Of a DNA stretch of 64,000 bases, positions 1 to 64,000 are shown piece by piece; within the stretch, counting starts at the first letter, position 1, and every line of letters starts with the position of its first letter. The notes beneath the pieces were generated by a model, which saw only the letters and a program-made list of their open reading frames with translations, searched no databases and was not told the DNA's origin. The stretch is taken from the NCBI RefSeq assembly GCF_058153355.1, contig NZ_CM177019.1. One strand, written 5' to 3'. The translations under genes and the position numbers were made by a program.

Positions 1-373
1 GGCTGGGTAAAGCCATCTTTCAGAAGTTTAAAAATCAGCTCATCCGGCTGAACTGCCGCAGAACGGCCCATCTCCTGAAAAATCGGCGCATAAATACCCA
101 GATTGTCATCCTCGAAGTCATCACGGGAAATACCCACGGTGCCTTCAAACGTTTTATTGGCGATAGAGTAGCCATGCGCTTCCATTTGCTGAATGGTTCG
201 CTTACCCACCCATTCTTTCAGGGTCGGGAATTTACCCAGCCAGCCATAGGTATTACTGCGGGTGGAAGAGTTCACCACCATTGCAATTTTGCTGTACTGC
301 GACGGGGCGTCTTCAAGACCGCCCTGAAAATCCTTACGCCAGGAGGTCATCAGGGCTTTAATGGATGCCGGGG
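1..373 (-). CDS. T: Mu major head subunit T (gp34), N-terminal part only; gene runs off the window edge
   Basis: Reverse-strand translation from ATG at 373 gives MIVTPASIKALMTSWRKDFQGGLEDAPSQYSKIAMVVNSS...; lies directly downstream of I as in Mu. Confidence 0.8.
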
Positions 374-379
374 TGACAA

Positions 380-1465
380 TCATTTTTCTTGTTCCTGTTT
401 CATTTTCAGATACTCAGCCTCAGTAATGCCGAGCGCCTTCACTGCTGCCTGTTCATCAGCAGACAGCACCGCCACTGCCGGTTTTTCCTGTGACAGGTTT
501 TGTACCGTTGTGGTCTGCATGGCAGATAACGCAGCGATGGGCTGTTTTTTCTCAAGCTGTGCCGACAGTGCCGCCACGCCAATCTGACCGCCAAGCTGTT
601 CCAGATAGGTACGTTCGCTTTTGAAAATGCGGCCTTCCTGTTCCGCCTTGTCCAGAACGGCGCTCAGGCTGGCTGTGGCGCTTTGTGCAGTCGCCTGTGC
701 CAGTTCATCACGCAGGGCGTTGTAGCTTTCCACCGGGACGTATTTCGTCAGGTCAACGGCGGCGTTCTGTGCCTTTTCCAGTTCGGCGGATAACGACGCC
801 ACTTTCCCGGCATTACTTTCCAGCGTGTCCAGTGCGGTCAGTGCCGCTGTTGCCTGTTCATCGGTGATGTCTGCATTTTCGGGGACAGTCACCCCAAGAC
901 GCGCAAGCAGCTTGCGCAGCGTTTCATTCATGGGTTTGTTCTCCTGTTGAAGGATGTCGGGAAGGTCTGCCGCCAGTGCGGTCAGCTTTTTCATGCCGGT
1001 GGCACCGGGGTCATTGGTCAGCGCAGCAAGGCGGATTTGCAGCACCGCACCGGTGGCGGTGTCATACGGAAAAACCGCAGAGAGATAACCAAATTCGCCG
1101 TCATCGATGCGCTGCTGGGCCGCCGCCGTCCAGCGTGGGTGGATAAATAACCCTTCACCTTCACGCCACTGCATTTCATCGGCGTTAAACCAGCCAGCCG
1201 CGACGAGTTGTTCCGGGGGTAATCCTTTGTCCTTACGTAGCTGGTTATGCTCGTAATCAATCAGCACGTCCTGGTTGAGCGCGCGAACGCCTTCAACCAG
1301 ACGCCCGGCAATCTCACCGTCGATGAACCACCCCTGACCGTCTGTCACATCAAACGGACGACCATCACGGGCACTGAAATGACCGGCAGGCAATAGCTGG
1401 CACCAGCCGTCATCGTCAATGGACAGCGCACTCAGTGCGGCAATGCCAATCGCGTGTTTTTTCAT
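380..1465 (-). CDS. I: Mu protease/scaffold protein I (gp32; scaffold Z nested in the C-terminal part)
   Basis: ORF track 361 aa, MKKHAIGIAALSALSIDDDGWCQLLPAGHF...; position between G and T. Confidence 0.9.
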   Translation of the reverse strand: MKKHAIGIAALSALSIDDDGWCQLLPAGHFSARDGRPFDVTDGQGWFIDGEIAGRLVEGVRALNQDVLIDYEHNQLRKDKGLPPEQLVAAGWFNADEMQWREGEGLFIHPRWTAAAQQRIDDGEFGYLSAVFPYDTATGAVLQIRLAALTNDPGATGMKKLTALAADLPDILQQENKPMNETLRKLLARLGVTVPENADITDEQATAALTALDTLESNAGKVASLSAELEKAQNAAVDLTKYVPVESYNALRDELAQATAQSATASLSAVLDKAEQEGRIFKSERTYLEQLGGQIGVAALSAQLEKKQPIAALSAMQTTTVQNLSQEKPAVAVLSADEQAAVKALGITEAEYLKMKQEQEK

Positions 1466-1661
1466 GTCCTGCTGCTCATCATGGTTTGTGAGCAGTCAGT
1501 TTGCGGGTGGTGCGGGAAAATCTGGGGTTATGCTATTTGAGTAATGGAGAAAGAAAGTGGAAGGAAGATAAAACGGGATTCATACACCGTTAAATACCGG
1601 TTTAAAAATCCCCTGGCGCGTTTTAAAAAATCTGTGCGGCTGATTTCATGTCTGATTCAGT
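1466..1661 (-). promoter_or_regulatory. Mu G-I intergenic region; expected site of the centre-of-genome strong gyrase site and the C-dependent late promoter P_I
   Basis: 196-bp non-coding gap about 17.8-18.0 kb from the Mu left end; assignment from established Mu biology, exact motifs not mapped. Confidence 0.4.
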
Positions 1662-2132
1662 TTATTGCCTCAGAGCGGCGCTGACGCGTTTTCTGATGGC
1701 ATCAAAAATTTCCTGTTCCCCGGTCTTATCCAGCCCCATATAAGGACGCGCAGGAACGCCTGCCGGGCGGGGTGCCATATCGGGTGTACCTCCCCACTGA
1801 TGAATGGCAGCATAAATTTTTGGCGAACCAATCAGGGCATAATCCTGTCCATAATCGGTGGTAATGCTGCGTGCCAGATCGCCATGCAGGGTAAGGATAC
1901 TGCCCGGAACAAAACCATGATCCTGACGCCATGCCTGCCACGAATCGCTCCACGCTTCCCAGCCTTTCCCTGTATCCGGGTCTGCCTGCCGTTCAAATGC
2001 CTGTTCCGTGGATGACAGCAGCGCCGCAGCCATCACACGGGGAATGGCGCGGTCACGTGTAACGGTTCCCAGTTCATCCAGTGCAAGCTGAATACGTCGC
2101 ACATCCACGGCAACGTTCATATCAAGACTCAC
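1662..2132 (-). CDS. G: Mu G protein (gp31), virion morphogenesis
   Basis: ORF track 156 aa, MSLDMNVAVDVRRIQLALDELG...; synteny F-G-I. Confidence 0.85.
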   Translation of the reverse strand: MSLDMNVAVDVRRIQLALDELGTVTRDRAIPRVMAAALLSSTEQAFERQADPDTGKGWEAWSDSWQAWRQDHGFVPGSILTLHGDLARSITTDYGQDYALIGSPKIYAAIHQWGGTPDMAPRPAGVPARPYMGLDKTGEQEIFDAIRKRVSAALRQ

Positions 2133-3448
2133 TTATTCACCTCCACATGCCCCTCCAGTACGTCAATCATCCCGTCAGCAATCGCGGTTTCAAGCGACTG
2201 TGCAGATACGCGGCTGATACTGACCAGCACATCCGCACGGTCATTCTGCCTGCCGACTGTCTGTGATGTTCTGACCACAATCCGGGCCATGCCGTCACGG
2301 GTTGCCACAACATACAGCAACTGGTGGTTCTCCCTGTCCCACAATACTGCCTGTGGTTTTGCCATCAGCGACGGCAGATGCTGTAAATCCTCCGGTTTCA
2401 GGGCGGCATCAGCAGTGGTCGCCAGACTTTTCCCGTTCATCACAAGCAGACGGGCTGGCATATTCCCGGTGCGCTGATGTACGGCTTCAGCTACCGATTC
2501 CGTCATAAAACCCAGTGCCCGGATTTCATGACCGGTCTGACGTGATCCTGCCAGGCGTTTAAGCCAGAGGGAAAAAGCAAGCTGACGCTCCCGGCTGTTA
2601 TTCAGCGTCTGAACAACCTGCTCACGCAACTGCGCGTCGCGAATTTCCACCAGTTTTCGAATCAGTGCCTGATCCGTACCAAATGCCGCCGAACCGGGGT
2701 TATATGACCAGCCCACATCCGGCGTCATTTTTACCCGACCGTTGTCAAACGTGGTTGACGATGTGCGGAAAATCTCTCCGGTGCTTTCATCCGTACCGGC
2801 ATCCACTTCGCGGGTATTCATGAATGACGCACCATAACTGACCTGTAGCCCCAGTTCTTTCATGCGGGCCGCAGACAGCGCCCGGACGCGACAGCGGCAG
2901 TTCCAGCCATTGGGCGGGTAATGCGTCTGCCAGAAAATGTCGTCATACCGGAAAACCATATTGTGCAGCCGCGCATGTTCCGGGCGTGTTCTGCCATCCA
3001 TAACGGCAACGTACTGCCAGTACGGGTACAAATCGGCGGTATTCATCATCTGCGCATAACGTCCTGCCCCATACGCCGTACGGGTATTGACGTTATAAAT
3101 GGTTGCCAGACGACGCGGACTGCCCAGCTCGATTACCTTCGCGTTTCCGTCTGCATCCACGATGATTTGTTTTCCCCACCATCCGAGTTTTTGCAGCCGG
3201 GGGGCCAGTGTGCGGGTAAATTCCTCACGGGTGATGCCTTCACTGACAGCCCGCTCCACTTCCTCACGGATTGTGGTCAGGACATCCATCCGGGTGGCTT
3301 TGGCAACGGTAAAGGCGCGGGCGTGCGCGTCTGCCAGTTGTTCGTACCAGTTCCAGGTGATGTTGTAGCCTTTGGCGCGGAAATACGCGACAGCCTCCTT
3401 TGGCGGGAGGCGTGCGGCATACGCCAGATCAATGGTCTGCTGCGGCAT
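2129..3448 (-). CDS. F: Mu F protein (gp30), head morphogenesis
   Basis: ORF track 2129..3484 begins at a GTG; the ATG at 3448 (MPQQTIDLAY...) has a GGGGG Shine-Dalgarno 7 nt upstream, so the shorter start is preferred. Confidence 0.8.
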   Translation of the reverse strand: MPQQTIDLAYAARLPPKEAVAYFRAKGYNITWNWYEQLADAHARAFTVAKATRMDVLTTIREEVERAVSEGITREEFTRTLAPRLQKLGWWGKQIIVDADGNAKVIELGSPRRLATIYNVNTRTAYGAGRYAQMMNTADLYPYWQYVAVMDGRTRPEHARLHNMVFRYDDIFWQTHYPPNGWNCRCRVRALSAARMKELGLQVSYGASFMNTREVDAGTDESTGEIFRTSSTTFDNGRVKMTPDVGWSYNPGSAAFGTDQALIRKLVEIRDAQLREQVVQTLNNSRERQLAFSLWLKRLAGSRQTGHEIRALGFMTESVAEAVHQRTGNMPARLLVMNGKSLATTADAALKPEDLQHLPSLMAKPQAVLWDRENHQLLYVVATRDGMARIVVRTSQTVGRQNDRADVLVSISRVSAQSLETAIADGMIDVLEGHVEVNK

Positions 3449-4967
3449 CCAGACGCCCCCATATATCGGCAACAAAAATGGCACGGGTCAGCATGTCGAT
3501 AAGTTCTGCATCATCCATCTGCGGATATAATGAAGCAGCTTTGTTCATGGCGGCTTCCGGGCCATCTTTCAGCACAGAAAAAATGACGGGTTTCAGCAGG
3601 GGATCAACCGAACGCTGCCAGTCTTCCGGTGAGACGCCCATCCGGTCGATATCATCCTCCTGCGGGATATCTTCAGCGGATAATGCGGCCTCTTTCTGCG
3701 GACCGTTATCCGGGACAACCGGTTGAGCAGTAAACACGGCTTCATCACCGACCGGCTGTGGAATATGAAGTTTTTCCTGTATCCAGGAGACCGGAATACG
3801 CATTCCCGCCGCCAGTTTCGGAATGGCGTCAGACAGTGCCGTAATATCACCCGCTTCACTGGTATCAAACACAATGCCCGGCAGGCGGTTAATATCAATG
3901 GTGCTGTCACTGTTCAGTGCCAGCAGGGGATAAATCAGGTCACGGTTAATACTGCGGGCAAGCTGGCCCACATCCGCGTTACGGATTTCCCGGCGAACCT
4001 CATCATGCACTTCACCCAGCGACCGTGCACCTTTATCGCCAGCCTCTGTGGTCAGGGTGCCGCCCAGAATGGCTTTTGAAATCGCTTTTTCTGCCCAGCC
4101 AATCATCGCCATAAAGGGGTCTGACTGACCATCTGCGGCGCTCTGAAAATCCAGCGTCATCCCCATCGGAATAATGCCGCCGGCACGTCGCCCGATATCC
4201 ATCACGGCCTGCATCAGCGTGGCTTTCTCGCGGTTCGTTGAGCCGGTCGGATATTTACCGACGCGCATGGGGAGTCCGTAAATTTCCAGAAACTCTGCAA
4301 AATCACGCACGGAATAGTTTTTAAAAATAAAAGGCCAGATAAGCGTGCGCACAAGGCCATTGGTGCCGACATACCCGGTGCGGGATTTGGCCCGGTGCAT
4401 AAACCAGCCGAACGGTTGCAGCTCCAGCCCGTGATAAGACGCATCACGCAGGCGTAATTCGTTCAGATTGTCGGGGTTCGCACAGAACAGCGCCGGATCG
4501 CGATGATGCAGCGCCACCGGCACGCGCATTTTGCCCAGCCAGCCCCATTCAATCTCCTGCATGGAATAACCCTTGAGAATGGCATCACCGGCATCAAACA
4601 GGGCATCTTCAAACCACGCCGCATCATGCAGATATTCATTCAGCATGTCGGCGTCTTTTTTCTCCTGTGCGCTGGCATCACGTGCCGGAGCGATGCGCCA
4701 TTCCAGCGCCTGAATGGCAAGGCGGCGCTTGCTCAGTTCGGAAAAAAGGTGGGTGTCCTTTTCTTCCATATCAAAGGCCAGGTCAGCCTGTGCGGTCAGA
4801 TCACCGCGTTCGGCATCACGCAGCATCTGCGCGGCCCGGTTCGGCGTCACACCACTGGAAGGATGCTCCTGCGTACGCTTCATGACCATTGCCAGCTCAT
4901 CGCTGCGGGTCTGCATTTCATCGTCAAAATCAAACGGCTGCCCGGAAATATCCAGAATACGGCCCAT
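3429..4967 (-). CDS. H: Mu portal protein H (gp29)
   Basis: ORF track 512 aa, MGRILDISGQPFDFDDEMQTRSDELAMV...; between terminase and F. Confidence 0.9.
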   Translation of the reverse strand: MGRILDISGQPFDFDDEMQTRSDELAMVMKRTQEHPSSGVTPNRAAQMLRDAERGDLTAQADLAFDMEEKDTHLFSELSKRRLAIQALEWRIAPARDASAQEKKDADMLNEYLHDAAWFEDALFDAGDAILKGYSMQEIEWGWLGKMRVPVALHHRDPALFCANPDNLNELRLRDASYHGLELQPFGWFMHRAKSRTGYVGTNGLVRTLIWPFIFKNYSVRDFAEFLEIYGLPMRVGKYPTGSTNREKATLMQAVMDIGRRAGGIIPMGMTLDFQSAADGQSDPFMAMIGWAEKAISKAILGGTLTTEAGDKGARSLGEVHDEVRREIRNADVGQLARSINRDLIYPLLALNSDSTIDINRLPGIVFDTSEAGDITALSDAIPKLAAGMRIPVSWIQEKLHIPQPVGDEAVFTAQPVVPDNGPQKEAALSAEDIPQEDDIDRMGVSPEDWQRSVDPLLKPVIFSVLKDGPEAAMNKAASLYPQMDDAELIDMLTRAIFVADIWGRLDAAADH

Positions 4968-6622
4968 TACCAGCCCCCTCGTTCAAACTGGTGATAATCA
5001 TCAAAATCATCGTTATCAACATCATCACCACGGTGGCGTGGTGGCAGCGCCTGTATGCTGTCCTCGTCGATAACAAAACCATTCATATAAGACGCTCTGA
5101 CAGCCATACAGAGCGCCACGGCAAAGTCGCCATGTCGTCGGCCTTTACCACCTTCATCTTTTGTGCGCCCCTTATCAATCTGCGGAATACCTTTGTCCAC
5201 CTTGATGTGGAGCAGGTCATCAAGAGTGGTCTGGTGCCGGGCAATCGTGATGTTCTGCGCTTCAAACTCGCCTTTCAGTTTTGGCATCCACTCCTGATAC
5301 CAGGATGCGGTCAGATTCACACAGTCGATCATCTCCGGGCCATAAATCAGACGGGCGGCTTCTGCCAGATAACCGCCGTTACCGGTGGCATCAAATGCAG
5401 CGCCGGTAAAACGGGGCAAACGGGACAGAATGAATAAAAGGATTTGTCGCTGCTGGTCATAGGTCACATTACGCAGCTCCACGCGGAAACATTCGCGTTT
5501 GCGTAAGTCAGGAGTGATGGCAAGCGGAACAAACACCGTCAGGTCGCCACGGCGTGCAAAGTCTTCGCCCAGTACGTGTTTATTGAGCGGCGACAGCGCA
5601 TCGAGCAACGGGAGCAGCTCCTGTTCACACCAGTCCTGAACGATGCCGTGGCGCATTTGTGGTGTCAGCGATTCAAAATCGTCCGGGGCTTCAAAACGCA
5701 GAATCGGGATATCCCGCGCTGGCGTCATGGCGGCTTCAATCAGCACGCGTGACAGATAAGCGCCCCCGGATTTTTTAGGAATGCAGCCGTATTCCTCGTC
5801 GGCACTCTCTTTATTCGGCGCATTCCGGTACAGGCCATCACGCCAGGCTTTTTCCGCTTCCGGCGACCACGGCTGATTCGTGACGTAACAGATACGTCGG
5901 TACAACCCGTCAGCGATGGCATCATCCAGCGTGATGCGGTGAACGCTGTAATCCTTGCGCCCCTCGCGCGCATCCTGAATGTACTGGTTAAACAGGTTAT
6001 CGACGCCGTTATGTGTCGATATGATCCGCACGCGGGCACCCCACATGGTGAGAGCAAAGGCCGCTTTCAGGAGTTCGTCCAGGGCTTCATGAAATGCCGC
6101 CTCATCAATCACCACGTCCCCCTGCAAACCACGCAGGTTAGACGGACGGCTTGACAGCGCCTGCACCTTAAATCCGCTGTTAGGGAAACGGATCATATAA
6201 GTGAGGATTTCTTCTTTTTTGTCGCTGTCCCAGAAGGTCTGCTCCCAGACATCAGCCTTTGCCAGCTGGTTAAAGGCGCGGGCAAACAGGGCACAGGCGG
6301 CGATATATTCCAGCGCCATTTCCTGACGGGAACCCACATAAAAGACGTTGCGACCGCCACGGCGGCGCGGCTTTGCTGCCGTCATGACATTGCGGCCCGC
6401 TTCGGCCCATGTCAGACCGGTACGACGGGATTTTTCAGCGATGCAAATCTGGCTTTCATCCTCAAACCAGCGGCGCTGATAGCCCAGAAAAACCGGTTCA
6501 TTGCGGGGCTGTGCTTCCCCGATATCGGTCACGATATTCACGCCGAGCAGTTCGGCTTCCTCACGCAGGTTGATTTTTCGGGGGGCATGAAGGGCTTTAA
6601 GGTTGTTTTCTCTGGTGTTCAT
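4967..6622 (-). CDS. Mu large terminase subunit (gp28)
   Basis: Track ORF is 615 aa, but an internal ATG at 6622 (MNTRENNLKALHAP...) sits just downstream of the gp27 stop, giving 552 aa; position upstream of portal. Confidence 0.85.
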   Translation of the reverse strand: MNTRENNLKALHAPRKINLREEAELLGVNIVTDIGEAQPRNEPVFLGYQRRWFEDESQICIAEKSRRTGLTWAEAGRNVMTAAKPRRRGGRNVFYVGSRQEMALEYIAACALFARAFNQLAKADVWEQTFWDSDKKEEILTYMIRFPNSGFKVQALSSRPSNLRGLQGDVVIDEAAFHEALDELLKAAFALTMWGARVRIISTHNGVDNLFNQYIQDAREGRKDYSVHRITLDDAIADGLYRRICYVTNQPWSPEAEKAWRDGLYRNAPNKESADEEYGCIPKKSGGAYLSRVLIEAAMTPARDIPILRFEAPDDFESLTPQMRHGIVQDWCEQELLPLLDALSPLNKHVLGEDFARRGDLTVFVPLAITPDLRKRECFRVELRNVTYDQQRQILLFILSRLPRFTGAAFDATGNGGYLAEAARLIYGPEMIDCVNLTASWYQEWMPKLKGEFEAQNITIARHQTTLDDLLHIKVDKGIPQIDKGRTKDEGGKGRRHGDFAVALCMAVRASYMNGFVIDEDSIQALPPRHRGDDVDNDDFDDYHQFERGGW

Positions 6623-6629
6623 AACCCTC

Positions 6630-7220
6630 TCATGCCTTACCCAGCAGCACATCACGGATACGCTGCTCCAGCTCTTCGCTGATGCCATCCTGCCCGCGCA
6701 GTTCTTCACTGACGGCGTTTGCCGCTTCTTCTGCGAATGCCTGGCGGATTTCTTTCTCGCGCCGGTGGCTGGACATTGCCGTGGATTCCAGACGCTGTGC
6801 CGCCAGCATGGCATTTTTCAGCAGGTCAATATCCACGTCAGATTCCGGGTTTTCGATTTGCCGCATCATGGCCTTAAAAAGCTGGCTGCGGGCCATTTCC
6901 AGAATCAGCTTTGTGGTTTCTCCCATTGGCTTGTCGCCAAGTTCTGCGGTCAGTGCTGACGTCATTTCACGCATCTGTCGCAGGTTATGGCCTACCTGCT
7001 CGACGTTCGTCGCGTAACGATTCAGACCGGAACGGGAGAGTTTCATCTCATCCGGCAGGCCAGCGTCTTCAATCAGTGCGTTAATTTCTTCCAGAATGCG
7101 GGCCTGTGGGATCGCCTTATCACGCAGCATTTCATGCAGCGTTTTACGTACGTTTTCCGGCAGTAAATCCACTTTTGAAGCCCGGCCCCGTGTTTTCCTG
7201 TCCATCACGCCTCCTGTCAT
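6630..7220 (-). CDS. Mu gp27, DNA-binding small terminase-like protein
   Basis: ORF track 196 aa, charged helical protein immediately upstream of the large terminase gene. Confidence 0.7.
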   Translation of the reverse strand: MTGGVMDRKTRGRASKVDLLPENVRKTLHEMLRDKAIPQARILEEINALIEDAGLPDEMKLSRSGLNRYATNVEQVGHNLRQMREMTSALTAELGDKPMGETTKLILEMARSQLFKAMMRQIENPESDVDIDLLKNAMLAAQRLESTAMSSHRREKEIRQAFAEEAANAVSEELRGQDGISEELEQRIRDVLLGKA

Positions 7221-7507
7221 GCACGGGGACGCGGACGCTTGACACCGGCAACGCGGGCGCGGCCTTCCGCCACATCCTGACCTCGGGAGGTCAGCGTTAC
7301 GACATAAAAGCCGCGCAGGTTTTCCACGGTGACCAGTTGCTGCTCTGCCAGCCAGTCAATCTGGCCGCGAACCACATCGCGGGAAACGTTGTGTCCGTAT
7401 GCATCCAGACAGTCCTGAAGGATGGATTCGTTGGCTTCGTTATTGCAGTCCATCAGGGAACGCAGGATGACCAGACGACGGTCTTCAGTCAGAATATCGT
7501 TAATCAT
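7217..7507 (-). CDS. Mu gp26-position hypothetical protein
   Basis: ORF track 96 aa; start overlaps the upstream gene stop (ATGA). Confidence 0.6.
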   Translation of the reverse strand: MINDILTEDRRLVILRSLMDCNNEANESILQDCLDAYGHNVSRDVVRGQIDWLAEQQLVTVENLRGFYVVTLTSRGQDVAEGRARVAGVKRPRPRA

Positions 7508-7821
7508 GAATTACTCCGGTTTACTGCGTTTTCAAGCAGCAGCTCCAGTTGATGGGAAAATGACTGCACCCGCTGGGACAGCACCCGGATATCGCCGGAC
7601 AGCTCTGCAATACGCAGGCGCATTTCGTGTACATCTTCTGTGCCGGGGATGCTGGCGTAGCGGGTTTCCATTTCGGTCATCCGGTTTTCAAGACGCTCCA
7701 CACGCTCAGTGCTGGCAAAACTACGACGCATTGCCCAGACGGCCCCACCGGCCACAACAGGCAACAGGTAAGGCCATAACGCTAAAACTGAAATCAAATC
7801 CATTATTCTGCTCCACGGCAC
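7504..7821 (-). CDS. Mu gp25-position membrane protein (releasin or holin-like lysis accessory)
   Basis: ORF track 105 aa with N-terminal hydrophobic segment LISVLALWPYLLPVVAGGAVWAM, then a charged coiled region. Confidence 0.6.
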   Translation of the reverse strand: MPWSRIMDLISVLALWPYLLPVVAGGAVWAMRRSFASTERVERLENRMTEMETRYASIPGTEDVHEMRLRIAELSGDIRVLSQRVQSFSHQLELLLENAVNRSNS

Positions 7822-7997
7822 CAGTGGCAGTAGTTCGCCATCGGCTGCTGTCTCAGCACATCAGGCCGCAGCTCACGACCGCAACCGGCACACAATACAG
7901 GCGGGTCATACGCCGCCGGGCGGGGAATATCACGGGTATCCCCCTGCCAGAGTTCAGCGAGCAGCAGCGCCACCGCCCGGTTCTGGTCTTCGTTCAT
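7803..7997 (-). CDS. Mu gp24-position small zinc-ribbon protein
   Basis: ORF track 64 aa with CAGC...CHWC cysteine pairs. Confidence 0.5.
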   Translation of the reverse strand: MNEDQNRAVALLLAELWQGDTRDIPRPAAYDPPVLCAGCGRELRPDVLRQQPMANYCHWCRGAE

Positions 7998-8295
7998 AAA
8001 TTTCTTTCCTTCGGGTCTCCTGTTCCCGGACTGATGCCTTGTCGCGGTTGCACTGCCCGAGCGCCATCAACAGGTCAGCATTCCAGAGAAGGGATGCTCC
8101 CCACGTCAGGGGCTGTGGCATGGGCGGAACGGGCGTTGCTTCCGTCAGTTCTGCATCAGTTTCGGGCAGGATCACCACCGATGGCACGGGTGCGTTTTTC
8201 GAGTTCCCGCAACCTGTCAGCAGCAACGGCAGGCACAGGACGAGTGCTGCAATTGTCACCGGTAATGGCGGTTGTAATTTTTTGTTTTGCATCAT
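7954..8295 (-). CDS. Mu o-spanin outer-membrane lipoprotein (gp23.1), partly overlapping the i-spanin gene in another frame
   Basis: Inside track ORF 7954..8430: MMQNKKLQPPLPVTIAALVLCLPLLLTGC has a signal peptide plus LTGC lipobox, followed by a proline-rich mature region. Confidence 0.65.
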   Translation of the reverse strand: MMQNKKLQPPLPVTIAALVLCLPLLLTGCGNSKNAPVPSVVILPETDAELTEATPVPPMPQPLTWGASLLWNADLLMALGQCNRDKASVREQETRRKEIYERRPEPGGGAAAR

Positions 8296-8542
8296 GATGT
8301 TCTGTCTCATCTTCCAGCCGCGCGGCACGATTTGCGGCACGGATAGCGGAAAATACCTGCATCGTCTGTTCCTGACTGTGTAACAACCATTCAGCAGTGT
8401 GGCGGGCCTGTTGCTCCGTCTGTAATTCACGGCGCAGCGTCTGGTTATCGTGGCGGGTGCTGTCCAGCCTGTGCCACAACACCCCGGACAGAACGGCGGT
8501 AAACACGGCTGCCAGCAGTAAACTTTTACTGGCGAAGGTCAT
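8156..8542 (-). CDS. Mu i-spanin (gp23)
   Basis: ORF track 128 aa with N-terminal TM helix (LLLAAVFTAVLSGVLW) and a charged coiled-coil; immediately downstream of the endolysin. Confidence 0.7.
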   Translation of the reverse strand: MTFASKSLLLAAVFTAVLSGVLWHRLDSTRHDNQTLRRELQTEQQARHTAEWLLHSQEQTMQVFSAIRAANRAARLEDETEHHDAKQKITTAITGDNCSTRPVPAVAADRLRELEKRTRAIGGDPARN

Positions 8543-9044
8543 CCGCCCCCCTGATATTCCAGATTGCCATTTCCACTTCGCGACGGTTCATCAGTCCTTT
8601 CCATTTATGGCCTGCGGCAAACACCCAGCGGGCCATCTGGTCACGTGCTCCGGCGTAATCACCGGCATTGAGTTTTTTCAGCAGCGTTGATTTACTGAAT
8701 GCGGTAACACCGGTGTTGAAAATAAACGTTGCCAGCGCCGTTTTCTGATATGGCGTCAGCGGCACCCTGACAAGACGATCGATTGCCGCATAAACCGGTT
8801 TTAAATCACTGTCGAGGAGAGCCATACACTCCGCATGGCTGTAACGGCGCATTTCAATATCCGGCCCGGTATGTCCCACACAGACCGTAAGCACACCGGC
8901 AATATCGCGGTAAGGCAGATAAGCGATATTTTCCAGATGGATCAGAGACTGACGGGTCATTTCCTGATAACCACCCACACCGCCACCGGCAATTGTTACA
9001 GCCAGCAGTGCGGCTTTCAGTTTTTTTGGGATCTCCGCCATCAT
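8526..9044 (-). CDS. lys: Mu endolysin Lys (gp22), SAR-type lysozyme
   Basis: ORF track 172 aa, MMAEIPKKLKAALLAVTIAGGGVGGYQEM..., N-terminal signal-anchor-release helix followed by a lysozyme domain. Confidence 0.9.
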   Translation of the reverse strand: MMAEIPKKLKAALLAVTIAGGGVGGYQEMTRQSLIHLENIAYLPYRDIAGVLTVCVGHTGPDIEMRRYSHAECMALLDSDLKPVYAAIDRLVRVPLTPYQKTALATFIFNTGVTAFSKSTLLKKLNAGDYAGARDQMARWVFAAGHKWKGLMNRREVEMAIWNIRGADDLRQ

Positions 9045-9135
9045 GCTTCCCTGAAAAAATGCGCTGATGGCAGTCTAAAAAATCAGGTGACAGGTGCGGG
9101 ATTATGGTGACAGGAAATAACCGGCAGGATGCCGG
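9045..9135 (-). promoter_or_regulatory. C-lys intergenic region, expected location of C-dependent late promoter Plys
   Basis: 91-bp gap between C stop and lys start; assignment from Mu biology. Confidence 0.4.
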
Positions 9136-9558
9136 TTATTTCTGGCTTTCAGGTGAGAACAGGTCAGGCTGATGACGTCGTGTATGCAGCTTTCTCTGGC
9201 GGGCAATAATCTGGTAGATCTGCGGCTGGGACAGGCGATACTGGCGACGCAGTTCTTCCATGTTACGACCATTGAACTGGCAGTAAAGCAAATCGTCGCG
9301 TAACGCGGTCAGGATCGTATCGCCGCAGGGGATGTAAAACTGCCGCCCGCCCAGAAAACAGGACAGGGCAACGGCCTGTTTACGGGCAAGCTCACGGGGA
9401 TTGCTGACGTTCTGGCGTTTCAGTTCGTTTTCCAGAACATCAATCAGATCAACCACCGAACGGGGCCAGCGTGATTCCAGTTCCGGGGCCGGGATGTTAT
9501 CAATATGTCCGATTAACTGGCGAATTGCCGGATCGTGTTCAAATAAATCATGCTGCAT
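9136..9558 (-). CDS. C: Mu late transcription activator C
   Basis: ORF track 140 aa, MQHDLFEHDPAIRQLIGHIDNIPAPELESRWPR...; shares its C-terminal fold with Mor (..FNGRN..EL..Y). Confidence 0.9.
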   Translation of the reverse strand: MQHDLFEHDPAIRQLIGHIDNIPAPELESRWPRSVVDLIDVLENELKRQNVSNPRELARKQAVALSCFLGGRQFYIPCGDTILTALRDDLLYCQFNGRNMEELRRQYRLSQPQIYQIIARQRKLHTRRHQPDLFSPESQK

Positions 9559-9670
9559 ATTTTCCCCCGGTTAACAGACAGAAAGATACACCACGGCACT
9601 GATGGTTATCAGAACCACAAGGGCAATCACTTTTATCGCACTCATCAGCGTGGACGGACCGAAACATTCA

Positions 9671-9901
9671 TCACTGAATTTTCTGTACACAATATTTTTC
9701 CTTATAACGTTGGCAGTGGTGAAGAATTTCCGGCATATCAACCGACTGCCAGCCTTTCATGTAATAACTTCCGTGGGTGCCATCATGACCGGTATAGTCG
9801 CGGGGCGAAGGCCGTGGCCCACCGGCGACACGGTGTAAAACCTCCTGACGCAGCCGCTCACGTCTGCCAAGATGAAAGGATGCATTCCAGCCTTTACCCA
9901 T
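9671..9901 (-). CDS. Hypothetical small protein in the mor-C interval (uncertain coding)
   Basis: ORF track 76 aa; region should also hold the middle promoter Pm; overlaps a plus-strand ORF. Confidence 0.3.
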   Translation of the reverse strand: MGKGWNASFHLGRRERLRQEVLHRVAGGPRPSPRDYTGHDGTHGSYYMKGWQSVDMPEILHHCQRYKEKYCVQKIQ

Positions 9902-9978
9902 GATGATTTCCCCCGGTACGGTTATTCATCACAGGATATTGAGGACGTAAAAAAAGCCGGATTAACCGGCTTTACTGT

Positions 9979-10368
9979 TTACAGTAGTGAGGGCTGGTAC
10001 TGGCGGTATTTCAGCCGTCGCATCCGGCGAATGGCCTTGTAAACCGTATTGAAAGTGACACCATAACGGGTGGTCAGTTCGCTGACGTTGCGACCGTTAA
10101 AATCATTCCAGATACGCAAATCCCGAATCAGCGAGTCCAGAACCTGACCGCGTGGAATGTAGACCTGACCGCCGCCCAGATGCTTACAGATAGCCACAAC
10201 AATCTCCAGTGAATGGGCAGGATCAACACCCAGCCGGGACAATTCCCCGCGCAGTAAATCGTTCAGCTCCGCCAGCAGTGCCGGAAAGCGTGACGTATCC
10301 TCGGCGGGATTGTCAAGATGTGCCAGGATGGTGTCATCCTGCAAATCACCAAATAAATCTTCCGTCAT
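9979..10368 (-). CDS. mor: Mu middle operon regulator Mor
   Basis: ORF track 129 aa, MTEDLFGDLQDDTILAHLDNPAEDTSRF... Confidence 0.9.
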   Translation of the reverse strand: MTEDLFGDLQDDTILAHLDNPAEDTSRFPALLAELNDLLRGELSRLGVDPAHSLEIVVAICKHLGGGQVYIPRGQVLDSLIRDLRIWNDFNGRNVSELTTRYGVTFNTVYKAIRRMRRLKYRQYQPSLL

Positions 10369-10916
10369 TGTGCCATCCTCCGTGTCTTTCTGGCATGGGC
10401 ATAAGCCGCCGTCATGGCATCATAGCCGCGCAGTTCACGCCCGGACGGACTGACCGGCAACGGAAGCTCGTGACGGGAAAAGGCTTCACGAATACAGCGG
10501 ATGTGCCACTGCTTGAGTGTTTCGAGGACTGTCAGCAGCGTGTCGCCATGACACCACGCCAGTGTGGAAACGCCCTGTCCGCCGTTGCGTTTCGCGGTCA
10601 GGCGCTGAACATATTTATCCAGCGCCACATCACCGCCATCGGTAATAAAACCGTCTTCTGCCATCTGCTGCCAGACTTTGTATACCTTCTCGCGGGGCGT
10701 GACATGCCCCTTAAAGCGGCGACGTGGATGTTTATTCTGCTTCTTAAAGCCGCGTTCTTTCATGGCATCAATCACCTGTTCCAGTTGCGTAACCGTCAGC
10801 TCGCGGCAACTGATTTTGCCCGTTTTCTGCATCAGAAAGGCGCGGTAAGTATCGTCGCCGAGTTGTAGCTCCCGACGGGCGACATGGATTAATTTAATCA
10901 GGGATGTGCGATTCAT
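10365..10916 (-). CDS. gemA: Mu GemA
   Basis: ORF track 183 aa, MNRTSLIKLIHVARRELQLGDDTYRAFL...; immediately upstream of mor with ATGA overlap. Confidence 0.8.
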   Translation of the reverse strand: MNRTSLIKLIHVARRELQLGDDTYRAFLMQKTGKISCRELTVTQLEQVIDAMKERGFKKQNKHPRRRFKGHVTPREKVYKVWQQMAEDGFITDGGDVALDKYVQRLTAKRNGGQGVSTLAWCHGDTLLTVLETLKQWHIRCIREAFSRHELPLPVSPSGRELRGYDAMTAAYAHARKTRRMAQ

Positions 10917-10985
10917 GATCGTACCTCCGGAAAGAGGCGGTGCTGCAACACCGCCTGAATTTACACATCAATCAGAGAGGATTTT

Positions 10986-11252
10986 ATGGAAAATAATGTA
11001 CAACCTTATGATGTTGCAGGTTATGCGATTGCATCAGCACTGGTGCGCCTTCTGGTGAAGAAGGCGATCATCACCGCAGAAGAGGGCCAAGCCATTTTCA
11101 GCTCTTCAGCAGAGATTTTAAAAGATGCGCCTGCAATAAGAACAAGCCGCCGCGAAAACATGCAACTGTCAAAGATCATGGAAGACATTATCAGTTCGTT
11201 AGACCCAGATGCTGACGGATCTCAAAAGCCTCAAACACATGAGCGTCAGTAA
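10986..11252 (+). CDS. Plus-strand hypothetical protein inside the Mu early operon, antisense to the early transcript
   Basis: ORF track 88 aa; ATG preceded by GAGAGG Shine-Dalgarno 7 nt upstream; 3' end overlaps the convergent ORF 11191..11493 by 62 nt. Confidence 0.35.
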   Translation: MENNVQPYDVAGYAIASALVRLLVKKAIITAEEGQAIFSSSAEILKDAPAIRTSRRENMQLSKIMEDIISSLDPDADGSQKPQTHERQ

Positions 11253-11493
11253 CAATATCCTGGTCTGATAACCCCAGCCTGCGGCGGATGTACTCCTCGC
11301 GGGCTGTTTCATTTTGCAGTGCCACTACTGTTTCCAGACGATTCATTTCGCGGTTGATAATGTCACGGACTTCTCTGGCGGTGAGATTATGCTTAATACC
11401 ATATTCAACGATAGCGCGAACACGTTCCAGCATCCCTTTTTCAGCCATGACGTTATCAATATTAAGGGGAGTAAATTTATCTTCATTGTTCAT
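11191..11493 (-). CDS. Mu semi-essential region hypothetical protein
   Basis: ORF track 100 aa; ATGA overlap with the upstream ORF. Confidence 0.5.
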   Translation of the reverse strand: MNNEDKFTPLNIDNVMAEKGMLERVRAIVEYGIKHNLTAREVRDIINREMNRLETVVALQNETAREEYIRRRLGLSDQDIVTDAHVFEAFEIRQHLGLTN

Positions 11494-11813
11494 TTTGCGG
11501 CCCTCAGAATAAATTCAGGATAAAATTTCAGACTCATTTGCCGTAACACATCCAGTGCAGCAACGGCTGCTGATTTATCGTTGCCATCAGCAATAGCGCG
11601 GAGATTTTCAATAATCCAGTGAGGACTCAGTGACTCAGCAACAATACCGAGTCGGTACGCCATGACCTCATCAATTGCACGGTTATAAGACGGGGCGTAT
11701 ACCGCCGCCACAAAGTTACCGATCACATCTTCAGGAAAACCCGCCGCCGTCAACAACGCTGTCAGTTCCTCGGATTTTGTAAATACGCCATTATTCATTC
11801 TGTTCACCTTCAC
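11490..11813 (-). CDS. Mu semi-essential region hypothetical protein
   Basis: ORF track 107 aa. Confidence 0.55.
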   Translation of the reverse strand: MKVNRMNNGVFTKSEELTALLTAAGFPEDVIGNFVAAVYAPSYNRAIDEVMAYRLGIVAESLSPHWIIENLRAIADGNDKSAAVAALDVLRQMSLKFYPEFILRAAK

Positions 11814-11982
11814 AATTCATGCACGCCGTGTCATCGCCCATATCGCAGTGGTTGCATTTCTGCCCGCCACAATGGGGACACTCTTTCAGATATTCAGGGG
11901 ATTCATTACCGCAGGTCGGGCATTCCTGTTTCACCGTGGTGAATTTCCCCAGCCACGAATACGATGTTTCATTGTTTTCCAT
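11791..11982 (-). CDS. Mu semi-essential region small zinc-ribbon protein
   Basis: Track ORF 11791..12054; internal start MENNETSYSW at 11982 has a GGAGG Shine-Dalgarno; CPTCG...CPHCGGQKCNHC...CMNC cysteine clusters. Confidence 0.5.
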   Translation of the reverse strand: MENNETSYSWLGKFTTVKQECPTCGNESPEYLKECPHCGGQKCNHCDMGDDTACMNCEGEQNE

Positions 11983-12520
11983 TGTTTGCCTCCGCCTGCT
12001 CCAGTGCCATAACTGGTGCGTCAGAACAGTCAAGAATGAGATAGCGCAGTACATGGTCGGTGATATTCCATGCGCTTGAGCTGCAAATAAAACGCCCCAG
12101 CCGGATATCGATATAAGCCATCACAAAACGGGGCATTCCCTGTTTGCACATCTCGTCATCCACTTCTGCAACGATGTGAACGGATTCACAGGTCAGTACG
12201 CCTGTCGCAAACTCTTTTGCCAGCGCGGGGATAGTATTACCTTCCACCCAGGGTAATGAGCGACGCCAGTTGCACCACACCGCATCATCAACGGCAGGCT
12301 GCTCAGTTGCGTTTCGTCTTACAGGCGGCGTCGGACGCGGGCGCGGAACGTCATAAAATCCGTTGCATTCGGTGAGCACTCCGGCATCAACCGCATCCCG
12401 CAGGAAATACACCATTGACGAGGGCAGCATCTTCATTTTTTCAGCCAGAACCCCGCAGGTCAGACGCCCGTAAGCCAGTAATAATGTGCTGACCCCATTC
12501 AGAACTTTTGCATCAATCAC
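11969..12520 (-). CDS. Mu semi-essential region hypothetical protein
   Basis: ORF track 183 aa. Confidence 0.55.
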   Translation of the reverse strand: MIDAKVLNGVSTLLLAYGRLTCGVLAEKMKMLPSSMVYFLRDAVDAGVLTECNGFYDVPRPRPTPPVRRNATEQPAVDDAVWCNWRRSLPWVEGNTIPALAKEFATGVLTCESVHIVAEVDDEMCKQGMPRFVMAYIDIRLGRFICSSSAWNITDHVLRYLILDCSDAPVMALEQAEANNGKQ

Positions 12521-12523
12521 CGG

Positions 12524-13078
12524 TTATTCCTCCGTCAGTGCCACAAATTCAGAATGTTTAATACGCTGGCATTCGGAGGGAACTGGTCCTTTAACCTCAC
12601 CGTCCAGAAGGCGCACCTCAAACAAAATGCCGAATCCATCACGGGTGTGGTGCATCTCCCAGAGCGATTTGAAATCCCACATATTGGGTATGACATCAAC
12701 CCCAAGTTCATTGCACAGCCAGCCCGGAAAATCCGGGTATTTACCGAGCTGATTTTCATAGCCCCGGATAAGCTCCGCGTGTTCCCGGCCTGCTGGTGTT
12801 GTCATATCCGGCATCGCTGCCCATAACTGAATATCACCAATAAAAAGTGTCCTTGATTTAATCTCCCATCCTTCCGGTGGTAAACGGTTAAACCAGACAC
12901 GCGTAACCCTCTCAGGCCCTTTGTCACCAGACAAAAACACACCGCTTGCTTTCACTGATTGCTGTAATGACGCAATAATCTCACCACGCTTAACAGAAAC
13001 CTCTTTCAGCCAGCGAATCGTATAACCGTTAGCGGCTGCGTCACTCAGTTTAAAATAAGCACATGCTTTCATTTTCAT
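12524..13078 (-). CDS. Mu semi-essential region hypothetical protein
   Basis: ORF track 184 aa. Confidence 0.55.
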   Translation of the reverse strand: MKMKACAYFKLSDAAANGYTIRWLKEVSVKRGEIIASLQQSVKASGVFLSGDKGPERVTRVWFNRLPPEGWEIKSRTLFIGDIQLWAAMPDMTTPAGREHAELIRGYENQLGKYPDFPGWLCNELGVDVIPNMWDFKSLWEMHHTRDGFGILFEVRLLDGEVKGPVPSECQRIKHSEFVALTEE

Positions 13079-13169
13079 TCTCTCCGGTTCTGATTAAGGC
13101 GCGAGTCGTCCCCTGACGCATCGCGCCATAATTAAACGAATGTGAATTAATTAAATATTAATGGTGGTA

Positions 13170-13694
13170 TTAAATACCGGCTTCCTGTTCAAACGGAATA
13201 ATGGAAAAATCTTCAATTCCCGATTTAACTGTAATTCCGGCAACACCTGCGACCGCTTTCGGTTCCAGTAAAATCGCTTCCTTGTTGATTTCCTGCTTCG
13301 TGCGAATAAAGCGTTGCAGGCCAAGACGCTCCAGCGTTTCCATCACTGCATCCATACCACGAATACTTACTGATGGTGGACGGACCCGCCACGATACATC
13401 ACCGGTGACAAGATTTGCCGTTTTCACTTTGCCGCCGTTTGTCAGTTCGTCGCGGTTCGCTTCACACCATCCCTGAACGCCTTTTGAAAGGGTTTCAATA
13501 TCGGTTTTAATCGGTGCAATCCGGGCTGCAAATTTCTCCGTAATTTCCGCGATGGCATCATTCATTTCCGTTTCCAGACGTGATGCTTCGCGCTGTAAGT
13601 CCCCGATGCGTTTAATATCGGTAATCACCGCATCGCGGTTTTGTGGCACATAAGCCGCTGCGGCACTTTTGATACGTTTTGCTGGTTTAGCCAT
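13170..13694 (-). CDS. gam: Mu Gam, DNA-end-binding host nuclease inhibitor (Ku-like)
   Basis: ORF track 174 aa, MAKPAKRIKSAAAAYVPQNRDAVITDIKRIGDLQREASRLETEMNDAIAEI... Confidence 0.9.
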   Translation of the reverse strand: MAKPAKRIKSAAAAYVPQNRDAVITDIKRIGDLQREASRLETEMNDAIAEITEKFAARIAPIKTDIETLSKGVQGWCEANRDELTNGGKVKTANLVTGDVSWRVRPPSVSIRGMDAVMETLERLGLQRFIRTKQEINKEAILLEPKAVAGVAGITVKSGIEDFSIIPFEQEAGI

Positions 13695-13713
13695 AAATTA
13701 AAGCTCCTGTTAA

Positions 13714-14013
13714 TTAATATCCGCTGTATACAATGCTGGATACAGCTCGATTGCTTAATTCCATCTTTCGGGCAATGACATGAATATCCAGCCCTTCTTT
13801 ATAAAGTTCACGACATAAATATTTGTCGTGTTCACTGATTCGGTATACACACAATGATATTCCGTGCCTTCTGGCATGTGCCCGGAGGGCGGTTGTGGCG
13901 ACTTTCAGTTTTTCCGCCATTTCTTCAACGGTCATTTTCCCGACGTTGGCTTCGATAAATTCCCGGTCTTCGCGTGACCAGCGCTTACGATTACACTTCA
14001 TGTCAGCCACCAT
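13714..14013 (-). CDS. Mu early region hypothetical protein with a putative helix-turn-helix
   Basis: ORF track 99 aa; segment MTVEEMAEKLKVATTALRAHARRHGISL resembles an HTH. Confidence 0.55.
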   Translation of the reverse strand: MVADMKCNRKRWSREDREFIEANVGKMTVEEMAEKLKVATTALRAHARRHGISLCVYRISEHDKYLCRELYKEGLDIHVIARKMELSNRAVSSIVYSGY

Positions 14014-14433
14014 TCAGTACAGCAGAGGCTCGCGCAGTGATGCCGGAATATGCCGCAGCGATAACTGAACCGCTTTCAGGGCAAGCGAGGAATAACAGCA
14101 GCGCGCCCGGCCTTTTGCCATTAACCGGTAATCGCGCCAGATACGCTGCCACATTTCACGGGCTTCAGGGTCTGATGCGCAGATGTATTCCCGGTCCATG
14201 ACGTACTCCCATAAATCCACGTTGAACGCACCGCCAAATGCAATGGCGCGGGATATGCTTTCGCCGCAATAACGCGCACAGATGCTGTAATGGTCGAAAG
14301 CAATCAGGTAAGTCTTTTCACCACAATCATCAACTTTCCGGGCGTAAATAAATCCGCGTAATTCACCACCGTTGTTATTGCGTCCCTGAATTCGGATTAA
14401 TGCCTGAATTTCATTTCGGATTTTGACGTTCAT
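14014..14433 (-). CDS. Mu early region hypothetical protein
   Basis: ORF track 139 aa. Confidence 0.55.
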   Translation of the reverse strand: MNVKIRNEIQALIRIQGRNNNGGELRGFIYARKVDDCGEKTYLIAFDHYSICARYCGESISRAIAFGGAFNVDLWEYVMDREYICASDPEAREMWQRIWRDYRLMAKGRARCCYSSLALKAVQLSLRHIPASLREPLLY

Positions 14434-14453
14434 TGTCAGCGCTCCTTTGCGAA

Positions 14454-14723
14454 TTAATGTTTAACCGCATTCACCGGATGTGGTACTAAATCACATTCAG
14501 CCTCCATACCCACTTTCTTCATAGTGGTCAGCATCTCATCTTTGGCCTTTTTAATAATTTCAGGAGCCATAGTCAGGACGATATTTGCCAGTAAATCATG
14601 AGGCCCGGTATTTTCCGTTGGCGAGATATCTGCAAGACATGCTTTTGCATCCAGAACTTCTCTGCGCCCATTGCAACCTTCACAACTTTCCAGCCATGTA
14701 AACTCAAAGATAACTTTTGCCAT
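14454..14723 (-). CDS. Mu early region hypothetical protein
   Basis: ORF track 89 aa, cysteine-containing (CEGCNGRRE). Confidence 0.5.
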   Translation of the reverse strand: MAKVIFEFTWLESCEGCNGRREVLDAKACLADISPTENTGPHDLLANIVLTMAPEIIKKAKDEMLTTMKKVGMEAECDLVPHPVNAVKH

Positions 14724-14734
14724 TTTGTTTCCCC

Positions 14735-14989
14735 TTATTGATTCTGAATAACTGCGCTGGCTTTTACCTTCGCGCCTTTTACCTGCTTAAAGAAAACCGC
14801 GCTGCACCACGGACAACATGCAAAGGAGTCCCATACTTCATTTTCTGGTGAGCATTGCGTCATAATTTGCTCTTTGCACTTGGGGCAATTAAATGCAGTC
14901 AGAGCCACATTGTTATTCTGTACCCGTTTAACCCATTCAATATATTTTCCAGCTTTAGTACACATCGTTATCTCCAGATAATCTGGCAA
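14735..14989 (-). CDS. Mu early region small zinc-finger-like protein
   Basis: ORF track 84 aa with CPKC and CCPWC motifs. Confidence 0.5.
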
Positions 14990-15195
14990 CCATTAAGACG
15001 GGCCGTCCATACAGAACGGGCCACCCCGGACTTATGCTCCATAATTCTGACCGCGTTTTTTACCAGTTCCACCGGTGGGTAAGTGATTTCAAGAATCGGA
15101 CGCGCCACGCCGAGATATGATTCATTTACATGACTCCCGCGCGCCTGTAACCAGTTCTGCGCATCCGTTGCCATTTTTATATTTCGGGCCATCAT
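14968..15195 (-). CDS. kil: Mu Kil-position protein (first gene after B)
   Basis: ORF track 75 aa immediately downstream of B; assignment by position and size. Confidence 0.5.
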
Positions 15196-15210
15196 AATTT
15201 CTTCTCCTTC

Positions 15211-16149
15211 TTAATTACGCAGCAGCGTTAAAATATCAACGTCCAGGTCTAATTCACGGAAAGCCTGACGCAGATAATCTTCGTTAACACGCTCACCTTT
15301 ACCATGAGCCGTCATGGCGGCAAGGCGAAGCGAATGATTCAGAATGCGAAGCGCACCGGGTTTCTGTGCAATTTGCTGTAACAACTCCAGTTCTTTTTCG
15401 CCGTTAATATGCCAGGCATCCGCAATAGCTTTTACATCGGCTTTTTTGGTTTTATTAATTGCAGTGGGCTTTGCAATACGGGAAAACAGACGGGCAAATT
15501 CAACCGTTCTGTTGCCCCCCGTCATATTTGAATAAACGCGGTGATTGCCCATCAGCACAAGGCCAGTGCGGGTTGATTCCTGTAACAGGCGGAGTTCTTC
15601 CAGAGCTTCAGCACCAAGATGATCAGCTTCGTCGATGATAACCAGCCCCTGTGTACCTTCAAGGCGGCGTCGCAGGGCGCGGGAGAGCGGCCCTTTACGG
15701 CGTGGTGCGTCATTCATTCCCAGCTCAAACGCCAGTTCAGTAAGACATTCCAGAACGCTGGCACAGGATGGCGTAATGGTGATCATCCAGACATTGTTAT
15801 TGGTGCGGCGATATTCACGGGCCGCTTCGGTTTTGCCCACACCAGGATTGCCACATACAACAGCAATACTTTCAGTCAGGCTGGCAAAACGCATACTTGT
15901 CCAGATTTGTTTTACCGTCTGCGTTTCCACAAAGCGGGGCGGTTCCGGTAGTTCTGCGACTGCATGATATTTTTCCAACCAGCGTTGCAGTATTTGTGCA
16001 ACACGTTCGTTATCCCCGTTGTACTTATCATTGATAAAACTACTGATAGTCCCGGTAGAAAGTCCGCTCTCAAGGGCAATTTGTTTAAAGGTGGTTTCTT
16101 CATTTTCTACAAGGGTGCGCAGTCCTGCGCGAATATCTGAAATATTCAT
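15211..16149 (-). CDS. B: Mu transposition ATPase / target DNA activator MuB
   Basis: ORF track 312 aa, MNISDIRAGLRTLVENEETTFKQIALESGLS..., Walker A GNPGVGKTE. Confidence 0.95.
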   Translation of the reverse strand: MNISDIRAGLRTLVENEETTFKQIALESGLSTGTISSFINDKYNGDNERVAQILQRWLEKYHAVAELPEPPRFVETQTVKQIWTSMRFASLTESIAVVCGNPGVGKTEAAREYRRTNNNVWMITITPSCASVLECLTELAFELGMNDAPRRKGPLSRALRRRLEGTQGLVIIDEADHLGAEALEELRLLQESTRTGLVLMGNHRVYSNMTGGNRTVEFARLFSRIAKPTAINKTKKADVKAIADAWHINGEKELELLQQIAQKPGALRILNHSLRLAAMTAHGKGERVNEDYLRQAFRELDLDVDILTLLRN

Positions 16150-16187
16150 CTGAATAACCTCGTAATTAAATTTTGTTAAAACGTTAA

Positions 16188-18179
16188 TTAAATGACTTTT
16201 TTACGTCTGTTCTGTTCCAGAATATCCAGCGAATGATTCAGATATTCATCACGCTCAGTTTCGTATTCATCATCACGCTCCTGATTCTTCACCCGTTCCG
16301 TATTACCGGAAGGCCGGAAAATGCTTACAATTCGTGATTCTGGTGCTTCAGGTTCGGCTATCTGCGGCAGCAGCTCTGCCACTTCCAGTGCATCCATTTG
16401 TTTCTGTGCCTTAATCGCTGCTTTCGTCGCAGATTTCAGTTGTTTCTGGCGGCGGCGATATTCACGGCCTGCCGCAGCATCATTAAACGCAACAGGTGCC
16501 AGACATTCCGCTTCACAGATAAACCGACCGTCCAGGGTGTAGCAATAAACCGTGCTGTGTAACTGCTGTGGATCAAATCTGACCACAACTTTTTTCACTC
16601 CGGCATTCATTAACGCCATGTTGTAATAAACGTTTTTCGCGCCTTTAAGGGAGCCGCCAACTTTAAGCGCGAACTCGCCTTTACGTGAAACGTTCACCGC
16701 CTCGGCAGGCAGTAACAGCATCCGTTTTTGCTCTTCGGTAGGCTTACGCACAATCGTTCTGGCGTATTCACGCTCAAAAACGTCATCAAACGAAAGTTTG
16801 CCCCCGCACATTTCTGTTTCTCGGCCTGTTCTGGCATTGAACATCGCCACACCTTCGGCAAGGGTTTTCAGAAACAGCTCTGCATCAACAGCGCGGTCGC
16901 CATAGTTATCAGGTTTTGCCTGCGGATTAGGCCCCGTATATGCGCCAGCCAGTGCCGGATGTTTATCAACGTATTCCTCAAGGCCACCAACACCGAAAGC
17001 ACGTTCTACAGGTTTTGCCTGGCCCCAGCCTTTACCGGCAACAACGCTTGTCCAGTGCATGGTCGCCCCCATCAGTAAAAACAGCCCCTTTGGATCGTCC
17101 TCTTTCACCTTAAAGCGGTAGCGATTGGGCGCGCCCCCCGTCAGCCATTTATTCGCAGCACCACGGGTGTTATCAATGGTGATGTGAAAATCCTCCGGGA
17201 TGCCGTAGCGTGTCACTACATCCATGAACGAGAGGCGAATTGAATCGATGTTCTCGCTAACATCGCAGCGCCAGCCCAGAATTTTTCGGGTTTTCACATC
17301 CTGCCAGAACCATGTTTTCGGGCGGATCACATCACCGTTAAACCAGCGTACAAAGACGTTATGCAGATAACCGTCGCCGTTGATCCACTGCATGGCGTCC
17401 AGGTGTTCCACAGTTCGTTGCTGTGCCGGTATCAGATGCATCAGTGCATGTTCACCTTCACGGCAGGCAACAACCATTGCCCCGTCCAGTTGCTGAATCC
17501 GGCGAAATGCCGTGGCTCGGGAGGGAATACTCCAGCCATGCTCGCGGGCTGCCAGTTCCAGACGCTCATAACATTTGCGGAAGGCGGGTTTTTCCGGTCG
17601 CAGATAATCTGCAATCAGAAACTGCCAGGCATCCTCGTCAAATTCACTTTTGTGAACATTGCGACGGGATGCTCCACGTCCATCAACAAGTGCAGCCGCC
17701 CAGTCAGGCTTCGCAAACTTCTGTACCTGGTAATACTTGTCCCGCAAAGTGGATGCGCTGACCTGGTAATGCCCTGCAACGGTCGCAAAAGCCGTTTTCG
17801 TTGAAATCCCCTGGTTCAGCATTTCGTCTGCAGCCTGAACCGCAGGCAACCATTTTTCAGCAAGTCTGCGCTGGGAATCGCTGGCGTTATCCCATTTGCT
17901 CCACAGTGCCTCACGATCATAATCATGGGCTTCCAGCGTGGGGCGGGCGATTTCAAAATACCCCTGACTTGTTTCAATCTCTCCTTGTCTCAGCAATAAC
18001 GCCGCTTTCGCTTCAACAGGTAAAGAGTTCGCATTGTATTCAATTGCTTTACCACCTTTGACACCTGCTCTAGTGCGGTTTTGCCATCCTTGCTTTTTAG
18101 CAACATAAATCACACCAGCCGATGTTTTCGGCAAACCAGGAAGATTCGCACACTCTTTCGGTGATACCCAAAGTTCCAT
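16188..18179 (-). CDS. A: Mu transposase MuA
   Basis: Track ORF 666 aa; canonical 663-aa MuA begins at [23 protein letters not shown] (ATG at 18179). Confidence 0.95.
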
Positions 18180-18180
18180 G

Positions 18181-18408
18181 TTATTCACCTGCTTGATATC
18201 GGCTAGGCCAGATTACTTCCGGTTTAGTTTCTAAGGCGTTAGCAATAATCTGCTCACCCTTTGGCCAGTGTCGTTCTAGCGCATTAGCTAATGTAGTTGG
18301 CGCATAACCGAACTGCCGGGAAAGAGCTGATAAAGAGAGCTTTCTTTTCTTAAGTCCCGCAATCACATCCGCTCGATGCCAATCACGGGCCTTTTCGTTG
18401 GAACACAT
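18181..18408 (-). CDS. ner: Mu Ner, early-transcription negative regulator
   Basis: ORF track 75 aa, [36 protein letters not shown]... Confidence 0.9.
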
Positions 18409-18577
18409 TTAAAAACCCTCCTAAGTTTTGTAATCTATAAAGTTAGCAATTTAACTAAGTGTAAAAACTTAGCTAGCTTGCTAAAAAGATAATTACTGAA
18501 AAGCTTTTTGTAAAGTTACTTTTTAGTAAATTTCTTTGATTACTGATTAATGCATTGATAAATAAGGGGTTTAAATT
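18409..18577. promoter_or_regulatory. Mu early operator/promoter region (O1-O3, divergent Pe and Pc, Ner and IHF sites, transposition enhancer)
   Basis: AT-rich divergent intergenic region between c and ner with repeated CTTTT/AAGT-type repressor half-sites. Confidence 0.7.
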
Positions 18578-19168
18578 TTGAAAAGTAACTTTATAGAAAA
18601 AGACGATACTGAAAAGTCAATTTGGTGTTCGCCGCAAGAAATTATGGCTGCTGATGGTATGCCTGGATCTGTTGCTGGTGTTCACTATCGAGCAAATGTT
18701 CAAGGCTGGACGAAGCGAAAAAAGGAAGGTGTCAAGGGGGGGAAAGCTGTTGAATACGATGTGATGTCTATGCCCACCAAAGAACGAGAGCAAGTTATTG
18801 CGCACTTGGGGTTATCCACACCGGATACTGGTGTTCAAGCCAATGAGAAACAGGATTCTTCGGAACTGATAAACAAATTAACCACAACCTTAATCAATAT
18901 GATTGAAGAGCTGGAACCAGATGAAGCACGCAAGGCACTGAAACTTTTAAGTAAAGGGGGGTTGTTGGCGTTAATGCCTCTTGTATTTAATGAACAGAAA
19001 CTTTACAGCTTTATAGGATTTTCACAGCAAAGTATTCAGACGTTGATGATGTTAGATGCATTACCTGAAGAAAAACGCAAAGAGATTTTGTCAAAGTATG
19101 GGATTCATGAACAGGAAAGTGTTGTAGTACCTTCACAGGAACCACAGGAGGTAAAAAAAGCCGTATAA
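18578..19168 (+). CDS. c: Mu repressor c
   Basis: ORF track 196 aa, MKSNFIEKDDTEKSIWCSPQEIMAADGMPGSVAGVHYRANVQGW... Confidence 0.95.
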   Translation: MKSNFIEKDDTEKSIWCSPQEIMAADGMPGSVAGVHYRANVQGWTKRKKEGVKGGKAVEYDVMSMPTKEREQVIAHLGLSTPDTGVQANEKQDSSELINKLTTTLINMIEELEPDEARKALKLLSKGGLLALMPLVFNEQKLYSFIGFSQQSIQTLMMLDALPEEKRKEILSKYGIHEQESVVVPSQEPQEVKKAV

Positions 19169-19319
19169 CAACCATGAACCAGCTAAAACATACTTCACCT
19201 CACATAATCACACATGTAACATACCTAAACGGCATAAGCTGATTTGTGATATGAGTCATTTGGTGACAGCCTGGTTGTTATCGGTTTTGAACGTTTTTTG
19301 AAGCTGTTATTGAAATGAT

Positions 19320-19506
19320 TTGCAGTGTTTTTGTTTTTCGTATTTTGAATGAAACAAAAGCAATTTTTTACTATCTTTCGCGTTTCATTGATTAACGACT
19401 AAAATTTGCGCTACAGGCTTGCAAGCCCCACCAAATCTAATCCCATCAGATCCCGAATAATCCAATGTCCTCCCGGTTTTTTTCGTACTTCAAGTGAATC
19501 AATACA
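19320..19506. repeat. Mu left end (attL) with transposase binding sites L1-L3; terminus at 19506
   Basis: Sequence ...cccggtttttttcgtacttcaagtgaatcaataca is the reverse complement of the canonical Mu left terminus. Confidence 0.85.
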
Positions 19507-19540
19507 CCGGGTATGTCGTTATTCAATAAAGGTGCCTCGT

Positions 19541-20443
19541 ATGCAAATCACCAACATGCATTGCAGTGGACAAACCGTTTCACTTGCCGCGGGGGATTAT
19601 CACGCGACTATCGTGACGGTTGGTGCTGGTCTGGCTGAATTAACTTTTCAGGGTTGTCATTTAGTCATCCCGCACAAACCCGAAGAGATGCCGCTGGCGC
19701 ATCTGGGTAAAGTGCTTATTCCGTGGCCGAACCGGATCGCCAACGGCTGTTACCGCTATCAGGGACAGGAATATCAGTTACCCATTAATGAACATAGTTC
19801 AAAAGCCGCTATTCACGGGCTGCTTGCCTGGCGAGACTGGCAAATTAGCGAATTAACCGCCACCAGCGTTACCCTGACAGCTTTTCTACCGCCCAGTTAC
19901 GGCTATCCGTTTATGCTGGCTTCGCAGGTTGTTTATTCGCTCAATGCTCGCACGGGCCTTTCCGTTGAGATCGCAAGCCAGAATATTGGTACTGTGACCG
20001 CACCTTATGGTGTGGGTATTCATCCTTATTTAACCTGCAACTTAACATCTGTTGATGACTATCTTTTCCAGCTTCCGGCAGAACAGGTTTATGCCGTCGA
20101 TGAGCACGCAAATCCGACAACGCTTCACCACGTTGATGAGCTGAATTTAAATTTCACGCGGGCGACAAAAATAGCCGCGACAAAAATAGACCATACCTTT
20201 AAAACCGCTAATGATCTGTGGGAAATGACCATTACCCATCCACAGCAGGCGCTGTCGGTGAGTCTTTGTTCCGATCAACCCTGGGTGCAGGTTTATAGCG
20301 GCGAAAAATTACAGCGTCAGGGACTGGCAGTTGAACCTATGAGTTGCCCGCCTAACGCCTTTAATTCAGGTATCGACTTATTATTACTGGAACCAGGAAA
20401 AACGCACCGCCTGTTTTTTAATATTCACGGGCAGCACAATTAA
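19541..20443 (+). CDS. yihR: Aldose 1-epimerase family protein (sulfoquinovose mutarotase YihR-like)
   Basis: ORF track 19406..20443; the Mu end at 19506 lies inside that ORF, so the ATG at 19541 with AAAGG Shine-Dalgarno is used; GIHPYL epimerase-type motif; synteny with yihQPO. Confidence 0.8.
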   Translation: MQITNMHCSGQTVSLAAGDYHATIVTVGAGLAELTFQGCHLVIPHKPEEMPLAHLGKVLIPWPNRIANGCYRYQGQEYQLPINEHSSKAAIHGLLAWRDWQISELTATSVTLTAFLPPSYGYPFMLASQVVYSLNARTGLSVEIASQNIGTVTAPYGVGIHPYLTCNLTSVDDYLFQLPAEQVYAVDEHANPTTLHHVDELNLNFTRATKIAATKIDHTFKTANDLWEMTITHPQQALSVSLCSDQPWVQVYSGEKLQRQGLAVEPMSCPPNAFNSGIDLLLLEPGKTHRLFFNIHGQHN

Positions 20444-20503
20444 TTTTATTAAGAAAAGAACGAGATTATTGTTTAGGGTTGTATTTACACAACAGGAAAT
20501 ATT

Positions 20504-21379
20504 ATGGACTTTTTTACGTTATTTTCGCCAGATGGGGCCATGCTGGAAACAAACGTGGTATGTATCGTTATCGCGTTGATGTTTCTTTATACCTTTGTGG
20601 GGATATGCGCGGGATTTGGTGGCGGTTTAACCACCATGCCACTCGTCACGTTAATGCTCCCCGTAAAAATGGCAACACCACTTTCGGTAATTGTCGGCAC
20701 CGCAACCGCCTTGTACGCCACCTGGCTATCACGCAAAGAAACGGATTGGCGCTCGGCAATGGTGCTGATTATTTTCTCATTTTTGGGAATACCCGTCGGT
20801 TTATATGCGCTGTCATATTTACCCGACCATTTTATGAAAGTGGGCTTAGGTGGATTTCTTATCCTCTACTCCTTTTACAGCATGTTTATTCCTCGCTTGC
20901 CGATTTATGACCGTAACTGGATCGCCGCACCTATCGGCGCAGTAGCTGGCGCATTAGGCGCGGCGTTCTCAACCAACGGGCCGCCGATGGTTATCTACGG
21001 GATGCTGCGTAACTTAGGTCCGGCGGCATTTCGCGGCACTCTGAACGCTTTCTTCACCGCAAACAACATCGCGGTGATCGGCGGGCTGGCGACCAGCGGA
21101 ATTTTGACTGTTTCTATCTTTAAACTGGTGCTGTTTTGTATTCCCACCATGATCCTCGGTTCACTGATTGGACAATATGTGCATAAACGCATTTCGGTCA
21201 AAGTGTTTCGTGTGATGGTCTTTTTATTGTTGATTGCCTCCGGTTCTATGTTGATAAAAGGTGCGTTGGGAATTCCCGCCGCTGCCGCACTTCTGCCTCC
21301 GTTTACCTTGTTAGTTATACTGCAACTGGCATTTGGTAAAAAAGTGGCGGCAATCCGCCGGGCTGAAGAAAGTAAATAA
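20504..21379 (+). CDS. TauE/SafE (DUF81) family anion/sulfite exporter-like membrane protein
   Basis: ORF track 291 aa, multi-TM with duplicated glycine-rich motifs (GICAGFGGGLTTMPL; GAVAGALGAAFSTNGPP). Confidence 0.75.
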   Translation: MDFFTLFSPDGAMLETNVVCIVIALMFLYTFVGICAGFGGGLTTMPLVTLMLPVKMATPLSVIVGTATALYATWLSRKETDWRSAMVLIIFSFLGIPVGLYALSYLPDHFMKVGLGGFLILYSFYSMFIPRLPIYDRNWIAAPIGAVAGALGAAFSTNGPPMVIYGMLRNLGPAAFRGTLNAFFTANNIAVIGGLATSGILTVSIFKLVLFCIPTMILGSLIGQYVHKRISVKVFRVMVFLLLIASGSMLIKGALGIPAAAALLPPFTLLVILQLAFGKKVAAIRRAEESK

Positions 21380-21485
21380 TCATTATGCGGGTTTTAATTT
21401 ATACCTTCACACATTCTTTAATTAATGAAACCTGTAATAACAGGATGGCATGAAATATTAGTTTTATACTCTATGGAGATTATTT

Positions 21486-23522
21486 ATGGATACGCCACGC
21501 CCACAGTTATTAGATTTTCAATTTCATCAGAATAACGACAGTTTTACTCTACGTTTTCAAGACCGTCTTATTTTAATCCATAGCAAAGATAATCCTTGCT
21601 TATCGATTGGCTCAGGTATAGCGGATATCGATATGTTCCGCGGTAATTTCAGCATTAAAGATAAATTGCAGGAGAAGATTGCGCTCACCGACGCCATCGT
21701 CAGCCAGTCACCGGATGGCTGGTTAATCCATTTCAGCCGTGGTTCTGACATTAGCGCCACGCTGCGTATCTCTGCCGACGATCAGGGCCGTTTATTGCTG
21801 GAACTACAAAACGACAACCATCACCACAACCGCATCTGGCTGCGTCTTGCCGCACAACCAGAGGACCATATCTACGGCTGCGGCGAACAATTCTCCTACT
21901 TTGATCTGCGCGGCAAACCGTTCCCGCTATGGACCAGTGAACAAGGCGTTGGTCGCAACAAACAAACCTATGTCACCTGGCAGGCCGACTGCAAAGAGAA
22001 CGCGGGCGGCGACTATTACTGGACTTTCTTCCCGCAGCCTACTTTTGTCAGCACGCAGAAGTATTACTGCCATGTCGATAACAGCTGCTATATGAACTTC
22101 GACTTCAGTGCTCCGGAATACCATGAACTGGCATTGTGGGAAGACAATGCCACCCTGCGTTTTGAATGTGCGGACACATACATCTCCCTGTTGGAAAAAT
22201 TAACCGCCCTGCTGGGACGTCAGCCAGAACTGCCCGACTGGATTTATGACGGGGTAACGCTAGGTATTCAGGGCGGGACAGATGTATGCCAGAAGAAACT
22301 GGATACCATGCGTAACGCGGGTGTGAAGGTCAACGGCATCTGGGCGCAGGACTGGTCCGGGATCCGCATGACCTCGTTTGGCAAACGTGTGATGTGGAAC
22401 TGGAAGTGGAACAGTGAAAACTACCCACAGTTAGATTCCCGCATCAAGCAATGGAAAGAAGAAGGCGTGCAGTTCCTCGCCTACATCAACCCGTATGTTG
22501 CCAGCGATAAGGACCTCTGCGCCGAGGCGGCTTCACATGGCTATCTGGCAAAAGATGCCTCTGGCGGTGACTATCTGGTGGAATTTGGGGAGTTTTACGG
22601 CGGCGTTGTCGATTTGACCAATCCTGAAGCATATTCCTGGTTCAAAGAAGTCATCAAGAAAAACATGATCGAATTGGGCTGCGGCGGCTGGATGGCAGAT
22701 TTTGGCGAATACTTGCCGACCGATACGTATCTGCATAACGGCGTTAGCGCCGAAATTATGCATAACGCCTGGCCCGCACTGTGGGCGAAATGTAACTACG
22801 AAGCCCTTGAAGAAACGGGCAAGCTTGGCGAGATCCTTTTCTTTATGCGCGCCGGTTCTACCGGTAGCCAGAAATACTCCACCATGATGTGGGCGGGCGA
22901 CCAGAACGTCGACTGGAGTCTGGACGATGGCCTGGCGTCGGTTGTTCCGGCGGCGCTCTCGCTGGCGATGACCGGGCATGGCCTGCATCACAGTGACATT
23001 GGCGGTTACACCACCCTGTTTGAGATGAAGCGCAGCAAAGAGCTGCTGCTGCGCTGGTGCGATTTCAGCGCCTTCACGCCGATGATGCGCACCCACGAAG
23101 GTAACCGTCCTGGCGACAACTGGCAGTTTGACGGCGACGCGGAAACCATCGCCCATTTTGCCCGTATGACCACCGTCTTCACCACCCTGAAACCTTACCT
23201 CAAAGACGCCGTCGCGCTGAATGCGAAGTCCGGCCTGCCGGTTATGCGCCCGCTGTTCCTGCATTACGAAGACGACGCGCAGACCTACACCCTGAAATAT
23301 CAGTACCTGTTAGGCCGCGACATTCTGGTCGCTCCGGTGCATGAACAAGGCCGTAGCGACTGGACGCTCTATCTGCCGGAGGATAACTGGGTCCACGCCT
23401 GGACAGGTGAAGCGTTCCGGGGCGGGGAAGTTACCGTTAATGCGCCCATCGGTAAACCGCCGGTCTTTTATCGCGCCGATAGCGAATGGGCGGCACTGTT
23501 CGCGTCGTTAAAAAGCATCTAA
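21486..23522 (+). CDS. yihQ: Sulfoquinovosidase (GH31 alpha-glucosidase family)
   Basis: ORF track 678 aa; GH31-like sequence; synteny. Confidence 0.9.
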   Translation: MDTPRPQLLDFQFHQNNDSFTLRFQDRLILIHSKDNPCLSIGSGIADIDMFRGNFSIKDKLQEKIALTDAIVSQSPDGWLIHFSRGSDISATLRISADDQGRLLLELQNDNHHHNRIWLRLAAQPEDHIYGCGEQFSYFDLRGKPFPLWTSEQGVGRNKQTYVTWQADCKENAGGDYYWTFFPQPTFVSTQKYYCHVDNSCYMNFDFSAPEYHELALWEDNATLRFECADTYISLLEKLTALLGRQPELPDWIYDGVTLGIQGGTDVCQKKLDTMRNAGVKVNGIWAQDWSGIRMTSFGKRVMWNWKWNSENYPQLDSRIKQWKEEGVQFLAYINPYVASDKDLCAEAASHGYLAKDASGGDYLVEFGEFYGGVVDLTNPEAYSWFKEVIKKNMIELGCGGWMADFGEYLPTDTYLHNGVSAEIMHNAWPALWAKCNYEALEETGKLGEILFFMRAGSTGSQKYSTMMWAGDQNVDWSLDDGLASVVPAALSLAMTGHGLHHSDIGGYTTLFEMKRSKELLLRWCDFSAFTPMMRTHEGNRPGDNWQFDGDAETIAHFARMTTVFTTLKPYLKDAVALNAKSGLPVMRPLFLHYEDDAQTYTLKYQYLLGRDILVAPVHEQGRSDWTLYLPEDNWVHAWTGEAFRGGEVTVNAPIGKPPVFYRADSEWAALFASLKSI

Positions 23523-23567
23523 TCACGTCCGCCCGTGGGGAAACTCACGGGCAAAGGGAGAACAACG

Positions 23568-24953
23568 ATGAGTCACATCACAACGGAAGATCCGGCTACT
23601 TTACGTCTGCCCTTTAAAGAGAAACTCTCTTACGGTATCGGCGATCTGGCCTCTAACATCCTGCTGGATATCGGCACGCTTTATCTTTTGAAGTTTTATA
23701 CCGACGTTCTGGGGCTGCCCGGTACCTATGGCGGCATTATCTTTTTGATTTCGAAGTTCTTTACTGCGTTTACCGATATGGGTACCGGCATCATGCTCGA
23801 TTCCCGACGCAAGATCGGTCCAAAAGGTAAGTTCCGTCCTTTTATTCTGTATGCGTCATTCCCGGTCACCTTACTGGCGATCGCCAACTTTGTCGGCACA
23901 CCGTTTGATGTCACCGGTAAAACGGTGATGGCCACTATCCTGTTTATGCTCTACGGGCTGTTTTTCAGCATGATGAACTGCTCTTATGGCGCAATGGTCC
24001 CCGCTATTACCAAAAACCCCAACGAACGCGCATCACTGGCGGCATGGCGTCAGGGTGGCGCTACATTGGGCCTGCTGCTTTGTACGGTGGGATTCGTGCC
24101 GGTTATGAATCTTATCGAGGGTAATCAGCAACTTGGCTATATCTTCGCCGCCACGCTGTTTTCACTGTTCGGCCTGCTGTTTATGTGGATCTGCTATTCG
24201 GGCGTGAAAGAGCGTTATGTCGAAACGCAACCTGCAAATCCGGCGCAAAAGCCTGGCTTGTTGCAGTCTTTCCGCGCAATTGCGGGTAACCGCCCACTGT
24301 TCATTCTGTGTATTGCCAACCTCTGCACCTTAGGGGCGTTTAACGTCAAGCTCGCCATCCAGGTCTATTACACCCAGTACGTACTTAACGATCCCATCCT
24401 GTTGTCGTATATGGGATTTTTCAGCATGGGCTGTATTTTCATCGGCGTGTTCCTGATGCCTGGCGCAGTCAGACGTTTTGGTAAGAAGAAGGTCTATATC
24501 GGCGGTCTGCTGATCTGGGTGCTGGGCGATCTGCTCAACTATTTCTTCGGCGGCGGCTCGGTTAGCTTTGTGGCGTTCTCCTGCCTGGCATTCTTCGGCT
24601 CGGCGTTTGTTAACAGCCTGAACTGGGCACTGGTTTCTGACACCGTCGAGTACGGCGAGTGGCGCACCGGTGTGCGTTCGGAAGGTACGGTCTACACCGG
24701 CTTCACCTTCTTTCGCAAAGTTTCTCAGGCGCTGGCAGGCTTCTTCCCTGGCTGGATGCTGACGCAAATCGGCTATGTACCAAACGTCGCCCAGGCTGAC
24801 CACACCATTGAAGGGTTGCGCCAGCTGATCTTCATCTACCCAAGCGCACTGGCGGTAGTCACCATTGTTGCGATGGGTTGCTTCTACAGCCTGAACGAGA
24901 AGATGTACGTCCGCATTGTAGAAGAAATAGAAGCCCGTAAACGCACGGCATAA
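23568..24953 (+). CDS. yihP: GPH-family sugar/sulfonate transporter YihP
   Basis: Track ORF 23535..24953; ATG at 23568 with AAGGGAG Shine-Dalgarno; paralogous to the downstream yihO. Confidence 0.85.
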   Translation: MSHITTEDPATLRLPFKEKLSYGIGDLASNILLDIGTLYLLKFYTDVLGLPGTYGGIIFLISKFFTAFTDMGTGIMLDSRRKIGPKGKFRPFILYASFPVTLLAIANFVGTPFDVTGKTVMATILFMLYGLFFSMMNCSYGAMVPAITKNPNERASLAAWRQGGATLGLLLCTVGFVPVMNLIEGNQQLGYIFAATLFSLFGLLFMWICYSGVKERYVETQPANPAQKPGLLQSFRAIAGNRPLFILCIANLCTLGAFNVKLAIQVYYTQYVLNDPILLSYMGFFSMGCIFIGVFLMPGAVRRFGKKKVYIGGLLIWVLGDLLNYFFGGGSVSFVAFSCLAFFGSAFVNSLNWALVSDTVEYGEWRTGVRSEGTVYTGFTFFRKVSQALAGFFPGWMLTQIGYVPNVAQADHTIEGLRQLIFIYPSALAVVTIVAMGCFYSLNEKMYVRIVEEIEARKRTA

Positions 24954-24993
24954 ATAATAAACAACGCCCTGCGGGGCGTTATAAGGAGTGATT

Positions 24994-26397
24994 ATGTCTG
25001 ACCATAATCCACTGACATTAAAACTGAATCTGCGGGAAAAAATCGCTTATGGCATGGGCGACGTCGGTTCGAATTTAATGCTTAGCATCGGCACTCTGTA
25101 TCTCCTCAAATTTTATACCGATGAATTAGGGATGCCTGCTTACTATGGCGGGATTATCTTTCTGGTGGCGAAATTCTTTACCGCGTTTACCGATATGCTC
25201 ACCGGATTTTTACTCGACTCGCGGAAAAATATTGGGCCTAAAGGCAAATTTCGTCCCTTTATTTTATATGCAGCGGTTCCGGCGGCGTTAATTGCAACGC
25301 TCCAGTTTATCGCCACCACTTTTAGTTTGCCGATTAAAACGACGATTGCCACCGCGCTGTTTATGATGTTTGGACTTTCATACAGTCTGATGAACTGCTC
25401 GTATGGCGCGATGATCCCAGCAATTACCAAAAACCCCAATGAGCGCGCGCAGCTTGCGGCTTACCGCCAGGGTGGTGCAACCATAGGGCTATTGATTTGT
25501 ACCGTAGCATTTATTCCATTGCAGTCGCTTTTTTCTGACTCCACTGTCGGTTATGCCTGCGCGGCACTGATGTTCTCCATTGGTGGCTTTATTTTTATGA
25601 TGCTGTGCTACAGAGGCGTCAAAGAGCATTATGTGGACACGACGCCAACCGGACATAAAGCCAGTATTCTCAAATCTTTTTGCGCGATATTTCGTAATCC
25701 GCCATTGCTGGTTTTATGCATTGCTAACCTGTGTACCCTGGCGGCATTTAATATCAAACTGGCAATTCAGGTCTATTACACCCAGTATGTGCTGAATGAT
25801 ATTAATTTATTGTCGTGGATGGGATTCTTCAGTATGGGATGCATCCTCATCGGCGTATTGCTGGTGCCATTAACTGTAAAATATTTTGGTAAAAAACAGG
25901 TTTATTTAGCTGGCATGGTGCTGTGGGCGGTGGGGGATATCCTGAATTATTTCTGGGGCAGTAACTCTTTCACTTTCGTCATGTTCTCTTGTGTCGCCTT
26001 TTTTGGTACGGCCTTTGTAAACAGCCTGAACTGGGCGCTGGTACCGGATACCGTAGATTATGGTGAATGGAAAACAGGTATACGTGCCGAAGGTTCTGTT
26101 TATACCGGTTATACCTTCTTTCGTAAAATTTCAGCCGCACTTGCTGGCTTCTTGCCAGGCATTATGCTGACGCAAATCGGTTATGTTCCCAACATCGCGC
26201 AAAGCGATGCAACATTACAGGGTTTGCGTCAGCTCATTTTTATTTGGCCTTGTGCGCTGGCGATAATTGCTGCATTGACGATGGGATTCTTTTACACGCT
26301 CAATGAAAAACGTTTTGCGATGATTATTGAGGAAGTTAACCAACGCAAAAATAAAGAAATTAAGACAGAAGAAAAAACGGCTTCCGTAACGTTATAA
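24994..26397 (+). CDS. yihO: GPH-family sulfoquinovose transporter YihO
   Basis: Track ORF 24988..26397; ATG at 24994 after AAGGAG. Confidence 0.85.
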   Translation: MSDHNPLTLKLNLREKIAYGMGDVGSNLMLSIGTLYLLKFYTDELGMPAYYGGIIFLVAKFFTAFTDMLTGFLLDSRKNIGPKGKFRPFILYAAVPAALIATLQFIATTFSLPIKTTIATALFMMFGLSYSLMNCSYGAMIPAITKNPNERAQLAAYRQGGATIGLLICTVAFIPLQSLFSDSTVGYACAALMFSIGGFIFMMLCYRGVKEHYVDTTPTGHKASILKSFCAIFRNPPLLVLCIANLCTLAAFNIKLAIQVYYTQYVLNDINLLSWMGFFSMGCILIGVLLVPLTVKYFGKKQVYLAGMVLWAVGDILNYFWGSNSFTFVMFSCVAFFGTAFVNSLNWALVPDTVDYGEWKTGIRAEGSVYTGYTFFRKISAALAGFLPGIMLTQIGYVPNIAQSDATLQGLRQLIFIWPCALAIIAALTMGFFYTLNEKRFAMIIEEVNQRKNKEIKTEEKTASVTL

Positions 26398-26463
26398 AAA
26401 CAATAGCCGCTATGACCATCTACAGGGATGGCGGCCTTCCTACATATAAAAAATGGATTTAAT

Positions 26464-27156
26464 ATGAAAAAGTTAAATGCAATAATTTTATTATCCTCTC
26501 TGACTTCCGCATCGGTATTCGCAGGCGCATACGTCGAAAACAGGGAGGCATATAATCTCGCCTCCGATCAGGGCGAGGTTATGCTACGTGTGGGTTATAA
26601 CTTCGATATGGGCGCGGGTATCATGTTAACCAATACCTACAACTTTCAGCGAGAAGATGAACTAAAACATGGATATAACGAAATCGAAGGTTGGTATCCT
26701 TTATTTAAACCAACCGATAAATTAACCATCCAGCCCGGTGGCTTAATTAATGATAAGAGCGCCGGTTCCGGTGGTGCTGTTTATCTGGATGTTAACTACA
26801 AATTTGCCCCGTGGTTTAACCTGACGGTACGCAACCGTTTTAACCATAATAACTACAGCACAACCGATTTAAACGGTGATCTGGATAATAATGACAGCTA
26901 CGAGATTGGTAACTACTGGAACTTTATTATTACCGATAAGTTCTCATATACCTTTGAACCGCATTATTTTTATAATATTAATGATTTCAACAGCAGCAAT
27001 GGCACCAAGCATCACTGGGAAATCACTAACACCTTCCGTTACCGAATTAATGAGCACTGGCTGCCCTATATTGAATTGCGCTGGTTAGACCGCAACGTCG
27101 AGCCGTACCACCGCGAGCAAAACCAGATCCGTATCGGGACGAAGTATTTCTTCTGA
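26464..27156 (+). CDS. ompL: Outer membrane porin OmpL
   Basis: Track ORF 26428..27156; signal peptide MKKLNAIILLSSLTSASVFA; C-terminal YFF beta-barrel signature. Confidence 0.85.
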   Translation: MKKLNAIILLSSLTSASVFAGAYVENREAYNLASDQGEVMLRVGYNFDMGAGIMLTNTYNFQREDELKHGYNEIEGWYPLFKPTDKLTIQPGGLINDKSAGSGGAVYLDVNYKFAPWFNLTVRNRFNHNNYSTTDLNGDLDNNDSYEIGNYWNFIITDKFSYTFEPHYFYNINDFNSSNGTKHHWEITNTFRYRINEHWLPYIELRWLDRNVEPYHREQNQIRIGTKYFF

Positions 27157-27168
27157 TGTAAAAATGTA

Positions 27169-27198
27169 AAAAGCCGCTGATATTTAAGCGGCTTTTTA
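27169..27198 (+). terminator. Rho-independent terminator after ompL
   Basis: Hairpin aagccgct-gatattt-aagcggctt followed by a T-run. Confidence 0.7.
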
Positions 27199-27336
27199 CA
27201 CAGATATTCACAATATAAATAACTCCCCATAATTATATAACCGCGTTGATTATAAAATATTCCTCGTCCTCTCTATCAAAGTCATTGACTACCAGGTAAG
27301 ATCTTTTCCACTGCAACACTCACAAGGAATGAGAAA

Positions 27337-28185
27337 ATGGAAAAGAAATTTTTTATGGATTGGGATAATGAAATCCCGCAAGAAGAGTTTATTAACAATA
27401 TTTTAGCCGATGAAGACCTGCCTAAAATCCGCTCTCTGATTATTGGTCGTTGGGGGGAGTGCTGGGATGAGGAAAGTTGCCAACCAATAATCGACATGTT
27501 TGTTGAACATGCCGAACGCTTTGCTCATCTCGAATCCCTATTTATCGGCGATATGGAAAGCGAAGAGTGTGAAATTTCGTGGATAAAACAAGGGGATTAT
27601 TCTCGTCTGTATGCTGCGCTGCCGAACCTGAAAAAGCTGACAATTAAAGGTACTCAGGGCCTGGAACTGGGAGAAATCGCCCATGACAAACTGGAGCATC
27701 TGGAAATTATCTCTGGCGGTACGCCGTGTGACGTGTTCGCCTCATTGCAAAATGCCCAACTGCCTGCGTTAAAAACACTTATCGTTTATATTGGCGTTGA
27801 GAATTATGGTTTTGATGCATCGCTGGATATCGTAATGAAGCTGGCGTCGAAATCCCTCTTCCCGAGCCTGACGCATCTTGGCCTGGTGAACAGCGAAGAG
27901 CAAAACGAAATCGTCCGCCGCGTGCTGGAAAGCGACATTCTGCCGCAACTGGAAGTGCTGGCACTCTCCTGCGGTACGCTTACCGACGAAGGTGCAGAGC
28001 ATCTTCTCAAACATGCCGATCGCCTTAGCCATCTGAAACTGCTGGATTTGTACCATCATTACCTGACAGAAGAGATGCAGAAAAAACTGCAAAAAACACT
28101 GACATGTACTCTCGAATTATCAGAAGCGCTAACGCCTGAAGTCTATGATGACGAAATTTATATGCATGCGATGTATACCGAATAA
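27337..28185 (+). CDS. Leucine-rich-repeat (ribonuclease-inhibitor-like) cytoplasmic protein; first gene of non-K-12 operon
   Basis: ORF track 282 aa; repeated LxxLxxLxL units (LPNLKKLTIKG, LEHLEIISG, LPALKTLIVY, FPSLTHLGLVN, LPQLEVLALSCGTLTDEGAEHLL, LSHLKLLDL); AAGGA Shine-Dalgarno. Confidence 0.7.
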   Translation: MEKKFFMDWDNEIPQEEFINNILADEDLPKIRSLIIGRWGECWDEESCQPIIDMFVEHAERFAHLESLFIGDMESEECEISWIKQGDYSRLYAALPNLKKLTIKGTQGLELGEIAHDKLEHLEIISGGTPCDVFASLQNAQLPALKTLIVYIGVENYGFDASLDIVMKLASKSLFPSLTHLGLVNSEEQNEIVRRVLESDILPQLEVLALSCGTLTDEGAEHLLKHADRLSHLKLLDLYHHYLTEEMQKKLQKTLTCTLELSEALTPEVYDDEIYMHAMYTE

Positions 28186-29232
28186 ATGACATTTATTGGG
28201 AGAGAGTCATCTCTCCCATTATTTATCACAGAAAAGGAATTCTTCGTGATTACGCTAATTGGTCATCCTGAAAGCAAACGCACATTTTATTTTTGCCAGG
28301 CAGCGTCACGCTTACAGGAACATATCAACGTAGTGAGCTATGATCAAGCACTTACCCTGCTCTTAAATAAAGGCATGGTAAAAATCGATCCCCCCTTACA
28401 TCAGGAAACAGATATTCGCTTAATTAATACGGTTAGCCAAAACTATATTACTTTTTTACAAAAAATGGCTACCAGAAGGGAGATCCGTTTTATTAACTCA
28501 CCAGAAGGTATTATTCATCTTCTGGATAAACGCCACTGTAAGCAACGATTAGTCGAACACGCGATCCCGACACCGCCAATATTAGCGGATGATATCCGTA
28601 GCTACGATCAACTGATCGCCTGTATGCGCAGCGAAAAGGTTTATCGCGTGTTTATTAAGCCGAATTTCGGATCAGGGGCCGCCGGGGTGCTGGCTTTGAG
28701 TCTACATCCCGGCGATAACCGTCAGGCGCTTTATTGCGCCATCCAGGTTGCAGGTGACAGGCTGGTGAACAGTAAACATATTATCCGCTATGAAAACAGC
28801 GGTGATATTACGTTGATTGTGAATGCTATTTTACAACAAGACAATATTATCGAACGCTGGCTGGCAAAAGCCAGAGTGGGCAATAAAAGCTACGATTTAC
28901 GCATAGTGTACGTTAATGGTGAAATCGTCTGGCGGGTTGTCAGAACATCATCACAGCCGATCACCAATTTGCATCTGCAAAATGAAGCCATTCGTTTTGC
29001 CGATCTTAATTTACCCGCAGAAAAAGTGGCTGACATTGACACGCTTTGTCTCAACGCCATGAAACTCTACCCGGACGTACACATTGCCGGGCTTGATGTA
29101 TTACTCACGCAAAACTTAACCCCCTATATTATCGAAATTAACGGCCAGGGCGATCTTATTTATCAGGACACCTGCGAACAAAATATGATTTATCAACGCC
29201 AGATTCAGGTAATGAGAGAACACCATGTATAA
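28186..29232 (+). CDS. ATP-grasp ligase, RimK-like
   Basis: ORF track 348 aa; KPNFGSGAAGV and EINGQGD ATP-grasp motifs; alternative GTG start at 28246 with AAAGGAA Shine-Dalgarno. Confidence 0.75.
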   Translation: MTFIGRESSLPLFITEKEFFVITLIGHPESKRTFYFCQAASRLQEHINVVSYDQALTLLLNKGMVKIDPPLHQETDIRLINTVSQNYITFLQKMATRREIRFINSPEGIIHLLDKRHCKQRLVEHAIPTPPILADDIRSYDQLIACMRSEKVYRVFIKPNFGSGAAGVLALSLHPGDNRQALYCAIQVAGDRLVNSKHIIRYENSGDITLIVNAILQQDNIIERWLAKARVGNKSYDLRIVYVNGEIVWRVVRTSSQPITNLHLQNEAIRFADLNLPAEKVADIDTLCLNAMKLYPDVHIAGLDVLLTQNLTPYIIEINGQGDLIYQDTCEQNMIYQRQIQVMREHHV

Positions 29233-30097
29233 CGTAACAGACGAAGTCCCGGAAAATACCCGCACGGCAATCCATTCCTGCGATGGCGAAATCAATATGA
29301 ATGATTTGATAGCCAGGGAGGCGAATGTTCTGTTTGTAGTGCTTGATTCCCTGCGTTTTGATATTGCGTTTCAGGAACAAGAGGCGGGCAATACGCCGAA
29401 CATTAACCGCTATGGTCGCTGGATAAAGTGCGAAGCCGCTGGCAATTTTACCTGGCCTTCGCATCATTCGATGTTTTCTGGTTTTATGCCTAAGCCGCTG
29501 GAAGCCGCACCGGGCCATTCAATGCTCTTTTTTCCCAAAGATATTGGCTTAGGGCGTTTAGGGCCAAAAAATGCATTCGCATTCAGCGAAGAGACGTGGA
29601 TTAAAGGGCTGGAAAACAAAGGTTACCGCACTATCTGCGTGGGTGGCATCTCCTTTTTTAATAACCGCTCAGGGATGGGAAAAGTGTTCCCGGCGATGTT
29701 TAAAGAGAGTTACTGGTATCCTAATTTCTCCTGCACGGTGAAAGAGAGCATGGATAATCAGCTCACCTTAATTAACAAAAAGGTGAACGCTGAACAGCCG
29801 CTGATGATGTATATCAATATCGACACCATTCATTATCCGAATCATTTTTATATTGAAAATGCCAAACCTGGCGATACGGTAGAAACTCACGCCGCTGCCC
29901 TGCATTATATTGATGCCAGAATCGAAAAACTTTTCGATATCTTTCGGCAAACCGGGCGGGAAACGTTAGTTATTCTCTGTTCCGATCATGGCACCTGCTA
30001 CGGGGAAGACGGTAAATATTTCCACAGTTTTAACCATCCGATTGTGAATACCGTACCCTATTTTCACTTTGTGTTAGACGGCAAAGACCATGAATAA
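29225..30097 (+). CDS. Alkaline-phosphatase-superfamily metalloenzyme, type I phosphodiesterase / nucleotide pyrophosphatase (NPP)-like
   Basis: ORF track 290 aa; VVLDSLRFD metal-ligand motif, NFTWPSHHSMFSG (Thr nucleophile context), C-terminal CSDHG. Confidence 0.65.
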   Translation: MYNVTDEVPENTRTAIHSCDGEINMNDLIAREANVLFVVLDSLRFDIAFQEQEAGNTPNINRYGRWIKCEAAGNFTWPSHHSMFSGFMPKPLEAAPGHSMLFFPKDIGLGRLGPKNAFAFSEETWIKGLENKGYRTICVGGISFFNNRSGMGKVFPAMFKESYWYPNFSCTVKESMDNQLTLINKKVNAEQPLMMYINIDTIHYPNHFYIENAKPGDTVETHAAALHYIDARIEKLFDIFRQTGRETLVILCSDHGTCYGEDGKYFHSFNHPIVNTVPYFHFVLDGKDHE

Positions 30098-31232
30098 TGA
30101 ATCGATTTATCAGCAATATATGTACAGTTACCCGCATAAGACCGCTTATCGGGAATTAAACAATATTGCTTTTGCGGATGTGAAATCGCGTATTTACGAG
30201 CATAAAACACATCTCTATATTCATATGCCTTTTTGCCAGAGCCGCTGCGGGTTTTGTAATCTCTTTACCTGCACGGGGGCAGACAATGCCTTTATCGACA
30301 ACTACATAGAAGCAATTATTATCCAGGCCCGGCAAATGCAACTTGCGCCTGTAGACTGGGCCAGTTTTACCATTGGCGGCGGTACGCCACTACTGCTTAA
30401 TACCGGGCAACTGTCACGGTTGTTTCGCGGGGTGTTTGACGAATTACAGGTCGATGCGCAGATTTTTAAGGCAATTGAAACATCGCCTTCCGATACCACC
30501 GCCGAAAAGGTCGCGTTATTGCGCCAGCTTGCGGTAAGCCGCGGCAGGGGTAATTTCCCGATAATCAATATTGATATTATTTACGGTATTCCTGGTCAAA
30601 CAGCCGCAAGTTTAATGGCGTCGCTTAATCAGGCATTAGATTATCAGCCTGACGAACTTTTTTTGTACCCGCTGTATAACATGCCGCGCCAGCCGGATAT
30701 GTATAGCCTCTATATTGAAGCCCGCGATCGCTTATTGCATGAAGGTTATACGCAAACGTCAATGCGCCGTTTTGTGCGGGTGAATAATGAGTCGACGGCT
30801 GAAAGTTGTGGCTTTGAAAATTCGCTGGCGCTTGGCGCGGGCGGGCGCAGTTATCTTGGCAATTTACATTACTGCACGCCGTGGTCGCAAAACCAGCCCG
30901 CATCGCGGCAAATTGTCACGGATTTTATCGCCCGGCCAGATAAGACCCAGATTCACCACGGCTATGTACTTTCACAAGCAGAAATGAAGCGGCGTTTTAT
31001 TATCAAGAATCTCTTTTTCTATAAGGGGCTTTCGTTACGGGATTATCAGCATCAGTTCTTCTCTGAGGTATTAAGCGATTTTCCCCTGCTGGGAGATTTC
31101 ATCAAACAAGATTACTGCCACCAGCAGGATAATCGTATTCTGCTCACCGCGCAGGGTTTAGCGCTTTCGGACCAGCTTGGCCCGCTGTTTATCTCCCCGG
31201 AAGTTCGCAGGCTGGAGACGCATAAACGATGA
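30090..31232 (+). CDS. HemN-like radical SAM enzyme (HemN/HemW/class C rSAM methyltransferase family)
   Basis: ORF track 380 aa; YIHMPFCQSRCGFC CxxxCxxC motif, FTIGGGTP, IDIIYGIPGQT; parallels hemN in this window (YVHIPFCHKLCYFC). Confidence 0.8.
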   Translation: MNNESIYQQYMYSYPHKTAYRELNNIAFADVKSRIYEHKTHLYIHMPFCQSRCGFCNLFTCTGADNAFIDNYIEAIIIQARQMQLAPVDWASFTIGGGTPLLLNTGQLSRLFRGVFDELQVDAQIFKAIETSPSDTTAEKVALLRQLAVSRGRGNFPIINIDIIYGIPGQTAASLMASLNQALDYQPDELFLYPLYNMPRQPDMYSLYIEARDRLLHEGYTQTSMRRFVRVNNESTAESCGFENSLALGAGGRSYLGNLHYCTPWSQNQPASRQIVTDFIARPDKTQIHHGYVLSQAEMKRRFIIKNLFFYKGLSLRDYQHQFFSEVLSDFPLLGDFIKQDYCHQQDNRILLTAQGLALSDQLGPLFISPEVRRLETHKR

Positions 31233-32086
31233 CGCTCAAGCAGATCCAGACGCTGATTTATCGCGGCGAGATAAAGTCGTGTAATTATCGCTGTGGTTAT
31301 TGCCCTTTTCATAAACAAGACCGCAATGATAAACAGCAGGATGAAGTGGCATTATGGCGCATGGTTGAACATTTACCGGCGCTGGGTTCACCATTAAATG
31401 TATTTATTACGCCCTACGGCGAAGCATTGCGTTATCGTTATTATATGGCGGCGATGGCGGAAATCAGCCGCTATTCCCATGTGCAGGCGGTGGGTATTCA
31501 GACCAACGCCTCTTTTAATTTATCCACCTTAGTCGCGACTTTTCAGCACTCTCAGGGCGATTTAGCAAAGCTGCGGCTGTGGTGTTCGTTTCATCCTTCC
31601 CAGGTCAGTAAAGAAGTTTTCCTTAAACAGTTACTGGCAATTAAGGACACGGGGATTACCTGTTCTGTGGGGGCCGTCGCCAGCGTAGCCGACTATGACG
31701 AATTACAGTGGTTACGCGCGCATCTTCCTCCCGATATCTATTTCTGGCTAAACGCCAATGAGCGCGATAAAAGGCCCACCAGCGACGAAAGAAATAGCCA
31801 GTTTCAGTTGCTGGACCCGCTTTATTATCTGGAAACCAGCCTCTGGCCTGCCAATGTCGAGTTTTGTCTGGGCGGCAAAAAGAGCGTGTTTATGAATGCT
31901 GATGGCGATCTCTTCGCCTGTAATATCAGCAAAATTAAGATTGGCAATTTATATCAACAGCAACTTTCATCTCCGGCTTGTATGTCCAGGCACTGTCACT
32001 GTTATCTGGCTTATCACCTGCGTGAGGATATTCCGGCCCTCTCACAATTTGATGCTGAACGCTGCTTTCGGATCTTCTCGTTATGA
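31229..32086 (+). CDS. Small radical SAM-like protein with viperin-like cluster motif
   Basis: ORF track 285 aa; N-terminal CNYRCGYCPFH (CxxxCxxC); C-terminal cysteines CNISK...CMSRHCHC; ATGA overlap with the upstream gene. Confidence 0.55.
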   Translation: MTLKQIQTLIYRGEIKSCNYRCGYCPFHKQDRNDKQQDEVALWRMVEHLPALGSPLNVFITPYGEALRYRYYMAAMAEISRYSHVQAVGIQTNASFNLSTLVATFQHSQGDLAKLRLWCSFHPSQVSKEVFLKQLLAIKDTGITCSVGAVASVADYDELQWLRAHLPPDIYFWLNANERDKRPTSDERNSQFQLLDPLYYLETSLWPANVEFCLGGKKSVFMNADGDLFACNISKIKIGNLYQQQLSSPACMSRHCHCYLAYHLREDIPALSQFDAERCFRIFSL

Positions 32087-32778
32087 TCTGGCGGTTAATC
32101 GCGCTCGATTTAGACGGCACATTGCTGAACAGCAAGAAGATGATTTCCCCTGCGTCTGTTTCGGCACTGCAAAGCGCACAACAGGCAGGTGTGAAGATTA
32201 TCCTTGCCACCGGACGTTCGCACAGCAAAGCCCTGCCTTATTACCAACAATTGCAGTTAACCGAGCCGATGATTTGCTGTAACGGCAGCTATCTTTATCA
32301 TCCGCGCCAGCGGCAAATATTGCGTCCGCTGGCGCTTGATATCCACAAGGTGGAACAACTACGACTCTGGTTTTCACAACAAATATTGCAGCCAAATATT
32401 TATACGTACGATGATTTTGTTTTGCAGATTAGCCTGATACACCGCAAGACTTCGTTATTGCGCCAGACAGAGGAATTTGCCCGGCAAGAATTATCGCTGG
32501 CCTGTAGCTGGTCCTGGCATCATCAACTGGATATTACTCAGGCGGGGTGCGATAAAGGCAAAAGTCTGCTCTGGTATGCCCAGCAGCAAAATATCGCGCT
32601 GGATGAAATTATTGCCTTTGGCGACAACGATAATGATGCGGGGATGCTGCGGATGGTAGGCAAAGGGATTGCGATGGGCAATGGCAGTTCGCTGGCAAAA
32701 GTCAGTGCTGACCGCGTTATTGGTCACAACAACACAGATGCTATTGCGGATTTTCTTGATGCGCAGGGTTTCAGATGA
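32083..32778 (+). CDS. HAD-superfamily Cof-type (IIB) phosphatase
   Basis: ORF track 231 aa; LIALDLDGTLL (DxDGT) and FGDNDNDAGM motifs. Confidence 0.8.
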   Translation: MIWRLIALDLDGTLLNSKKMISPASVSALQSAQQAGVKIILATGRSHSKALPYYQQLQLTEPMICCNGSYLYHPRQRQILRPLALDIHKVEQLRLWFSQQILQPNIYTYDDFVLQISLIHRKTSLLRQTEEFARQELSLACSWSWHHQLDITQAGCDKGKSLLWYAQQQNIALDEIIAFGDNDNDAGMLRMVGKGIAMGNGSSLAKVSADRVIGHNNTDAIADFLDAQGFR

Positions 32779-32821
32779 CGCCTGATGCGATGCTGGCGCA
32801 TCTTATCAGGCCTACAAAAGC

Positions 32822-32851
32822 AAAAAACCTGCCATCGCTGGCAGGTTTTTT
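32822..32851. terminator. Bidirectional Rho-independent terminator between the island operon and typA, next to a REP-like element
   Basis: aaaaaacctgccatcgctggcaggtttttta hairpin flanked by A- and T-runs. Confidence 0.75.
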
Positions 32852-32868
32852 ATGACTAAAAAACGAAA

Positions 32869-34692
32869 TTAATCGTCTTTCGGTGCGCGGTTGGCGCGAC
32901 GACGATCGTTTTCCGTCAGGTGACGTTTACGAATACGGATAGAGGTCGGAGTCACTTCTACCAGTTCGTCATCATCGATGAACTCCAGAGCTTGTTCCAG
33001 AGTCATGCGGATAGGCGGAACCAGAACAACGGCTTCGTCAGTACCGGAAGCACGCATGTTGGTCAGTTTCTTACCGGTCAGACAGTTTACAGTCAGGTCG
33101 TTAGAGCGGCTATGAATACCGATAATCTGACCTTCGTAAACTTCTGCACCGTGACCGAGGAACAGCTTACCGCGATCCTGCAGACCGAACAGCGCGAACG
33201 CGACCGCTTTACCCTGACCGTTAGAGATCAGTACACCGTTCTGACGCTGTCCCACTTCGCCCGGACGTACGTCGTCGTAGTGGCTGAAGGTGGAGTACAG
33301 CAGACCAGTACCGGAAGTCATGGTCATGAACTCAGAACGGAAGCCAATCAGACCACGGCTTGGGATCACGTAGTCGAGACGTACGCGGCCTTTACCGTCT
33401 GGATTCATGTTTTTCAGGTCGCCTTTACGTTCGCCCAGCGCCTGCATCACAGAACCCTGATGCTGTTCTTCAACGTCCAGAGTCACGTTTTCATACGGCT
33501 CTTGTTTACGACCGTCGATTTCACGGAAGATAACTTTCGGACGGGATACCGCCAGTTCGAAACCTTCACGACGCATGTTTTCGATCAGAACAGACAGGTG
33601 CAGTTCGCCACGACCAGAAACGCGGAACGCATCGGCGTCTTCAGTTTCTTCTACGCGCAGCGCAACGTTGTGTACCAGTTCTTTGTTCAGACGATCCAGG
33701 ATCTGACGAGACGTTACGAACTTACCTTCTTTACCGCAGAACGGCGAGGTGTTAACGCAGAAGAACATAGAAACGGTCGGCTCATCAACGGAGAGTGCCG
33801 GCAGCGCTTCAACGTTTTGCGTGTCGCAAACGGTGTCAGAAATGTTCAGTTCGCCCAGGCCCGTGATCGCCACGATATCGCCAGCTTCCGCCAGATCGGT
33901 TTCGATACGTTCCAGACCGAGGTGGCCCAGCACTTTACCGACTTTCGCGTTGCGGGTTTTGCCTTCGCTATCGATGATAGTAACTTGCTGGTTCGGCTTC
34001 ACTTTACCGCGCTTGATGCGGCCAATGCCGATAACGCCAACATAGCTGTTGTAATCGAGCTGAGAAATCTGCATCTGGAACGGACCGTCAAGGTCAACGT
34101 CCGGCGCAGGAACGTGGTCAACAATTGCCTGATACAGCGGGGTCATGTCTTCCGCCATATCTTCGTGGTCCAGACCGGCGATACCGTTCAGCGCAGAAGC
34201 GTAAACGATCGGGAAGTCCAGCTGCTCGTCGGTCGCGTCGAGGTTAACGAACAGGTCGAATACCTGATCCACAACCCAGTCAGGACGCGCGCCAGGGCGG
34301 TCAACTTTGTTGATAACAACAATCGGCTTCAGGCCATAAGCAAACGCTTTTTTGGTTACGAAGCGCGTTTGCGGCATCGGGCCGTCAAATGCGTCAACCA
34401 CCAGCAGCACTGAGTCTACCATGGACATTACACGTTCAACTTCACCACCGAAGTCGGCGTGCCCCGGGGTATCAACGATGTTGATACGGTAATCATTCCA
34501 TTTGATAGCGGTGTTTTTCGCGAGGATGGTAATCCCACGCTCTTTCTCCAAATCGTTGGAGTCCATCACGCGCTCTTGGGTTTCGGCACGAGAGTCGAAC
34601 GTACCAGATTGTTGGAGCAGCTTGTCTACCAGGGTGGTTTTACCATGGTCTACGTGCGCGATGATGGCGATATTACGCAATTTTTCGATCAC
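32869..34692 (-). CDS. typA: Ribosome-associated translational GTPase BipA/TypA
   Basis: ORF track 607 aa, [26 protein letters not shown]... Confidence 0.95.
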
Positions 34693-34843
34693 AACTTTGC
34701 CTCAGGCATTAGAAATAGCGCGTTATTGTACACGGATTAATCGCACTACAAAACAGGATCACAAACATCCTCCGCAAACAAGTATTGCAGAGTCCCTTTG
34801 TGATCGCTTTCACGGAGCATAAAAAGGGTTATCCAAAGGTCAT

Positions 34844-34981
34844 TGCACCAATATGGTGCTTAATGTTTCCATTGAAGCACTATATTGGTGCAACATTCAC
34901 ATCATGGTGCAGCCCTTTTGCACGATGTTAAGCATGATAACGCCTTTTAGGGGCAATTTAAAAGTTGGCACAGTTTTCGCT
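34844..34981 (+). promoter_or_regulatory. glnA upstream region: NtrC enhancer sites and sigma54 promoter glnAp2
   Basis: TGCACCAATATGGTGCT at 34844..34860, further GCAC...GGTGCA half-sites, and TTGGCACAGTTTTCGC -24/-12 element at about 34965..34980. Confidence 0.8.
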
Positions 34982-35064
34982 TTATCTTTTTTACGGCGAC
35001 ACGGCCAAAATAATTGCAGATTTCGTTACCACGACGACCATGACCAATCCAGGAGAGTTAAAGT

Positions 35065-36474
35065 ATGTCCGCTGAACACGTACTGACGATGCTGAACGAG
35101 CACGAAGTGAAGTTTGTTGATTTGCGCTTCACCGATACCAAAGGTAAAGAACAGCACGTCACTATCCCTGCTCATCAGGTGAATGCTGAATTCTTCGAAG
35201 AAGGCAAAATGTTTGACGGCTCCTCGATTGGCGGCTGGAAAGGCATTAACGAATCCGACATGGTGCTGATGCCAGACGCATCCACCGCAGTGATTGACCC
35301 GTTCTTCGCGGACTCTACCCTGATTATCCGTTGCGATATCCTTGAACCAGGCACCCTGCAAGGCTATGACCGTGACCCGCGTTCCATCGCGAAGCGCGCT
35401 GAAGATTACCTGCGTTCTACTGGCATTGCCGACACCGTACTGTTCGGGCCAGAACCTGAATTCTTCCTGTTCGATGACATCCGTTTCGGCGCGTCTATCT
35501 CCGGTTCTCATGTTGCCATCGACGATATCGAAGGTGCATGGAACTCCTCCACCAAATATGAAGGTGGTAACAAAGGTCACCGTCCGGCAGTGAAAGGCGG
35601 TTACTTCCCGGTTCCGCCGGTAGACTCTGCTCAGGATATCCGTTCTGAAATGTGTCTGGTGATGGAACAGATGGGCCTGGTAGTTGAAGCCCATCACCAC
35701 GAAGTAGCGACTGCTGGTCAGAACGAAGTGGCAACCCGCTTCAATACCATGACCAAAAAAGCTGACGAAATTCAGATCTACAAATATGTTGTGCACAACG
35801 TGGCGCACCGCTTCGGTAAAACCGCGACCTTTATGCCAAAACCGATGTTCGGTGATAACGGCTCCGGTATGCACTGCCACATGTCACTGTCTAAAAACGG
35901 CGTCAACCTGTTCGCGGGCGACAAATATGCAGGTCTGTCTGAGCAGGCGTTGTACTACATTGGCGGCGTAATCAAACACGCTAAAGCAATTAACGCCCTG
36001 GCAAACCCGACCACCAACTCTTACAAGCGTCTGGTCCCGGGCTACGAAGCACCAGTAATGCTGGCTTACTCTGCGCGTAACCGTTCTGCGTCTATCCGTA
36101 TTCCAGTGGTTTCTTCTCCGAAAGCACGTCGTATCGAAGTACGTTTCCCGGATCCGGCGGCTAACCCGTACCTGTGCTTTGCTGCCCTGCTGATGGCCGG
36201 TCTTGATGGTATCAAGAACAAGATCCACCCAGGCGAAGCCATGGACAAAAACCTGTATGACCTGCCGCCAGAAGAAGCGAAAGAGATCCCACAGGTTGCT
36301 GGTTCTCTGGAAGAAGCACTGAACGAACTGGATCTGGACCGCGAGTTCCTGAAAGCCGGTGGTGTGTTCACTGATGAAGCGATCGATGCGTACATCGCTC
36401 TGCGTCGCGAAGAAAATGACCGCGTGCGTATGACTCCGCATCCGGTAGAGTTTGAGCTGTACTACAGCGTCTAA
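35065..36474 (+). CDS. glnA: Glutamine synthetase
   Basis: ORF track 469 aa, [31 protein letters not shown]... Confidence 0.97.
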
Positions 36475-36562
36475 TAGTTGAAGTTGTACTACCCGGTGCA
36501 AAGAAGGCCGGGATTTAGTTGCCGTGGAAACTTTCAGCCCATCTCTGCATGGGCTTTTTTCT
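36475..36562 (+). ncRNA. glnZ: glnA 3'UTR with terminator; putative GlnZ-type 3'UTR-derived sRNA
   Basis: Hairpin gcccatctctgcatgggc plus T-run at about 36537..36560 directly after the glnA stop; sRNA assignment by position only. Confidence 0.4.
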
Positions 36563-36610
36563 CCGTAACTTCTTTGATGCTTCGCGCTTTTTATCCGTAA
36601 AAAGCTATAA

Positions 36611-36627
36611 TGCACTAAAATGGTGCA
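36611..36627 (+). promoter_or_regulatory. NtrC binding site at the glnL promoter
   Basis: TGCACTAAAATGGTGCA palindrome. Confidence 0.7.
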
Positions 36628-36648
36628 ACCTGTTCAGGAGACTGCTTT

Positions 36649-37698
36649 ATGGCAACAGGCACGCAGCCCGATGCTGGGCAGATCCTCAACTCGCTGATTA
36701 ACAGTATTTTGTTAATTGATGACAACCTGGCGATCCATTACGCCAACCCCGCCGCACAACAACTGCTCGCTCAAAGCTCCCGCAAATTGTTTGGTACACC
36801 GTTACCGGAACTGTTGAGCTACTTCTCATTAAATATCGAGCTGATGCAAGAAAGTCTTGAGGCGGGGCAAGGTTTTACCGATAACGAAGTGACGCTGGTC
36901 ATCGACGGGCGCTCGCATATCCTTTCTGTGACGGCCCAGCGTATGCCGGACGGCATGATCCTGCTGGAGATGGCACCGATGGATAACCAGCGCCGCTTAA
37001 GTCAGGAACAGCTACAGCACGCCCAGCAGGTTGCTGCCCGTGATTTAGTGCGCGGCCTGGCACATGAGATTAAAAATCCGCTTGGCGGTTTACGTGGCGC
37101 GGCCCAGTTGCTCAGCAAAGCATTACCTGACCCGTCACTACTCGAATATACCAAAGTGATTATCGAACAGGCGGACCGGCTGCGAAATCTGGTCGACCGT
37201 CTGTTGGGGCCGCAACTGCCCGGTACGCGCGTTACCGAAAGTATTCACAAAGTGGCTGAACGCGTGGTGACGCTGGTGTCGATGGAACTGCCGGACAACG
37301 TGCGGTTGATTCGTGATTACGACCCCAGCCTGCCGGAACTGGCGCACGACCCGGATCAAATTGAACAGGTATTGCTGAATATTGTGCGCAATGCGCTACA
37401 GGCACTGGGGCCGGAAGGTGGTGAAATCATTCTGCGTACCCGCACCGCGTTTCAACTGACCTTACACGGCGAGCGCTATCGGCTGGCGGCGCGGATTGAT
37501 GTGGAAGATAACGGGCCAGGCATTCCGCCTCATTTGCAGGATACGCTGTTTTACCCGATGGTCAGCGGCCGCGAAGGTGGCACCGGGCTTGGCTTATCCA
37601 TCGCCCGTAATTTGATTGATCAGCATTCAGGCAAAATTGAATTTACCAGTTGGCCAGGTCATACCGAGTTCTCGGTTTACCTGCCTATCAGGAAATAA
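36649..37698 (+). CDS. glnL: Nitrogen regulation sensor kinase NtrB
   Basis: ORF track 349 aa with histidine-kinase H-box (LAHEIKNPL). Confidence 0.95.
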
Positions 37699-37709
37699 AG
37701 GTGACGTTT

Positions 37710-39119
37710 ATGCAACGAGGGATAGTCTGGGTAGTCGATGACGATAGTTCCATCCGTTGGGTGCTTGAACGTGCGCTCGCTGGAGCGGGTTTAACCTGTA
37801 CGACATTTGAGAACGGCGCGGAAGTACTGGAGGCGCTGGCGAGCAAAACGCCGGATGTGCTGCTTTCAGATATCCGTATGCCGGGAATGGACGGGCTTGC
37901 GCTGCTCAAGCAGATTAAACAGCGCCATCCGATGCTTCCGGTCATCATTATGACCGCACATTCCGATCTGGATGCTGCCGTCAGCGCCTATCAACAAGGG
38001 GCGTTTGATTATCTGCCCAAACCGTTTGATATCGACGAAGCCGTGGCGCTGGTTGAGCGCGCCATCAGCCATTATCAGGAACAGCAGCAACCGCGTAATG
38101 TTCAGCTTAACGGCCCGACGACCGATATCATCGGCGAAGCGCCAGCCATGCAGGACGTGTTCCGGATTATCGGTCGGCTTTCACGTTCTTCTATTAGCGT
38201 GCTGATTAACGGCGAATCCGGCACCGGTAAAGAACTGGTCGCTCATGCCCTGCATCGCCACAGTCCTCGAGCCAAAGCGCCGTTTATCGCGCTGAATATG
38301 GCGGCTATCCCGAAGGATTTGATCGAATCAGAACTGTTCGGTCACGAGAAAGGCGCGTTTACCGGCGCGAATACTATTCGTCAGGGGCGTTTTGAACAGG
38401 CCGATGGCGGCACGTTATTCCTCGATGAAATTGGCGATATGCCGCTCGATGTACAGACGCGTTTGCTGCGCGTGCTGGCAGACGGTCAGTTTTATCGCGT
38501 TGGCGGCTATGCGCCGGTGAAAGTGGATGTGCGGATTATCGCTGCAACCCATCAGAATCTCGAACAGCGGGTACAGGAAGGCAAGTTCCGTGAGGATTTG
38601 TTCCACCGCCTGAACGTTATCCGCGTTCATCTGCCGCCGCTGCGTGAGCGTCGGGAAGATATTCCCCGTCTGGCACGCCATTTTTTACAGGTTGCCGCGC
38701 GCGAACTGGGCGTAGAAGCGAAGTTGCTGCATCCGGAAACCGAAGCCGCGCTGACGCGTCTGGCATGGCCGGGTAACGTGCGCCAGCTGGAAAACACCTG
38801 CCGTTGGTTAACGGTGATGGCCGCCGGGCAGGAAGTGTTGATTCAGGATTTGCCTGGCGAACTGTTTGAATCAACGGTTGCGGAGAGTACTCCGCAAATG
38901 CAACCGGACAGTTGGGCAACGCTGTTAGCGCAGTGGGCAGACAGAGCGCTGCGTTCCGGTCATCAAAATTTGCTTTCCGAAGCGCAGCCTGAGCTTGAGC
39001 GGACGTTACTGACGACCGCGTTGCGACATACGCAGGGGCATAAACAGGAAGCGGCGCGGCTACTTGGCTGGGGGCGTAACACCCTGACGCGGAAGTTAAA
39101 AGAGCTGGGGATGGAGTGA
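37710..39119 (+). CDS. glnG: Nitrogen regulation response regulator NtrC (sigma54 activator)
   Basis: Track ORF 37650..39119; ATG at 37710 gives [23 protein letters not shown]...; [11 protein letters not shown]+ motif. Confidence 0.95.
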
Positions 39120-39230
39120 TTCACAGCTTGTGTGTAAAGATTGATTATTGAGCGCAAATTGCTGGTATTTTGCGCTTTACTGTTCCGATAAGTTCAGTAT
39201 GATCTTGCCCGGAAAACGGGGAGAGTCATT

Positions 39231-39341
39231 ATGCTGGAATCAATAATTAATCTGGTATCGAGTGGCGCAGTTGACAGCCACACACCGCAAACTGCCGTTG
39301 CTGCCGTGCTGTGTGCTGCGATGATTGGGCTGTTTAGCTGA
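39231..39341 (+). CDS. yshB: Small membrane protein YshB (36 aa), absent from the ORF track
   Basis: ATG at 39231 after GGGGAGAG; translation MLESIINLVSSGAVDSHTPQTAVAAVLCAAMIGLFS; position between glnG and hemN. Confidence 0.75.
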   Translation: MLESIINLVSSGAVDSHTPQTAVAAVLCAAMIGLFS

Positions 39342-39470
39342 AGCTCGTTGTTTATGCCGGATGCGGAGAAAGTCGTAGGCCTGATAAGACGCGACCAGCG
39401 TCGCATCAGGCATCATGCTCAGATGCCGGATGCAGCGTAAACGCCTTATCCGGCCTACAAAAGCAATAAT
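39342..39470. repeat. REP (repetitive extragenic palindromic) elements
   Basis: gccggatgcgg...cgcatcaggc and cgccttatccggcctac REP-type palindromes. Confidence 0.7.
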
Positions 39471-39569
39471 TTCAACAGGTTTTCTTAACCAGCGCATCAA
39501 GCAATCTTGTTCTCAGCACATTGATGGCGCTTTCGTTTTCTACTTTGTAAACGAAGCGCCATTCACCAT

Positions 39570-40943
39570 TTAAATCACCCGTGAGAACTGCTGCATCCGC
39601 GCTTTCTGGCGCAGATAGGTATCAAAGCACATGCAAATGTTGCGGATCAGCAGGCGACCTTTCGCCGTTACCTGAATCCCCTTCTCATCCACATCCACCA
39701 GCCCATCTTTTGCTAACGGGGCAAGCAGCTTGAGATCTTCTGCAAAGTAGTCAGCGAAGAGCAAATCCCACTGTTGCTCAATAGGGGCGTAATCCAGACG
39801 GAAGTTGCAGATGAGCGACTTAATCACATCGCGGCGAATACAGTCATCACGCGTTAGCGCAATACCACGCCACAGCGCATTGCCTTGTTCATCCACTTGC
39901 TGATAGTACTGCTTCAACTCTTTCTGGTTCTGCGCGTAGCAGTCGCCAATCATGCTGATGGCGGAAACGCCCATCCCCAGCAGATCGGTATCGCCCTGAG
40001 TGGTGTAGCCCTGGAAGTTACGATGCAGCACGCCTTCACGCTGGGCCACCGCCAGCTCGTCATCCGGACGGGCAAAGTGATCCATACCGATAAACTGATA
40101 GCCCGATTGTGTCAGGAAGGCGATGGTTTCCTGCAGGATATCCAGTTTTTGCTGTGGACTCGGCAGGTCAGCATCTTTGATTTTTCGCTGAGCAGCAAAA
40201 ATGGTCGGCAGATGCGCATAGTTAAAGACGCTCAGACGATCGGGGTTCAGCTCCGCCACGCGTTTCAGGGTAAAAGCGAAACTCTCCGGCGTCTGTTTCG
40301 GCAGGCCGTAAATCAGGTCGATGTTGGTGGAGGTAAAGCCAATCTCACGCGCATGGTTAAGCAGTGCAAAGATGAACTCTTCATCCTGCTCGCGGTTAAC
40401 CAGACGTTGCACTTCTTTATTGAAGTCCTGCACGCCCATGCTCAGGCGATTAAAGCCTTCGGCGCGTAAATGATCGAGTACATCCAGTTCGATTTCCCGC
40501 GGATCGACTTCGATCGAAATCTCCGCATCGGCATTGAACTGGAAGTTTTCGCGCAGCAGCTTCATCAGGCGGCTGATTTGCGCTTTGTTCAGATACGTCG
40601 GCGTACCACCGCCCCAGTGCAATTGGCTGACGTGACGCCCGGCGAACAGCGGTGCACGATGGACGATTTCTTGCTCCAGTGCGTCCAGATACTGATCGGC
40701 CTTGTGCTGCTGGCGAGTAACAATCTTATTGCAACCGCAGAAGTAACAAAGCTTATGGCAGAACGGGATATGTACGTAGAGAGATAATGGACGCTCAGGA
40801 TAGCGCGCCACGGCTTGTAAAAACGCCTGTTCGCCGAAGTCTTCTGAAAACTCCAGCGCGGTTGGGTACGAGGTGTATCGTGGCCCGGAATAGTTATATT
40901 TCTGGATCAGGGCCAGATCCCAGTCGATTTGCTGTACAGACAT
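39570..40943 (-). CDS. hemN: Oxygen-independent coproporphyrinogen III oxidase (radical SAM)
   Basis: Track ORF 39570..40949; MSVQQIDWDLALIQKYNYSGPRYTSYPTA...; CxxxCxxC motif. Confidence 0.95.
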   Translation of the reverse strand: MSVQQIDWDLALIQKYNYSGPRYTSYPTALEFSEDFGEQAFLQAVARYPERPLSLYVHIPFCHKLCYFCGCNKIVTRQQHKADQYLDALEQEIVHRAPLFAGRHVSQLHWGGGTPTYLNKAQISRLMKLLRENFQFNADAEISIEVDPREIELDVLDHLRAEGFNRLSMGVQDFNKEVQRLVNREQDEEFIFALLNHAREIGFTSTNIDLIYGLPKQTPESFAFTLKRVAELNPDRLSVFNYAHLPTIFAAQRKIKDADLPSPQQKLDILQETIAFLTQSGYQFIGMDHFARPDDELAVAQREGVLHRNFQGYTTQGDTDLLGMGVSAISMIGDCYAQNQKELKQYYQQVDEQGNALWRGIALTRDDCIRRDVIKSLICNFRLDYAPIEQQWDLLFADYFAEDLKLLAPLAKDGLVDVDEKGIQVTAKGRLLIRNICMCFDTYLRQKARMQQFSRVI

Positions 40944-41131
40944 GCTCACTCCTTCCGATGGCGTCTCTGGCGGCTACGGCGTACCGGCGGATGCCCGTTT
41001 CGAGTCATCAGCCGGTTGCGCAGCCACTTTTGTCGCCGCGACAACCGCTGTAGTTTAACGAATAACCACACCAGATAACATATAACCGGAAGGGTTATCA
41101 GCAGAACGGGAAGGCCCACGGCGGCAATCCG

Positions 41132-41641
41132 TTAGTTGCCCCGCAGCAGACGCATCATGTCTTCTTGCTTCTCGTCTTCTTCCTCTTCTTCGTCATCGTC
41201 ATAAGAGAGGCCGAGTTTCTGCATCAACTCATCAATACGATCCAGTTTGGCATCCACCCAGGATTGCTCTTCGGCGCTCAGGGTTTCGCCTGCCTCCAGA
41301 CGTTCCAGCAGCGCATCCAGACGCTCATCCGTTTCCAGTAACTCCAACTCCGCCTGCGGTGAAAGCATAGGTTTCTCACTCTTCGGTTTGTGCTGTTTGG
41401 TGACTTTTTCAGTCACGCCCAATGGAATAGGGGTTTTACTGCCAATACGTGGATCTTTCGGTGCGTTCTGGCCTTTGCTGCCTGACGTGGTGTTACCGCC
41501 CGCTGCGCGGCTGCCCGGCGCATGACCACGACGTTTTTTCTGACGCTTGCGGTCACGAGCTTCCTGATCCAGCTCCTCGCGTGTTTTTCGACGCGCTTTT
41601 GCATGACCTTTGCTGCGTGAGTTTGAAGATGATGGTTTCAT
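41132..41641 (-). CDS. yihI: Der GTPase-activating protein YihI
   Basis: Track ORF extends to 41704; the ATG at 41641 ([19 protein letters not shown]...) matches the known N-terminus. Confidence 0.85.
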
Positions 41642-41704
41642 AATGGTTCGTCTTTTAGCCGTTTTATTCAGTATAGATTTGCGGCGGAATCTAACAGAAA
41701 GCAA

Positions 41705-41952
41705 GCAAAGAAAAAAGGCGACAGATTACTCTGTCGCCTTTTTTCCTGACTCATAACCCTTAACGGGTCTTACAATCCTTGCAGGCCGCCAACACACCCT
41801 GTTTTTCCATTAGCCGGAACAATCCGTGTTGATTCCATTTCCGTTTAATTACGTCTCCGGACGTTTGTCTTCCTGACAATCCTCTGTCTTCGCCTCCTGG
41901 CGCTCCTGACCCTCATCCTGAGTCATTGTTCCTGTTAGCGTCCTCGCTCTAT
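41705..41952 (-). ncRNA. csrC: CsrC sRNA (CsrA-sequestering)
   Basis: Minus strand from 41952 reads ATAGAGCGAGGACGCTAACAGGAACAATGACTCAGGATGAGGGTCAGGAGCGCCAGGAGG... with multiple GGA motifs; terminator hairpin at 41711..41744. Confidence 0.85.
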
Positions 41953-42222
41953 GGGTGCTACTTTACGCCTTTGCTTTAAACAAACAATCAACCGCCATCA
42001 GTATTTGCACATTTTCAGAGTTTTATATAAAAGCAATTAACTGATTTATATAGCTTATTTGACATGCATCGCAGAATTTTCTCTGCTATTTCGCATAAAG
42101 ACTATCGGCAATGTCTCACAAAGCGTATGGCTTTTACTTACAACGCTCACGCCGAAAAATCCGCCTTTTATTATGGTTCAGGTATAATCGCCGCAAAGCT
42201 TTGACTGACGGAGACGACCGCT

Positions 42223-42855
42223 TTGACTAATTTGAATTATCAACAGACGCATTTTGTGATGAGTGCGCCTGATATTCGCCACCTACCTTCCGATACCGGA
42301 ATTGAAGTGGCTTTTGCAGGCCGTTCCAACGCAGGTAAATCCAGCGCGCTGAACACGCTGACTAACCAGAAAAGCCTGGCGCGGACCTCAAAAACCCCAG
42401 GGCGCACCCAGCTTATCAACCTGTTTGAAGTGGCTGACGGCAAGCGTCTGGTTGACCTGCCCGGCTATGGCTACGCGGAAGTCCCGGAAGAGATGAAGCG
42501 CAAATGGCAACGCGCGCTCGGCGAGTACCTCGAAAAACGTCAGAGCCTGCAAGGCCTGGTGGTACTCATGGATATTCGCCATCCGTTGAAAGACCTCGAT
42601 CAGCAGATGATTGAGTGGGCGGTAGACAGTAATATCGCCGTACTGGTGCTGCTGACCAAAGCGGACAAACTGGCAAGCGGCGCACGTAAAGCACAATTGA
42701 ATATGGTGCGTGAAGCAGTGCTGGCGTTTAACGGTGATGTGCAGGTTGAAACGTTCTCTTCGCTGAAGAAGCAAGGCGTGGACAAGCTGCGGCAGAAACT
42801 GGATACCTGGTTTAGCGAGATGCAGCCTGTAGAAGAAACGCAGGACGGCGAATAA
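42223..42855 (+). CDS. engB: Ribosome biogenesis GTP-binding protein EngB/YihA (TTG start)
   Basis: ORF track 210 aa, [24 protein letters not shown]...; [10 protein letters not shown]1 motif. Confidence 0.9.
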
Positions 42856-42980
42856 TTTTCTTGCCTTAATGCTTGTGCCGGATGTGGCGTATCCGGCCCG
42901 TAAATTCAATAGATTACACTTCTACCGTTGGCCTGATAATCAGTGCGCATCAGGCATTACAGATCTTTTCTTTCGCCCAA

Positions 42981-43089
42981 TAAAAAACGCCCCAGTCATT
43001 ACTGACTGGGGCGGCTAAAATATTCAGCCAAATCCGATTACGTGAAGTAAAAGGTCTGAAAGATAGAACATCTTACCTCTGTACCCTAC
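42981..43089 (-). ncRNA. spf: Spot 42 sRNA
   Basis: Minus strand reads GTAGGGTACAGAGGTAAGATGTTCTATCTTTCAGACC...GCCCCAGTCAGTAATGACTGGGGCGTTTTTTA, the canonical 109-nt Spot 42 with its terminator. Confidence 0.95.
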
Positions 43090-43236
43090 GCGACTAACTT
43101 TACTCTTTTTTGTTCAGTTCAGAAAGCATTTTTTGTAATTTTTTTTCAGTTGTTGCATAGGAATTTCTAATAGCCATCACAAAACGTGACAGCTTATGTT
43201 GCTTACTTACGAAAAAAGGGCATGTTCAGGCGAATC

Positions 43237-46023
43237 TTAGTGCGCCTGATCCCAGTTTTCGCCACTCCCCACTTCCACCAGCAACGGCACATCCAGACGG
43301 GTACAGTTTTCCATCAGTTGATGAATCTGTTTCGCGACGGCATCGACATCATCTTTATGAACTTCAAATACCAGTTCATCGTGTACCTGCATAATCATAC
43401 GCACACGCGGTTGCTCAGCTTGTAACCACGCATCAACGGCAATCATCGCTCGTTTGATAATGTCGGCGGCGGTTCCCTGCATTGGCGCGTTAATGGCTGC
43501 ACGTTCAGCCGCTGCACGACGAGCACCATTGCTGGATTTGATATCCGGCAGATACAGACGGCGTCCGTCCAGCGTTTCAACGTAGCCCTGTTCTTTCGCC
43601 TGCGCACGGGTGCGCTCCATATACTCCAGCACGCCTGGGTAGCGTTCGAAGTAAAGGTCCATGTACTTCTGCGCTTCTTTACGTGGAATGTTCAATTGTC
43701 GCGCCAGACCGAAAGCACTCATGCCATAAATCAGACCAAAGTTGATCGCTTTCGCGCTACGACGTTGCTCGCTGGTGACGGTTTCCAGTGGCAAACCAAA
43801 CACTTCTGCCGCCGTAGCCCGGTGGATATCTTTTCCTTCCGCGAATGCGGTCAGCAAGCCTTTGTCACGCGAGAGATGCGCCATAATGCGCAGTTCAATC
43901 TGCGAGTAGTCCGCCGAGACAATCACATAATCCTCTGGCGCAATAAACGCCTGGCGGATACGACGACCTTCTTCGTTACGCACCGGAATGTTTTGCAGGT
44001 TAGGATCGGTTGACGATAAACGTCCCGTTGCGGTTACTGCCTGGTGATAAGAGGTATGTACACGCCCGGTTTTCGGGTTGATCATCAGCGGCAGCTTGTC
44101 GGTGTAGGTCGATTTCAGCTTCGCCAGACCACGATACTCCAGAATCACTTTTGGCAACGGATAGTCCAGCGCCAGTTCTTCCAGTACCTCTTCCGACGTT
44201 GACGGCGCACCACCCGGCGTTTTCTTCAGCGGTTTAATGCCCTGTTTTTCAAACAGAATGGTTTGTAACTGCTTGGTGGAAGAAAGGTTAAATTCTTCAC
44301 CTGCAATTTCATGCGCTTTCTTTTCCAGCTCAGCCAGACGTAGAGTGAGCTCTTCAGAATGATTATGAAGCACTTTCGGATCGATCTTCACACCGTTACG
44401 TTCAATGCGTGAAAGCACCGGCACCAGCGGCATTTCGATGTTCTCGAAGACGTTCAACGGCCCTTTGTGTTTTTGCAGATCCGGCCACATTTTCAGATGC
44501 AGCTGCAAGGTGACATCGGCATCTTCGGCTGCGTAACGTCCGGCCTCTTCGAGGGCAATCTGGTTAAAGGTCAGTTGATTTTTGCCTTTACCGGCAATCT
44601 CTTCAAAAGTGATGGTTTTGTGCTTCAACCAACGTTCCGCGAGGCTGTCCATATCGTGACGCCCGGCAACGCTATTGAGAATGTAGGATTCAAGCATGGT
44701 ATCAAACGCAATCCCACGCAGCTCAATGCCGTAATTCGCCAGAATACCGCGATCGTATTTTAGGTTTTGCCCAACCTTCAGCGCCTTTTCATCTTCCAGC
44801 AGCGGTTTTAGCAACTCGAGTGCACGCCCGCGAGAGATTTGATCGGGCGCATCAAGATAATCATGAGCAACCGGAATATATGCCGCTACGCCTGGCTCGA
44901 TAGCAAAAGAAAGCCCGACCAGGTTGGCAGAGATGTTATCGAGGCTGTCGGTTTCGGTATCAAATGCAAATACCGGCGCTTTTTCCAGCTTCGCAATCCA
45001 CGCTTTCAGTATTTCTTCATCAAGGATGGTGACGTAGTTGTCATAAGAAATCACCGTTGCCGTCACTTCTGGCGCTTCGTCTGCAACACTGGTTTCCTGC
45101 GGCTTCGCGGCTGGTTTTTCCCCTTTAGCCTGTAACCATTTGCCCGCTTCGACATCAGCAGTCCAGCGTTTGAACTCATACTTTTTGAACAGCCCCAACA
45201 ACTCTTCCGCCGCCGGTTGCTGCACTTCCAGTTGTTCACAGGTCAGCTCCAGTTCAACGTCGGTTTTAATCGTCGCCAGCTGGTAAGAGAGATAAGCCAC
45301 TTCTTTGTTTTGCTCGAGCTTCGCTGCCATTGTTTTCGCGCCACGGAAGCTCAACCCAGCAATTTTTTCTGGCTCGGCATACAGCGTATCCAGTCCGCCA
45401 AGACCTTGCAGCAATGCCTGCGCGGTTTTTTCACCAACGCCCGGTACGCCAGGGATGTTATCGGAGGAGTCACCCATCAGCGCCAGGAAATCGATGATCA
45501 GTTCTGGCGGCACGCCGTACTTATTCACCACCTCTTCCGGTCCGAGGATGGTATTCGTCATGGTATTGATAAGCGTAATATTTGGCGTCACCAGCTGCGC
45601 CATATCTTTATCGCCAGTGCTGATCAGCACCGGACGCCCGGCTTTTTCGGCTTCGCGCGCCAGAGTACCGATAACGTCGTCCGCTTCTACGCCAGAAACC
45701 GCCAGCAGCGGCAGTCCCATCGCTTTGACCATCGCGTGCAGAGGTTCGATTTGTGCTCGCAGATCGTCCGGCATTGGCGGGCGATGTGATTTGTAATGTT
45801 CAAACAGTTCATCACGAAAGGTTTTTCCCTTGGCGTCAAAGACCACCGCTGCATGCGTCGGTTTATATTGCATGATTAGACTGCGCAGCATGTTGAGGAC
45901 ACCATACATCGCACCGGTCGGCTCGCCTGCGCTGTTAGTCAGCGGGGGAAACGCGTGATATGCGCGATAAAGATAAGATGAACCATCTACAAGGATAAGT
46001 GGATTTTGGGGGATCTGAACCAT
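43237..46023 (-). CDS. polA: DNA polymerase I
   Basis: ORF track 928 aa, [45 protein letters not shown]... Confidence 0.97.
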
Positions 46024-46145
46024 AATGTCCGTGCCTGTTTATCAGATTATGGGTAAAGGATGCCACAGACAGGATGAAAACATGAGTTTTTCACCGCTTT
46101 TCGTGAAAATCTTTTGTAGATCTTCTGGATCGCTCGCAAATCGTC

Positions 46146-46296
46146 ATGTGGATAACTTTGTGCATAAATTATTTACATCACTTTTAATTTATTATCATGC
46201 TTTTTACAGCATGATGTTTGTCTTTGCTTTTCATACAGTTAAATATAAAGCCATCCCTAATAATTGTGATAATGGGATTTTTTCTAATGTGGATAG
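46146..46296. promoter_or_regulatory. polA promoter region with DnaA boxes
   Basis: TGTGGATAA at 46146..46154 and TGTGGATAG at 46288..46296, reverse complements of the TTATCCACA consensus. Confidence 0.6.
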
Positions 46297-46386
46297 ATAT
46301 GAATTATTTTTCTCCTTAAGGATCATCCGTTATTTGGGGCGTTTTCTGCTAAAATCGGCGCCTTGCGCTTCTTTAGCGCACTGTCT

Positions 46387-47319
46387 ATGGCTAACCTTTT
46401 GAATAAATTCATTATGACGAGAATACTCGCTGCGATAACCCTTTTGCTGAGTATCGTATTGACCATTTTGGTCACTATTTTTTGCTCCGTCCCGATCATC
46501 ATTGCCGGGATTGTAAAACTATTGCTACCTGTGCCAGTCATTTGGCGAAAGGTTTCGCGTTTTTGTGATTTTATGATGTATTGCTGGTGTGAAAGTCTGG
46601 CGGTATTACTGCATCTGAACCCACACCTGCAATGGGAAGTTCACGGGCTGGAAGGGTTAAGTAAGAAGAACTGGTATCTGCTTATTTGTAACCACCGTAG
46701 TTGGGCAGATATTGTCGTACTGTGCGTGCTGTTTCGTAAGCACATTCCGATGAATAAATATTTCCTCAAGCAGCAGCTTGCCTGGGTGCCATTTCTTGGC
46801 CTGGCATGCTGGGCGCTGGATATGCCGTTTATGAAGCGTTATTCCCGCGCTTATTTATTACGTCATCCGGAACGACGTGGTAAAGATGTTGAAACCACCC
46901 GGCGTTCTTGTGAAAAGTTTCGCCTGCACCCCACCACCATTGTCAATTTCGTTGAAGGCTCCCGTTTCACGCAAGAAAAACATCAGCAAACCCACTCCAC
47001 TTTTCAAAACTTGTTGCCACCAAAGGCGGCAGGCATTGCGATGGCGCTAAATGTACTGGGTAAACAATTCGATAAACTGCTTAATGTTACGCTGTGTTAT
47101 CCGGACAATAACCGTCAGCCGTTCTTCGATATGTTAAGCGGTAAACTGACGCGAATTGTCGTACATGTGGATTTGCAGCCTATTTCCGATGAGTTACATG
47201 GCGACTACATCAATGACAAAAGCTTTAAGCGCCATTTTCAGCAATGGCTGAACTCACTGTGGCAGGAAAAAGACCGGCTTCTGACGTCGTTGATGTCATC
47301 ACAGCGGCAGGACAAGTAA
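46387..47319 (+). CDS. yihG: Acyltransferase-family inner-membrane protein YihG
   Basis: Track ORF 46363..47319; [22 protein letters not shown]...; start chosen by recall of the roughly 310-aa K-12 protein. Confidence 0.8.
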
Positions 47320-47359
47320 ATTTTGCTCGCCTCTGAATGAGCAGAGGCGAGTGAGTATT

Positions 47360-48790
47360 TTAATGAACAAAACGTCCGGCACGAGACATAAATTCTTCTT
47401 CGCTCATCTCCTGTCCGTTAAAAACAACTTTACCCGGTGTATAACGCAGTTGCAGCGAGGCGGTATTGTTGTCAATCGTGATTAACTGAAACATCTGACC
47501 TAATGTCATCATCCCGCTGATTTGTTTATCAGCCTGCTTTTGCGCTTTTTCCGCATCCATGCCTTCAGATAAATTAAGCTGTTTTGCGGTTTCTGTGACA
47601 ACATTAAGCGGTAACTTCACGTCAAAATTGAGCGATTTAATATCTTTGTTTGTGGATGATGAAGATTTGGCTGGGTCGGCAATACTGATATCCAGATTGG
47701 CATTTAGTTCGCCGAGTGCGTTCTTCCATCTTACCGGTTGTTTAATGGTCGGCTCACTTTTTTGTAATAACGGTAAATACTCTTTGAACAATGCAGCATT
47801 CACTTCTTGCAGAGCAACTTCATCGTTTGCTAACTCAGGGTGTGCAGCAAGCTGCTTCTGCATCGCAATGTTATACTGAATGATAAATTGGCGCACCGCT
47901 GAGGGATCAATAGATTCCGCAATCAAGGACCACTCACCACTACCGAGTTGCTGATTCCCTTTTGTTAACTTATCAAGTTCGTAGGTCAGATTGACATTGA
48001 TATAATCTTTGTCTTTAACGCGATCCAGCCTGGTTTTTGCAACGAAAGCATCGATTTGGGCAACGTCTTCTCCCTGATTGATAATGTTAATCTTGTTAAA
48101 TTTCGACTCGCTTTCGCCAACCGGAAATTTCTTTTCTTCTAATCGCGTCAGAGAATCAATGGTAAAACTTTTCGCTGTTACTTTGTTCAATGGCGATAAT
48201 TCCAGAACAAGATCTTCGACTTTGCCTTCAATATCCAGATTAAACAATGAACTACCATCACCATTAAAAGTAAACTGGCCTTCACCAAAAGAAAAATTTC
48301 CATATTTTGCAGGGGCAACATCTAATGTCGTGGAGAATGAGCCACCAAACGCGAATCGCAATGTCGCTTCCACGGGCGATTTATTTTTTGCGGCGATAAA
48401 TAGCGGTTGTGTCAGTTCATTATTCACTAAGTTCACTTTTGCCGCTGCCAGTACGGGGATGACATTACCACGCATTAACATTGTGATGGGCAACGGACCG
48501 TGCTCAACATCCACATCAAATGCAACTTTCTGGCCTGGCTTGATATTGAGATCGGGTGCACCGTTATCAAATGTCATTTGCATTTGAAAATGAGAATTAA
48601 AAAAGCCTTTGTCAAAGTTTTTATAACTTAACGTCATATCGTAGGCATGTTCACCTTTCTTTTTAGCATCGTTAAAATCTTTAATAAACTTTTCGACACC
48701 AGGCTGAATTTGCGTACCTGTGTACCATGTGCCACCACCCCAGATTACGGCTAACGCAACAATAACACCTGTAGCTGACTTACGTATCAT
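47360..48790 (-). CDS. yihF: DUF945-family protein YihF
   Basis: Track ORF 47360..48832; N-terminal signal/TM segment MIRKSATGVIVALAVIWGGGTWY. Confidence 0.8.
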   Translation of the reverse strand: MIRKSATGVIVALAVIWGGGTWYTGTQIQPGVEKFIKDFNDAKKKGEHAYDMTLSYKNFDKGFFNSHFQMQMTFDNGAPDLNIKPGQKVAFDVDVEHGPLPITMLMRGNVIPVLAAAKVNLVNNELTQPLFIAAKNKSPVEATLRFAFGGSFSTTLDVAPAKYGNFSFGEGQFTFNGDGSSLFNLDIEGKVEDLVLELSPLNKVTAKSFTIDSLTRLEEKKFPVGESESKFNKINIINQGEDVAQIDAFVAKTRLDRVKDKDYINVNLTYELDKLTKGNQQLGSGEWSLIAESIDPSAVRQFIIQYNIAMQKQLAAHPELANDEVALQEVNAALFKEYLPLLQKSEPTIKQPVRWKNALGELNANLDISIADPAKSSSSTNKDIKSLNFDVKLPLNVVTETAKQLNLSEGMDAEKAQKQADKQISGMMTLGQMFQLITIDNNTASLQLRYTPGKVVFNGQEMSEEEFMSRAGRFVH

Positions 48791-48944
48791 ATAAATATTC
48801 CCTGATAAAACAGCAAAACTTTGAATATCCACTTATGCTGAAATAATGTCCAGCGGCAGGACGCATTATCAGAATGTATTTATATTTATTAAATAATAAA
48901 AAAAGCCCGTGAATATTCACGGGCTTTATGTAATTTACATTGAA

Positions 48945-49571
48945 TTATTTTTTCTCGGACAGATATTTCACAGTATCAGCATACTGCTGAACAAAAACAT
49001 CCATATTGCTGGTATCCATACCCTGCGGATTCAGCTGATATTTACCGTTAACAAACATCGCCGGAACGCCACGCAATTGCACGTCAGCTGCAGCTTTTTC
49101 CTGCTGAGCGACCAGGGATTTCACCACGAAGCTGTTCCACGCCGCGTCGTACTCTTCACCTTTAATACCTGCGTTGATAAATACATCGCGGATATCAGAT
49201 GCTGAACGAATGGTCTGGGTTTTCTGTACGCCTTCAAACAGCGGAACAGTGACTTTGTCTTCCACGCCCAGTGCCATCGCCACTGCCCATGCCTGAGTCA
49301 GATCTTTGCCCAGGTCACCCCCCATGAAGTTGACGTGGTATTTAGTCATCTTCACGCCTTCCGGCAGTTTTTTCTTCACGTTATCAGAAATATGCAGAAC
49401 TTCTTCAAACTGATAGCAGTGCGGGCAGAAGAAAGAGAAAAACTCCAGCACTTGCGGCGCGCCAGCTACCGGTTTTTCCAGGGTAGTGTACTGTTTACCA
49501 TCTTCATACTGCGCCGCCGATGCGCTAAACGCTAAAACTAAACCAGCCAGCGCCAGCCAAATCTTTTTCAT
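48945..49571 (-). CDS. dsbA: Periplasmic thiol:disulfide oxidoreductase DsbA
   Basis: ORF track 208 aa with CPHC active site. Confidence 0.95.
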
Positions 49572-49587
49572 GATCTACTCTCTCCGA

Positions 49588-50574
49588 TTAATACATAGGT
49601 GTTAATTGCAAAGGGGGTTCTTGTAGAACTTTTGCCTGTTCTATAAAAGTCGCCGTCTGTCGCAGCCAGTAATCTTCCCCGGTTAACCACGGGAAATTTT
49701 TCGGGAACGCGGGATCAGCCCAACGCCGCATTAGCCAGGCAAGATAATAAACCAAACGCATGGCGCGTAAAGGTTCAATCAGTCCGATTTCAGCGGTGTC
49801 GAACTCGCTAAATTCTTCATAAGCCTCAATAATAGTTTCCAGTTGCATCCGCTGCTCGGCTTTATCGCCATTGAGCAACATCCACAAATCCTGAATAGCC
49901 GGACCATTACGTGCATCATCCAGATCAACAAACATTGGACCATCGCGCCAGAGGATATTCCCGGCGTGGCAGTCTCCATGTAGCCGCAGAACGGTGAAAT
50001 CTTCCCGCCAATGTGCTGTAACGGCGGCGATCAGCTCATCTGTCGCTTTCAGGAATGCCGCTTTCAACCCGGAAGGTATCAGTGTAGCGTCCTCAAACAG
50101 CTTGCGTGGCTCAATGAGATATTCATTCAGACCGATGGTCGGGCGATGGATAAAAAGCTGTTTGCGCCCCGTCTGGTGCATACGCCCTAAATAACGCCCA
50201 ACAGCTTCCATCTGATCGATATTATCAGCTTCGAACTGGCGACCACCGACGCTTGGAAAAACAGCGAAATAAAATCCCTGATGATTCAATAAAGTCTGAC
50301 CGTTAAAGGCCACAGGCGCTGCGACCGGAACTTCATCGTTAACCAGCTGCAACGCAAATTGATGTTCTTCGAGGATTTGATCGGCTGTCCAACGTTCAGG
50401 GCGATAAAATTTGACGACAAAACGTCGACGATCTTCGTCCTGAAATTGATAGACACGGTTTTCATAGCTGTTAAGCGGGGTAAGACCGGAATCCACCCGG
50501 ATCCCATGCTCAAACAGAGCGTCCATGATGGTATCCGGGTGTAGTGTCTGGAAAGTAAAAGCGCTGTTGTTCAT
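49588..50574 (-). CDS. srkA: Stress-response Ser/Thr kinase SrkA (YihE)
   Basis: ORF track 328 aa; synteny upstream of dsbA. Confidence 0.9.
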   Translation of the reverse strand: MNNSAFTFQTLHPDTIMDALFEHGIRVDSGLTPLNSYENRVYQFQDEDRRRFVVKFYRPERWTADQILEEHQFALQLVNDEVPVAAPVAFNGQTLLNHQGFYFAVFPSVGGRQFEADNIDQMEAVGRYLGRMHQTGRKQLFIHRPTIGLNEYLIEPRKLFEDATLIPSGLKAAFLKATDELIAAVTAHWREDFTVLRLHGDCHAGNILWRDGPMFVDLDDARNGPAIQDLWMLLNGDKAEQRMQLETIIEAYEEFSEFDTAEIGLIEPLRAMRLVYYLAWLMRRWADPAFPKNFPWLTGEDYWLRQTATFIEQAKVLQEPPLQLTPMY

Positions 50575-50650
50575 CCCATCATCCGGAAAACATTACGAAT
50601 GATGAAGGATATCATTTCACGATGATTTTGGTGGCACCGCTTACAAGCTT

Positions 50651-50920
50651 TTACTCTTTAATTACGCCGCGAGCGCGTAACAGCGCCGTTTTGAAATCTT
50701 CTTCATAATCTTTCTGCAAACCCGGGATCACCGCATCTTTCGCGGAATCACGCATTTTCAGGTGATAGATCAGAATGTCATCCGTCAAATCCGCCAGTTC
50801 GCCGTCAAAACCTGACTCTTTCGCCAGTTTCTGCAAAAATTGCAGCAGGTTAAGGTCTGGCTCTTTTTGCCAGGCTGGCTGGAGGAGTTCAATAACTTCA
50901 TTCAGACGTTTACATTTCAT
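50651..50920 (-). CDS. yihD: YihD (DUF1040) protein
   Basis: Track ORF 99 aa; internal start [23 protein letters not shown] gives 89 aa. Confidence 0.8.
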
Positions 50921-50989
50921 AGTAATGCTCCTTACTCTTGAGACAGACACGTTAGCAGGGTCAATCCCACAATAAAAGAGGCGATATCG

Positions 50990-51574
50990 GTGAATCTGAT
51001 GACGACGATAACAGGCGTTGTGCTGGCGGGCGGTAAAGCCAGACGAATGGGCGGCGTAGATAAAGGATTGCTTGAATTAAACGGCAAACCATTATGGCAA
51101 CATGTCGCTGACGCGCTTATGACGCAGCTCTCTCACGTCATGGTTAATGCTAATCGTCATCAGGAAATCTATCAGGCAAGCGGTCTGAAAGTGATTGAAG
51201 ATACACTGGCGGATTACCCAGGCCCTCTGGCAGGAATGCTTTCAGTAATGCAGCAGGAAGCGGGGGAGTGGTTTTTGTTTTGCCCATGCGATACGCCTTA
51301 CATTCCCCCTGATTTAGCTGCCCGGCTTAATCATCAGCGCAAAGATGCGCCTGTCGTGTGGGTCCACGACGGTGAACGCGATCACCCGACTATTGCTCTG
51401 GTAAACCGCGCAATTGAGCCTTTATTACTGGAATATCTGCAAGCAGGAGAACGCCGGGTAATGGCATTTATGCGTCTGGCTGGCGGTCACGCGGTCGATT
51501 TCAGCGATCATAAAGATGCATTTGTAAACGTGAATACGCCAGAGGAGCTTGCCCGATGGCAGGAAAAACGATGA
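50990..51574 (+). CDS. mobA: Molybdenum cofactor guanylyltransferase MobA
   Basis: ORF track 194 aa, [22 protein letters not shown]... Confidence 0.95.
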
Positions 51575-52083
51575 TACCGTTACTCGCCTTTGCCGCGTGG
51601 AGCGGCACTGGAAAAACTACGCTGCTGAAAAAACTGATCCCGGCATTATGCGCCAGAGGGATCCGTCCAGGGCTGATTAAGCATACGCACCATGATATGG
51701 ATGTTGATAAACCGGGCAAAGATAGCTATGAGCTGCGCAAGGCTGGCGCGGCACAAACCATCGTTGCCAGCCAGCAGCGATGGGCCTTGATGACGGAAAC
51801 ACCAGACGAAGAAGAGCTGGATCTACATTTTCTCGCAAGTCGAATGGATACCTCAAAACTGGATTTGATTCTGGTCGAAGGGTTTAAGCATGAAGAGATC
51901 GCAAAGATTGTGCTGTTTCGCGATGGAGCCGGACATCGACCGGAAGAATTAGTGATAGACAGACATGTTATTGCTGTAGCCAGTGATGTGCCGCTTAATC
52001 TTGATGTCGCGTTACTGGATATTAATGATGTTGAGGGGCTGGCTGATTTTGTGGTGGAGTGGATGCAAAATCAGGACGGATAA
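51571..52083 (+). CDS. mobB: Molybdopterin-guanine dinucleotide biosynthesis adapter MobB
   Basis: Track ORF 51556..52083; [22 protein letters not shown] (Walker A); ATGA overlap with mobA. Confidence 0.9.
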
Positions 52084-52140
52084 GCAAGAGTAGGCTGGAT
52101 AAAACGCGCCATGCGTCGCACCCGGCATTTTTTTCTGCAC

Positions 52141-52175
52141 CAACGCAAAAAGGCCATCCGTCAGGATGGCCTTCT
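52141..52175 (-). terminator. rrnA operon terminator
   Basis: Hairpin aaggccatccgtcaggatggcctt with flanking T-run on the transcribed strand, immediately 3' of the 5S gene. Confidence 0.75.
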
Positions 52176-52185
52176 GCTTGATTTG

Positions 52186-52305
52186 ATGCCTGGCAGTTCC
52201 CTACTCTCGCATGGGGAGACCCCACACTACCATCGGCGCTACGGCGTTTCACTTCTGAGTTCGGCATGGGGTCAGGTGGGACCACCGCGCTAAGGCCGCC
52301 AGGCA
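52186..52305 (-). rRNA. rrfA: 5S ribosomal RNA
   Basis: Reverse complement matches E. coli 5S (TGCCTGGCGGC...GGGAACTGCCAGGCAT), 120 nt. Confidence 0.95.
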
Positions 52306-52398
52306 AATTCTGTTTCATCAGACCGCTTCTGCGTTCTGATTTAATCTGTATCAGGCTGAAAATCTTCTCTCAATCCGCCAAAACACCTTCGGCGTTGT

Positions 52399-55303
<2,905 letters not shown>

Positions 55304-55486
55304 TCACAACCCGAAGATGTTTCTTGCGATTCATCATCGTGTTGCGAAAATTTGAGAGACTCACGAACAACTTTCGTTGTTCAGTGTTTCAATTTTCAGC
55401 TTGATCCAGATTTTTAAAGAGCAAAACTTCGCAGTGAACCTTTGCAGGTACACTCTGAAGTATTTTTTATTTAATCACTACAGAGA

Positions 55487-55562
55487 TGGTGGAGCTATGC
55501 GGGATCGAACCGCAGACCTCCTGCGTGCAAAGCAGGCGCTCTCCCAGCTGAGCTATAGCCCC
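55487..55562 (-). tRNA. alaT: tRNA-Ala (UGC)
   Basis: Reverse complement GGGGCTATAGCTCAGCTGGGAGAGCGCCTGCTTTGCACGCAGGAGGTCTGCGGTTCGATCCCGCATAGCTCCACCA. Confidence 0.95.
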
Positions 55563-55604
55563 ATAACATGTAGTTAAAACCTCTTCAAATTTGCGGTGCA
55601 AATT

Positions 55605-55681
<77 letters not shown>

Positions 55682-55749
55682 GTAGAGGTTTTACTGCTCA
55701 TTTTCATCAGACAATCTGTGTGAGCACTGCAAAGCACAGTTCTTTAAGG

Positions 55750-57291
<1,542 letters not shown>

Positions 57292-57422
57292 AAAAGTTTG
57301 ATGCTCAAAGAATTAAACTTCGTAATGAATTACGTGTTCACTCTTGAGACTTGGTATTCATTTTTCGTCTTGCGACGTTAAGAATCCGTATCTTCGAGTG
57401 CCCACACAGATTGTCTGATAAA

Positions 57423-57640
57423 TTGTTAAAGAGCAGTGCCGCTTCGCTTTTTCTCAGCGGCGCGGGGTGTGCATAATACGCTTTCCCGCTACAGAGTCAA
57501 GCATTTTTTGCTTTTCTCTGTCGAGATTCTCAGGAGAATCTCGCTGACCCGGCGGCGTGTTTGCCGTTGTTCCGTGTCAGTGGTGGCGCATTATAGGGAG
57601 TTATTCCGGCCTGACAAGAGGAAATTTAAAATAATTTTCC
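57423..57640 (-). promoter_or_regulatory. rrnA promoters P1 and P2 with UP element and leader boxA antiterminator
   Basis: P1 -35 TTGTCA (57612..57617) and -10 TATAAT (57590..57595); AT-rich UP element 57618..57640; P2 -35 TTGACT (57495..57500) and -10 TATTAT (57473..57478); boxA TGCTCTTTAACAA (57423..57435); all read on the minus strand. Confidence 0.85.
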
Positions 57641-57666
57641 GACCGCGCATTTTTTACTCTTTATGC

Positions 57667-58212
57667 TTATTTCAGCGTCGGTTTGTCGGTTAAATGGGCG
57701 ATTTCTCGGGCGAAATTCGCCACCTGCTGCCAATCGGTATAGACAACTTCTTTGCGCGTATCCGTTTCACCGCCTGACATCTTCATAATCAGCTTGATCA
57801 TAAAGCGGTCGTACCAGCGGTAACGTGGATAACGTAGCGCCCCGGCAATGACGGCACAGCGATCGGGACGCCATTGTGAACTCATCAGAAACTTCCGCGC
57901 GTAGCTGTTGGTCTGTGGAGTACGCTTCTCCGGTTTACGCGCCACCAGGTTTACGGAGTAAAAGGCGCTCGGCATCGAATTCAGCCGCGTCGCATGCTTT
58001 TTGACAAATTCCTGGAACGCAGAGTGGTAGTGACCATAGCGAATAGAAGCACCAATGACCACGCGATCGTAGTTTTCCCACTGGGGTTCTTCAATGCGAT
58101 GCACATTAGCGACATCTGCCTGGATCCCCAGTTCTTTCAGTTCCGAAGCCAGGTAGGCGGCAATCTCGCGCGTTTGTCCGTCCCTTGTTGAGAAAAGAAT
58201 TAATGTTTTCAC
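57667..58212 (-). CDS. hemG: Protoporphyrinogen oxidase HemG (flavodoxin-like)
   Basis: ORF track 181 aa, [29 protein letters not shown]... Confidence 0.95.
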
Positions 58213-58223
58213 GTATTACTCCA

Positions 58224-59675
58224 TCATTCACGCCAGAAAGTCGGGGTAAAGAGCACCAGCAATGTAAAGACCTCGAGACGACCAAACAGCATATTGGCAA
58301 TCAGGATCCATTTAGCCACCGGGTTCATACTGGTAAAGTTATCAGCAACCACGCCAAGCCCTGGCCCCAGGTTATTCAATGTCGCAACAACCGAGGCAAA
58401 GGCAGAAAAGTCATCCACACCCGTGGCGATAATCGCCAGCATACTGACAATAAACACCAATGCATAGGCAGAGAAAAATCCCCAAACAGCTTCGAGGATA
58501 CGTTCCGGCAGTGCGCGATTCCCCAGCTTAATGCTGTAAACGGCGTTCGGATGCACCAGTCGTTTCAGCTCACGGTTCCCCTGCTTAAACAGCAGCAGAA
58601 TGCGGATCACTTTCAGGCCACCGCCCGTAGACCCGGCGCAACCGCCAATAAATGCTGAACATAAAAGCAGTACCGGCAAAAAGAGCGGCCAGCGGGCAAT
58701 GCTGTCAGTCGTAAACCCGGCGGTTGTCGCCATCGACACCACCTGGAAAAACGCCTGGTTAATTGTCATCAGCGCCGAACTATAGACATTATGAAACCAC
58801 AGCACGAGGGTACAAATAACCACCAGCGTAAACTGTACGCCGATAAACATGCGAAATTCCGGATCGCGCCAATAAACCTTCAGACTACGCCCACTTAACA
58901 GCGAAAAGTGCAGACCGTAGTTACAGCCGGAGATCAGCAGGAAGATAGCAATGATAGTGTTAATAGTCGGGCTGTCGAAATAACCGATACTGGCATCATG
59001 TGTCGAGAAGCCGCCAATAGCGATAGTCGCAAAGCTATGGCCGATGGCATCAAAGGCATCCATTCCGGCAAACCACAACGCCAGCGCACAGGCGACGGTC
59101 AGCAAGACATAAATCAACCACAGGGTTTTCGCCGTTTCCGCAATTCGCGGGCGCATTTTGTTATCTTTCAGCGGGCCGGGCATTTCCGCGCGATAGAGCT
59201 GCATCCCACCCACGCCGAGGATAGGCAGTATCGCAACCGCCAAAACGATGATCCCCATCCCGCCAAACCATTGCAGCATCTGGCGATAAAAGAGGATTGC
59301 GTGAGGAAGTGTATCCAGTCCCACCAGCGTAGTGGCCCCCGTGGTAGTCAGACCGGAGAAAGATTCAAAAAACGCATCGGTAATCGTGAGGTTTGGGCTT
59401 TCCGAAAAGATAAAAGGGAGCGCACCGACGCTACCCAACACGGTCCAGAACAGCACCACTATCAGAAACCCTTCACGGGATTTCAGTTCGCCCTTTTCTT
59501 TACGGTTCGGCCACCACAGCATAGAACCAATGGCAAGGGCGACAAAAAAGGTCTGGGTAAAGGCGCGGCCCGCACCATCCCGGTAGATGAGTGCTACCAG
59601 CCCAGGGATAATCATGGTCCCTGAAAATAAGATGACCAGTAGTCCAACAATTCGGGTAATGGCGCGAAAATGCAT
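58224..59675 (-). CDS. trkH: Potassium uptake protein TrkH
   Basis: ORF track 483 aa polytopic membrane protein; synteny. Confidence 0.93.
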   Translation of the reverse strand: MHFRAITRIVGLLVILFSGTMIIPGLVALIYRDGAGRAFTQTFFVALAIGSMLWWPNRKEKGELKSREGFLIVVLFWTVLGSVGALPFIFSESPNLTITDAFFESFSGLTTTGATTLVGLDTLPHAILFYRQMLQWFGGMGIIVLAVAILPILGVGGMQLYRAEMPGPLKDNKMRPRIAETAKTLWLIYVLLTVACALALWFAGMDAFDAIGHSFATIAIGGFSTHDASIGYFDSPTINTIIAIFLLISGCNYGLHFSLLSGRSLKVYWRDPEFRMFIGVQFTLVVICTLVLWFHNVYSSALMTINQAFFQVVSMATTAGFTTDSIARWPLFLPVLLLCSAFIGGCAGSTGGGLKVIRILLLFKQGNRELKRLVHPNAVYSIKLGNRALPERILEAVWGFFSAYALVFIVSMLAIIATGVDDFSAFASVVATLNNLGPGLGVVADNFTSMNPVAKWILIANMLFGRLEVFTLLVLFTPTFWRE

Positions 59676-59713
59676 CTCTGCCGCTTCCTTAGTTCTGCAA
59701 AATGAAGTGGGGA

Positions 59714-60331
59714 TTATTCTTCAATCGCTAACAATTGCAATGAACCACGGCTAAAATCCGCCAGTTTTGCGGAAAATTCAGCCACTTTCGCCGCCGGAAG
59801 CGCCACCCGCAGCAGAACGAATGCCTGATAATCACTGTTGATAATTTTGCCGCCACACTGCCCCAGCAACGCTTCAATGCCGGTTAACTGACTATATTCA
59901 CATTGCAAAGTATATTCGGTTAATGGCGTCTTGCGTTGGGTCGTTAGCTGGCGCAGTGCCTGATTCACGCCGCCGCCATACGCTTTCACTAACCCACCGG
60001 TGCCCAGCAATATGCCGCCGTAGTAGCGCACCACCACGGCGGTAATTTCCCCGACGCCGCTGCCCATAAGTTGGGCGAGCATCGGTTTACCTGCCGTTCC
60101 CGCCGGTTCCCCGTCATCAGAGAAACCCAGTTGTTGAGAATCATCCGGTGCGCCAGCTACCCACGCCACACAATGGTGGCGAGCATCGGGATGCTCTGCC
60201 CGCACCGATTCAACAAACGCTTTCGCCGCCTCAACGCCATCGGTATGCGCCAACAGCGTAATGAAGCGGCTCTTTTTGATCTCTTCAACGACCGTGACCG
60301 GTGCCGCAGGGATTAACCAGCTTTCCATCAC
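59714..60331 (-). CDS. yigZ: IMPACT-family protein YigZ
   Basis: ORF track 205 aa; synteny between trkH and pepQ. Confidence 0.85.
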
Positions 60332-61659
60332 GCCAGTTTCAGATCCCGGGTCATGTTTTCCACGTTGTTTTCGTGGATCACCACGTTGTCTTCGATACGA
60401 ATGCCACCAAACGGTTTCAGTGCTTCAATTTTCTGCCAGTTGAAGTGTTTGCTGAACTGCCCTTCACGCCACGGCGCCAGCAGCGATTCGATGAAGTAGA
60501 TACCCGGTTCGATGGTTAACACCATGCCCGGCTGGAGAATACGAGTGCAGCGCAGGTACGGATATTTTGCCGGTGCCGCGAGGTGCGTACCGCTATCATC
60601 CTGCATAAAACCAGCGACGTCATGCACCTGCAGGCCCAGCGGATGGCCGATACCATGCGGCATAAACGGTCCGGTAAGATCATTTTCGACCATCGCCTCT
60701 TCACTCATATCGGTGATGATTTGATGTTTACGCAGCAGTTTGGCGATACGCTGATGGAACTGGATGTGGTAATCCACATAGCTGACGCCTGCTTTCATGG
60801 TAGCGATCAGCGCCAGTTGTTCATCATTTACGTCTTTCACCAGCTGTGCGTAGTCGTTGTCGCTTTTTGCCGACCAGGTACGGGTCAAGTCAGCCGCATA
60901 GCCGTTATATTCTGCCCCGGCATCCAGCAGGAAGCTGCGCATCTCTTCCGGAGCCTGATGGTCCAGTTTGGTGTAATGCAGTACCGCAGCGTGTTCGTTG
61001 AGCGCCACAATGTTGCTGTAAGGCACGTCGGTATCACGATGACCGGTCGCGGTCAGATAGGCAATGTTGATATCGAACTCGCTCATGCCAGAACGGAACG
61101 CTTCTTCTGCCGCGCGATGACCGTTGACCGCCATTTTCTGCGCTTCACGCATACAGGCCAGTTCGTACTCGGTTTTGAAGGAGCGATAGTAATGCAGGTA
61201 GTCGATCACCCCTTTCGGGTTGATATTGCTGGCCTCAATGCCCAGTTGCAGCGCTCGTTCCGGCACCGGGCCGATATACCCGATATTGCCGCGCGCAGCA
61301 GGCAACAGACTACCAATACCATCGGCTTTCGGCAGCGCGATCACTTCTACATCTTCAGTCCAGAAGGAGGTCGGCAGTGGTTCGACGTTGTGCCAGTAAT
61401 CAACCGGCAGATAAAACCACAGTTTCGGCTTGTTCACGCCATCTACCAGCAGCCAGCAGTTTGGCACCTGAGTTACCGGCACCCACGCTTTGAATTGCGG
61501 GTTCACTTTAAACGGATAGGGATGATCGTCGAGAAAAACGTTGAACAGTTCGCCGGAGTGAATAAGTAACGCATCCAGCTTGAAGCGCGCCAGCGCATCG
61601 CGAGTCCGTTCCTGTAAGGTAGCTATATGATTTTTATAGAGCGAGGCCAGTGATTCCAT
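60328..61659 (-). CDS. pepQ: Xaa-Pro dipeptidase (prolidase) PepQ
   Basis: ORF track 443 aa; metallopeptidase M24 motifs ([13 protein letters not shown]). Confidence 0.95.
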
Positions 61660-61805
61660 TTTTTACCCTTCTGTTTTTTGACCTTAAGTCTCCGCATCTT
61701 AGCACAACGTTAATACAGAGCGTGATTTCTGCCGAGCGTGATCAGATTGGCATTTCTTTAATCTTTTATTTGCATATTTTTAACACAAAATACACACTTC
61801 GTTTC

Positions 61806-61822
61806 ATCTGGTACGACCAGAT
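61806..61822 (+). promoter_or_regulatory. FadR operator in the fadBA promoter
   Basis: ATCTGGTACGACCAGAT palindrome 26 bp upstream of the fadB start. Confidence 0.8.
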
Positions 61823-61847
61823 CACCTTGCGGATTCAGGAGACTGAC

Positions 61848-64000
61848 ATGCTTTACAAAGGCGACACCCTGTACCTTGACTGGCTGGAAGATGGCATTGC
61901 CGAACTGGTATTTGATGCCCCAGGTTCAGTTAATAAACTCGACACTGCGACCGTCGCCAGCCTCGGCGAGGCCATCGGCGTGCTGGAACAGCAATCAGAT
62001 TTAAAAGGGCTGCTGCTGCGTTCGAATAAAGCAGCCTTTATCGTCGGTGCTGATATCACCGAATTCTTGTCCCTGTTCCTCGTTCCTGAAGAACAGTTAA
62101 GCCAGTGGCTGCATTTTGCCAATAGCGTGTTTAATCGCCTGGAAGATCTGCCGGTGCCGACCATTGCTGCCGTCAACGGCTATGCGCTGGGCGGTGGCTG
62201 CGAATGTGTGCTGGCGACCGATTATCGTCTGGCGACGCCAGATCTGCGCATCGGTCTACCGGAAACCAAACTGGGCATCATGCCGGGCTTTGGCGGTTCT
62301 GTACGTATGCCACGTATGCTCGGTGCTGATAGTGCGCTGGAAATCATTGCCGCCGGTAAAGATGTCGGCGCGGATCAGGCGCTGAAAATCGGTCTGGTGG
62401 ATGGCGTAGTCAAAGCAGAAAAACTGGTTGAAGGCGCGAAGGCAATTTTACGTCAGGCCATTAACGGCGACCTCGACTGGAAAGCGAAACGTCAGCCGAA
62501 GCTGGAACCGCTAAAACTGAGCAAGATTGAAGCCACCATGAGCTTCACCATCGCTAAAGGAATGGTCGCACAAACAGCAGGGAAACATTACCCCGCACCC
62601 ATCACCGCAGTAAAAACCATTGAAGCGGCTGCCCGTTTTGGTCGTGAAGAAGCATTAAATCTGGAAAACAAAAGTTTTGTCCCGCTGGCGCATACCAACG
62701 AAGCTCGCGCACTGGTCGGCATTTTCCTTAACGATCAATATGTAAAAGGTAAAGCGAAGAAACTCACCAAAGATGTTGAAACCCCGAAACAGGCCGCTGT
62801 GCTGGGCGCAGGCATTATGGGCGGCGGCATCGCTTACCAGTCTGCGTGGAAAGGCGTGCCGGTTGTCATGAAAGATATCAACGACAAGTCGTTAACCCTC
62901 GGCATGACCGAAGCCGCGAAACTGCTGAACAAGCAGCTTGAGCGCGGCAAGATCGACGGTCTGAAACTGGCTGGCGTGATCTCCACGATTCATCCAACGC
63001 TCGACTACGCCGGGTTTGATCGCGTGGACGTTGTGGTAGAAGCGGTTGTCGAAAACCCGAAAGTGAAAAAAGCCGTGCTGGCAGAAACCGAGCAGAAAGT
63101 ACGCCCGGATACCGTGCTGGCTTCCAATACTTCAACCATTCCTATCAGCGAACTGGCCAACGCGCTGGAACGCCCGGAAAACTTCTGCGGGATGCATTTC
63201 TTTAACCCAGTGCACCGGATGCCGTTGGTGGAAATTATTCGCGGTGAGAAAAGCTCCGACGAAACCATCGCGAAAGTTGTCGCATGGGCGAGCAAGATGG
63301 GTAAAACGCCAATTGTGGTTAATGACTGCCCCGGCTTCTTTGTTAACCGCGTGCTGTTCCCCTATTTCGCCGGTTTCAGTCAGCTGCTGCGCGACGGCGC
63401 GGATTTTCGCAAGATCGACAAAGTGATGGAAAAACAGTTCGGCTGGCCGATGGGTCCGGCATACCTGCTGGATGTCGTGGGCATTGATACCGCGCATCAC
63501 GCCCAGGCAGTGATGGCAGCAGGTTTCCCGCAGCGGATGCAGAAAGATTATCGCGATGCCATCGACGCACTGTTTGATGCCAACCGTTTTGGTCAGAAGA
63601 ACGGCCTCGGTTTCTGGCGTTATAAAGAAGACAGCAAAGGTAAGCCGAAGAAAGAAGAAGACGCCGCCGTTGACGACCTGCTGGCAGAAGTCAGCCAGCC
63701 GAAGCGCGATTTCAGCGAAGAAGAGATTATCGCCCGCATGATGATCCCGATGGTCAACGAAGTGGTGCGTTGTCTGGAGGAAGGCATTATCGCCACTCCG
63801 GCAGAAGCCGATATGGCGCTGGTCTACGGCCTGGGCTTCCCTCCGTTCCACGGCGGCGCGTTCCGCTGGCTGGACACCCTCGGTAGCGCAAAATACCTCG
63901 ATATGGCACAACAATATCAGCACCTCGGCCCGCTGTATGAAGTGCCGGAAGGTCTGCGTAATAAAGCGCGTCATAACGAACCGTACTATCCCCCGGTTGA
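61848..64000 (+). CDS. fadB: Fatty acid oxidation complex alpha subunit FadB, N-terminal ~717 codons; gene runs off the window end
   Basis: ATG at 61848, [73 protein letters not shown]...; no stop before the window end. Confidence 0.95.

Follow-up and report, generated by a model that had tools for sequence, protein, structure and literature searches.

Within the window, the 64,000-nucleotide stretch of NCBI RefSeq assembly GCF_058153355.1 (contig NZ_CM177019.1) that was analysed, part of a sulfoquinovose gene cluster lies beside the left half of a phage Mu prophage. The features are listed below by window position.

1..19506, minus strand: phage Mu prophage, left half, 97.5% identical to Mu positions 1-19520
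15211-16149, minus strand: MuB
16188-18188, minus strand: MuA
18578-19168, plus strand: Mu repressor
19541..20443, plus strand: yihR, sulfoquinovose mutarotase / aldose-1-epimerase, directly 5' of the tauE-like gene
20444..20503, plus strand: yihR-tauE spacer, 60 bp
20504..21379, plus strand: tauE-like gene, 291 aa
21380..21485, plus strand: tauE-yihQ spacer, 106 bp
21486..23522, plus strand: yihQ, sulfoquinovosidase, intact, 678 aa
23568..24953, plus strand: yihP, MFS transporter, presumed in the literature to export 2,3-dihydroxypropanesulfonate (DHPS)
24994..26397, plus strand: yihO, MFS transporter, sulfoquinovose importer
26464..27156, plus strand: ompL, porin, the end of the cluster

The initial annotation had reported an extra 291-aa reading frame between yihR and yihQ, set off by spacers of 60 and 106 bp, and the coordinates of the three genes (20443/20504..21379/21486) agreed with this description. 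The reading frame has an ATG start, 291 codons and no internal stops, and its identification as a tauE-like gene draws on the ORF and its translation, Pfam, the RefSeq annotation of orthologous loci, dN/dS and an AlphaFold2 (AF2) model. Alignment with annotated E. coli loci placed the true start of yihR at 19541, and the window YihR was 96.7% identical in amino acid sequence to that of O157. The ORF list and alignment gave yihO and ompL; yihP was placed from the ORF list through the length and spacing of its annotated ortholog, and its region aligned over the full length at 97% to an annotated E. coli locus.

The sequence AGGA, a putative ribosome-binding site, lies in the 60-bp spacer ~8 nt 5' of the tauE-like ATG, and the first ~30 bp of this spacer were weakly alignable to the K-12 spacer. 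A consensus scan found no promoter-like or terminator-like match in the yihR-tauE spacer, nor did either of the two spacers from yihR to yihQ give a promoter or terminator hit on the coding strand. Given these absent matches, the tauE-like gene is probably co-transcribed with yihR and yihQ. The last ~60 bp of the 106-bp spacer are common to K-12 and include a perfect palindrome, CCTGTAATAACAGG, at 21431-21444, ~45 bp 5' of yihQ. The palindrome is kept in the tauE-carrying Escherichia and in K-12, with an internal 6-bp duplication in the MZ1211 copy, and alignment found no conservation of it in Salmonella. A role for the palindrome as a repeated operator was considered and dropped (one exact copy in the cluster, and four loose matches versus 1.1 expected); it was also dropped as evidence of regulation, since Salmonella does not conserve it.

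The Mu left end (5'-TGTATTGATTCACTTGAAGTACG...) meets host DNA at 19506/19507, 34 bp 5' of the yihR ATG, and the junction falls inside the yihS-yihR spacer when read against the uninterrupted locus of strain Z0117EC0005. The prophage sets yihR-tauE-yihQPO-ompL apart from yihS, yihT, yihU, yihV and csqR, none of which falls within the window. Matches to Mu-like prophages of E. coli ended at 19506-19513, and in the 5426 complete E. coli genomes none of the best of these matches continued into yihR. The 5-bp target duplication of Mu is expected to be CCGGG, the other prophage end being outside the window. A sigma-70 promoter has been reported in the K-12 yihS-yihR spacer (PMC5816610). The Mu repressor gene points at yihR, and read-through into yihR-tauE-yihQ is conceivable. 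It is this prophage that is the real strain-specific remodelling of the cluster.

Beyond the cluster, 3' of ompL, positions 27337-32778 hold genes of the STM4015, STM4014, STM4013, STM4012 and STM4011 families, which include two radical-SAM proteins and one hydrolase. These genes are followed by a 231-aa Cof-type phosphatase that profiles match in two pieces, with a gap of ~20 positions. The corresponding site of K-12 is occupied by yihN, yihM and yihL. At one Salmonella locus, ORFs of 282 aa, 341 aa (ATP-grasp) and the sulfatase family stand directly 3' of ompL, and these are likely the same island as that of the window.

The initial annotation had assigned the 291-aa protein to the TauE/SafE family, and a Pfam check bore this out: TauE (PF01925) matched with an E-value of 2.4e-35, residues 23-248 corresponding to model positions 2-235 of 237. 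Judged by this match, the protein is a membrane transporter of the TSUP family (TauE/SafE, DUF81; TC 2.A.102). It was matched by no NCBIfam model, equivalogs included. A search of the whole library of 1.84 billion representatives returned 5651 relatives at E <= 0.001. Compared with the O157:H7 allele, the gene had a dN of 0.009, a dS of 0.22 and a dN/dS of 0.042, and was no less constrained than yihR (0.074) and yihQ (0.065); by this measure, it is under strong purifying selection.

The AF2 model, built from an 87-sequence alignment (pLDDT 95.5, pTM 0.91), was all-helical, with 11 helices. A pattern of long-short-long-long-long helices occurs twice, over residues 16-128 (16-36, 40-49, 54-75, 82-105 and 108-128) and 138-255 (138-155, 159-168, 173-198, 203-227 and 232-255), and an extra C-terminal helix spans 259-290. 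Shlykov et al. are said to have described TSUP proteins in 2012 as having ~8 transmembrane segments in two similar halves. The duplicated glycine-rich motifs proposed by the initial annotation were present, at the helix breaks between 16-36 and 40-49 and between 138-155 and 159-168: among 87 diverse family members G37 and G39 were invariant and G159 and P160 at least 90% conserved, the second motif being a conserved N158-G159-P160. The duplication itself thus stood as motifs and as a predicted helix repeat, but the sequence similarity of the N-terminal to the C-terminal half was marginal (hhalign E 0.04 over 26 columns only; BLAST E 1.3). No sequence relative of TauE was found in the PDB, and no solved TSUP structure was found. 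Because a Foldseek search with the model returned only BacA/UppP, a phosphatase (E 0.02, TM-score 0.46-0.51), the predicted structure is uninformative on substrate.

A megablast search with the gene alone found it in 1295 of 5426 complete E. coli genomes (~24%), always on the chromosome and at a median of one and a maximum of two places per genome. The carriers include O157:H7 and span varied hosts and serotypes; in all of them PGAP labels the product 'sulfite exporter TauE/SafE family protein', and the exact TauE protein sequence of the window occurs on at least 1000 public contigs. The initial annotation had taken the gene as a peculiarity of the strain that pointed to strain-level remodelling of the pathway, a view that does not hold for a gene of this frequency that is already annotated. 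The yih cluster is regarded in the literature as a core feature of E. coli; it was detectable by megablast in 4038 of the 5426 genomes, about one third of which keep the tauE-like gene, and the other 1388 (26%) had no megablast match to any part of it. The 90%-identity protein cluster that contains TauE also lists E. coli proteins of 299-300 aa named 'aldose-1-epimerase', which looks like a clustering or naming oddity and not biology.

Alignment with K-12 MG1655 supported the statement in the initial annotation that yihR is there followed directly by yihQ: the two genes are separated by a 198-bp spacer, and no tauE-like gene is present. The same comparison extended to other genera did not support the reading that the gene had been inserted. 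In Salmonella enterica the cluster reads csqR-yihV / yihU-T-S-R-tauE-yihQ-P-O-ompL, occupies the chromosomal site that it has in E. coli, and is bordered by yihX, yihY and dtd at one end and by typA at the opposite end; the S. enterica tauE ortholog is 86% identical. E. whittamii has the Salmonella order, with tauE between yihR and yihQ, and in Klebsiella quasipneumoniae and Enterobacteriaceae RIT691 the gene stands one position further, after yihQ. Among Escherichia, the context comparison covered E. coli and E. whittamii. When E. coli O157 is compared with Salmonella, the amino acid identity of TauE (87.3%) is that of its neighbours (YihU 87.6%, YihT 88.0%, YihQ 87.2%, YihP 85.7% and YihO 85.2%).

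The tauE-less allele was compared in three strains, K-12, BL21 and MZ1211, which have one common replacement spacer of 198-204 bp. No tauE remnant was detected in the middle ~110 bp of the K-12 spacer (local score 17, compared with 17.8 +/- 2.1 for shuffled sequences), and similarity to the tauE-carrying allele returns ~60 bp before the yihQ start codon. Since no remnant was detected, the K-12 spacer is a replacement allele and not a clean deletion scar, and its simplest reading is as a single old replacement allele. A recent, strain-specific insertion that remodelled the pathway would agree with the absence of the gene from K-12 and with a K-12 spacer that has neither tauE remnant nor visible deletion scar. 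It is nevertheless extremely improbable, given the identical position of the gene in Salmonella and E. whittamii, a divergence equal to that of the flanking genes, its presence in so many complete E. coli genomes, and flanking sequence in which no mobile-element features were seen beside the gene. Salmonella synteny, neighbour-like TauE divergence and the one common replacement spacer together indicate that the K-12 state is the derived one, the gene having been lost there and not gained in the window strain. The simplest reading is that the eleven-gene order is ancestral to Escherichia and Salmonella.

Several other differences among alleles were recorded. The window yih region was just 92-97% identical to any locus compared. 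Between K-12 and O157:H7, the yihS-yihR spacer contains indels (82% identity), yihR is 91-95% and the 3' part of ompL 76-82% identical, and the remaining cluster is 96-100% identical. BL21 has a 5'-truncated yihQ pseudogene adjoining the K-12-type spacer, in strain BE2-5 an IS1-bounded deletion runs from tauE codon 30 to yihN, and yihT of strain Z0117EC0005 contains an internal stop.

Sulfoquinovose clusters were the context of the TauE ortholog in all 11 taxa examined, in line with the functional coherence with sulfoquinovose catabolism suggested by the initial annotation, and the orthologs across these clusters are 76-86% identical. Five of the contexts are sulfo-EMP (E. coli, E. whittamii, Salmonella, Enterobacteriaceae RIT691 and Klebsiella). 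The other six are sulfo-ED-like (Hafnia, Edwardsiella, Leminorella, Vibrio owensii, Kluyvera and Mixta), with orthologs 76-85% identical; sulfo-ED clusters in Hafnia, Leminorella and Vibrio have been mentioned previously (PMC7491151). The sulfo-ED-like operon encodes an IlvD/Edd dehydratase, an HpcH/HpaI aldolase, an aldose epimerase, an SGL lactonase, a YihU-like NAD reductase and an SDR dehydrogenase and ends with the TauE ortholog, alongside a divergent SSF symporter. This symporter, of an uptake family, and TauE are the only transporters of these clusters. The enzymes common to the two cluster types are an epimerase-like protein and the YihU-like reductase only, and DHPS is the expected product of both types because both encode this reductase. 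The clusters examined contained no sulfo-lyase or monooxygenase gene. The K. quasipneumoniae cluster encodes TauE and one MFS protein, 74% identical to YihO and 68% to YihP, with no second MFS protein.

The TauE clade forms a single 50%-identity cluster (510 bits in the search of 1.84 billion representatives). The next full-length relatives scored 143 bits, were at most 38% identical and have ~240 aa; members of the clade carry ~15 extra N-terminal residues and the additional C-terminal helix. The two nearest TSUP relatives outside the clade (P0127 and P0131) are in unrelated contexts and gave no functional lead. In Kluyvera ascorbata the TauE-ending sulfo-ED-like cluster adjoins typA-glnA-glnLG-hemN, the neighbourhood where E. 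coli and Salmonella have their sulfo-EMP cluster. This suggests that one sulfoquinovose cluster may have been replaced by another at the typA site.

The founding members of PF01925, Cupriavidus necator TauE and Neptuniibacter SafE, have the family and the glycine-rich helix-break motifs in common with the window TauE. Their proposed substrates are sulfite and sulfoacetate, from the degradation of C2-sulfonates, and Weinitschke and co-workers reportedly put forward sulfite for the C. necator protein in 2007. The pathway of the window, in contrast, is not known to make sulfite or sulfoacetate. Closer parallels are SftE of the sulfo-TAL clusters (Bacillus, Clostridium, Eubacterium), the TauE permease of Arthrobacter AK04 and the TauE-like protein of the sulfo-ED cluster of Pseudomonas putida SQ1. 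These are of the same Pfam family, are likewise encoded inside a sulfoquinovose catabolic cluster, and have been proposed to export a C3-sulfonate end product (PMC7491151, PMC8873060), as predicted here for the window TauE; the latter differs in belonging to a tight clade seen in Enterobacterales and Vibrio. A part for TauE-type transporters in sulfoglycolysis clusters is an established, though still putative, idea, and thousands of genomes already carry an annotation of the gene. In PMC8940949, earlier reports (Denger 2014; Felux 2015) are credited with showing TauE transporters in sulfo-EMP and sulfo-ED clusters.

The cluster itself has been described as having ten genes, with a 'syntenic' operon in Salmonella (PMC8006165, PMC10991401). 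In this K-12 ten-gene cluster (ompL, yihO-yihW), yihR, yihQ, yihP, yihO and ompL are orthologous to and co-ordered with those of the window; the window, O157:H7, E. whittamii and Salmonella have an eleventh gene, and the window cluster is cut by the Mu prophage between yihS and yihR. A literature search found no paper on this TauE gene specifically in E. coli or Salmonella, nor any published transport assay, expression data or mutant of the protein. The TauE-like gene is a known, annotated and unstudied member of the cluster, to which the present comparison adds the polarity of the change (loss in K-12), a distinct clade and occurrence in two pathway types.

On balance, we consider it probable that TauE exports the sulfonated C3 end product DHPS, as an ancestral TSUP member of the sulfo-EMP cluster; we infer both the substrate and the direction of transport. 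TauE would be a secondary transporter of the TSUP family and the vertically inherited eleventh gene of the cluster. The YihU reductase makes DHPS, the end product of the pathway, and TauE would move it outward in parallel with or in place of YihP, an MFS protein. Overlap between the two carriers would have made tauE losable in one E. coli lineage (the K-12/BL21-type allele) with the pathway kept; loss of the K-12 type would be tolerated because YihP and TauE are, as proposed, redundant.

The sulfo-EMP pathway leaves the C-S bond intact, and its end product, DHPS, has to be released from the cell (PMC6278857, PMC8006165); YihP is described as no more than 'most likely' the protein that exports it (PMC6278857). 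Proteins of the TauE type are the predicted exporters of sulfolactate or DHPS in sulfo-TAL, actinobacterial sulfo-EMP and sulfo-ED clusters (PMC7491151, PMC8873060). YihP, the candidate of the literature for the step proposed here for TauE, is encoded two genes 3' of tauE, belongs to MFS_2 and is unrelated to TauE in fold and family; it is present in K-12, where TauE is absent, and missing from the TauE-carrying Klebsiella cluster, a complementarity seen in one Klebsiella genome. Export of DHPS fits best because one of the two transporters of the sulfo-ED-like clusters is an uptake-type SSF symporter, because Klebsiella combines TauE with a single YihO-like MFS protein, and because K-12 has YihP without TauE, the exporter role of YihP being presumed only. 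According to PMC6278857, which cites Denger 2014 on this point, K-12 grows on sulfoquinovose and excretes DHPS without TauE; TauE is therefore not required, and is at most accessory or redundant.

The main rival is that TauE works inward, importing sulfoquinovose, sulfoquinovosyl glycerol or another sulfonate and so adding uptake capacity. The TSUP family is named after an uptake permease, which counts for import, and includes the uptake system TsaS; tauE also adjoins yihQ, whose enzyme acts on imported glycosides. A review moreover assigns the TSUP/TauE proteins of both cluster types, sulfo-EMP and sulfo-ED, to the uptake of sulfoquinovose or its glycosides (PMC8940949). We regard import as unlikely, since a dedicated carrier of the uptake type is already part of every cluster, either YihO, which is essential for growth of K-12 on sulfoquinovose (PMC6278857), or the SSF symporter. 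If TauE imported, the sulfo-ED-like clusters would have two importers and no exporter, and the Klebsiella cluster that carries TauE is missing the YihP type of carrier and not the YihO type.

The initial annotation had offered sulfite or a sulfonate as the exported compound. Sulfite has in its favour the PGAP product name and the founding C. necator TauE, described as a sulfite exporter in work cited in 10.1101/2023.08.01.551581. That name is a family label with no NCBIfam equivalog match behind it, the C-S bond is left uncleaved in a pathway ending in DHPS, with no sulfo-lyase or monooxygenase among the genes of the clusters examined, and TauE is distant from its nearest relatives outside the sulfoquinovose-linked clade. 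Sulfite export is accordingly very unlikely, and we infer that export of a sulfonated product is the better reading. A substrate unrelated to sulfonates, or some other membrane role carried along in the cluster, has marginally more to recommend it and is still quite improbable. Most TSUP substrates are unknown (PMC8873060), and the family has no solved fold representative, its closest structural match being BacA/UppP; against this, across Enterobacterales and Vibrio the clade has stayed, at 76-86% identity, with two sulfoquinovose clusters that differ in their enzymes, and so lasting a tie would be difficult to account for unless the protein had a part in their common chemistry.

The textbook sulfoquinovose cluster of K-12 is thus missing a gene that is kept by Salmonella, O157:H7 and about one third of the cluster-carrying E. 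coli, and the view that 'most likely YihP' exports DHPS rests on a strain without the other candidate. A bolder form of DHPS export, which we hold only tentatively and at somewhat less than an even chance, is that this TSUP clade with nine long helices, and not YihP, would be the native DHPS exporter of enterobacterial sulfoglycolysis, common to the sulfo-EMP clusters and a reductive sulfo-ED-like cluster, the ten-gene cluster of K-12 being a reduced variant with a back-up carrier. Sulfite-respiring gut bacteria use DHPS from Enterobacterales to produce H2S, so the DHPS exporter has some ecological interest. If TauE is that exporter, its gene would be the first handle on DHPS release by gut Enterobacterales, the step that feeds these H2S producers.

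Follow-up and report, generated by a model that had tools for sequence, protein, structure and literature searches.

The six genes that lie between ompL and typA in the 64,000-nucleotide stretch of DNA analysed here (the window) constitute the catalogued STM4010–STM4015 cassette, an operon-organised set in the order STM4015-STM4014-STM4013-STM4012-STM4011, with a HAD gene last. The conserved core of the cassette seems to be an LRR protein (STM4015) plus an ATP-grasp ligase (STM4014), a pair that is also found alone and that is intact in the window. The best explanation, to which we assign a probability of about 0.4, is that STM4014 would ligate a group onto the C-terminal tail of STM4015, followed by radical-SAM and phosphoesterase tailoring. 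New here are the core pair, the terminal Glu in 257/266 STM4015 family members, the structural kinship to ArgX/LysX/RimK, and the enzyme fusions.

The genes are co-oriented on the plus strand and tightly packed (27337–32778). The ORFs span 27337–28185, 28186/28246–29232, 29225–30097, 30090–31232, 31229–32086 and 32083–32778, with overlaps of 8 nt (29225/29232 and 30090/30097) and 4 nt (31229/31232 and 32083/32086). At the same slot, K-12 MG1655 has bipA(typA)-yihL-yihM-yihN-ompL, with yihLMN on the typA strand. A preliminary description of this DNA had recognised a non-K-12, co-directional, translationally coupled six-gene operon in the yihLMN slot, and both this and its account of K-12 hold, with the ORFs and the four overlaps where it placed them. 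Its directly abutting junction at 28185/28186 is an artefact of taking the longest ORF: the conserved ATP-grasp start, GTG 28246, follows a 60-nt spacer. In HMM searches, products 1–5 exceed the curated thresholds of NCBIfam families STM4015, STM4014, STM4013, STM4012 and STM4011, the sixth product is a Cof-type HAD, and PGAP gives the same STM family names in close E. coli relatives. Profiles and motifs also bear out every earlier domain call (LRR, RimK-like ATP-grasp, NPP-type, HemN-like radical SAM, small radical SAM and Cof HAD). NCBIfam classes these models as 'hypothetical equivalogs': homology and neighbourhood define the families, and their names carry no function. Literature searches on the function of the STM4011–STM4015 families found no paper, in agreement with the earlier statement that the set corresponds to no known pathway.

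The left boundary of the cassette is the bidirectional ompL terminator hairpin (27164..27201), which has a perfect stem of 14–15 bp and T-runs on both strands. The right boundary, identified from the sequence and a terminator scan, is formed by a REP element (32780–32816) and a bidirectional terminator common with typA (32821–32852); this stretch (32780..32852) is the only part of the query matched by most E. coli genomes. Flanking repeats and an integrase are absent, as had been described. The non-coding region upstream of the first gene (27202..27336, plus strand) is the presumed promoter and 5′ UTR. The ORF list (minimum 20 aa) contains no small plus-strand ORF in it, pattern searches for an FNR box and a sigma54 box were negative, and a sigma70-like match at 27207–27236 is weak (9/12) and not above chance. 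The AT-richness earlier ascribed to the region is modest and one-sided: the GC content of the cluster (46.3%) is lower than that of typA (53.2%), but not than those of ompL (41.8%) and yihO (44.5%).

The cassette is accessory in E. coli, being present in 157/5426 genomes (about 3% of complete genomes). Salmonella and Superficieibacter also carry it at the junction of ompL and typA; in Salmonella Typhimurium LT2 (STM4010–STM4015), order and position are those of the window, with the Cof-type HAD gene last. Relative to Salmonella, the STM4012 homolog of the window lacks 32 residues; aside from this gap, it is about 60–77% identical to enterobacterial orthologs. Furthermore, copies of the cassette are found in Firmicutes, Bacteroidota, Deinococcus, Streptomyces and Chloroflexi-type genomes, in at least six phyla. 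Gene order is kept in about 56–60 of 82 loci and is permuted with unchanged content at one (L006), and all five STM families are present in Deinococcus, Streptomyces and locus L089. In E. coli, dN/dS of the cassette genes is 0.03–0.23 (0.11 for the LRR gene), and the cassette is under purifying selection. Because of this selection and of the shared junction in Salmonella and Superficieibacter, the cassette is an old alternative at the locus rather than a recent insertion, and either gene set may have replaced the other; the earlier suggestion that horizontal transfer replaced the locus in this strain is not supported.

The first gene (27337..28185, plus strand) encodes the STM4015-family LRR protein (282 aa; NF038076, 323 bits against a cut-off of 275), whose C-terminus is ...EIYMHAMYTE. 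Glu is the last residue in 97% of diverse family members (257 of 266), and the family tail consensus, [Y/W]-R-Y-V-A-V-[S/G/T]-E, combines this Glu at −1 with a conserved aromatic, Tyr at −6. The protein is strongly acidic (pI 4.6 here; family median 4.5) and about 50% identical across phyla. In the AF2 model, STM4015 is an LRR solenoid (pLDDT 91) whose last two residues have a pLDDT of 47; residues 268–275 of the conserved tail are partly modelled as β-strands, and part of the tail conservation may reflect structural capping. The LRR module is fused to differing N-terminal domains, among them WGR, TPR, internalin-type LRR and large domains of unknown kind, and some loci carry two to three LRR paralogs in tandem, each with the tail. 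A solved family member, PDB 2RA8 (Bacteroides fragilis Q64V53, a structural-genomics target), is 45% identical to the window protein (TM 0.86) and likewise ends in Glu (...YPMITE). It differs in an N-terminal extension of about 80 residues, absent from E. coli STM4015, where relatives such as P0071 carry WGR, and was deposited as 'uncharacterized protein' with no function reported.

The second gene (28246..29232, plus strand) encodes the RimK/LysX-like ATP-grasp ligase STM4014 (328 aa; NF038074, 335 bits against a cut-off of 175). Its GTG start follows from PGAP and a cross-genus alignment, and is ATG in Superficieibacter. The catalytic motifs K138, GSGAAG, E203, D217-L-R219, D284 and E297-x-N299 are conserved. 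HMM matches to RimK, MptN, LysX and CofF are weak, with scores far below the cut-offs of RimK (38 versus 143 bits) and LysX (31 versus 276 bits). LysX/ArgX and RimK ligate onto a protein C-terminal Glu. The best structural matches of STM4014 in Foldseek are ArgX/LysX in structures with LysW and RimK in structures with S6/RpsF. The invariant residue R219 aligns with RimK R189, which contacts the acceptor at its C-terminal residue (PMC10375531); the equivalent Arg binds that residue in RimK, LysX and TTL. The Arg of the DLR motif is shared by many ATP-grasp enzymes and is non-discriminating. At L029, L064, L090 and L091, LRR and ATP-grasp genes occur by themselves with housekeeping genes around them, and a distant LRR relative has an STM4014-family gene 2 nt downstream. 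The LRR protein is thus not an add-on to an enzyme set, as it had been regarded, but part of the conserved core.

Directly 3′ of the LRR stop codon, an intercistronic stem-loop (28197..28218, plus strand) with a 9-bp G+C-rich stem (dG −20.7, z −3.1) is followed by a T-rich stretch. The structure is kept in Salmonella and Superficieibacter with different stem sequences, and is possibly a partial terminator or an mRNA stabiliser. A hairpin after the LRR gene in three enterobacterial genera is consistent with an excess of LRR transcript and, together with the tandem LRR paralogs, with substrate-like behaviour of the LRR gene.

All the cassette enzymes have conserved catalytic motifs. STM4013 (29225..30097, plus strand; NF038075, 350 bits against a cut-off of 250) is an alkaline-phosphatase-superfamily enzyme of the STM4013/SEN3800 family with a Thr nucleophile; it is NPP/phosphoethanolamine-transferase-like, has conserved D17, GNFTxPSH and SDHGTCYGEDG..H motifs, and an identical protein carries Pfam Sulfatase/Phosphodiest matches. 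Its profile match begins at residue 25 and the conserved part at Met25 (29297); the 8-nt overlap at 29225 is uncertain because the first 24 codons fall outside the family profile. STM4011 (31229..32086, plus strand; NF038073, 299 bits against a cut-off of 200) is a radical SAM protein (CNYxCxYCPF) with a Cys-rich, SPASM/twitch-like C-terminal domain in which five Cys are conserved; its Pfam Radical_SAM and SPASM matches are weak (SPASM E 0.004). The last gene (32083..32778, plus strand) encodes a Cof-type HAD-IIB phosphatase of 231 aa with a short cap (TIGR00099, 182.6 bits against a cut-off of 137), and Salmonella and Superficieibacter have the same gene. Its fusion to the STM4011 radical SAM protein in other phyla (L003, L006) makes the HAD a member of the cassette. 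In addition, one full-length STM4014-STM4013 fusion was found, and the radical SAM–HAD and ATP-grasp–hydrolase fusions link the other enzymes in one pathway.

On this basis, we propose STM4015 as an acceptor or carrier protein. The acidic LRR protein would be dedicated to STM4014 as its protein partner, most likely as acceptor substrate or as carrier. Specifically, STM4014 would turn the carboxylate of the invariant Glu at the flexible C-terminus into an acyl-phosphate, like LysX/ArgX on LysW and RimK on S6, and would then couple it to an amine, either an amino acid or a metabolite that bears an amine. In the extended cassette, four enzymes would go on to modify the tethered group or the tail itself: putatively STM4012 as a HemN-like two-SAM enzyme (C1/methylene-radical or decarboxylation chemistry), STM4011 as an auxiliary-cluster radical SAM enzyme, the HAD phosphatase that is fused to STM4011 or lies next to it, and STM4013 as a Thr-nucleophile phosphodiesterase/phosphotransferase. 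This set of four would imply a phosphorylated intermediate, and the product could be either the LRR protein in modified form or a small molecule that is set free.

In the LysW system, downstream enzymes act on the tethered substrate in lysine/arginine biosynthesis. There, too, a RimK/LysX-class ATP-grasp enzyme stands beside a small acidic protein with a C-terminal Glu ligation site on a flexible tail (LysX/ArgX; PDB 3VPB, 5K2M and 3VPD). Whereas LysW is a 54-aa zinc ribbon ending in EDWGE, the putative carrier STM4015 is a 280-aa LRR solenoid ending in Y-x-x-x-[S/T/G]-E, and the cassette has two radical SAM enzymes, an alkaline-phosphatase-superfamily enzyme and a HAD instead of LysZ, LysY, LysJ and LysK homologs. 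RimK-S6 glutamylation (PDB 5ZK6, 7QYS; PMC10375531) shares with STM4014 the ATP-grasp fold, sequence affinity and an acceptor ending in Glu, but the putative acceptor here is not ribosomal: it is an LRR protein dedicated to the system and encoded with it, and there are extra tailoring enzymes. Several observations count against tail ligation: the low RimK and LysX scores; the absence of a release hydrolase or peptidase from the cassette; locus L078, where LRR genes lead directly to the hydrolase gene with no ATP-grasp gene within the 5-kb contig; and an AlphaFold2 co-fold of ATP-grasp, linker and LRR protein, a weak test with 17 paired sequences and a monomer model, which predicted no docked complex (pTM 0.53, tail confidence not raised).

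The undocked co-fold counts in favour of a rather unlikely alternative, a conventional small-molecule pathway. In it, the ATP-grasp enzyme would join two soluble metabolites, the two radical SAM enzymes, the phosphodiesterase and the HAD would make or recover a phosphorylated cofactor, nucleotide or sugar derivative, and the LRR protein would do no more than scaffold, chaperone or regulate the enzymes. Enzymes of these kinds are typical of small-molecule metabolism, small phosphoesters are the usual substrates of Cof-type HADs, the radical SAM–HAD fusion suggests a small phosphorylated substrate, and the RimK-clade relatives MptN and CofF act on cofactors. This alternative leaves unexplained the stand-alone LRR and ATP-grasp pairs, the near-universal terminal Glu, the tandem multiplication of LRR genes, and the closest ATP-grasp structures being protein-C-terminus ligases. 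Less probable still is a RiPP-like or peptide-derived cofactor, with the LRR tail as a precursor modified or cross-linked by the SPASM-like and HemN-like radical SAM enzymes, the ATP-grasp enzyme as an auxiliary, and PqqA for PQQ and MftA for mycofactocin as models. PqqA/PqqE and MftA/MftC likewise place a radical SAM enzyme with a Cys-rich, auxiliary-cluster C-terminus beside the gene for a Tyr/Glu-tailed protein; the conserved aromatic and Glu of the STM4015 tail, the five conserved Cys of STM4011, and the precursor-like multiplication and hairpin of the LRR gene would fit. Furthermore, HemN-like enzymes follow a two-SAM methylene-radical paradigm, and one of them, NosN, joins a C1 unit to the carboxylate of a Glu (PMC10114718). 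Against this, the tail is equally conserved at pair-only loci without either radical SAM enzyme, the SPASM match is weak, the cassette has no short precursor peptide, RRE-type chaperone or peptidase to free a product, and a 280-aa folded protein with about 50% identity across phyla is far more conserved than a leader needs to be.

An anti-phage or conflict system, which the preliminary description had entertained, is very unlikely. In such a system, the LRR protein would sense an invader and the enzymes would make a toxic or signalling nucleotide derivative; the variable N-terminal domains of the LRR module, the patchy, accessory distribution in E. coli and an nSTAND NTPase/TPR gene adjoining the cassette in L003–L005 speak for it. 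However, a PADLOC run on the six proteins gave no match, and true plasmids and phages carry practically no members of the family. Neighbours are not conserved across the 82 loci and are mostly housekeeping genes, not defence islands (the nSTAND gene occurs at no more than 5), the chromosomal locus is stably syntenic across genera, and the LRR domain evolves slowly. Anaerobic haem/porphyrin metabolism, following an old 'coproporphyrinogen III oxidase' annotation of STM4012, is scarcely credible. HemN is the closest solved relative of STM4012 (1OLT, E 1e-26), with weak HMM matches to HemN, HemW and ChuW, but NocN, a class C methylase, is nearly as similar, the HemN score is 82 bits against a cut-off of 325, and the protein is now curated as 'STM4012 family radical SAM protein'. 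Moreover, a genuine hemN lies elsewhere in the window (39570–40949), and no partner enzyme fits haem chemistry.

STM4012 shares the HemN-like motifs of class C HemN, HemW, ChuW, NosN and NocN and falls below every characterised subfamily cut-off. Its family motifs are an N-terminal YxxYP, CxxxCxxC followed by F, GGGTP, RxSxGxQSF and NxDxIYGxPGQ. The window gene (30090..31232, plus strand), which NF006067 matches in two stretches, carries a 96-bp in-frame deletion that the preliminary description had overlooked. Alignment to intact E. coli alleles, at both the protein and the DNA level, places the junction at 30543/30544, with GCG microhomology, and the product has 380 aa instead of 412. The 32 lost codons include the family-invariant RxSxGxQSF strand; because this loss truncates the radical-SAM barrel, the product is probably inactive and the STM4012 step probably dead in the window. 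The deleted allele is present in five independent assemblies.

The window carries six co-oriented genes on the + strand between ompL and typA (27337–32778), and the ORF listing places all six where a preliminary description of this DNA had drawn them. Five of the products belong to the STM401x families, encoded here in one cluster and in the same order as in E. coli, Salmonella, Superficieibacter, Firmicutes, Deinococcus and Streptomyces. Specifically, the LRR protein STM4015 (27337–28185) scores 323 bits against NF038076 (cut-off 275), the ATP-grasp protein STM4014 (28246–29232) 335 bits against NF038074 (cut-off 175), the STM4013/SEN3800 hydrolase (29225–30097) 350 bits against NF038075 (cut-off 250), the radical SAM (rSAM) protein STM4012 (30090–31232) 425 bits against NF006067 (cut-off 380), with the profile matched in two stretches, and the rSAM protein STM4011 (31229–32086) 299 bits against NF038073 (cut-off 200). 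The sixth protein (32083–32778) is a Cof-type HAD-IIB protein (TIGR00099, 182.6 bits, cut-off 137), and its translation contains the catalytic motifs DxDGT, as DLDGTL, and GDxxND, as GDNDND. Not every member is full length in the window, the STM4012 homolog having a 32-aa internal deletion. The existence of the cassette is already catalogued, in NCBIfam names, PGAP annotation and one PDB entry; four of the five NCBIfam models are typed 'hypothetical equivalog', denoting conserved proteins of unknown function, and the full-text literature yielded no functional study of the cassette, only passing mentions in two Salmonella genome-wide studies.

The interval that reads bipA (typA)–yihL–yihM–yihN–ompL in K-12 MG1655, with yihLMN on the typA strand, reads ompL, six genes, typA in the window, and four of the gene junctions overlap (29225/29232, 30090/30097, 31229/31232 and 32083/32086), both as previously described. 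The proposed boundaries were likewise recovered from the sequence and a terminator scan: a perfect bidirectional hairpin after ompL (27164–27201) delimits the cassette on the left, and a REP element with a bidirectional terminator before typA (32780–32852) delimits it on the right. No noteworthy direct or inverted repeats were found flanking the cassette. The notion that the region is AT-richer than its flanks holds on the typA side (46.3% GC for the cassette and 50.3% for the window, against 53.2% for typA) but fails against ompL (41.8%) and yihO (44.5%).

A directly abutting LRR/ATP-grasp junction at 28185/28186 had also been proposed, but the ATG at 28186 is not the start of the ATP-grasp gene. 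PGAP places the start 60 nt downstream, and in the long ORF the match to the STM4014 family profile starts only at residue 23. When the genera are aligned, Superficieibacter has a deletion of the upstream ATG, and GTG/ATG-ATT-ACG-CT is kept; the Salmonella gene likewise starts with GTG-ATT-ACG. The STM4013 profile excludes the first 24 codons of the ORF beginning at 29225. The 60-nt spacer contains a stem-loop directly 3′ of the LRR stop codon (28197–28218; 9-bp G+C-rich stem, ΔG −20.7 kcal/mol, z −3.1), which is kept in E. coli, Salmonella and Superficieibacter with differing stem sequences and a z of about −3 in each; in the comparison loci it lies at ~8855–8880 of L096 and ~9835–9855 of L008. 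This element may serve as a partial terminator or a stabiliser, giving an excess of LRR mRNA. Pattern searches upstream of the cassette found no FNR box and no σ54 promoter, and σ70-like matches there were not above chance. In Salmonella, a σ54 holoenzyme ChIP-chip site is reported to lie inside STM4013 (antisense, intragenic), and a positive-selection signal in STM4015 has been reported for serovar Typhi (PMC3844500, PMC2784778).

Pfam matches STM4015 to LRRs only faintly, and the AlphaFold2 model of the protein is a confident LRR solenoid (pLDDT 91, pTM 0.91). Its top structural match is PDB 2RA8 (45% identity, TM 0.86), an uncharacterised B. fragilis structural-genomics protein that thus provides a solved relative. 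The LRR domain is strongly acidic, with a pI of 4.6 in the window and a family median of 4.5. At the C-terminal end, M-x-T-E is invariant in an alignment of relatives of ~50% identity; across 266 diverse members, the consensus tail is [Y/W]-R-Y-V-A-V-[S/G/T]-E and the terminal Glu is present in 257. In the model, the tail is anchored via short strands (residues 268–275), and the final residues fall to a confidence of 47. The LRR gene is tandemly duplicated or triplicated in Deinococcus, Streptomyces and a Defluviitaleaceae MAG, where two or three paralogs stand ahead of the enzyme genes (L078, 1116–3756; L099, 5957–7822; L100, 5914–7837); the tail is kept in every copy, each ending in [V/I/L]-[T/G]-E. 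At the N-terminus, many STM4015-type LRR proteins have a further WGR, TPR, internalin-type LRR or large unknown domain.

STM4014 conserves the ATP-grasp catalytic set (K138, GSGAAG, E203, D217-L-R219, D284 and E297-x-N299), and its sequence affinities are to RimK, MptN, LysX and CofF. In structure it most closely matches ArgX/LysX, from crystals that also contain the carrier LysW, and RimK, from crystals with S6, the top match at the fold level being 3vpb (E 5.6e-13, TMt 0.76). ArgX/LysX and RimK add an amino acid to a protein's C-terminal Glu. Against PDB sequences, a profile built from 24 STM4014 sequences reached only a Ddl (E 5.6e-4), so RimK was aligned by HHalign instead, and in this alignment the invariant R219 of STM4014 falls on RimK R189. 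RimK R189, LysX R173 and TTL R202 bind the residue at the acceptor's C-terminus (PMC10375531); this position is filled in STM4014 by R219, a residue that is not clade-specific. From the conservation of the tail, the affinities of the ligase and the RimK-aligned Arg, we infer that STM4014 would act on the C-terminal Glu of STM4015.

The likeness to LysX/ArgX ranks first at the level of fold only. STM4014 falls outside both the LysX/ArgX family (TIGR02144, 31 bits against a cut-off of 275.6) and the RimK family (TIGR00768, 38 bits against a cut-off of 143.4). Furthermore, LysW is a small zinc-ribbon carrier with an acidic EDWGE tail, whereas the partner here is a 282-aa LRR protein, and the two have in common only their acidity and terminal Glu. 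When the ATP-grasp and LRR proteins were co-folded in AlphaFold2 through a (GGGGS)6 linker on 17 paired alignment rows, a weak test, the outcome was a pTM of 0.53 and a tail pLDDT of ~70, with no docking signal.

Across 82 loci, the order LRR, ATP-grasp, hydrolase, HemN-type rSAM, rSAM is kept wherever sequence suffices, and no other gene is consistently linked; 18 related loci have a hybrid histidine kinase near the cassette, and at most 5 have an nSTAND NTPase. A permuted order occurs in L006, from a TonB-encoding and presumably Gram-negative genome that shares with most Firmicutes a fusion of STM4011 to the Cof-type HAD. A full-length STM4014–STM4013 fusion is found in one Hungatella MAG (L045, 1157–3064, a single 635-aa ORF) and could be genuine or the product of a lost stop codon or sequencing error. 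The HAD gene is missing from the cassettes of L089, Deinococcus and Streptomyces. Several Eubacterium-type MAGs, and two genomes of a Chloroflexi/Acidobacteria-type branch (L090 and L091), have the LRR and ATP-grasp genes on their own, surrounded by housekeeping genes, and one STM4014-family gene begins 2 nt after a distant LRR relative. These isolated and distant pairs make the LRR/ATP-grasp pair the core of the system and the other three or four enzymes an extension.

Several neighbours are confined to particular lineages. In one Lachnospiraceae lineage, the cassette is followed directly on its 3′ side by an nSTAND-type NTPase bearing TPR repeats (L003–L005, 15960–18875), as two genes in L003 and L005 and as an intact 971-aa protein in L004; it is not conserved elsewhere. 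A gene for a DUF6745-domain protein flanks the cassette on the − strand in three unrelated genomes, namely L089 (13831–14844), the Deinococcus locus L099 (11948–12949) and the Streptomyces locus L100 (4228–5295); two of these proteins have XopL-like LRRs at the N-terminus. Enterobacterial and Firmicutes cassettes lack this gene, and no literature on DUF6745 was found. In L089 only, a gene for a CobB-like NAD-dependent protein deacylase (sirtuin; 7240–7968) ends 33 nt before STM4015, which lies on the same strand, and a NUDIX gene is close by.

Among the remaining enzymes, STM4013 conserves D17, GNFT(52)xPSH and SDHGTCYGEDG..H in 59 homologs and matches the Pfam Sulfatase family, with a weak Phosphodiest match. 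These motifs identify it as a predicted alkaline-phosphatase-superfamily enzyme with a Thr nucleophile, resembling NPP and phosphoethanolamine transferases. A pairing of sulfatase with anaerobic sulfatase maturase was considered and rejected, because the nucleophile is Thr in place of Cys/Ser and no formylglycine is needed. STM4011 contains CNYxCxYCPF and five conserved C-terminal Cys residues; its SPASM match is weak (PF13186, E 0.0039), and no solved structural relative was found.

STM4012 carries HemN-type motifs, and among its relatives of solved structure HemN and the class C methylase NocN are nearest to it. The gene measures 1143 bp in the window compared with 1239 bp in all close relatives, owing to an in-frame 96-bp deletion (junction 30543/30544, with GCG microhomology). 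The 32 residues lost (NRVSIGxQSF…LELLR) include the family-invariant R.S.G.QSF motif of the radical-SAM barrel, leaving the protein without one barrel strand and helix. The allele is not an assembly artefact, because five public contigs, independent of one another, encode an identical 380-aa protein within the same arrangement of six genes. Judged from the missing strand and helix, any function that requires STM4012 has probably been lost in this lineage. The other five genes (LRR, ATP-grasp, hydrolase, STM4011 and HAD) are intact and have almost the same lengths as their counterparts in relatives, and the STM4015/STM4014 core pair could still work. The operon in this genome is real, but one of its steps is probably disabled.

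The cassette is present in only 157 of 5426 complete E. coli genomes, always at the ompL/typA locus, and the remaining genomes match only the REP/terminator. The ompL/typA junction is also where this cassette sits in Salmonella and Superficieibacter. Between E. coli lineages, all six genes are under purifying selection (dN/dS 0.03–0.23), and their synonymous divergence is 0.10–0.26, against 0.04–0.06 for typA. The shared locus, the purifying selection and the excess of dS over typA point to an old alternative cassette maintained by recombination; replacement of the locus by transfer, as the preliminary description had it, is not borne out in the sense of a recent insertion. Compared with its closest relative, L001, the window cassette shows a mosaic of divergence (dS 0.005 for two genes and 0.07–0.14 for the others), a pattern that indicates recombination. 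The adjacent ompL (26428–27156) is unusually divergent among cassette-carrying E. coli lineages, with a dS of 0.26–0.60 against the same typA range.

Lachnospiraceae and Clostridia have STM4015 relatives of ~50% identity. When genome contigs were scanned by pattern, the gene was detected in at least 424 species-level genomes, a lower bound because the scan missed Salmonella and E. fergusonii although both encode it. An exhaustive profile search returned 4,890 cluster representatives (966 with E < 1e-30), from taxa that include Chloroflexi, Acidobacteria, Actinomycetota, Deinococcota, cyanobacteria and Bacteroidota. A mobile element was rejected, as the cassette lacks flanking repeats and its plasmid matches are chromids or mis-labelled chromosomal contigs. 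Matches in phage records were not accepted as phage genes. In particular, MW715619.1/NC_073189.1 (positions 3–647), OR851113.1 and OR845944.1 contain fragments of a Salmonella-type STM4015 gene, 73–75% identical to the window protein and found also in an Escherichia-labelled record; the fragments sit at record ends or in tiny unannotated records and are most likely host DNA, transduced or contaminating.

Three points are new here: the core status of the LRR/ATP-grasp pair, the combination of an invariant terminal Glu with a LysX/RimK-type ligase, and the gene fusions that tie the enzymes into one unit. This anatomy, in which an acidic LRR protein with an invariant terminal Glu has an obligatory ligase neighbour and optional, fusion-linked rSAM and phosphoesterase genes, leads to a testable hypothesis, to which we assign a probability of only about 0.3. 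STM4015 would be a new protein carrier or scaffold, on whose C-terminal Glu the LysX/RimK-like ATP-grasp enzyme would load an amine-bearing, phosphate-containing block; the two rSAM enzymes, the phosphodiesterase/phosphotransferase and the HAD would remodel the block on the protein, yielding a new C-terminal modification or a protein-templated small-molecule route. Such a system would have a wide range, taking in Salmonella and gut Lachnospiraceae as well as Streptomyces and Deinococcus, and the variable N-terminal WGR/TPR/LRR domains would direct the site of action. The first step, which is moderately supported, would be activation of the terminal Glu as an acyl-phosphate and ligation of the amine by STM4014. 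The second step, tailoring by the remaining cassette enzymes, is speculative. HemN-like enzymes use two SAMs to form a methylene radical that serves in C1 transfer or in decarboxylation (PMC10114718). The Thr-nucleophile enzyme and the HAD, together with the rSAM–HAD and ligase–hydrolase fusions, imply that a phosphodiester would be converted to a phosphomonoester and then to a hydroxyl on one and the same substrate. Because the cassette encodes no releasing peptidase, the modified protein itself may be the end product.

Other readings assign the same genes differently. The cassette might specify an ordinary small-molecule pathway with the LRR protein as its scaffold, or a PQQ- or mycofactocin-like product derived from the LRR tail. 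The rSAM–SPASM maturase systems for PQQ, mycofactocin and other RiPPs have a short precursor peptide gene, whereas the window cassette has none, and no small + strand ORF was found upstream of or between its genes. A role in haem metabolism would agree with the HemN-type motifs of STM4012, but the scores against the HemN equivalog TIGR00538 (82 bits for the window protein and 135 bits for an intact homolog) fall below the cut-off of 325, and the haem biosynthesis annotation was rejected. Defence, raised in the preliminary description as an anti-phage module, is the least supported of the roles suggested there: none of the six proteins matches PADLOC-DB v2 at E ≤ 0.01, neighbourhood clustering of the 82 loci revealed no conserved defence, integrase or transposase genes, and the plasmid and phage matches trace to chromosomal and host DNA. 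If loading of STM4015 by STM4014 is correct, carrier-protein and C-terminal-ligation chemistry, so far represented by LysW and S6, would extend to a new carrier fold with rSAM tailoring, and thousands of 'STM401x family' proteins would gain a role; if it is wrong, the system stays without a known analogue. The carriers include Salmonella, some pathogenic and commensal E. coli and many gut Firmicutes, and one member has been crystallised.

Elsewhere in the window, the left third (positions 1 to ~19300) is a Mu-like transposable prophage, with genes for a repressor (18578–19165, +), a transposase (16188–18188, −), a MuB-like protein (15211–16149, −) and Gam (13170–13694, −). Its repressor end adjoins yihR (aldose-1-epimerase, 19406–20443), and similar elements occur in only 98 of the 5426 E. 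coli genomes, at other sites; the prophage has probably displaced or split the upstream sulfoquinovose genes (yihS–yihW). A 291-aa ORF between yihR and yihQ (20504–21379) has as its positional counterpart a TauE/SafE-family (sulfite exporter-like) gene of the Salmonella yih cluster, so this strain has a Salmonella-type, not a K-12-type, sulfoquinovose locus. The Rfam RNAs, all on the − strand, are the ES222 sRNA in the typA/glnA interval (34774–34881), naRNA4 (39378–39455), CsrC (41699–41952), Spot 42 (42981–43099) and a complete rrn operon with two tRNAs (52188–57291), a set that is the expected E. coli core context.

Follow-up and report, generated by a model that had tools for sequence, protein, structure and literature searches.

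The locus described here raises the question of what a leucine-rich-repeat (LRR) protein is doing at the head of a chromosomal, metabolic-type operon in an enteric bacterium. The gene lies at 27337-28185 on the plus strand of the window, by which we mean the whole stretch of 64,000 nucleotides that was analysed (contig NZ_CM177019.1 of assembly GCF_058153355.1). It begins with ATG and encodes an acidic protein of 282 residues, exactly as an earlier note on this DNA had read it.

Identity and fold of the LRR protein

The open reading frame is confirmed as a real gene of a catalogued, uncharacterised family. The protein matches the NCBIfam model NF038076, "STM4015 family protein", with 323.1 bits (cut-off 275), residues 4-281 aligning to positions 4-289 of the 290 in the profile, and RefSeq entry WP_103253699.1, which carries the same family name, is 100% identical to it. 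Homologues are numerous (2296 clusters at 50% identity, E<=1e-3). The gene, its family name and its fold are therefore already in the databases, and there is no novelty in the sequence as such. The literature is much thinner; our searches found no paper on the function of the STM4015 family, of its structural representative 2RA8 or of the gene cassette to which it belongs, and returned for STM4015 a single entry in a table of positive selection and for the partner gene STM4013 a single mention, of an antisense sigma-54 site. The function of this five-to-six-gene cassette has apparently never been determined despite the breadth of its occurrence.

The STM4015-family protein is a soluble cytoplasmic LRR solenoid. 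It contains nine irregular repeats of 21-34 residues, starting at residues 28, 62, 95, 116, 142, 175, 202, 230 and 253 and each opening with [LF]PxLxxLxI/L, so that the "at least six" units first counted were a conservative estimate. In the AlphaFold2 model (mean pLDDT 97.8, pTM 0.94) helices alternate with nine parallel strands, and structure prediction combined with a Foldseek search bears out the LRR solenoid that had been read from the letters. Neither an enzymatic domain (NCBIfam, Pfam) nor a signal peptide was found, in keeping with the earlier description; the Kyte-Doolittle(11) maximum over residues 1-45 is 0.58, and KD(19) nowhere in the protein exceeds 1.06. Pfam gave no domains beyond weak LRR matches, and no NEL or toxin domain. 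None of the Pfam LRR models reached its gathering threshold (best PF24758, 18.4 bits against a cut-off of 27), because the repeats are too irregular for these sequence models, and the LRR assignment thus stands on the structure and the repeat pattern and not on Pfam.

The top Foldseek match is PDB entry 2RA8 (E 4e-26, TM 0.90, rmsd 1.8 A), a structural-genomics target from Bacteroides fragilis (Q64V53) that is itself uncharacterised, and which is also recovered by phmmer over residues 3-282 (E 1.6e-71). The two proteins belong to the same cassette and both end in ...M-x-T-E, the native terminal Glu of 2RA8 being residue 354, followed by the presumed His-tag (355-362), while 2RA8 and some other homologues carry about 80 extra N-terminal residues, which in three of the relatives (P0056, P0066 and P0071) are a WGR domain. 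All further matches are LRR proteins, e.g. TIR1, COI1, NLRC4, NLRP3 and ribonuclease inhibitor, and no homology to a characterised housekeeping protein, which would have spoken against the earlier reading, was found. The RNI-like and F-box-type LRRs (TIR1, COI1, FBXL, the LRRs of NLR proteins and ribonuclease inhibitor) share the helices on the convex side and are the best fold matches outside the family, and the protein also has a weak Pfam match to F-box/FBD-type LRRs. The identity to this group is, however, 12-19% with TM values of 0.4-0.58, no F-box, NACHT or other partner domain is present in the STM4015 protein, and its irregular repeats (21-34 residues) are accompanied by two motifs of its own, ExSWI and the C-terminal Glu, which are specific to the family. 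With the IpaH/SspH/SlrP effectors of Shigella and Salmonella the likeness goes no further than that an LRR protein occurs in an enteric bacterium. These effectors have short LPX repeats, whereas the repeats of the STM4015 type are long and helical, and the protein described here lacks the NEL E3-ligase domain and is encoded in the operon. A conserved ridge of Gly, Ser, Trp, Tyr and Asp, with the motifs ExSWI, GG, YG and SxGxLxDxG, runs along the loops that follow the beta strands, and the residues on this binding side are conserved and not diversifying, with no hypervariable surface.

The operon and its distribution

The view that the LRR gene leads an operon agrees well with its surroundings. 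Upstream, a GC-rich hairpin with a 15-pair stem and flanking A/T runs at 27164-27201 (reported on the minus strand) closes ompL and bounds the operon on this side, and a sigma-70-like candidate promoter, TTCACA-18-AATTAT, lies at 27207-27236 on the plus strand, about 100 nt before the LRR start. The latter matches at 9/12 positions, and as shuffled sequence is expected to contain just as many such sites as this region, it is a weak candidate inferred from its position. From the LRR gene onwards, six genes on the plus strand abut or overlap by 0-8 nt until a second hairpin, at 32821-32852, which separates the last of them from the convergent typA and bounds the operon downstream. The LRR gene is followed by STM4014 (28186-29232), an ATP-grasp protein with an ATG at 28186, for which the RefSeq homologues start 60 nt later at a GTG (28246); the first 20 residues of the longer reading frame are of low confidence in the AlphaFold2 model. 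Next come STM4013/SEN3800 (29225-30097), a member of the alkaline-phosphatase/sulfatase superfamily of hydrolases that carries the Thr nucleophile motif NFT[WY]PSH, in which Thr occupies the position of the formylglycine-forming Cys/Ser of sulfatases, and the HemN-like radical SAM protein STM4012 (30090-31232). A second radical SAM protein, STM4011 (31229-32086), has an N-terminal CxxxCxxC and an auxiliary-cluster motif of SPASM/twitch type (Cx9-15Gx4C), its weak family matches being mostly to protein or peptide maturases. The cassette ends with a Cof-type HAD-IIB phosphatase (32083-32778); the HAD domain is fused to STM4011 in Clostridia and in Bacteroidota-like loci, and in another lineage a HAD-IA enzyme takes the place of the Cof-type one. 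The four partner families STM4014-STM4011 are all matched above the NCBIfam cut-offs in the downstream genes, and the RefSeq operon annotation agrees. A small unannotated precursor reading frame within the cassette was considered and rejected, since the genes abut or overlap by these 0-8 nt and leave no universal gap.

Comparison with other genomes shows that the LRR gene opens a self-contained cassette of six functions that is widely conserved: LRR protein, ATP-grasp, AlkP-type hydrolase, HemN-like radical SAM, SPASM-like radical SAM and HAD phosphatase. The cassette is conserved across phyla; among about 100,000 species genomes at least 506 carry it, and Salmonella, some E. coli, Bacteroides fragilis and many gut Lachnospiraceae belong to these carriers. 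The genome scan, run with alignment A1, samples the ...MLTE subfamily only, and the 80 loci kept are mostly from Lachnospiraceae. Homologues of the LRR protein occur also in non-pathogenic Clostridia and in soil bacteria. In E. coli the family is found in 157 of 5426 complete genomes, in line with the rarity of LRR proteins that the earlier note had supposed for cytoplasmic operons of this species. The flanks of the cassette are housekeeping genes and differ between hosts. Carriage by phages was considered as well and rejected, because 2.9 million viral contigs yielded a single distant locus, again consisting of LRR and ATP-grasp.

This distribution bears on the suggestion, made in the same note, that the protein is an effector or immunity factor, i.e. 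that the LRR senses a foreign or host protein, as in an anti-phage sensor, and that the enzymes form an output or toxin arm. LRRs do act as sensors in NLR and STAND immunity, with NLRC4 and NLRP3 being among the structural neighbours, one Clostridia lineage has a gene for an nSTAND NTPase-TPR protein after the cassette, and one orphan relative has SMI1/KNR4 and AAA_21/RloB genes around it. On the other hand the nSTAND neighbour is missing at the other loci, PADLOC-DB v2 contains no family matching any of the six cassette proteins (E<=0.01), and the near-absence from viral contigs, the housekeeping flanks, the lack of a signal peptide and of NEL or toxin domains and the conserved binding-side residues all speak against such a role. 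We consider it very improbable.

The C-terminal glutamate and the adjacent ATP-grasp gene

A particularly telling feature of the family is found at the very end of the protein. The tail of the window's protein (residues 262-282, encoded at 28120-28182 on the plus strand) forms an acidic cap with the final residues ...YMHAMYTE, the codon for Glu282 being GAA at 28180-28182. Glu is the last residue in 140 of 144 diverse full-length representatives of the 50% clusters, within a family tail motif [R]Y[VPI][AM][VIL][STGA]E-COOH, and the stretch preceding this motif contains 31% Asp/Glu as compared with 16% in the body of the protein. Both T281 and E282 are invariant in alignment A1, and E282 is among just 7 invariant columns in alignment A2, which comprises 109 sequences with a mean identity of 35%. 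The possibility that the terminal Glu is a mere by-product of an ATGA stop/start overlap with the next gene was rejected; where there is no 4-nt overlap the Glu codons are GAA (25) and GAG (16) and all three stop codons are used, which indicates that selection acts on the amino acid and not on an overlapping start codon. In multidomain relatives the STM4015 module is always C-terminal and the additional WGR, TPR, LRR or KOW modules are N-terminal, so that a free C-terminus is preserved in all fusions. At a marine locus three LRR paralogues, all ending in Glu, are found upstream of a single set of enzymes, an arrangement that fits a shared handle on variable bodies.

The gene that follows is tightly paired with that for the LRR protein. 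In 72 of 74 species-level genomes the ATP-grasp gene is next to the LRR gene, the two overlapping by 1 or 4 nt in 50 of these genomes, and at loci with a rearranged gene order they stay neighbours. Six "Eubacterium sp." genomes have kept only this pair, followed by housekeeping genes, and neither radical SAM gene was found near the two-gene module. One of the 74 genomes (L083) has no adjacent ATP-grasp gene detectable, also when an HMM built from alignment A3 was used, and a relative ending in ...PMLTE (L092) lies outside any cassette.

The curated families nearest to STM4014 are MptN, RimK, LysX and CofF, which have in common the ligation onto a terminal glutamyl-type carboxylate, but STM4014 forms a separate, divergent clade and stays well under the cut-offs of the LysX and RimK families, scoring 38 bits against rimK_fam with its cut-off of 143. 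The ATPgrasp_ST family was reportedly defined by Iyer et al. in 2009. The closest folds to the AlphaFold2 model of STM4014 (pLDDT 92) are those of ArgX-LysW (3VPB), PsnB, DcsG, RimK-RpsF (5ZK6) and LysX-LysW-gamma-AAA (5K2M), while D-Ala-D-Ala ligases score nearly as high as LysX/RimK in the same search, and sequence comparison with the PDB, single or by profile, gave weak matches to CdnC, Ddl and LysX (E 0.003-0.1). The assignment of STM4014 to a RimK/LysX-like subclass of ligases, based on the model and these weak matches, is thus suggestive and not proven.

With two radical SAM enzymes in the cassette, one of them bearing the SPASM/twitch-type motif that is typical of peptide maturases, it is reasonable to ask whether the tail could serve as the core peptide for a product of RiPP or cofactor type, modified by these enzymes and then excised, with the remaining LRR protein as a giant leader. 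The residues modified would be the aromatic one at position -8/-6 and the Glu at -1, comparable to the action of PqqE on PqqA and of MftC on MftA, and the conservation of an aromatic residue together with the terminal Glu in the tail, as well as the resemblance of the ATP-grasp model to the RiPP macrocyclases PsnB and MdnB, are in agreement with this. However, the aromatic residue at -6 is not universal, since the enteric and Lachnospiraceae type has Asn or His there. In the model the tail, with pLDDT above 90, is ordered and caps the solenoid, and a folded LRR of 260 residues with a conserved surface of its own is unlike any known leader. Among the loci compared no protease, peptidase, exporter or transporter is conserved in the cassette, in which it differs from systems of the PqqA and MftA type, and a module of LRR and ATP-grasp exists that has neither radical SAM gene nearby. 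Excision of a product from the tail is therefore improbable in our opinion.

Possible roles: substrate, carrier or adaptor

The invariant C-terminal Glu and the tight pairing with a RimK/LysX-like ATP-grasp suggest that the LRR protein may itself be a substrate or carrier, on which ligation takes place at Glu282 and the remaining cassette enzymes then carry out the tailoring. We regard this as a tentative proposal that has somewhat less than an even chance of being right. In such a pathway the LRR protein would be more than a bystander binder. E282, at the end of the acidic structured cap, would be activated to an acyl-phosphate by the adjacent ATP-grasp and ligated to an amine, which might be an amino acid or a phosphorylated or nucleotide-linked amine. 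Both radical SAM enzymes and both phosphoesterases might afterwards act on the tethered group, or else on the tail, as tailoring enzymes, and the conserved LRR ridge could be the docking surface for the cassette enzymes. That the cassette as a whole represents an unrecognised protein-templated pathway, leading either to a new C-terminal modification or by a carrier-assisted route to a new metabolite, is possible, though we have clear doubts.

The closest parallel is LysW with its ligases LysX and ArgX. LysW is a zinc-ribbon protein of roughly 54 residues with an EDWGE tail. As in the STM4015 cassette, the gene for the protein adjoins that for an ATP-grasp enzyme, which belongs to the RimK family in the LysW system and is tentatively of this kind in STM4014, and the C-terminal region is acidic and ends in a Glu, which is the attachment point in LysW and the putative one here; in the fold search with STM4014 the ArgX-LysW and LysX-LysW complexes also rank at or near the top. 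In the structure 5K2M it is Glu53, at the C-terminus of LysW, that carries the substrate, and the tethered group is worked on by downstream enzymes (PMC12998189). The differences are nevertheless considerable, since a 282-residue LRR protein ending in ...TE or ...[SG]E takes the place of LysW, and the tailoring enzymes are radical SAMs and phosphoesterases instead of a kinase, a reductase, an aminotransferase and an M20 hydrolase. In addition no release enzyme is evident and the ligation is putative, and neither NCBIfam nor Pfam matched the LRR protein to the LysW family, its fold being an LRR and not a small zinc ribbon. A second parallel is that of RimK and S6, in which a folded protein is modified at its C-terminal Glu by an ATP-grasp ligase, as is proposed here. 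To our knowledge S6, a ribosomal protein, is not encoded together with rimK in a dedicated cassette, and the system has no radical SAM or phosphoesterase partners. RimK is described, in a reference cited by PMC8939145, as adding Glu to the C-terminus of S6. The eukaryotic TTL/TTLL enzymes with the tubulin tails may be named beside it as a comparable system.

Several observations speak for a substrate or carrier role, among them the terminal Glu itself and its codon usage, the C-terminal placement of the module in fusions, the three Glu-ending paralogues of the marine locus, the ATP-grasp as next gene in 72/74 genomes and as sole partner in one lineage, the nearness of its fold and family to ligases acting on C-terminal Glu, and the SPASM/twitch-type motif of STM4011 with its matches to protein and peptide maturases. 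Against it we must count that the tail is ordered in the model and flexible in LysW or S6, that no gene of the cassette is an obvious candidate for an amidase or peptidase releasing a product, that there are the exceptions L083 and L092, and that the ligase subclass is only suggestive, with D-Ala-D-Ala ligases scoring almost equally. Moreover, we know of no carrier protein that approaches the size of this LRR of 280 residues.

The main rival is an adaptor or scaffold subunit, in which the unmodified LRR protein binds the ATP-grasp enzyme and perhaps others, and either keeps the complex assembled or brings in a separate substrate, which may be a protein or a small molecule. On this view the C-terminal Glu would serve for docking or regulation, for instance as a pseudo-substrate in the ligase site. 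LRRs are protein-binding modules, as are the N-terminal fusion partners WGR, TPR, LRR and KOW, the ridge is conserved, the tail is structured and not floppy, and a heteromeric enzyme fits the operon coupling and the two-gene module equally well. In eukaryotes the tubulin polyglutamylase complex of TTLL1 has LRRC49 as an LRR subunit, which also counts in favour of an adaptor. Such a role, however, gives no specific reason for a last-residue Glu in about 97% of the members while the tail varies, it leaves the always C-terminal placement of the module unexplained, and among the loci compared no candidate gene for a third-party substrate is conserved beside the cassette. We consider it possible, but rather doubtful. 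The earlier proposal of a recognition or scaffold component for the downstream enzymes holds as far as the tie to these enzymes is concerned, this being supported by the conservation of the cassette across phyla, but it missed the pairing of the invariant Glu with the ATP-grasp, which points rather to a substrate or carrier.

The coupling of a C-terminal Glu with a LysX/RimK-like ligase turns a "conserved hypothetical" protein into the subject of a specific and testable hypothesis. If ligation to the LRR protein does occur, the C-terminal ligation and carrier chemistry represented by LysW, S6 and tubulin would extend to a system in which radical SAM enzymes do the tailoring on an LRR scaffold. 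This would also suggest that gut bacteria contain a modification or metabolite as yet unknown, and the pathway would belong to gut Clostridia, Bacteroides and Salmonella as well as to a minority of E. coli. If a substrate or carrier role is wrong, the protein would still offer a clean case of a cytoplasmic LRR protein serving as subunit of a bacterial enzyme complex.

Intact alleles of the cassette are found in strains 24A16CRGN010 and FDAARGOS_497 and in Salmonella LT2. In the strain that supplied the window, STM4012 (380 residues here) carries a 96-bp in-frame deletion with its junction at 30543/30544, by which 32 residues including the conserved RVSIGVQSF segment are lost. Because of this deletion the enzyme is probably inactive, and the pathway in this strain is probably broken at the HemN-like step.

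The LRR protein and its operon

The ATG-initiated ORF at 27337-28185 (+) encodes 282 residues and matches NCBIfam NF038076 ('STM4015 family protein') with 323 bits against a cut-off of 275. A search of 1.8 billion proteins recovered homologues in 2296 clusters at 50% identity (E ≤ 1e-3), and RefSeq WP_103253699.1 from E. coli strain 24A16CRGN010, which bears the STM4015 family name, is 100% identical; the ORF is a real gene. The product is acidic (Asp+Glu 52, Lys+Arg 23) with 15% leucine. No hydrophobic N-terminal segment was seen over its first 45 residues (KD(11) maximum 0.58) and no enzymatic domain by Pfam, NCBIfam or PADLOC, in line with the earlier note, which had described a 282-aa protein with neither signal peptide nor enzymatic motif.

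The protein contains nine repeats of 21-34 residues, starting at 28, 62, 95, 116, 142, 175, 202, 230 and 253 and each following the pattern [LF]PxLxxLxI/L, where at least six had been proposed. The repeats are atypical in sequence, since Pfam LRR models score below threshold on them. In an AlphaFold2 model built from a 109-sequence alignment (mean pLDDT 97.8, pTM 0.94), nine short strands run parallel and alternate with helices, and the C-terminal end carries a small beta hairpin. The model's top Foldseek match is PDB 2RA8 (E 4e-26, TM 0.90, rmsd 1.8 Å), a structural-genomics entry from 2007 named 'uncharacterized protein Q64V53_BACFR', and every match below it is an LRR protein of the helical RNI-like/F-box class (TIR1, COI1, NLRC4, NLRP3, FBXL and ribonuclease inhibitor). 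With a phmmer E-value of 1.6e-71 across residues 3-282, 2RA8 is by sequence a true homologue. The structure prediction and fold search that had been suggested as a check thus agree that the STM4015 protein is an LRR solenoid.

A conserved ridge runs on the loops after the strands, and comprises G37/W39, G71-D72, E79-x-S81-W82-I83, G105, G127-G128, G153/Y157-G158, S211-x-G213/D217/G219 and H241. A surface that is conserved, not diversifying, speaks against an effector, immunity or defence sensor, as do zero PADLOC matches, an essentially nil viral presence and housekeeping genes as neighbours. The effector or immunity factor put forward in the earlier note is therefore very improbable.

The LRR gene is, as had been claimed, the first of its operon. 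Six genes, abutting or overlapping by 0-8 nt, lie between a hairpin at 27164-27201, which ends ompL 5' of the LRR gene, and another at 32821-32852, which precedes the convergent typA gene. They encode the LRR protein, the ATP-grasp ligase STM4014 (28186 or 28246 to 29232), the sulfatase/alkaline-phosphatase superfamily hydrolase STM4013/SEN3800 (29225-30097), the HemN-like radical SAM enzyme STM4012 (30090-31232), the radical SAM enzyme STM4011 with a Cx9-15Gx4C auxiliary-cluster motif (31229-32086) and a Cof-type HAD-IIB phosphatase (32083-32778). The start of STM4014 is ambiguous: an ATG at 28186 directly follows the LRR stop codon, whereas RefSeq homologues begin 60 nt downstream at the GTG at 28246, which is preceded by AAGGA; the first 20 residues of the STM4014 model have pLDDT 51-63.

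The C-terminal glutamate and the ATP-grasp ligase

Across 23 aligned sequences T281 and E282 never vary and M279 almost never does, and in the 109-sequence alignment (35% mean identity) E282 is among only seven invariant columns. The last residue is Glu in 140 of 144 full-length 50%-cluster representatives; the other four end in aberrant sequence, perhaps through truncation. Across the representatives the tail reads [R]-Y-[VPI]-[AM]-[VIL]-[STGA]-E-COOH, and Asp/Glu make up 31% of the stretch before it, versus 16% in the body. Frequent ATGA stop/start overlap was considered as the source of the terminal Glu and rejected, as genes without this overlap use both GAA (25) and GAG (16), followed by all three stop codons.

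Every multidomain relative has the STM4015 module as its last domain, with WGR, TPR, further LRRs, KOW or tandem copies added at the N-terminus. On a marine TARA contig (L093, 1073-9995) three LRR paralogues stand in tandem, with one ATP-grasp/AlkP/rSAM/rSAM set downstream of them; two paralogues, of 598 and 608 aa, contain the module in internal duplicate, and all three end in Glu (...RYVAIGE, ...RYVAVGE and ...RYMAVWE). The 789-aa protein of the orphan locus L092 (8001-10370), outside any cassette, carries the module in its C-terminal 280 residues, ending ...YPMLTE, and Pfam matches nothing in the 500 residues before them; it is surrounded by small unknown ORFs, an AAA_21/RloB pair and SMI1/KNR4 immunity-like genes. 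A subunit that serves the ligase or an enzyme complex as adaptor or scaffold would fit the conserved ridge and the N-terminal fusions to binding modules, but leaves unexplained why Glu is the obligatory, free last residue. The recognition or scaffold role suggested in the earlier note had overlooked this residue; its scaffold part is kept here as a rival, somewhat less probable than the carrier reading below.

In 72 of 74 species genomes the ATP-grasp gene lies immediately 3' of the LRR gene, overlapping it by 1 or 4 nt in 50 of the 72, and the two stay adjacent where the cassette order is changed. In six genomes of one lineage of uncultured 'Eubacterium sp.' (loci L022, L026, L033, L040, L041 and L069, e.g. 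L033 9950-11864) the pair stands alone, followed by genes for a thiD-like kinase, pyruvate kinase and dipicolinate synthase. No ATP-grasp gene was found at one locus, L083. The families nearest to STM4014 by sequence are MptN, RimK, LysX and CofF (E 1e-10 to 1e-7). The structure closest to its AF2 model (pLDDT 92.1) is 3VPB, ArgX bound to LysW, followed by PsnB, DcsG, 5ZK6 (RimK bound to S6) and 5K2M (LysX/ArgX with LysW-gamma-aminoadipate); with D-Ala-D-Ala ligases close behind, the assignment to a LysX/RimK-like subclass is suggestive. LysW in 5K2M bears the substrate on its C-terminal Glu53 (PMC12998189), and the S6 C-terminus receives glutamates from RimK, according to a reference cited in PMC8939145.

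A possible carrier role

It is tempting to speculate that the LRR protein is itself the substrate or carrier of the cassette pathway, a reading that we hold tentatively and at somewhat less than an even chance. The ATP-grasp enzyme would activate a carboxylate of E282 and ligate an amine to it, and the radical SAM enzymes would next modify the tethered group or the LRR tail, the ridge serving to dock the cassette enzymes. A SPASM/twitch-type motif is present in STM4011, whose weak family matches are mostly protein or peptide maturases. As the cassette holds two phosphoesterases, the ligated group might bear a phosphate or nucleotide. The STM4013 motif NFT[WY]PSHxxMF[AS]G occurs in 64 of 72 family members; its Thr occupies the position of the sulfatase Cys/Ser and, in NPP-type phosphodiesterases of the alkaline-phosphatase superfamily, of the motif T-F-P-N-H, which speaks for phosphoryl transfer or for phosphodiesterase chemistry and against sulfatase chemistry.

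The carrier reading is weakened by a ligase subclass that is tentative, the exceptions L083 and L092, a C-terminal tail that is ordered in the AlphaFold2 model, and the lack of an evident release enzyme in the cassette. Radical SAM/SPASM chemistry and an aromatic-plus-Glu tail also recall PqqA and MftA, but a giant-leader RiPP or cofactor precursor is improbable, given a cassette without protease or exporter, a tail that forms a structured cap and a two-gene module devoid of radical SAM genes. If the LRR protein is a substrate or carrier, the cassette would be a variation on the theme of ligation to a protein's C-terminal Glu and of carrier proteins, known from LysW/LysX and S6/RimK, with an LRR scaffold and radical SAM tailoring added. 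Sequence, family name, cassette and fold are already catalogued; full-text literature searches found no functional study of the protein or cassette, which as a whole matches no characterised system. What was first noted is an annotated conserved hypothetical, but one that hides a sharp and cheaply testable hypothesis.

Distribution and state of the cassette

Relatives turned up in 506 genomes in a pattern scan that took a single genome for each species, and most of the best 80 are Lachnospiraceae. The cassette also occurs in Clostridia metagenome contigs, a Bacteroidota-like MAG (whose LRR protein carries a fused WGR domain), soil and Janthinobacterium-type lineages and one marine contig, with flanks unrelated from host to host. 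All four enzymes are present in 50 of the 61 loci with enough downstream DNA. The HAD phosphatase has its own gene in enterics; in Clostridia and Bacteroidota-like loci it is fused to STM4011 (e.g. L003 14430-15944 and L006 8389-9897), which is why STM4011 has about 500 aa in most complete loci. A different lineage has a HAD-IA enzyme, unrelated to it, in the cassette (L010 7839-8597), so that a needed phosphatase step has undergone non-orthologous replacement. Fused, separate or replaced, the phosphatase thus counts as a true sixth function. In one Clostridia lineage (L003-L005, 15960-18875) the gene directly 3' of the cassette encodes a TPR-containing NTPase of the nSTAND type, either split or fused; it was not seen at the other loci examined.

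Among complete E. coli genomes only 157 of 5426 carry the cassette, always chromosomal and in single copy, in two allele groups with about 98% and 95% identity to the window. The window's STM4012 has an in-frame loss of 96 bp relative to other E. coli copies (junction 30543/30544; 380 versus 412 aa). Because the 32 missing residues include the core segment RVSIGVQSF, kept even in a 37%-identical homologue, this STM4012 is probably inactive; the strain probably has a defective pathway and possibly a decaying cassette.

In K-12 the bipA/typA-ompL slot holds yihL-yihM-yihN (L095, K-12 4060447-4063512), and in the window the cassette fills exactly this slot (within 26428-34692). Upstream, at 23535-26397, lie two MFS transporter genes that are paralogues of each other, yihP and yihO from the sulfoquinovose locus; like ompL, they share the strand of the cassette and are set apart from it by the hairpin at 27164-27201.

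Follow-up and report, generated by a model that had tools for sequence, protein, structure and literature searches.

A conserved gene cassette in which an ATP-grasp ligase may load the C-terminal glutamate of an LRR protein

The ATP-grasp enzymes ArgX, RimK, and LysX all ligate onto the C-terminal glutamate of a partner protein. LysX and ArgX act with the LysW/ArgW carriers in Thermus, Sulfolobus, and Thermococcus and also in Streptomyces AmCP pathways; the tethered intermediates are processed further, including phospho-intermediate steps. RimK carries out poly-alpha-glutamylation of the C-terminal glutamate of S6. To our knowledge, every characterized member of the branch comprising RimK, LysX, ArgX, CofF, and MptN activates a terminal glutamate or glutamate-like carboxylate. 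In Pup-PafA, mycofactocin MftA/MftC, pearlin TglA, and PqqA/PqqE, the extreme C terminus of a ribosomally made protein undergoes either ATP-dependent activation of a carboxylate (Pup has a terminal Glu) or radical SAM chemistry, and the precursor gene is the first of the operon.

In a 64,000-nucleotide stretch of an Escherichia coli genome (contig NZ_CM177019.1; here called the window), a sequence-only reading had picked out an ATP-grasp ligase and a phosphodiesterase encoded side by side. Both open reading frames are present on the plus strand (28186/28246 to 29232 and 29225 to 30097), and the motifs quoted for them, KPNFGSGAAGV, EINGQGD, DSLRFD, NFTWPSHHSMFSG, and CSDHG, all occur in the translations. 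The adjacency and the intactness of the two genes are real, but they are not an isolated pair, since they occupy the second and third places in a conserved cassette of six genes with the order STM4015 (LRR), STM4014 (ATP-grasp), STM4013 (hydrolase), STM4012 (HemN-like radical SAM), STM4011 (radical SAM with an auxiliary cluster), and a Cof-type HAD (Table 1). The six ORFs mutually overlap or abut, which we read in the window as one translationally coupled cassette, and in a profile search all six scored above the cut-offs of their NCBIfam families. NCBI has names for the cassette families. In the literature we found no functional study of the cassette genes; the Salmonella genes are mentioned only incidentally, STM4013 as the location of a sigma-54 site in ChIP-chip data and STM4015 in a table of positive selection.

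Table 1. Features of the cassette in the window
Feature	Position	Strand	Remarks
STM4015-family protein, 282 aa	27337..28185	+	NF038076, 323 bits (cut-off 275); cytoplasmic LRR protein, proposed carrier or substrate
Codons of the tail A-M-Y-T-E	28168..28182 (stop 28183-28185)	+	Terminal Glu is the family hallmark
Intergenic hairpin, then TTATTTAT	28197..28218	+	9-bp stem, 4-nt loop; terminator-like site
Shine-Dalgarno AAGGA, 7 nt before GTG 28246	28234..28238	+	Sequence reading
STM4014-family ATP-grasp ligase, 328 aa from GTG	28246..29232	+	NF038074, 335.5 bits
STM4013/SEN3800-family alkaline-phosphatase-superfamily enzyme, 290 aa, soluble	29225..30097	+	NF038075
STM4012-family HemN-like radical SAM gene, 96-bp in-frame deletion	30090..31232	+	NF006067, 424.8 bits, two stretches
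STM4011-family radical SAM protein, 285 aa	31229..32086	+	NF038073, 299 bits
Cof-type HAD-IIB phosphatase, 231 aa, accessory cassette member	32083..32778	+	TIGR00099, 182.6 bits (cut-off 137)

The ligase and the hydrolase

The NCBIfam scores of STM4014 (335.5 bits, E = 4.1e-100, cut-off 175, residues 23 to 343 of the ATG form) and STM4013 (349.8 bits, E = 9e-105, cut-off 250, residues 25 to 284) show that neither is a chance ORF. Compared with other E. coli orthologues, both have equal lengths and align without gaps, with 322 of 328 ligase residues and 287 of 290 hydrolase residues identical, so neither gene contains a frameshift or is a pseudogene. The quoted motifs fall on family-invariant columns in alignments of 27 ATP-grasp and 33 hydrolase sequences.

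The invariant columns of the ligase are K138, G144/A145/G147, D217/R219, D284, E297/N299, and Q301-G302-D303; on the three-domain fold, the Lys that binds ATP, the Gly-rich loop, and the Asp/Glu/Asn residues that bind Mg are all present, and the catalytic set is complete. Pfam gave matches to ATPgrasp_YheCD (1.7e-5) and ATPgrasp_ST (1.2e-4). A profile sequence search of the PDB returned nothing beyond marginal Ddl matches, so a fold comparison was needed. The AF2 model (pLDDT 91.9) had 693 PDB matches at E ≤ 0.001 with ATP-grasp ligases on top, the best solved folds being ArgX+LysW (4.3e-15), RimK+RpsF, and LysX/ArgX+LysW in a shallow ranking, where ArgX leads the D-Ala-D-Ala ligases, DcsG, and PsnB by no more than about two orders of magnitude. 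NCBIfam matches to MptN, RimK, LysX, and CofF are partial: the RimK model TIGR00768 reached 38.2 bits (1e-9) against a cut-off of 143.4, over residues 38 to 169 only, and the LysX model 31 bits against 275.6. With its complete catalytic set, these nearest folds, and the partial matches, the earlier label "RimK-like" holds. Judged from these comparisons, STM4014 is predicted to work like RimK/LysX, yet it forms a separate family. RimK-S6 is alike in its structures (5zk6 and 7qys are neighbors) and in a protein substrate ending in Glu; it is unlike in that the proposed STM4014 target is not a ribosomal protein and that four further enzymes belong to the cassette.

The hydrolase had been described as a type I phosphodiesterase/nucleotide pyrophosphatase (NPP) with a Thr nucleophile rather than Cys or Ser. 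The nucleophile is borne out: its context is T76-W-P-S-H80, family-wide T-[WY]-P-S-H, with an invariant Thr in all 33 sequences and not the C/S-x-P-x-R pattern. STM4013 shares this T-x-P-x-H motif and the alkaline-phosphatase-superfamily core with NPP enzymes. The family name does not survive, since Pfam prefers Sulfatase PF00884 (2.7e-16, residues 34 to 271), the NPP model PF01663 matches at 5e-6 over residues 161 to 257 only, and the nearest folds in Foldseek, by TM-score and rmsd, are the phosphoethanolamine (PEtN) and glycerophosphate transferases EptC, LtaP, and EptA, at 13 to 18% identity. NPP membership was accordingly rejected, there being neither a full-length model match nor an NPP enzyme as nearest fold. 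A formylglycine sulfatase was rejected as well, despite the PF00884 match, on account of the invariant T-[WY]-P-S-H at the nucleophile position; Thr cannot give formylglycine.

Ten positions of STM4013 are invariant among the 33 sequences (D41, T76, P78, H80, N198, H203, D254, H255, E261, and H267), and the catalytic codons lie at 29345-29347 (D41), 29450-29452 (Thr76), and 29984-29989 (D254-H255). Like the Thr-nucleophile PF00884 enzymes EptC/EptA/MCR-1 and LtaS/LtaP, which include its best Foldseek folds, it has a Thr nucleophile and a metal site of the acidic...Thr...Asp-His type, and behind the metal ligands its DHG-x3-GE-x-G-x3-H spacing presumably resembles the PEtN-transferase pattern of MCR-1. 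Unlike them, it is a minimal, soluble, cytoplasmic protein of 290 aa with no membrane domain, signal peptide, or hydrophobic N-terminal segment, and the EptA and PEtN-transferase models score it at 16 to 19 bits against cut-offs of 500 to 660. In annotation, it should be named neither NPP nor sulfatase.

The STM4015 tail and the intergenic hairpin

STM4015 is the first gene wherever the cassette was found among the loci compared, as are the precursor genes of Pup-PafA and the scaffold-peptide pathways, and in essentially all loci it adjoins STM4014. The protein matches the solved structure 2RA8 from B. fragilis (1.6e-71, residues 3 to 282). Neither T281 nor E282 varies among 80 distinct sequences, and across four phyla E282 is the only invariant residue of the tail. 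Among 149 family representatives at 50% identity, 145 (97%) end in Glu, with the consensus [VIL]-[SGTA]-Glu (V/I/L at -3 and S/G/T/A in the penultimate position). This regularity is new here. Divergent members with TPR, WGR, or DUF1508 N termini keep the tail and have the ATP-grasp and hydrolase genes adjacent. The STM4015-type LRR family comprises > 1,300 representatives at 50% identity, and tandem paralogues occur, with three copies in locus L028, two each in L039 and L090, and three on a JGI contig.

A partner protein that ends in an invariant Glu and is encoded beside the ligase is also what LysX/ArgX and LysW present; LysW ends in ...WGE and STM4015 relatives in ...VGE, ...VSE, or ...LTE, and ArgX-LysW is the best structural match of STM4014. 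The candidate carrier, however, is an LRR protein of 280 aa, whereas LysW is a zinc ribbon of ~54 aa, and the cassette has no LysZ/Y/J/K homologues and no release hydrolase, having instead two radical SAM enzymes and the alkaline-phosphatase-superfamily enzyme, plus the HAD. The Pup system differs in that its ligase PafA is of the glutamine-synthetase rather than the ATP-grasp type, and Pup, MftA, TglA, and PqqA are short-peptide precursors in systems none of which includes an alkaline-phosphatase-superfamily enzyme. A graspetide (omega-ester RiPP) system does not fit either: what lies upstream of the ligase is the gene of a 282-aa LRR protein and not that of a short precursor with repeated Thr/Ser and Asp/Glu core motifs, the last Glu is the sole tail residue invariant across phyla, and PsnB is a lower-ranking fold match. 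From these comparisons, we infer that STM4014 would modify the C-terminal Glu of STM4015 and that the other enzymes would tailor the tethered group. Alternatively, the tail may be conserved for docking or autoinhibition.

The two genes had been thought to activate and then tailor a nucleotide- or phosphate-containing substrate. A phosphate-bearing intermediate remains likely, but the evidence favors the C-terminal Glu of STM4015 as the acyl substrate over a free nucleotide. We consider unlikely a soluble pathway in which the ligase and the hydrolase work on a free metabolite, phosphorylated or resembling a nucleotide, that is then completed by the phosphatase and both radical SAM enzymes; STM4015 would in that case be no more than a regulator, scaffold, or chaperone, with a tail that serves as a docking motif. 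Such a pathway would stand close to the view of the sequence-only reading. With an ATP-grasp ligase, a phosphoester enzyme, a pair of radical SAM enzymes, and a HAD or PHP phosphatase, the cassette does resemble cofactor or antimetabolite pathways, the partially matching MptN and CofF both act on cofactors, Cof-type HADs usually dephosphorylate small molecules, and a release amidase is missing from the cassette; yet the exact Glu ending of 97% of the family, the inseparability of STM4015 from the ligase, and its tandem duplication would be left unexplained, and the cassette is not accompanied by any conserved transporter or exporter.

The start of the ligase gene had been noted as ambiguous between an ATG abutting the STM4015 stop codon and the downstream GTG. 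The ambiguity is real, and the GTG at 28246 is the true start: PGAP uses the homologous GTG, the NCBIfam model likewise begins there, and all five lineages in the alignment share the GGA of its Shine-Dalgarno sequence. The ATG at 28186 is ruled out by 6- to 7-nt indels in Salmonella and Superficieibacter and by a structurally conserved hairpin in the 60 nt before the GTG, and annotation should use GTG 28246. Positions 28186 to 28245 are thus intergenic and carry the hairpin, which has a folding z-score of -3.0. Salmonella and Superficieibacter retain it although their stem sequences differ, that is, through compensatory changes, which were read directly from the alignment (where the hairpin of Salmonella sits one column off) and then confirmed by separate folding. 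It matches no family in Rfam. Lying between STM4015 and the enzyme genes, it is a putative attenuator or 3'-end stabilizer; the precursor gene pqqA likewise has a hairpin after it. The tandem STM4015 paralogues and the hairpin kept by compensatory changes argue for carrier-like genetics.

Radical SAM and phosphatase genes

The STM4012 protein of the window has 380 aa, compared with 412 aa in its relatives, owing to the 96-bp in-frame deletion, the junction of which lies near 30543 and shows GCG microhomology. The 32 deleted residues include nine invariant ones (S153, G155, Q157, S158, F159, E163, L164, R169, and H171). No other complete E. coli genome has the deletion, which is private to this strain. 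On this sequence evidence, STM4012 is probably inactive in the window strain, and the pathway is probably broken there because the enzyme lacks a 32-residue core segment; the gene should carry a deletion flag. A similar internal deletion in the HAD, suspected from two separate HMM stretches, was excluded, as all E. coli relatives likewise have 231 aa, leaving STM4012 as the sole deleted gene.

STM4011 has the CxxxCxxC motif (C18/C22/C25) and five invariant C-terminal Cys residues (C213/C231/C251/C256/C258) forming an auxiliary cluster; its homologue in locus L093 gave a weak SPASM match. This Cys set argues for a protein or peptide substrate. The STM4011 auxiliary-cluster domain, a faint anSME match covering the CxxxCxxC motif only, the PF00884 match of STM4013, and natural STM4013::STM4012 fusions would also agree with an anSME-like maturation of the alkaline-phosphatase-superfamily protein by a radical SAM enzyme, with the ligase and the LRR protein as accessories. 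We regard this as very improbable given the invariant Thr of T-x-P-S-H, the L094 hydrolase that has no adjacent radical SAM genes, and the ligase and Glu tail, which it leaves unexplained.

In L093, a PHP-domain phosphoesterase takes the place of the HAD, and the Streptomyces, Methylobacterium, and Paenibacillus loci have no HAD. The HAD/PHP interchange at the cassette end and the D41/T76/D254/H255 set of STM4013 support phosphate chemistry.

Distribution and proposed function

The cassette occupies the slot between ompL and typA, where K-12 has yihLMN, and it is present as an alternative to yihLMN in 157 of the 5,426 E. coli genomes. It is found in Salmonella enterica, several Escherichia species, and hundreds of gut Clostridia, and also on plasmids of Streptomyces, Methylobacterium, and Paenibacillus. 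A relative is carried by 345 of about 100,000 species genomes, at least four phyla share the conserved core, and the same gene set recurs in about 80 Clostridia and Enterobacteria loci. In one locus (L086) the gene order is permuted with the set still complete. Natural fusions join STM4014 to STM4013 (L024), STM4013 to STM4012 (L027, L051, L078, L079, L085, and L039), and, in most Clostridia, STM4011 to the HAD. The conservation of the set, the permuted order, and the fusions argue for a functional linkage of the cassette. The ATP-grasp gene was not found in L028 and L039, both on contigs under 6 kb, and in L094 no radical SAM genes adjoin the STM4015/STM4014/STM4013 triad. A phage origin was rejected: the three matches in a "phages" collection are one Salmonella contig and two unannotated records of 2 to 6 kb, at 74.7% identity, resembling chromosomal fragments.

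The accessory distribution in E. coli and the occurrence on large plasmids would suit a conflict or defense system, in which STM4015-type sensors, once activated, would have the enzymes make a toxic or signaling molecule or tag a target. So would the varied N-terminal domains (WGR/TPR/LRR/DUF1508) on a constant LRR-tail module, the tandem paralogues, and neighbors such as GmrSD/PLD/kinase genes (L004), caspase-nSTAND (L094), HipA (L091), and PemK inside the JGI locus. The PADLOC-DB v2 models, however, match none of the six proteins at E ≤ 0.01, most genes on either side have unrelated housekeeping or transport functions, the chromosomal site is fixed in Salmonella and several Escherichia species, and no real phage copies were found. 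We give such a role a low probability, and it is compatible with tail modification, for example, by Pup-like conjugation via the C-terminal Glu.

The two genes of the sequence-only reading are intact members of a self-contained cytoplasmic cassette, and we put at about even chances that the STM4015 Glu would be loaded by STM4014 and then tailored there. STM4015, ending in hydrophobic-small-Glu-COOH, would serve as carrier or substrate, and STM4014 would phosphorylate one of the Glu282 carboxylates and join it to an amine. An amino acid or an amino-phosphoester may provide this amine, or conceivably a lysine of a target protein would. The tethered group would be tailored by STM4013 as a soluble Thr-nucleophile phospho-alcohol transferase or phosphodiesterase, by the radical SAM enzymes STM4012 and STM4011, and by a phosphatase, the HAD here and PHP elsewhere. 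The conserved hairpin after STM4015 would probably keep the carrier in excess over the enzymes. Against tail modification count the size and fold of STM4015, a folded LRR protein of 280 aa that frequently bears WGR or another sensor-like domain at its N terminus and is unlike small LysW-type carriers, and the lack of a conserved product-releasing amidase or peptidase in the cassette. The shallow Foldseek ranking, the two loci without the ATP-grasp gene, and the one without radical SAM genes also count against it.

More tentatively, and with somewhat less than even confidence, we propose that the STM4015-STM4011 cassette represents a previously unrecognized protein-templated chemistry, in which the LRR Glu would be loaded by the ligase and elaborated by the phosphotransferase, both radical SAM enzymes, and the phosphatase, the outcome being either a new protein-bound modification that would switch the sensor-like LRR protein or a small molecule assembled on a 280-residue carrier that can be used again. 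The invariant Glu beside a RimK/LysX-like ligase turns an opaque "hypothetical" operon into a testable lead. If the proposal is true, carrier-protein or C-terminal-tagging chemistry as known from LysW, RimK-S6, and Pup would reach a large folded repeat protein and would be linked to radical SAM and phospho-transfer steps, and the solved, unannotated structure 2RA8 would gain a role.

The ligase and hydrolase genes and their cassette

At 28186-30097, the sequence-only reading had noted genes for a RimK-like ATP-grasp ligase and a nucleotide pyrophosphatase (NPP)-type phosphodiesterase side by side. The gene pair is confirmed: the ORFs overlap by 8 nt, and all the motifs quoted in that reading were found in their translations. 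Against NCBIfam, the ATP-grasp ORF matched the STM4014 family (335.5 bits; cutoff, 175) and the hydrolase ORF the STM4013/SEN3800 family (349.8 bits; cutoff, 250). No frameshift or pseudogene was found in either gene, since both proteins have unchanged lengths and 98 to 99% identity to their nearest E. coli relatives. That reading overlooked, however, both the surrounding operon and the protein that is the likely substrate. The pair forms the middle of six coupled plus-strand genes between ompL and typA, a slot occupied in K-12 by yihL-yihM-yihN instead. At least 80% of the cassette is present in only 157 of 5,426 complete E. coli genomes, and it lies at the same chromosomal site in Salmonella and E. 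marmotae.

Features in the window
Feature	Coordinates	Strand	Remarks
Mu-like prophage match	1-19500		Transposase, terminase, DUF935, head morphogenesis, protease; 97% identity to a prophage carried by a minority of E. coli genomes
STM4015 family	27337-28185	+	
STM4014 (ATP-grasp ORF)	28186 (ATG)/28246 (GTG)-29232	+	Read from sequence
Hairpin	28197-28218		9-bp stem, then TTATTTAT; no Rfam family found
Shine-Dalgarno AAGGA	7 nt 5' of GTG 28246	+	
STM4013 (hydrolase ORF)	29225-30097	+	Read from sequence
STM4013 N-terminal extension	29225-29296		24 residues; conserved E-V-P motif
STM4012, HemN-like radical SAM	30090-31232	+	
STM4011, radical SAM	31229-32086	+	
Cof-type HAD	32083-32778	+	
STnc370 (enterobacterial sRNA) and weak naRNA4 matches	32816-32884/32745-32812	-/+	Just downstream of typA; STnc370, 53.2 bits (gathering score, 54), with naRNA4 beside it
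Terminator-like hairpin	32821-32852	both	Strong; downstream of typA

The gene cluster as such is already catalogued, its families having been named by NCBI. Full-text literature searches, which did not extend to a 2009 amidoligase survey, found no functional work on the cassette.

Relatives of the hydrolase occur in 345 of about 100,000 species genomes, mostly in Lachnospiraceae and other Clostridia, and departures from the order 4015-4014-4013-4012-4011 are rare in the 80 loci fetched. Fusions join ATP-grasp to hydrolase (locus L024), hydrolase to the HemN-like radical SAM enzyme (L027, L051, L078, L079, L085, and L039), and STM4011 to HAD (most Clostridia). All cassette parts are present in changed order in L086, and plasmids from Streptomyces fungicidicus, Methylobacterium currus, and Paenibacillus have the five-gene core annotated without HAD. 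In metagenomic locus L093 (6587-7336), the HAD phosphatase gives way to a PHP-domain phosphoesterase. Locus L094 (3785-9565) has only the triad 4015-4014-4013, without adjacent radical SAM genes. STM4015 and the ligase/hydrolase pair are thus the tightest core. In L094, caspase-nSTAND, TPR, and WG-repeat genes come after the triad. A sensor-coupled conflict system is a possible but less likely explanation of the cassette, and PADLOC has no model for any of its components.

In the Streptomyces and Methylobacterium loci (L090, 2180-3644; L091, 3534-4859), a DUF6745 protein, ending in ...PLKET and ...PLVET, respectively, and a conserved protein of ~100 amino acids accompany the cassette; both are absent from enterobacterial and clostridial loci.

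The ligase and the glutamate tail of STM4015

The ATP-grasp gene has two candidate starts. The PGAP start of the orthologue is homologous to GTG 28246, the family HMM match begins two residues past it, and Superficieibacter has an ATG at this position. The 60-nt interval separating the STM4015 stop from the GTG gives a poor alignment to Salmonella and Superficieibacter, which show 6- to 7-nt indels, and at the same site a hairpin of 8 to 9 bp with a 4-nt loop folds in four lineages with differing stem sequences (arms GGGAGAGA/TCTCTCCC in Escherichia, GGGGAATG/CATTCCCC in Salmonella, and GGGGAATG/CATTCCC in Superficieibacter). Together with the Shine-Dalgarno sequence, these features place the start at GTG 28246, as the sequence-only reading had preferred, with 28186-28245 as a structured intergenic spacer. 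ATG 28186 is ruled out by the spacer indels and conserved hairpin, PGAP, and the family HMM. The hairpin, with its U-rich tract, is maintained through compensatory changes in Escherichia, Salmonella, and Superficieibacter. The hairpin may set the carrier-to-enzyme expression ratio.

Pfam matches in the ligase are ATPgrasp_YheCD and ATPgrasp_ST. An alignment of 27 orthologues from Enterobacteria and Clostridia, numbered from the GTG, showed that the catalytic residues are invariant: the ATP-binding K138 in FIKP, the Gly-rich loop G144-A145-x-G147, E203, W205, K208, D217-x-R219, T240-N-L-H-L-x-N246, D284, and E297-x-N299-x-Q-G-D303. The solved structure nearest to its AF2 model (pLDDT, 91.9) is ArgX with LysW (3vpb; 4.3e-15; TM, 0.76 on target), accompanied by RimK with S6 (5zk6) and LysX/ArgX with LysW (5k2m); PsnB, DcsG, and D-Ala-D-Ala ligases rank next. 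With these folds and partial RimK-branch HMM matches, MptN and CofF among them, the RimK-like assignment holds. LysX/ArgX attach an amino acid to LysW (...EDWGE) at the γ-carboxylate of its C-terminal Glu, S6 is likewise extended at its C-terminal Glu by RimK, and MptN and CofF act on terminal glutamate-like carboxylates.

STM4015 gives only faint LRR signals in Pfam but matches a solved, unannotated Bacteroides fragilis structure (2RA8) at 1.6e-71. In all copies of the fetched loci, it ends in ...[PA]-M-[LIYF]-T-E-stop, T281 and E282 being 100% invariant in 80 distinct sequences. Tails elsewhere are ...VAVGE (Streptomyces), ...IAVSE (Methylobacterium), and ...PSLTE (Paenibacillus), so that the last Glu is the sole universal tail residue across these phyla. 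Searching 1.84 billion representatives with a profile gave 1,306 relatives at E ≤ 1e-30. Among the best 149 of these, 145 end in Glu, preceded by S (55), G (38), T (36), or A (11), with V, I, or L at position -3; of the four exceptions, at least three seem to be truncated or unrelated. N-terminal additions include one or two WGR domains (WGR being frequent), TPR, other LRRs, DUF1508, and membrane segments, and three divergent members with such additions still adjoin ligase and hydrolase genes. Because of the ArgX/RimK-like fold, the partial MptN/CofF matches, and this Glu tail, we infer that STM4014 would activate Glu282 of STM4015. As far as checked, and the 2009 survey aside, neither the Glu-tail hallmark nor its association with a RimK/LysX-like ligase has been described.

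The hydrolase as a threonine-nucleophile enzyme

Alignment of 33 hydrolase orthologues likewise showed invariant catalytic residues (D41, T76, P78, H80, N198, H203, H222, D254, H255, E261, H267, and H271), which make up the alkaline-phosphatase-superfamily metal and nucleophile set. The nucleophile is Thr, as previously proposed, and the invariant T76 rules out a formylglycine sulfatase. The NPP-type assignment, in contrast, was wrong: Phosphodiest (PF01663) matches only partially (5e-6; residues 161 to 257), Sulfatase (PF00884) matches better (2.7e-16; residues 34 to 271), and in the fold comparison of the AF2 model (pLDDT, 84.5), Xac NPP ranks 32nd (Z, 14.5), versus 16.5 for EptC. LtaP and EptA (both 16.3), sulfatases and BcsG (about 15.7), and PhoK (15.6) also score higher. 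Foldseek gave similar E-values for EptC, Xac NPP, an arylsulfatase, and MCR-1, with the top TM-scores and rmsd for phosphoethanolamine transferases. The Pfam match, fold ranking, and Thr nucleophile point to a minimal (290-amino-acid), soluble protein of the PF00884 branch that most resembles enzymes transferring phospho-alcohol groups via a phospho-Thr intermediate; since the Z spread is shallow, it is best treated as its own family.

Met25, directly after the N-terminal extension, is invariant, and the NCBIfam model starts there. Because two homologues also begin at this residue, alternative initiation at 29297 is possible. A sigma-54 ChIP-chip study of Salmonella LT2 placed an antisense-oriented binding site within STM4013 (TGGCATAAAACCTGAAAA). 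Three "phage" records carry the gene at 74.7% identity (OR845521.1, OR850900.1, and AFYI01000005.1); two are unannotated and 2 to 6 kb long, the third is 156 kb and named Salmonella enterica serovar Infantis, and all three seem to be pieces of chromosome, not phage genomes.

Radical SAM genes and the proposed pathway

The window's STM4012, HemN-like by NCBIfam, lacks 96 bp in frame (junction near 30543, with GCG microhomology). Nine of the 32 missing residues are invariant in 72 homologues (S153, G155, Q157, S158, F159, E163, L164, R169, and H171), and the conserved S-x-G-x-Q-S-F strand is removed. The deletion is strain-private, shared by none of the 97 complete E. coli genomes having the region. 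Because of the loss of these nine residues, the cassette is probably non-functional in this strain.

STM4011 has CxxxCxxC and five invariant C-terminal cysteines, which, with a weak SPASM match in one homologue (L093), indicate a putative auxiliary cluster. Such clusters are common in protein- and peptide-modifying radical SAM enzymes. A pathway acting on a free small molecule is possible but less likely; the preferred reading, with roughly even chances, is that the cassette encodes a carrier or tail-modification pathway.
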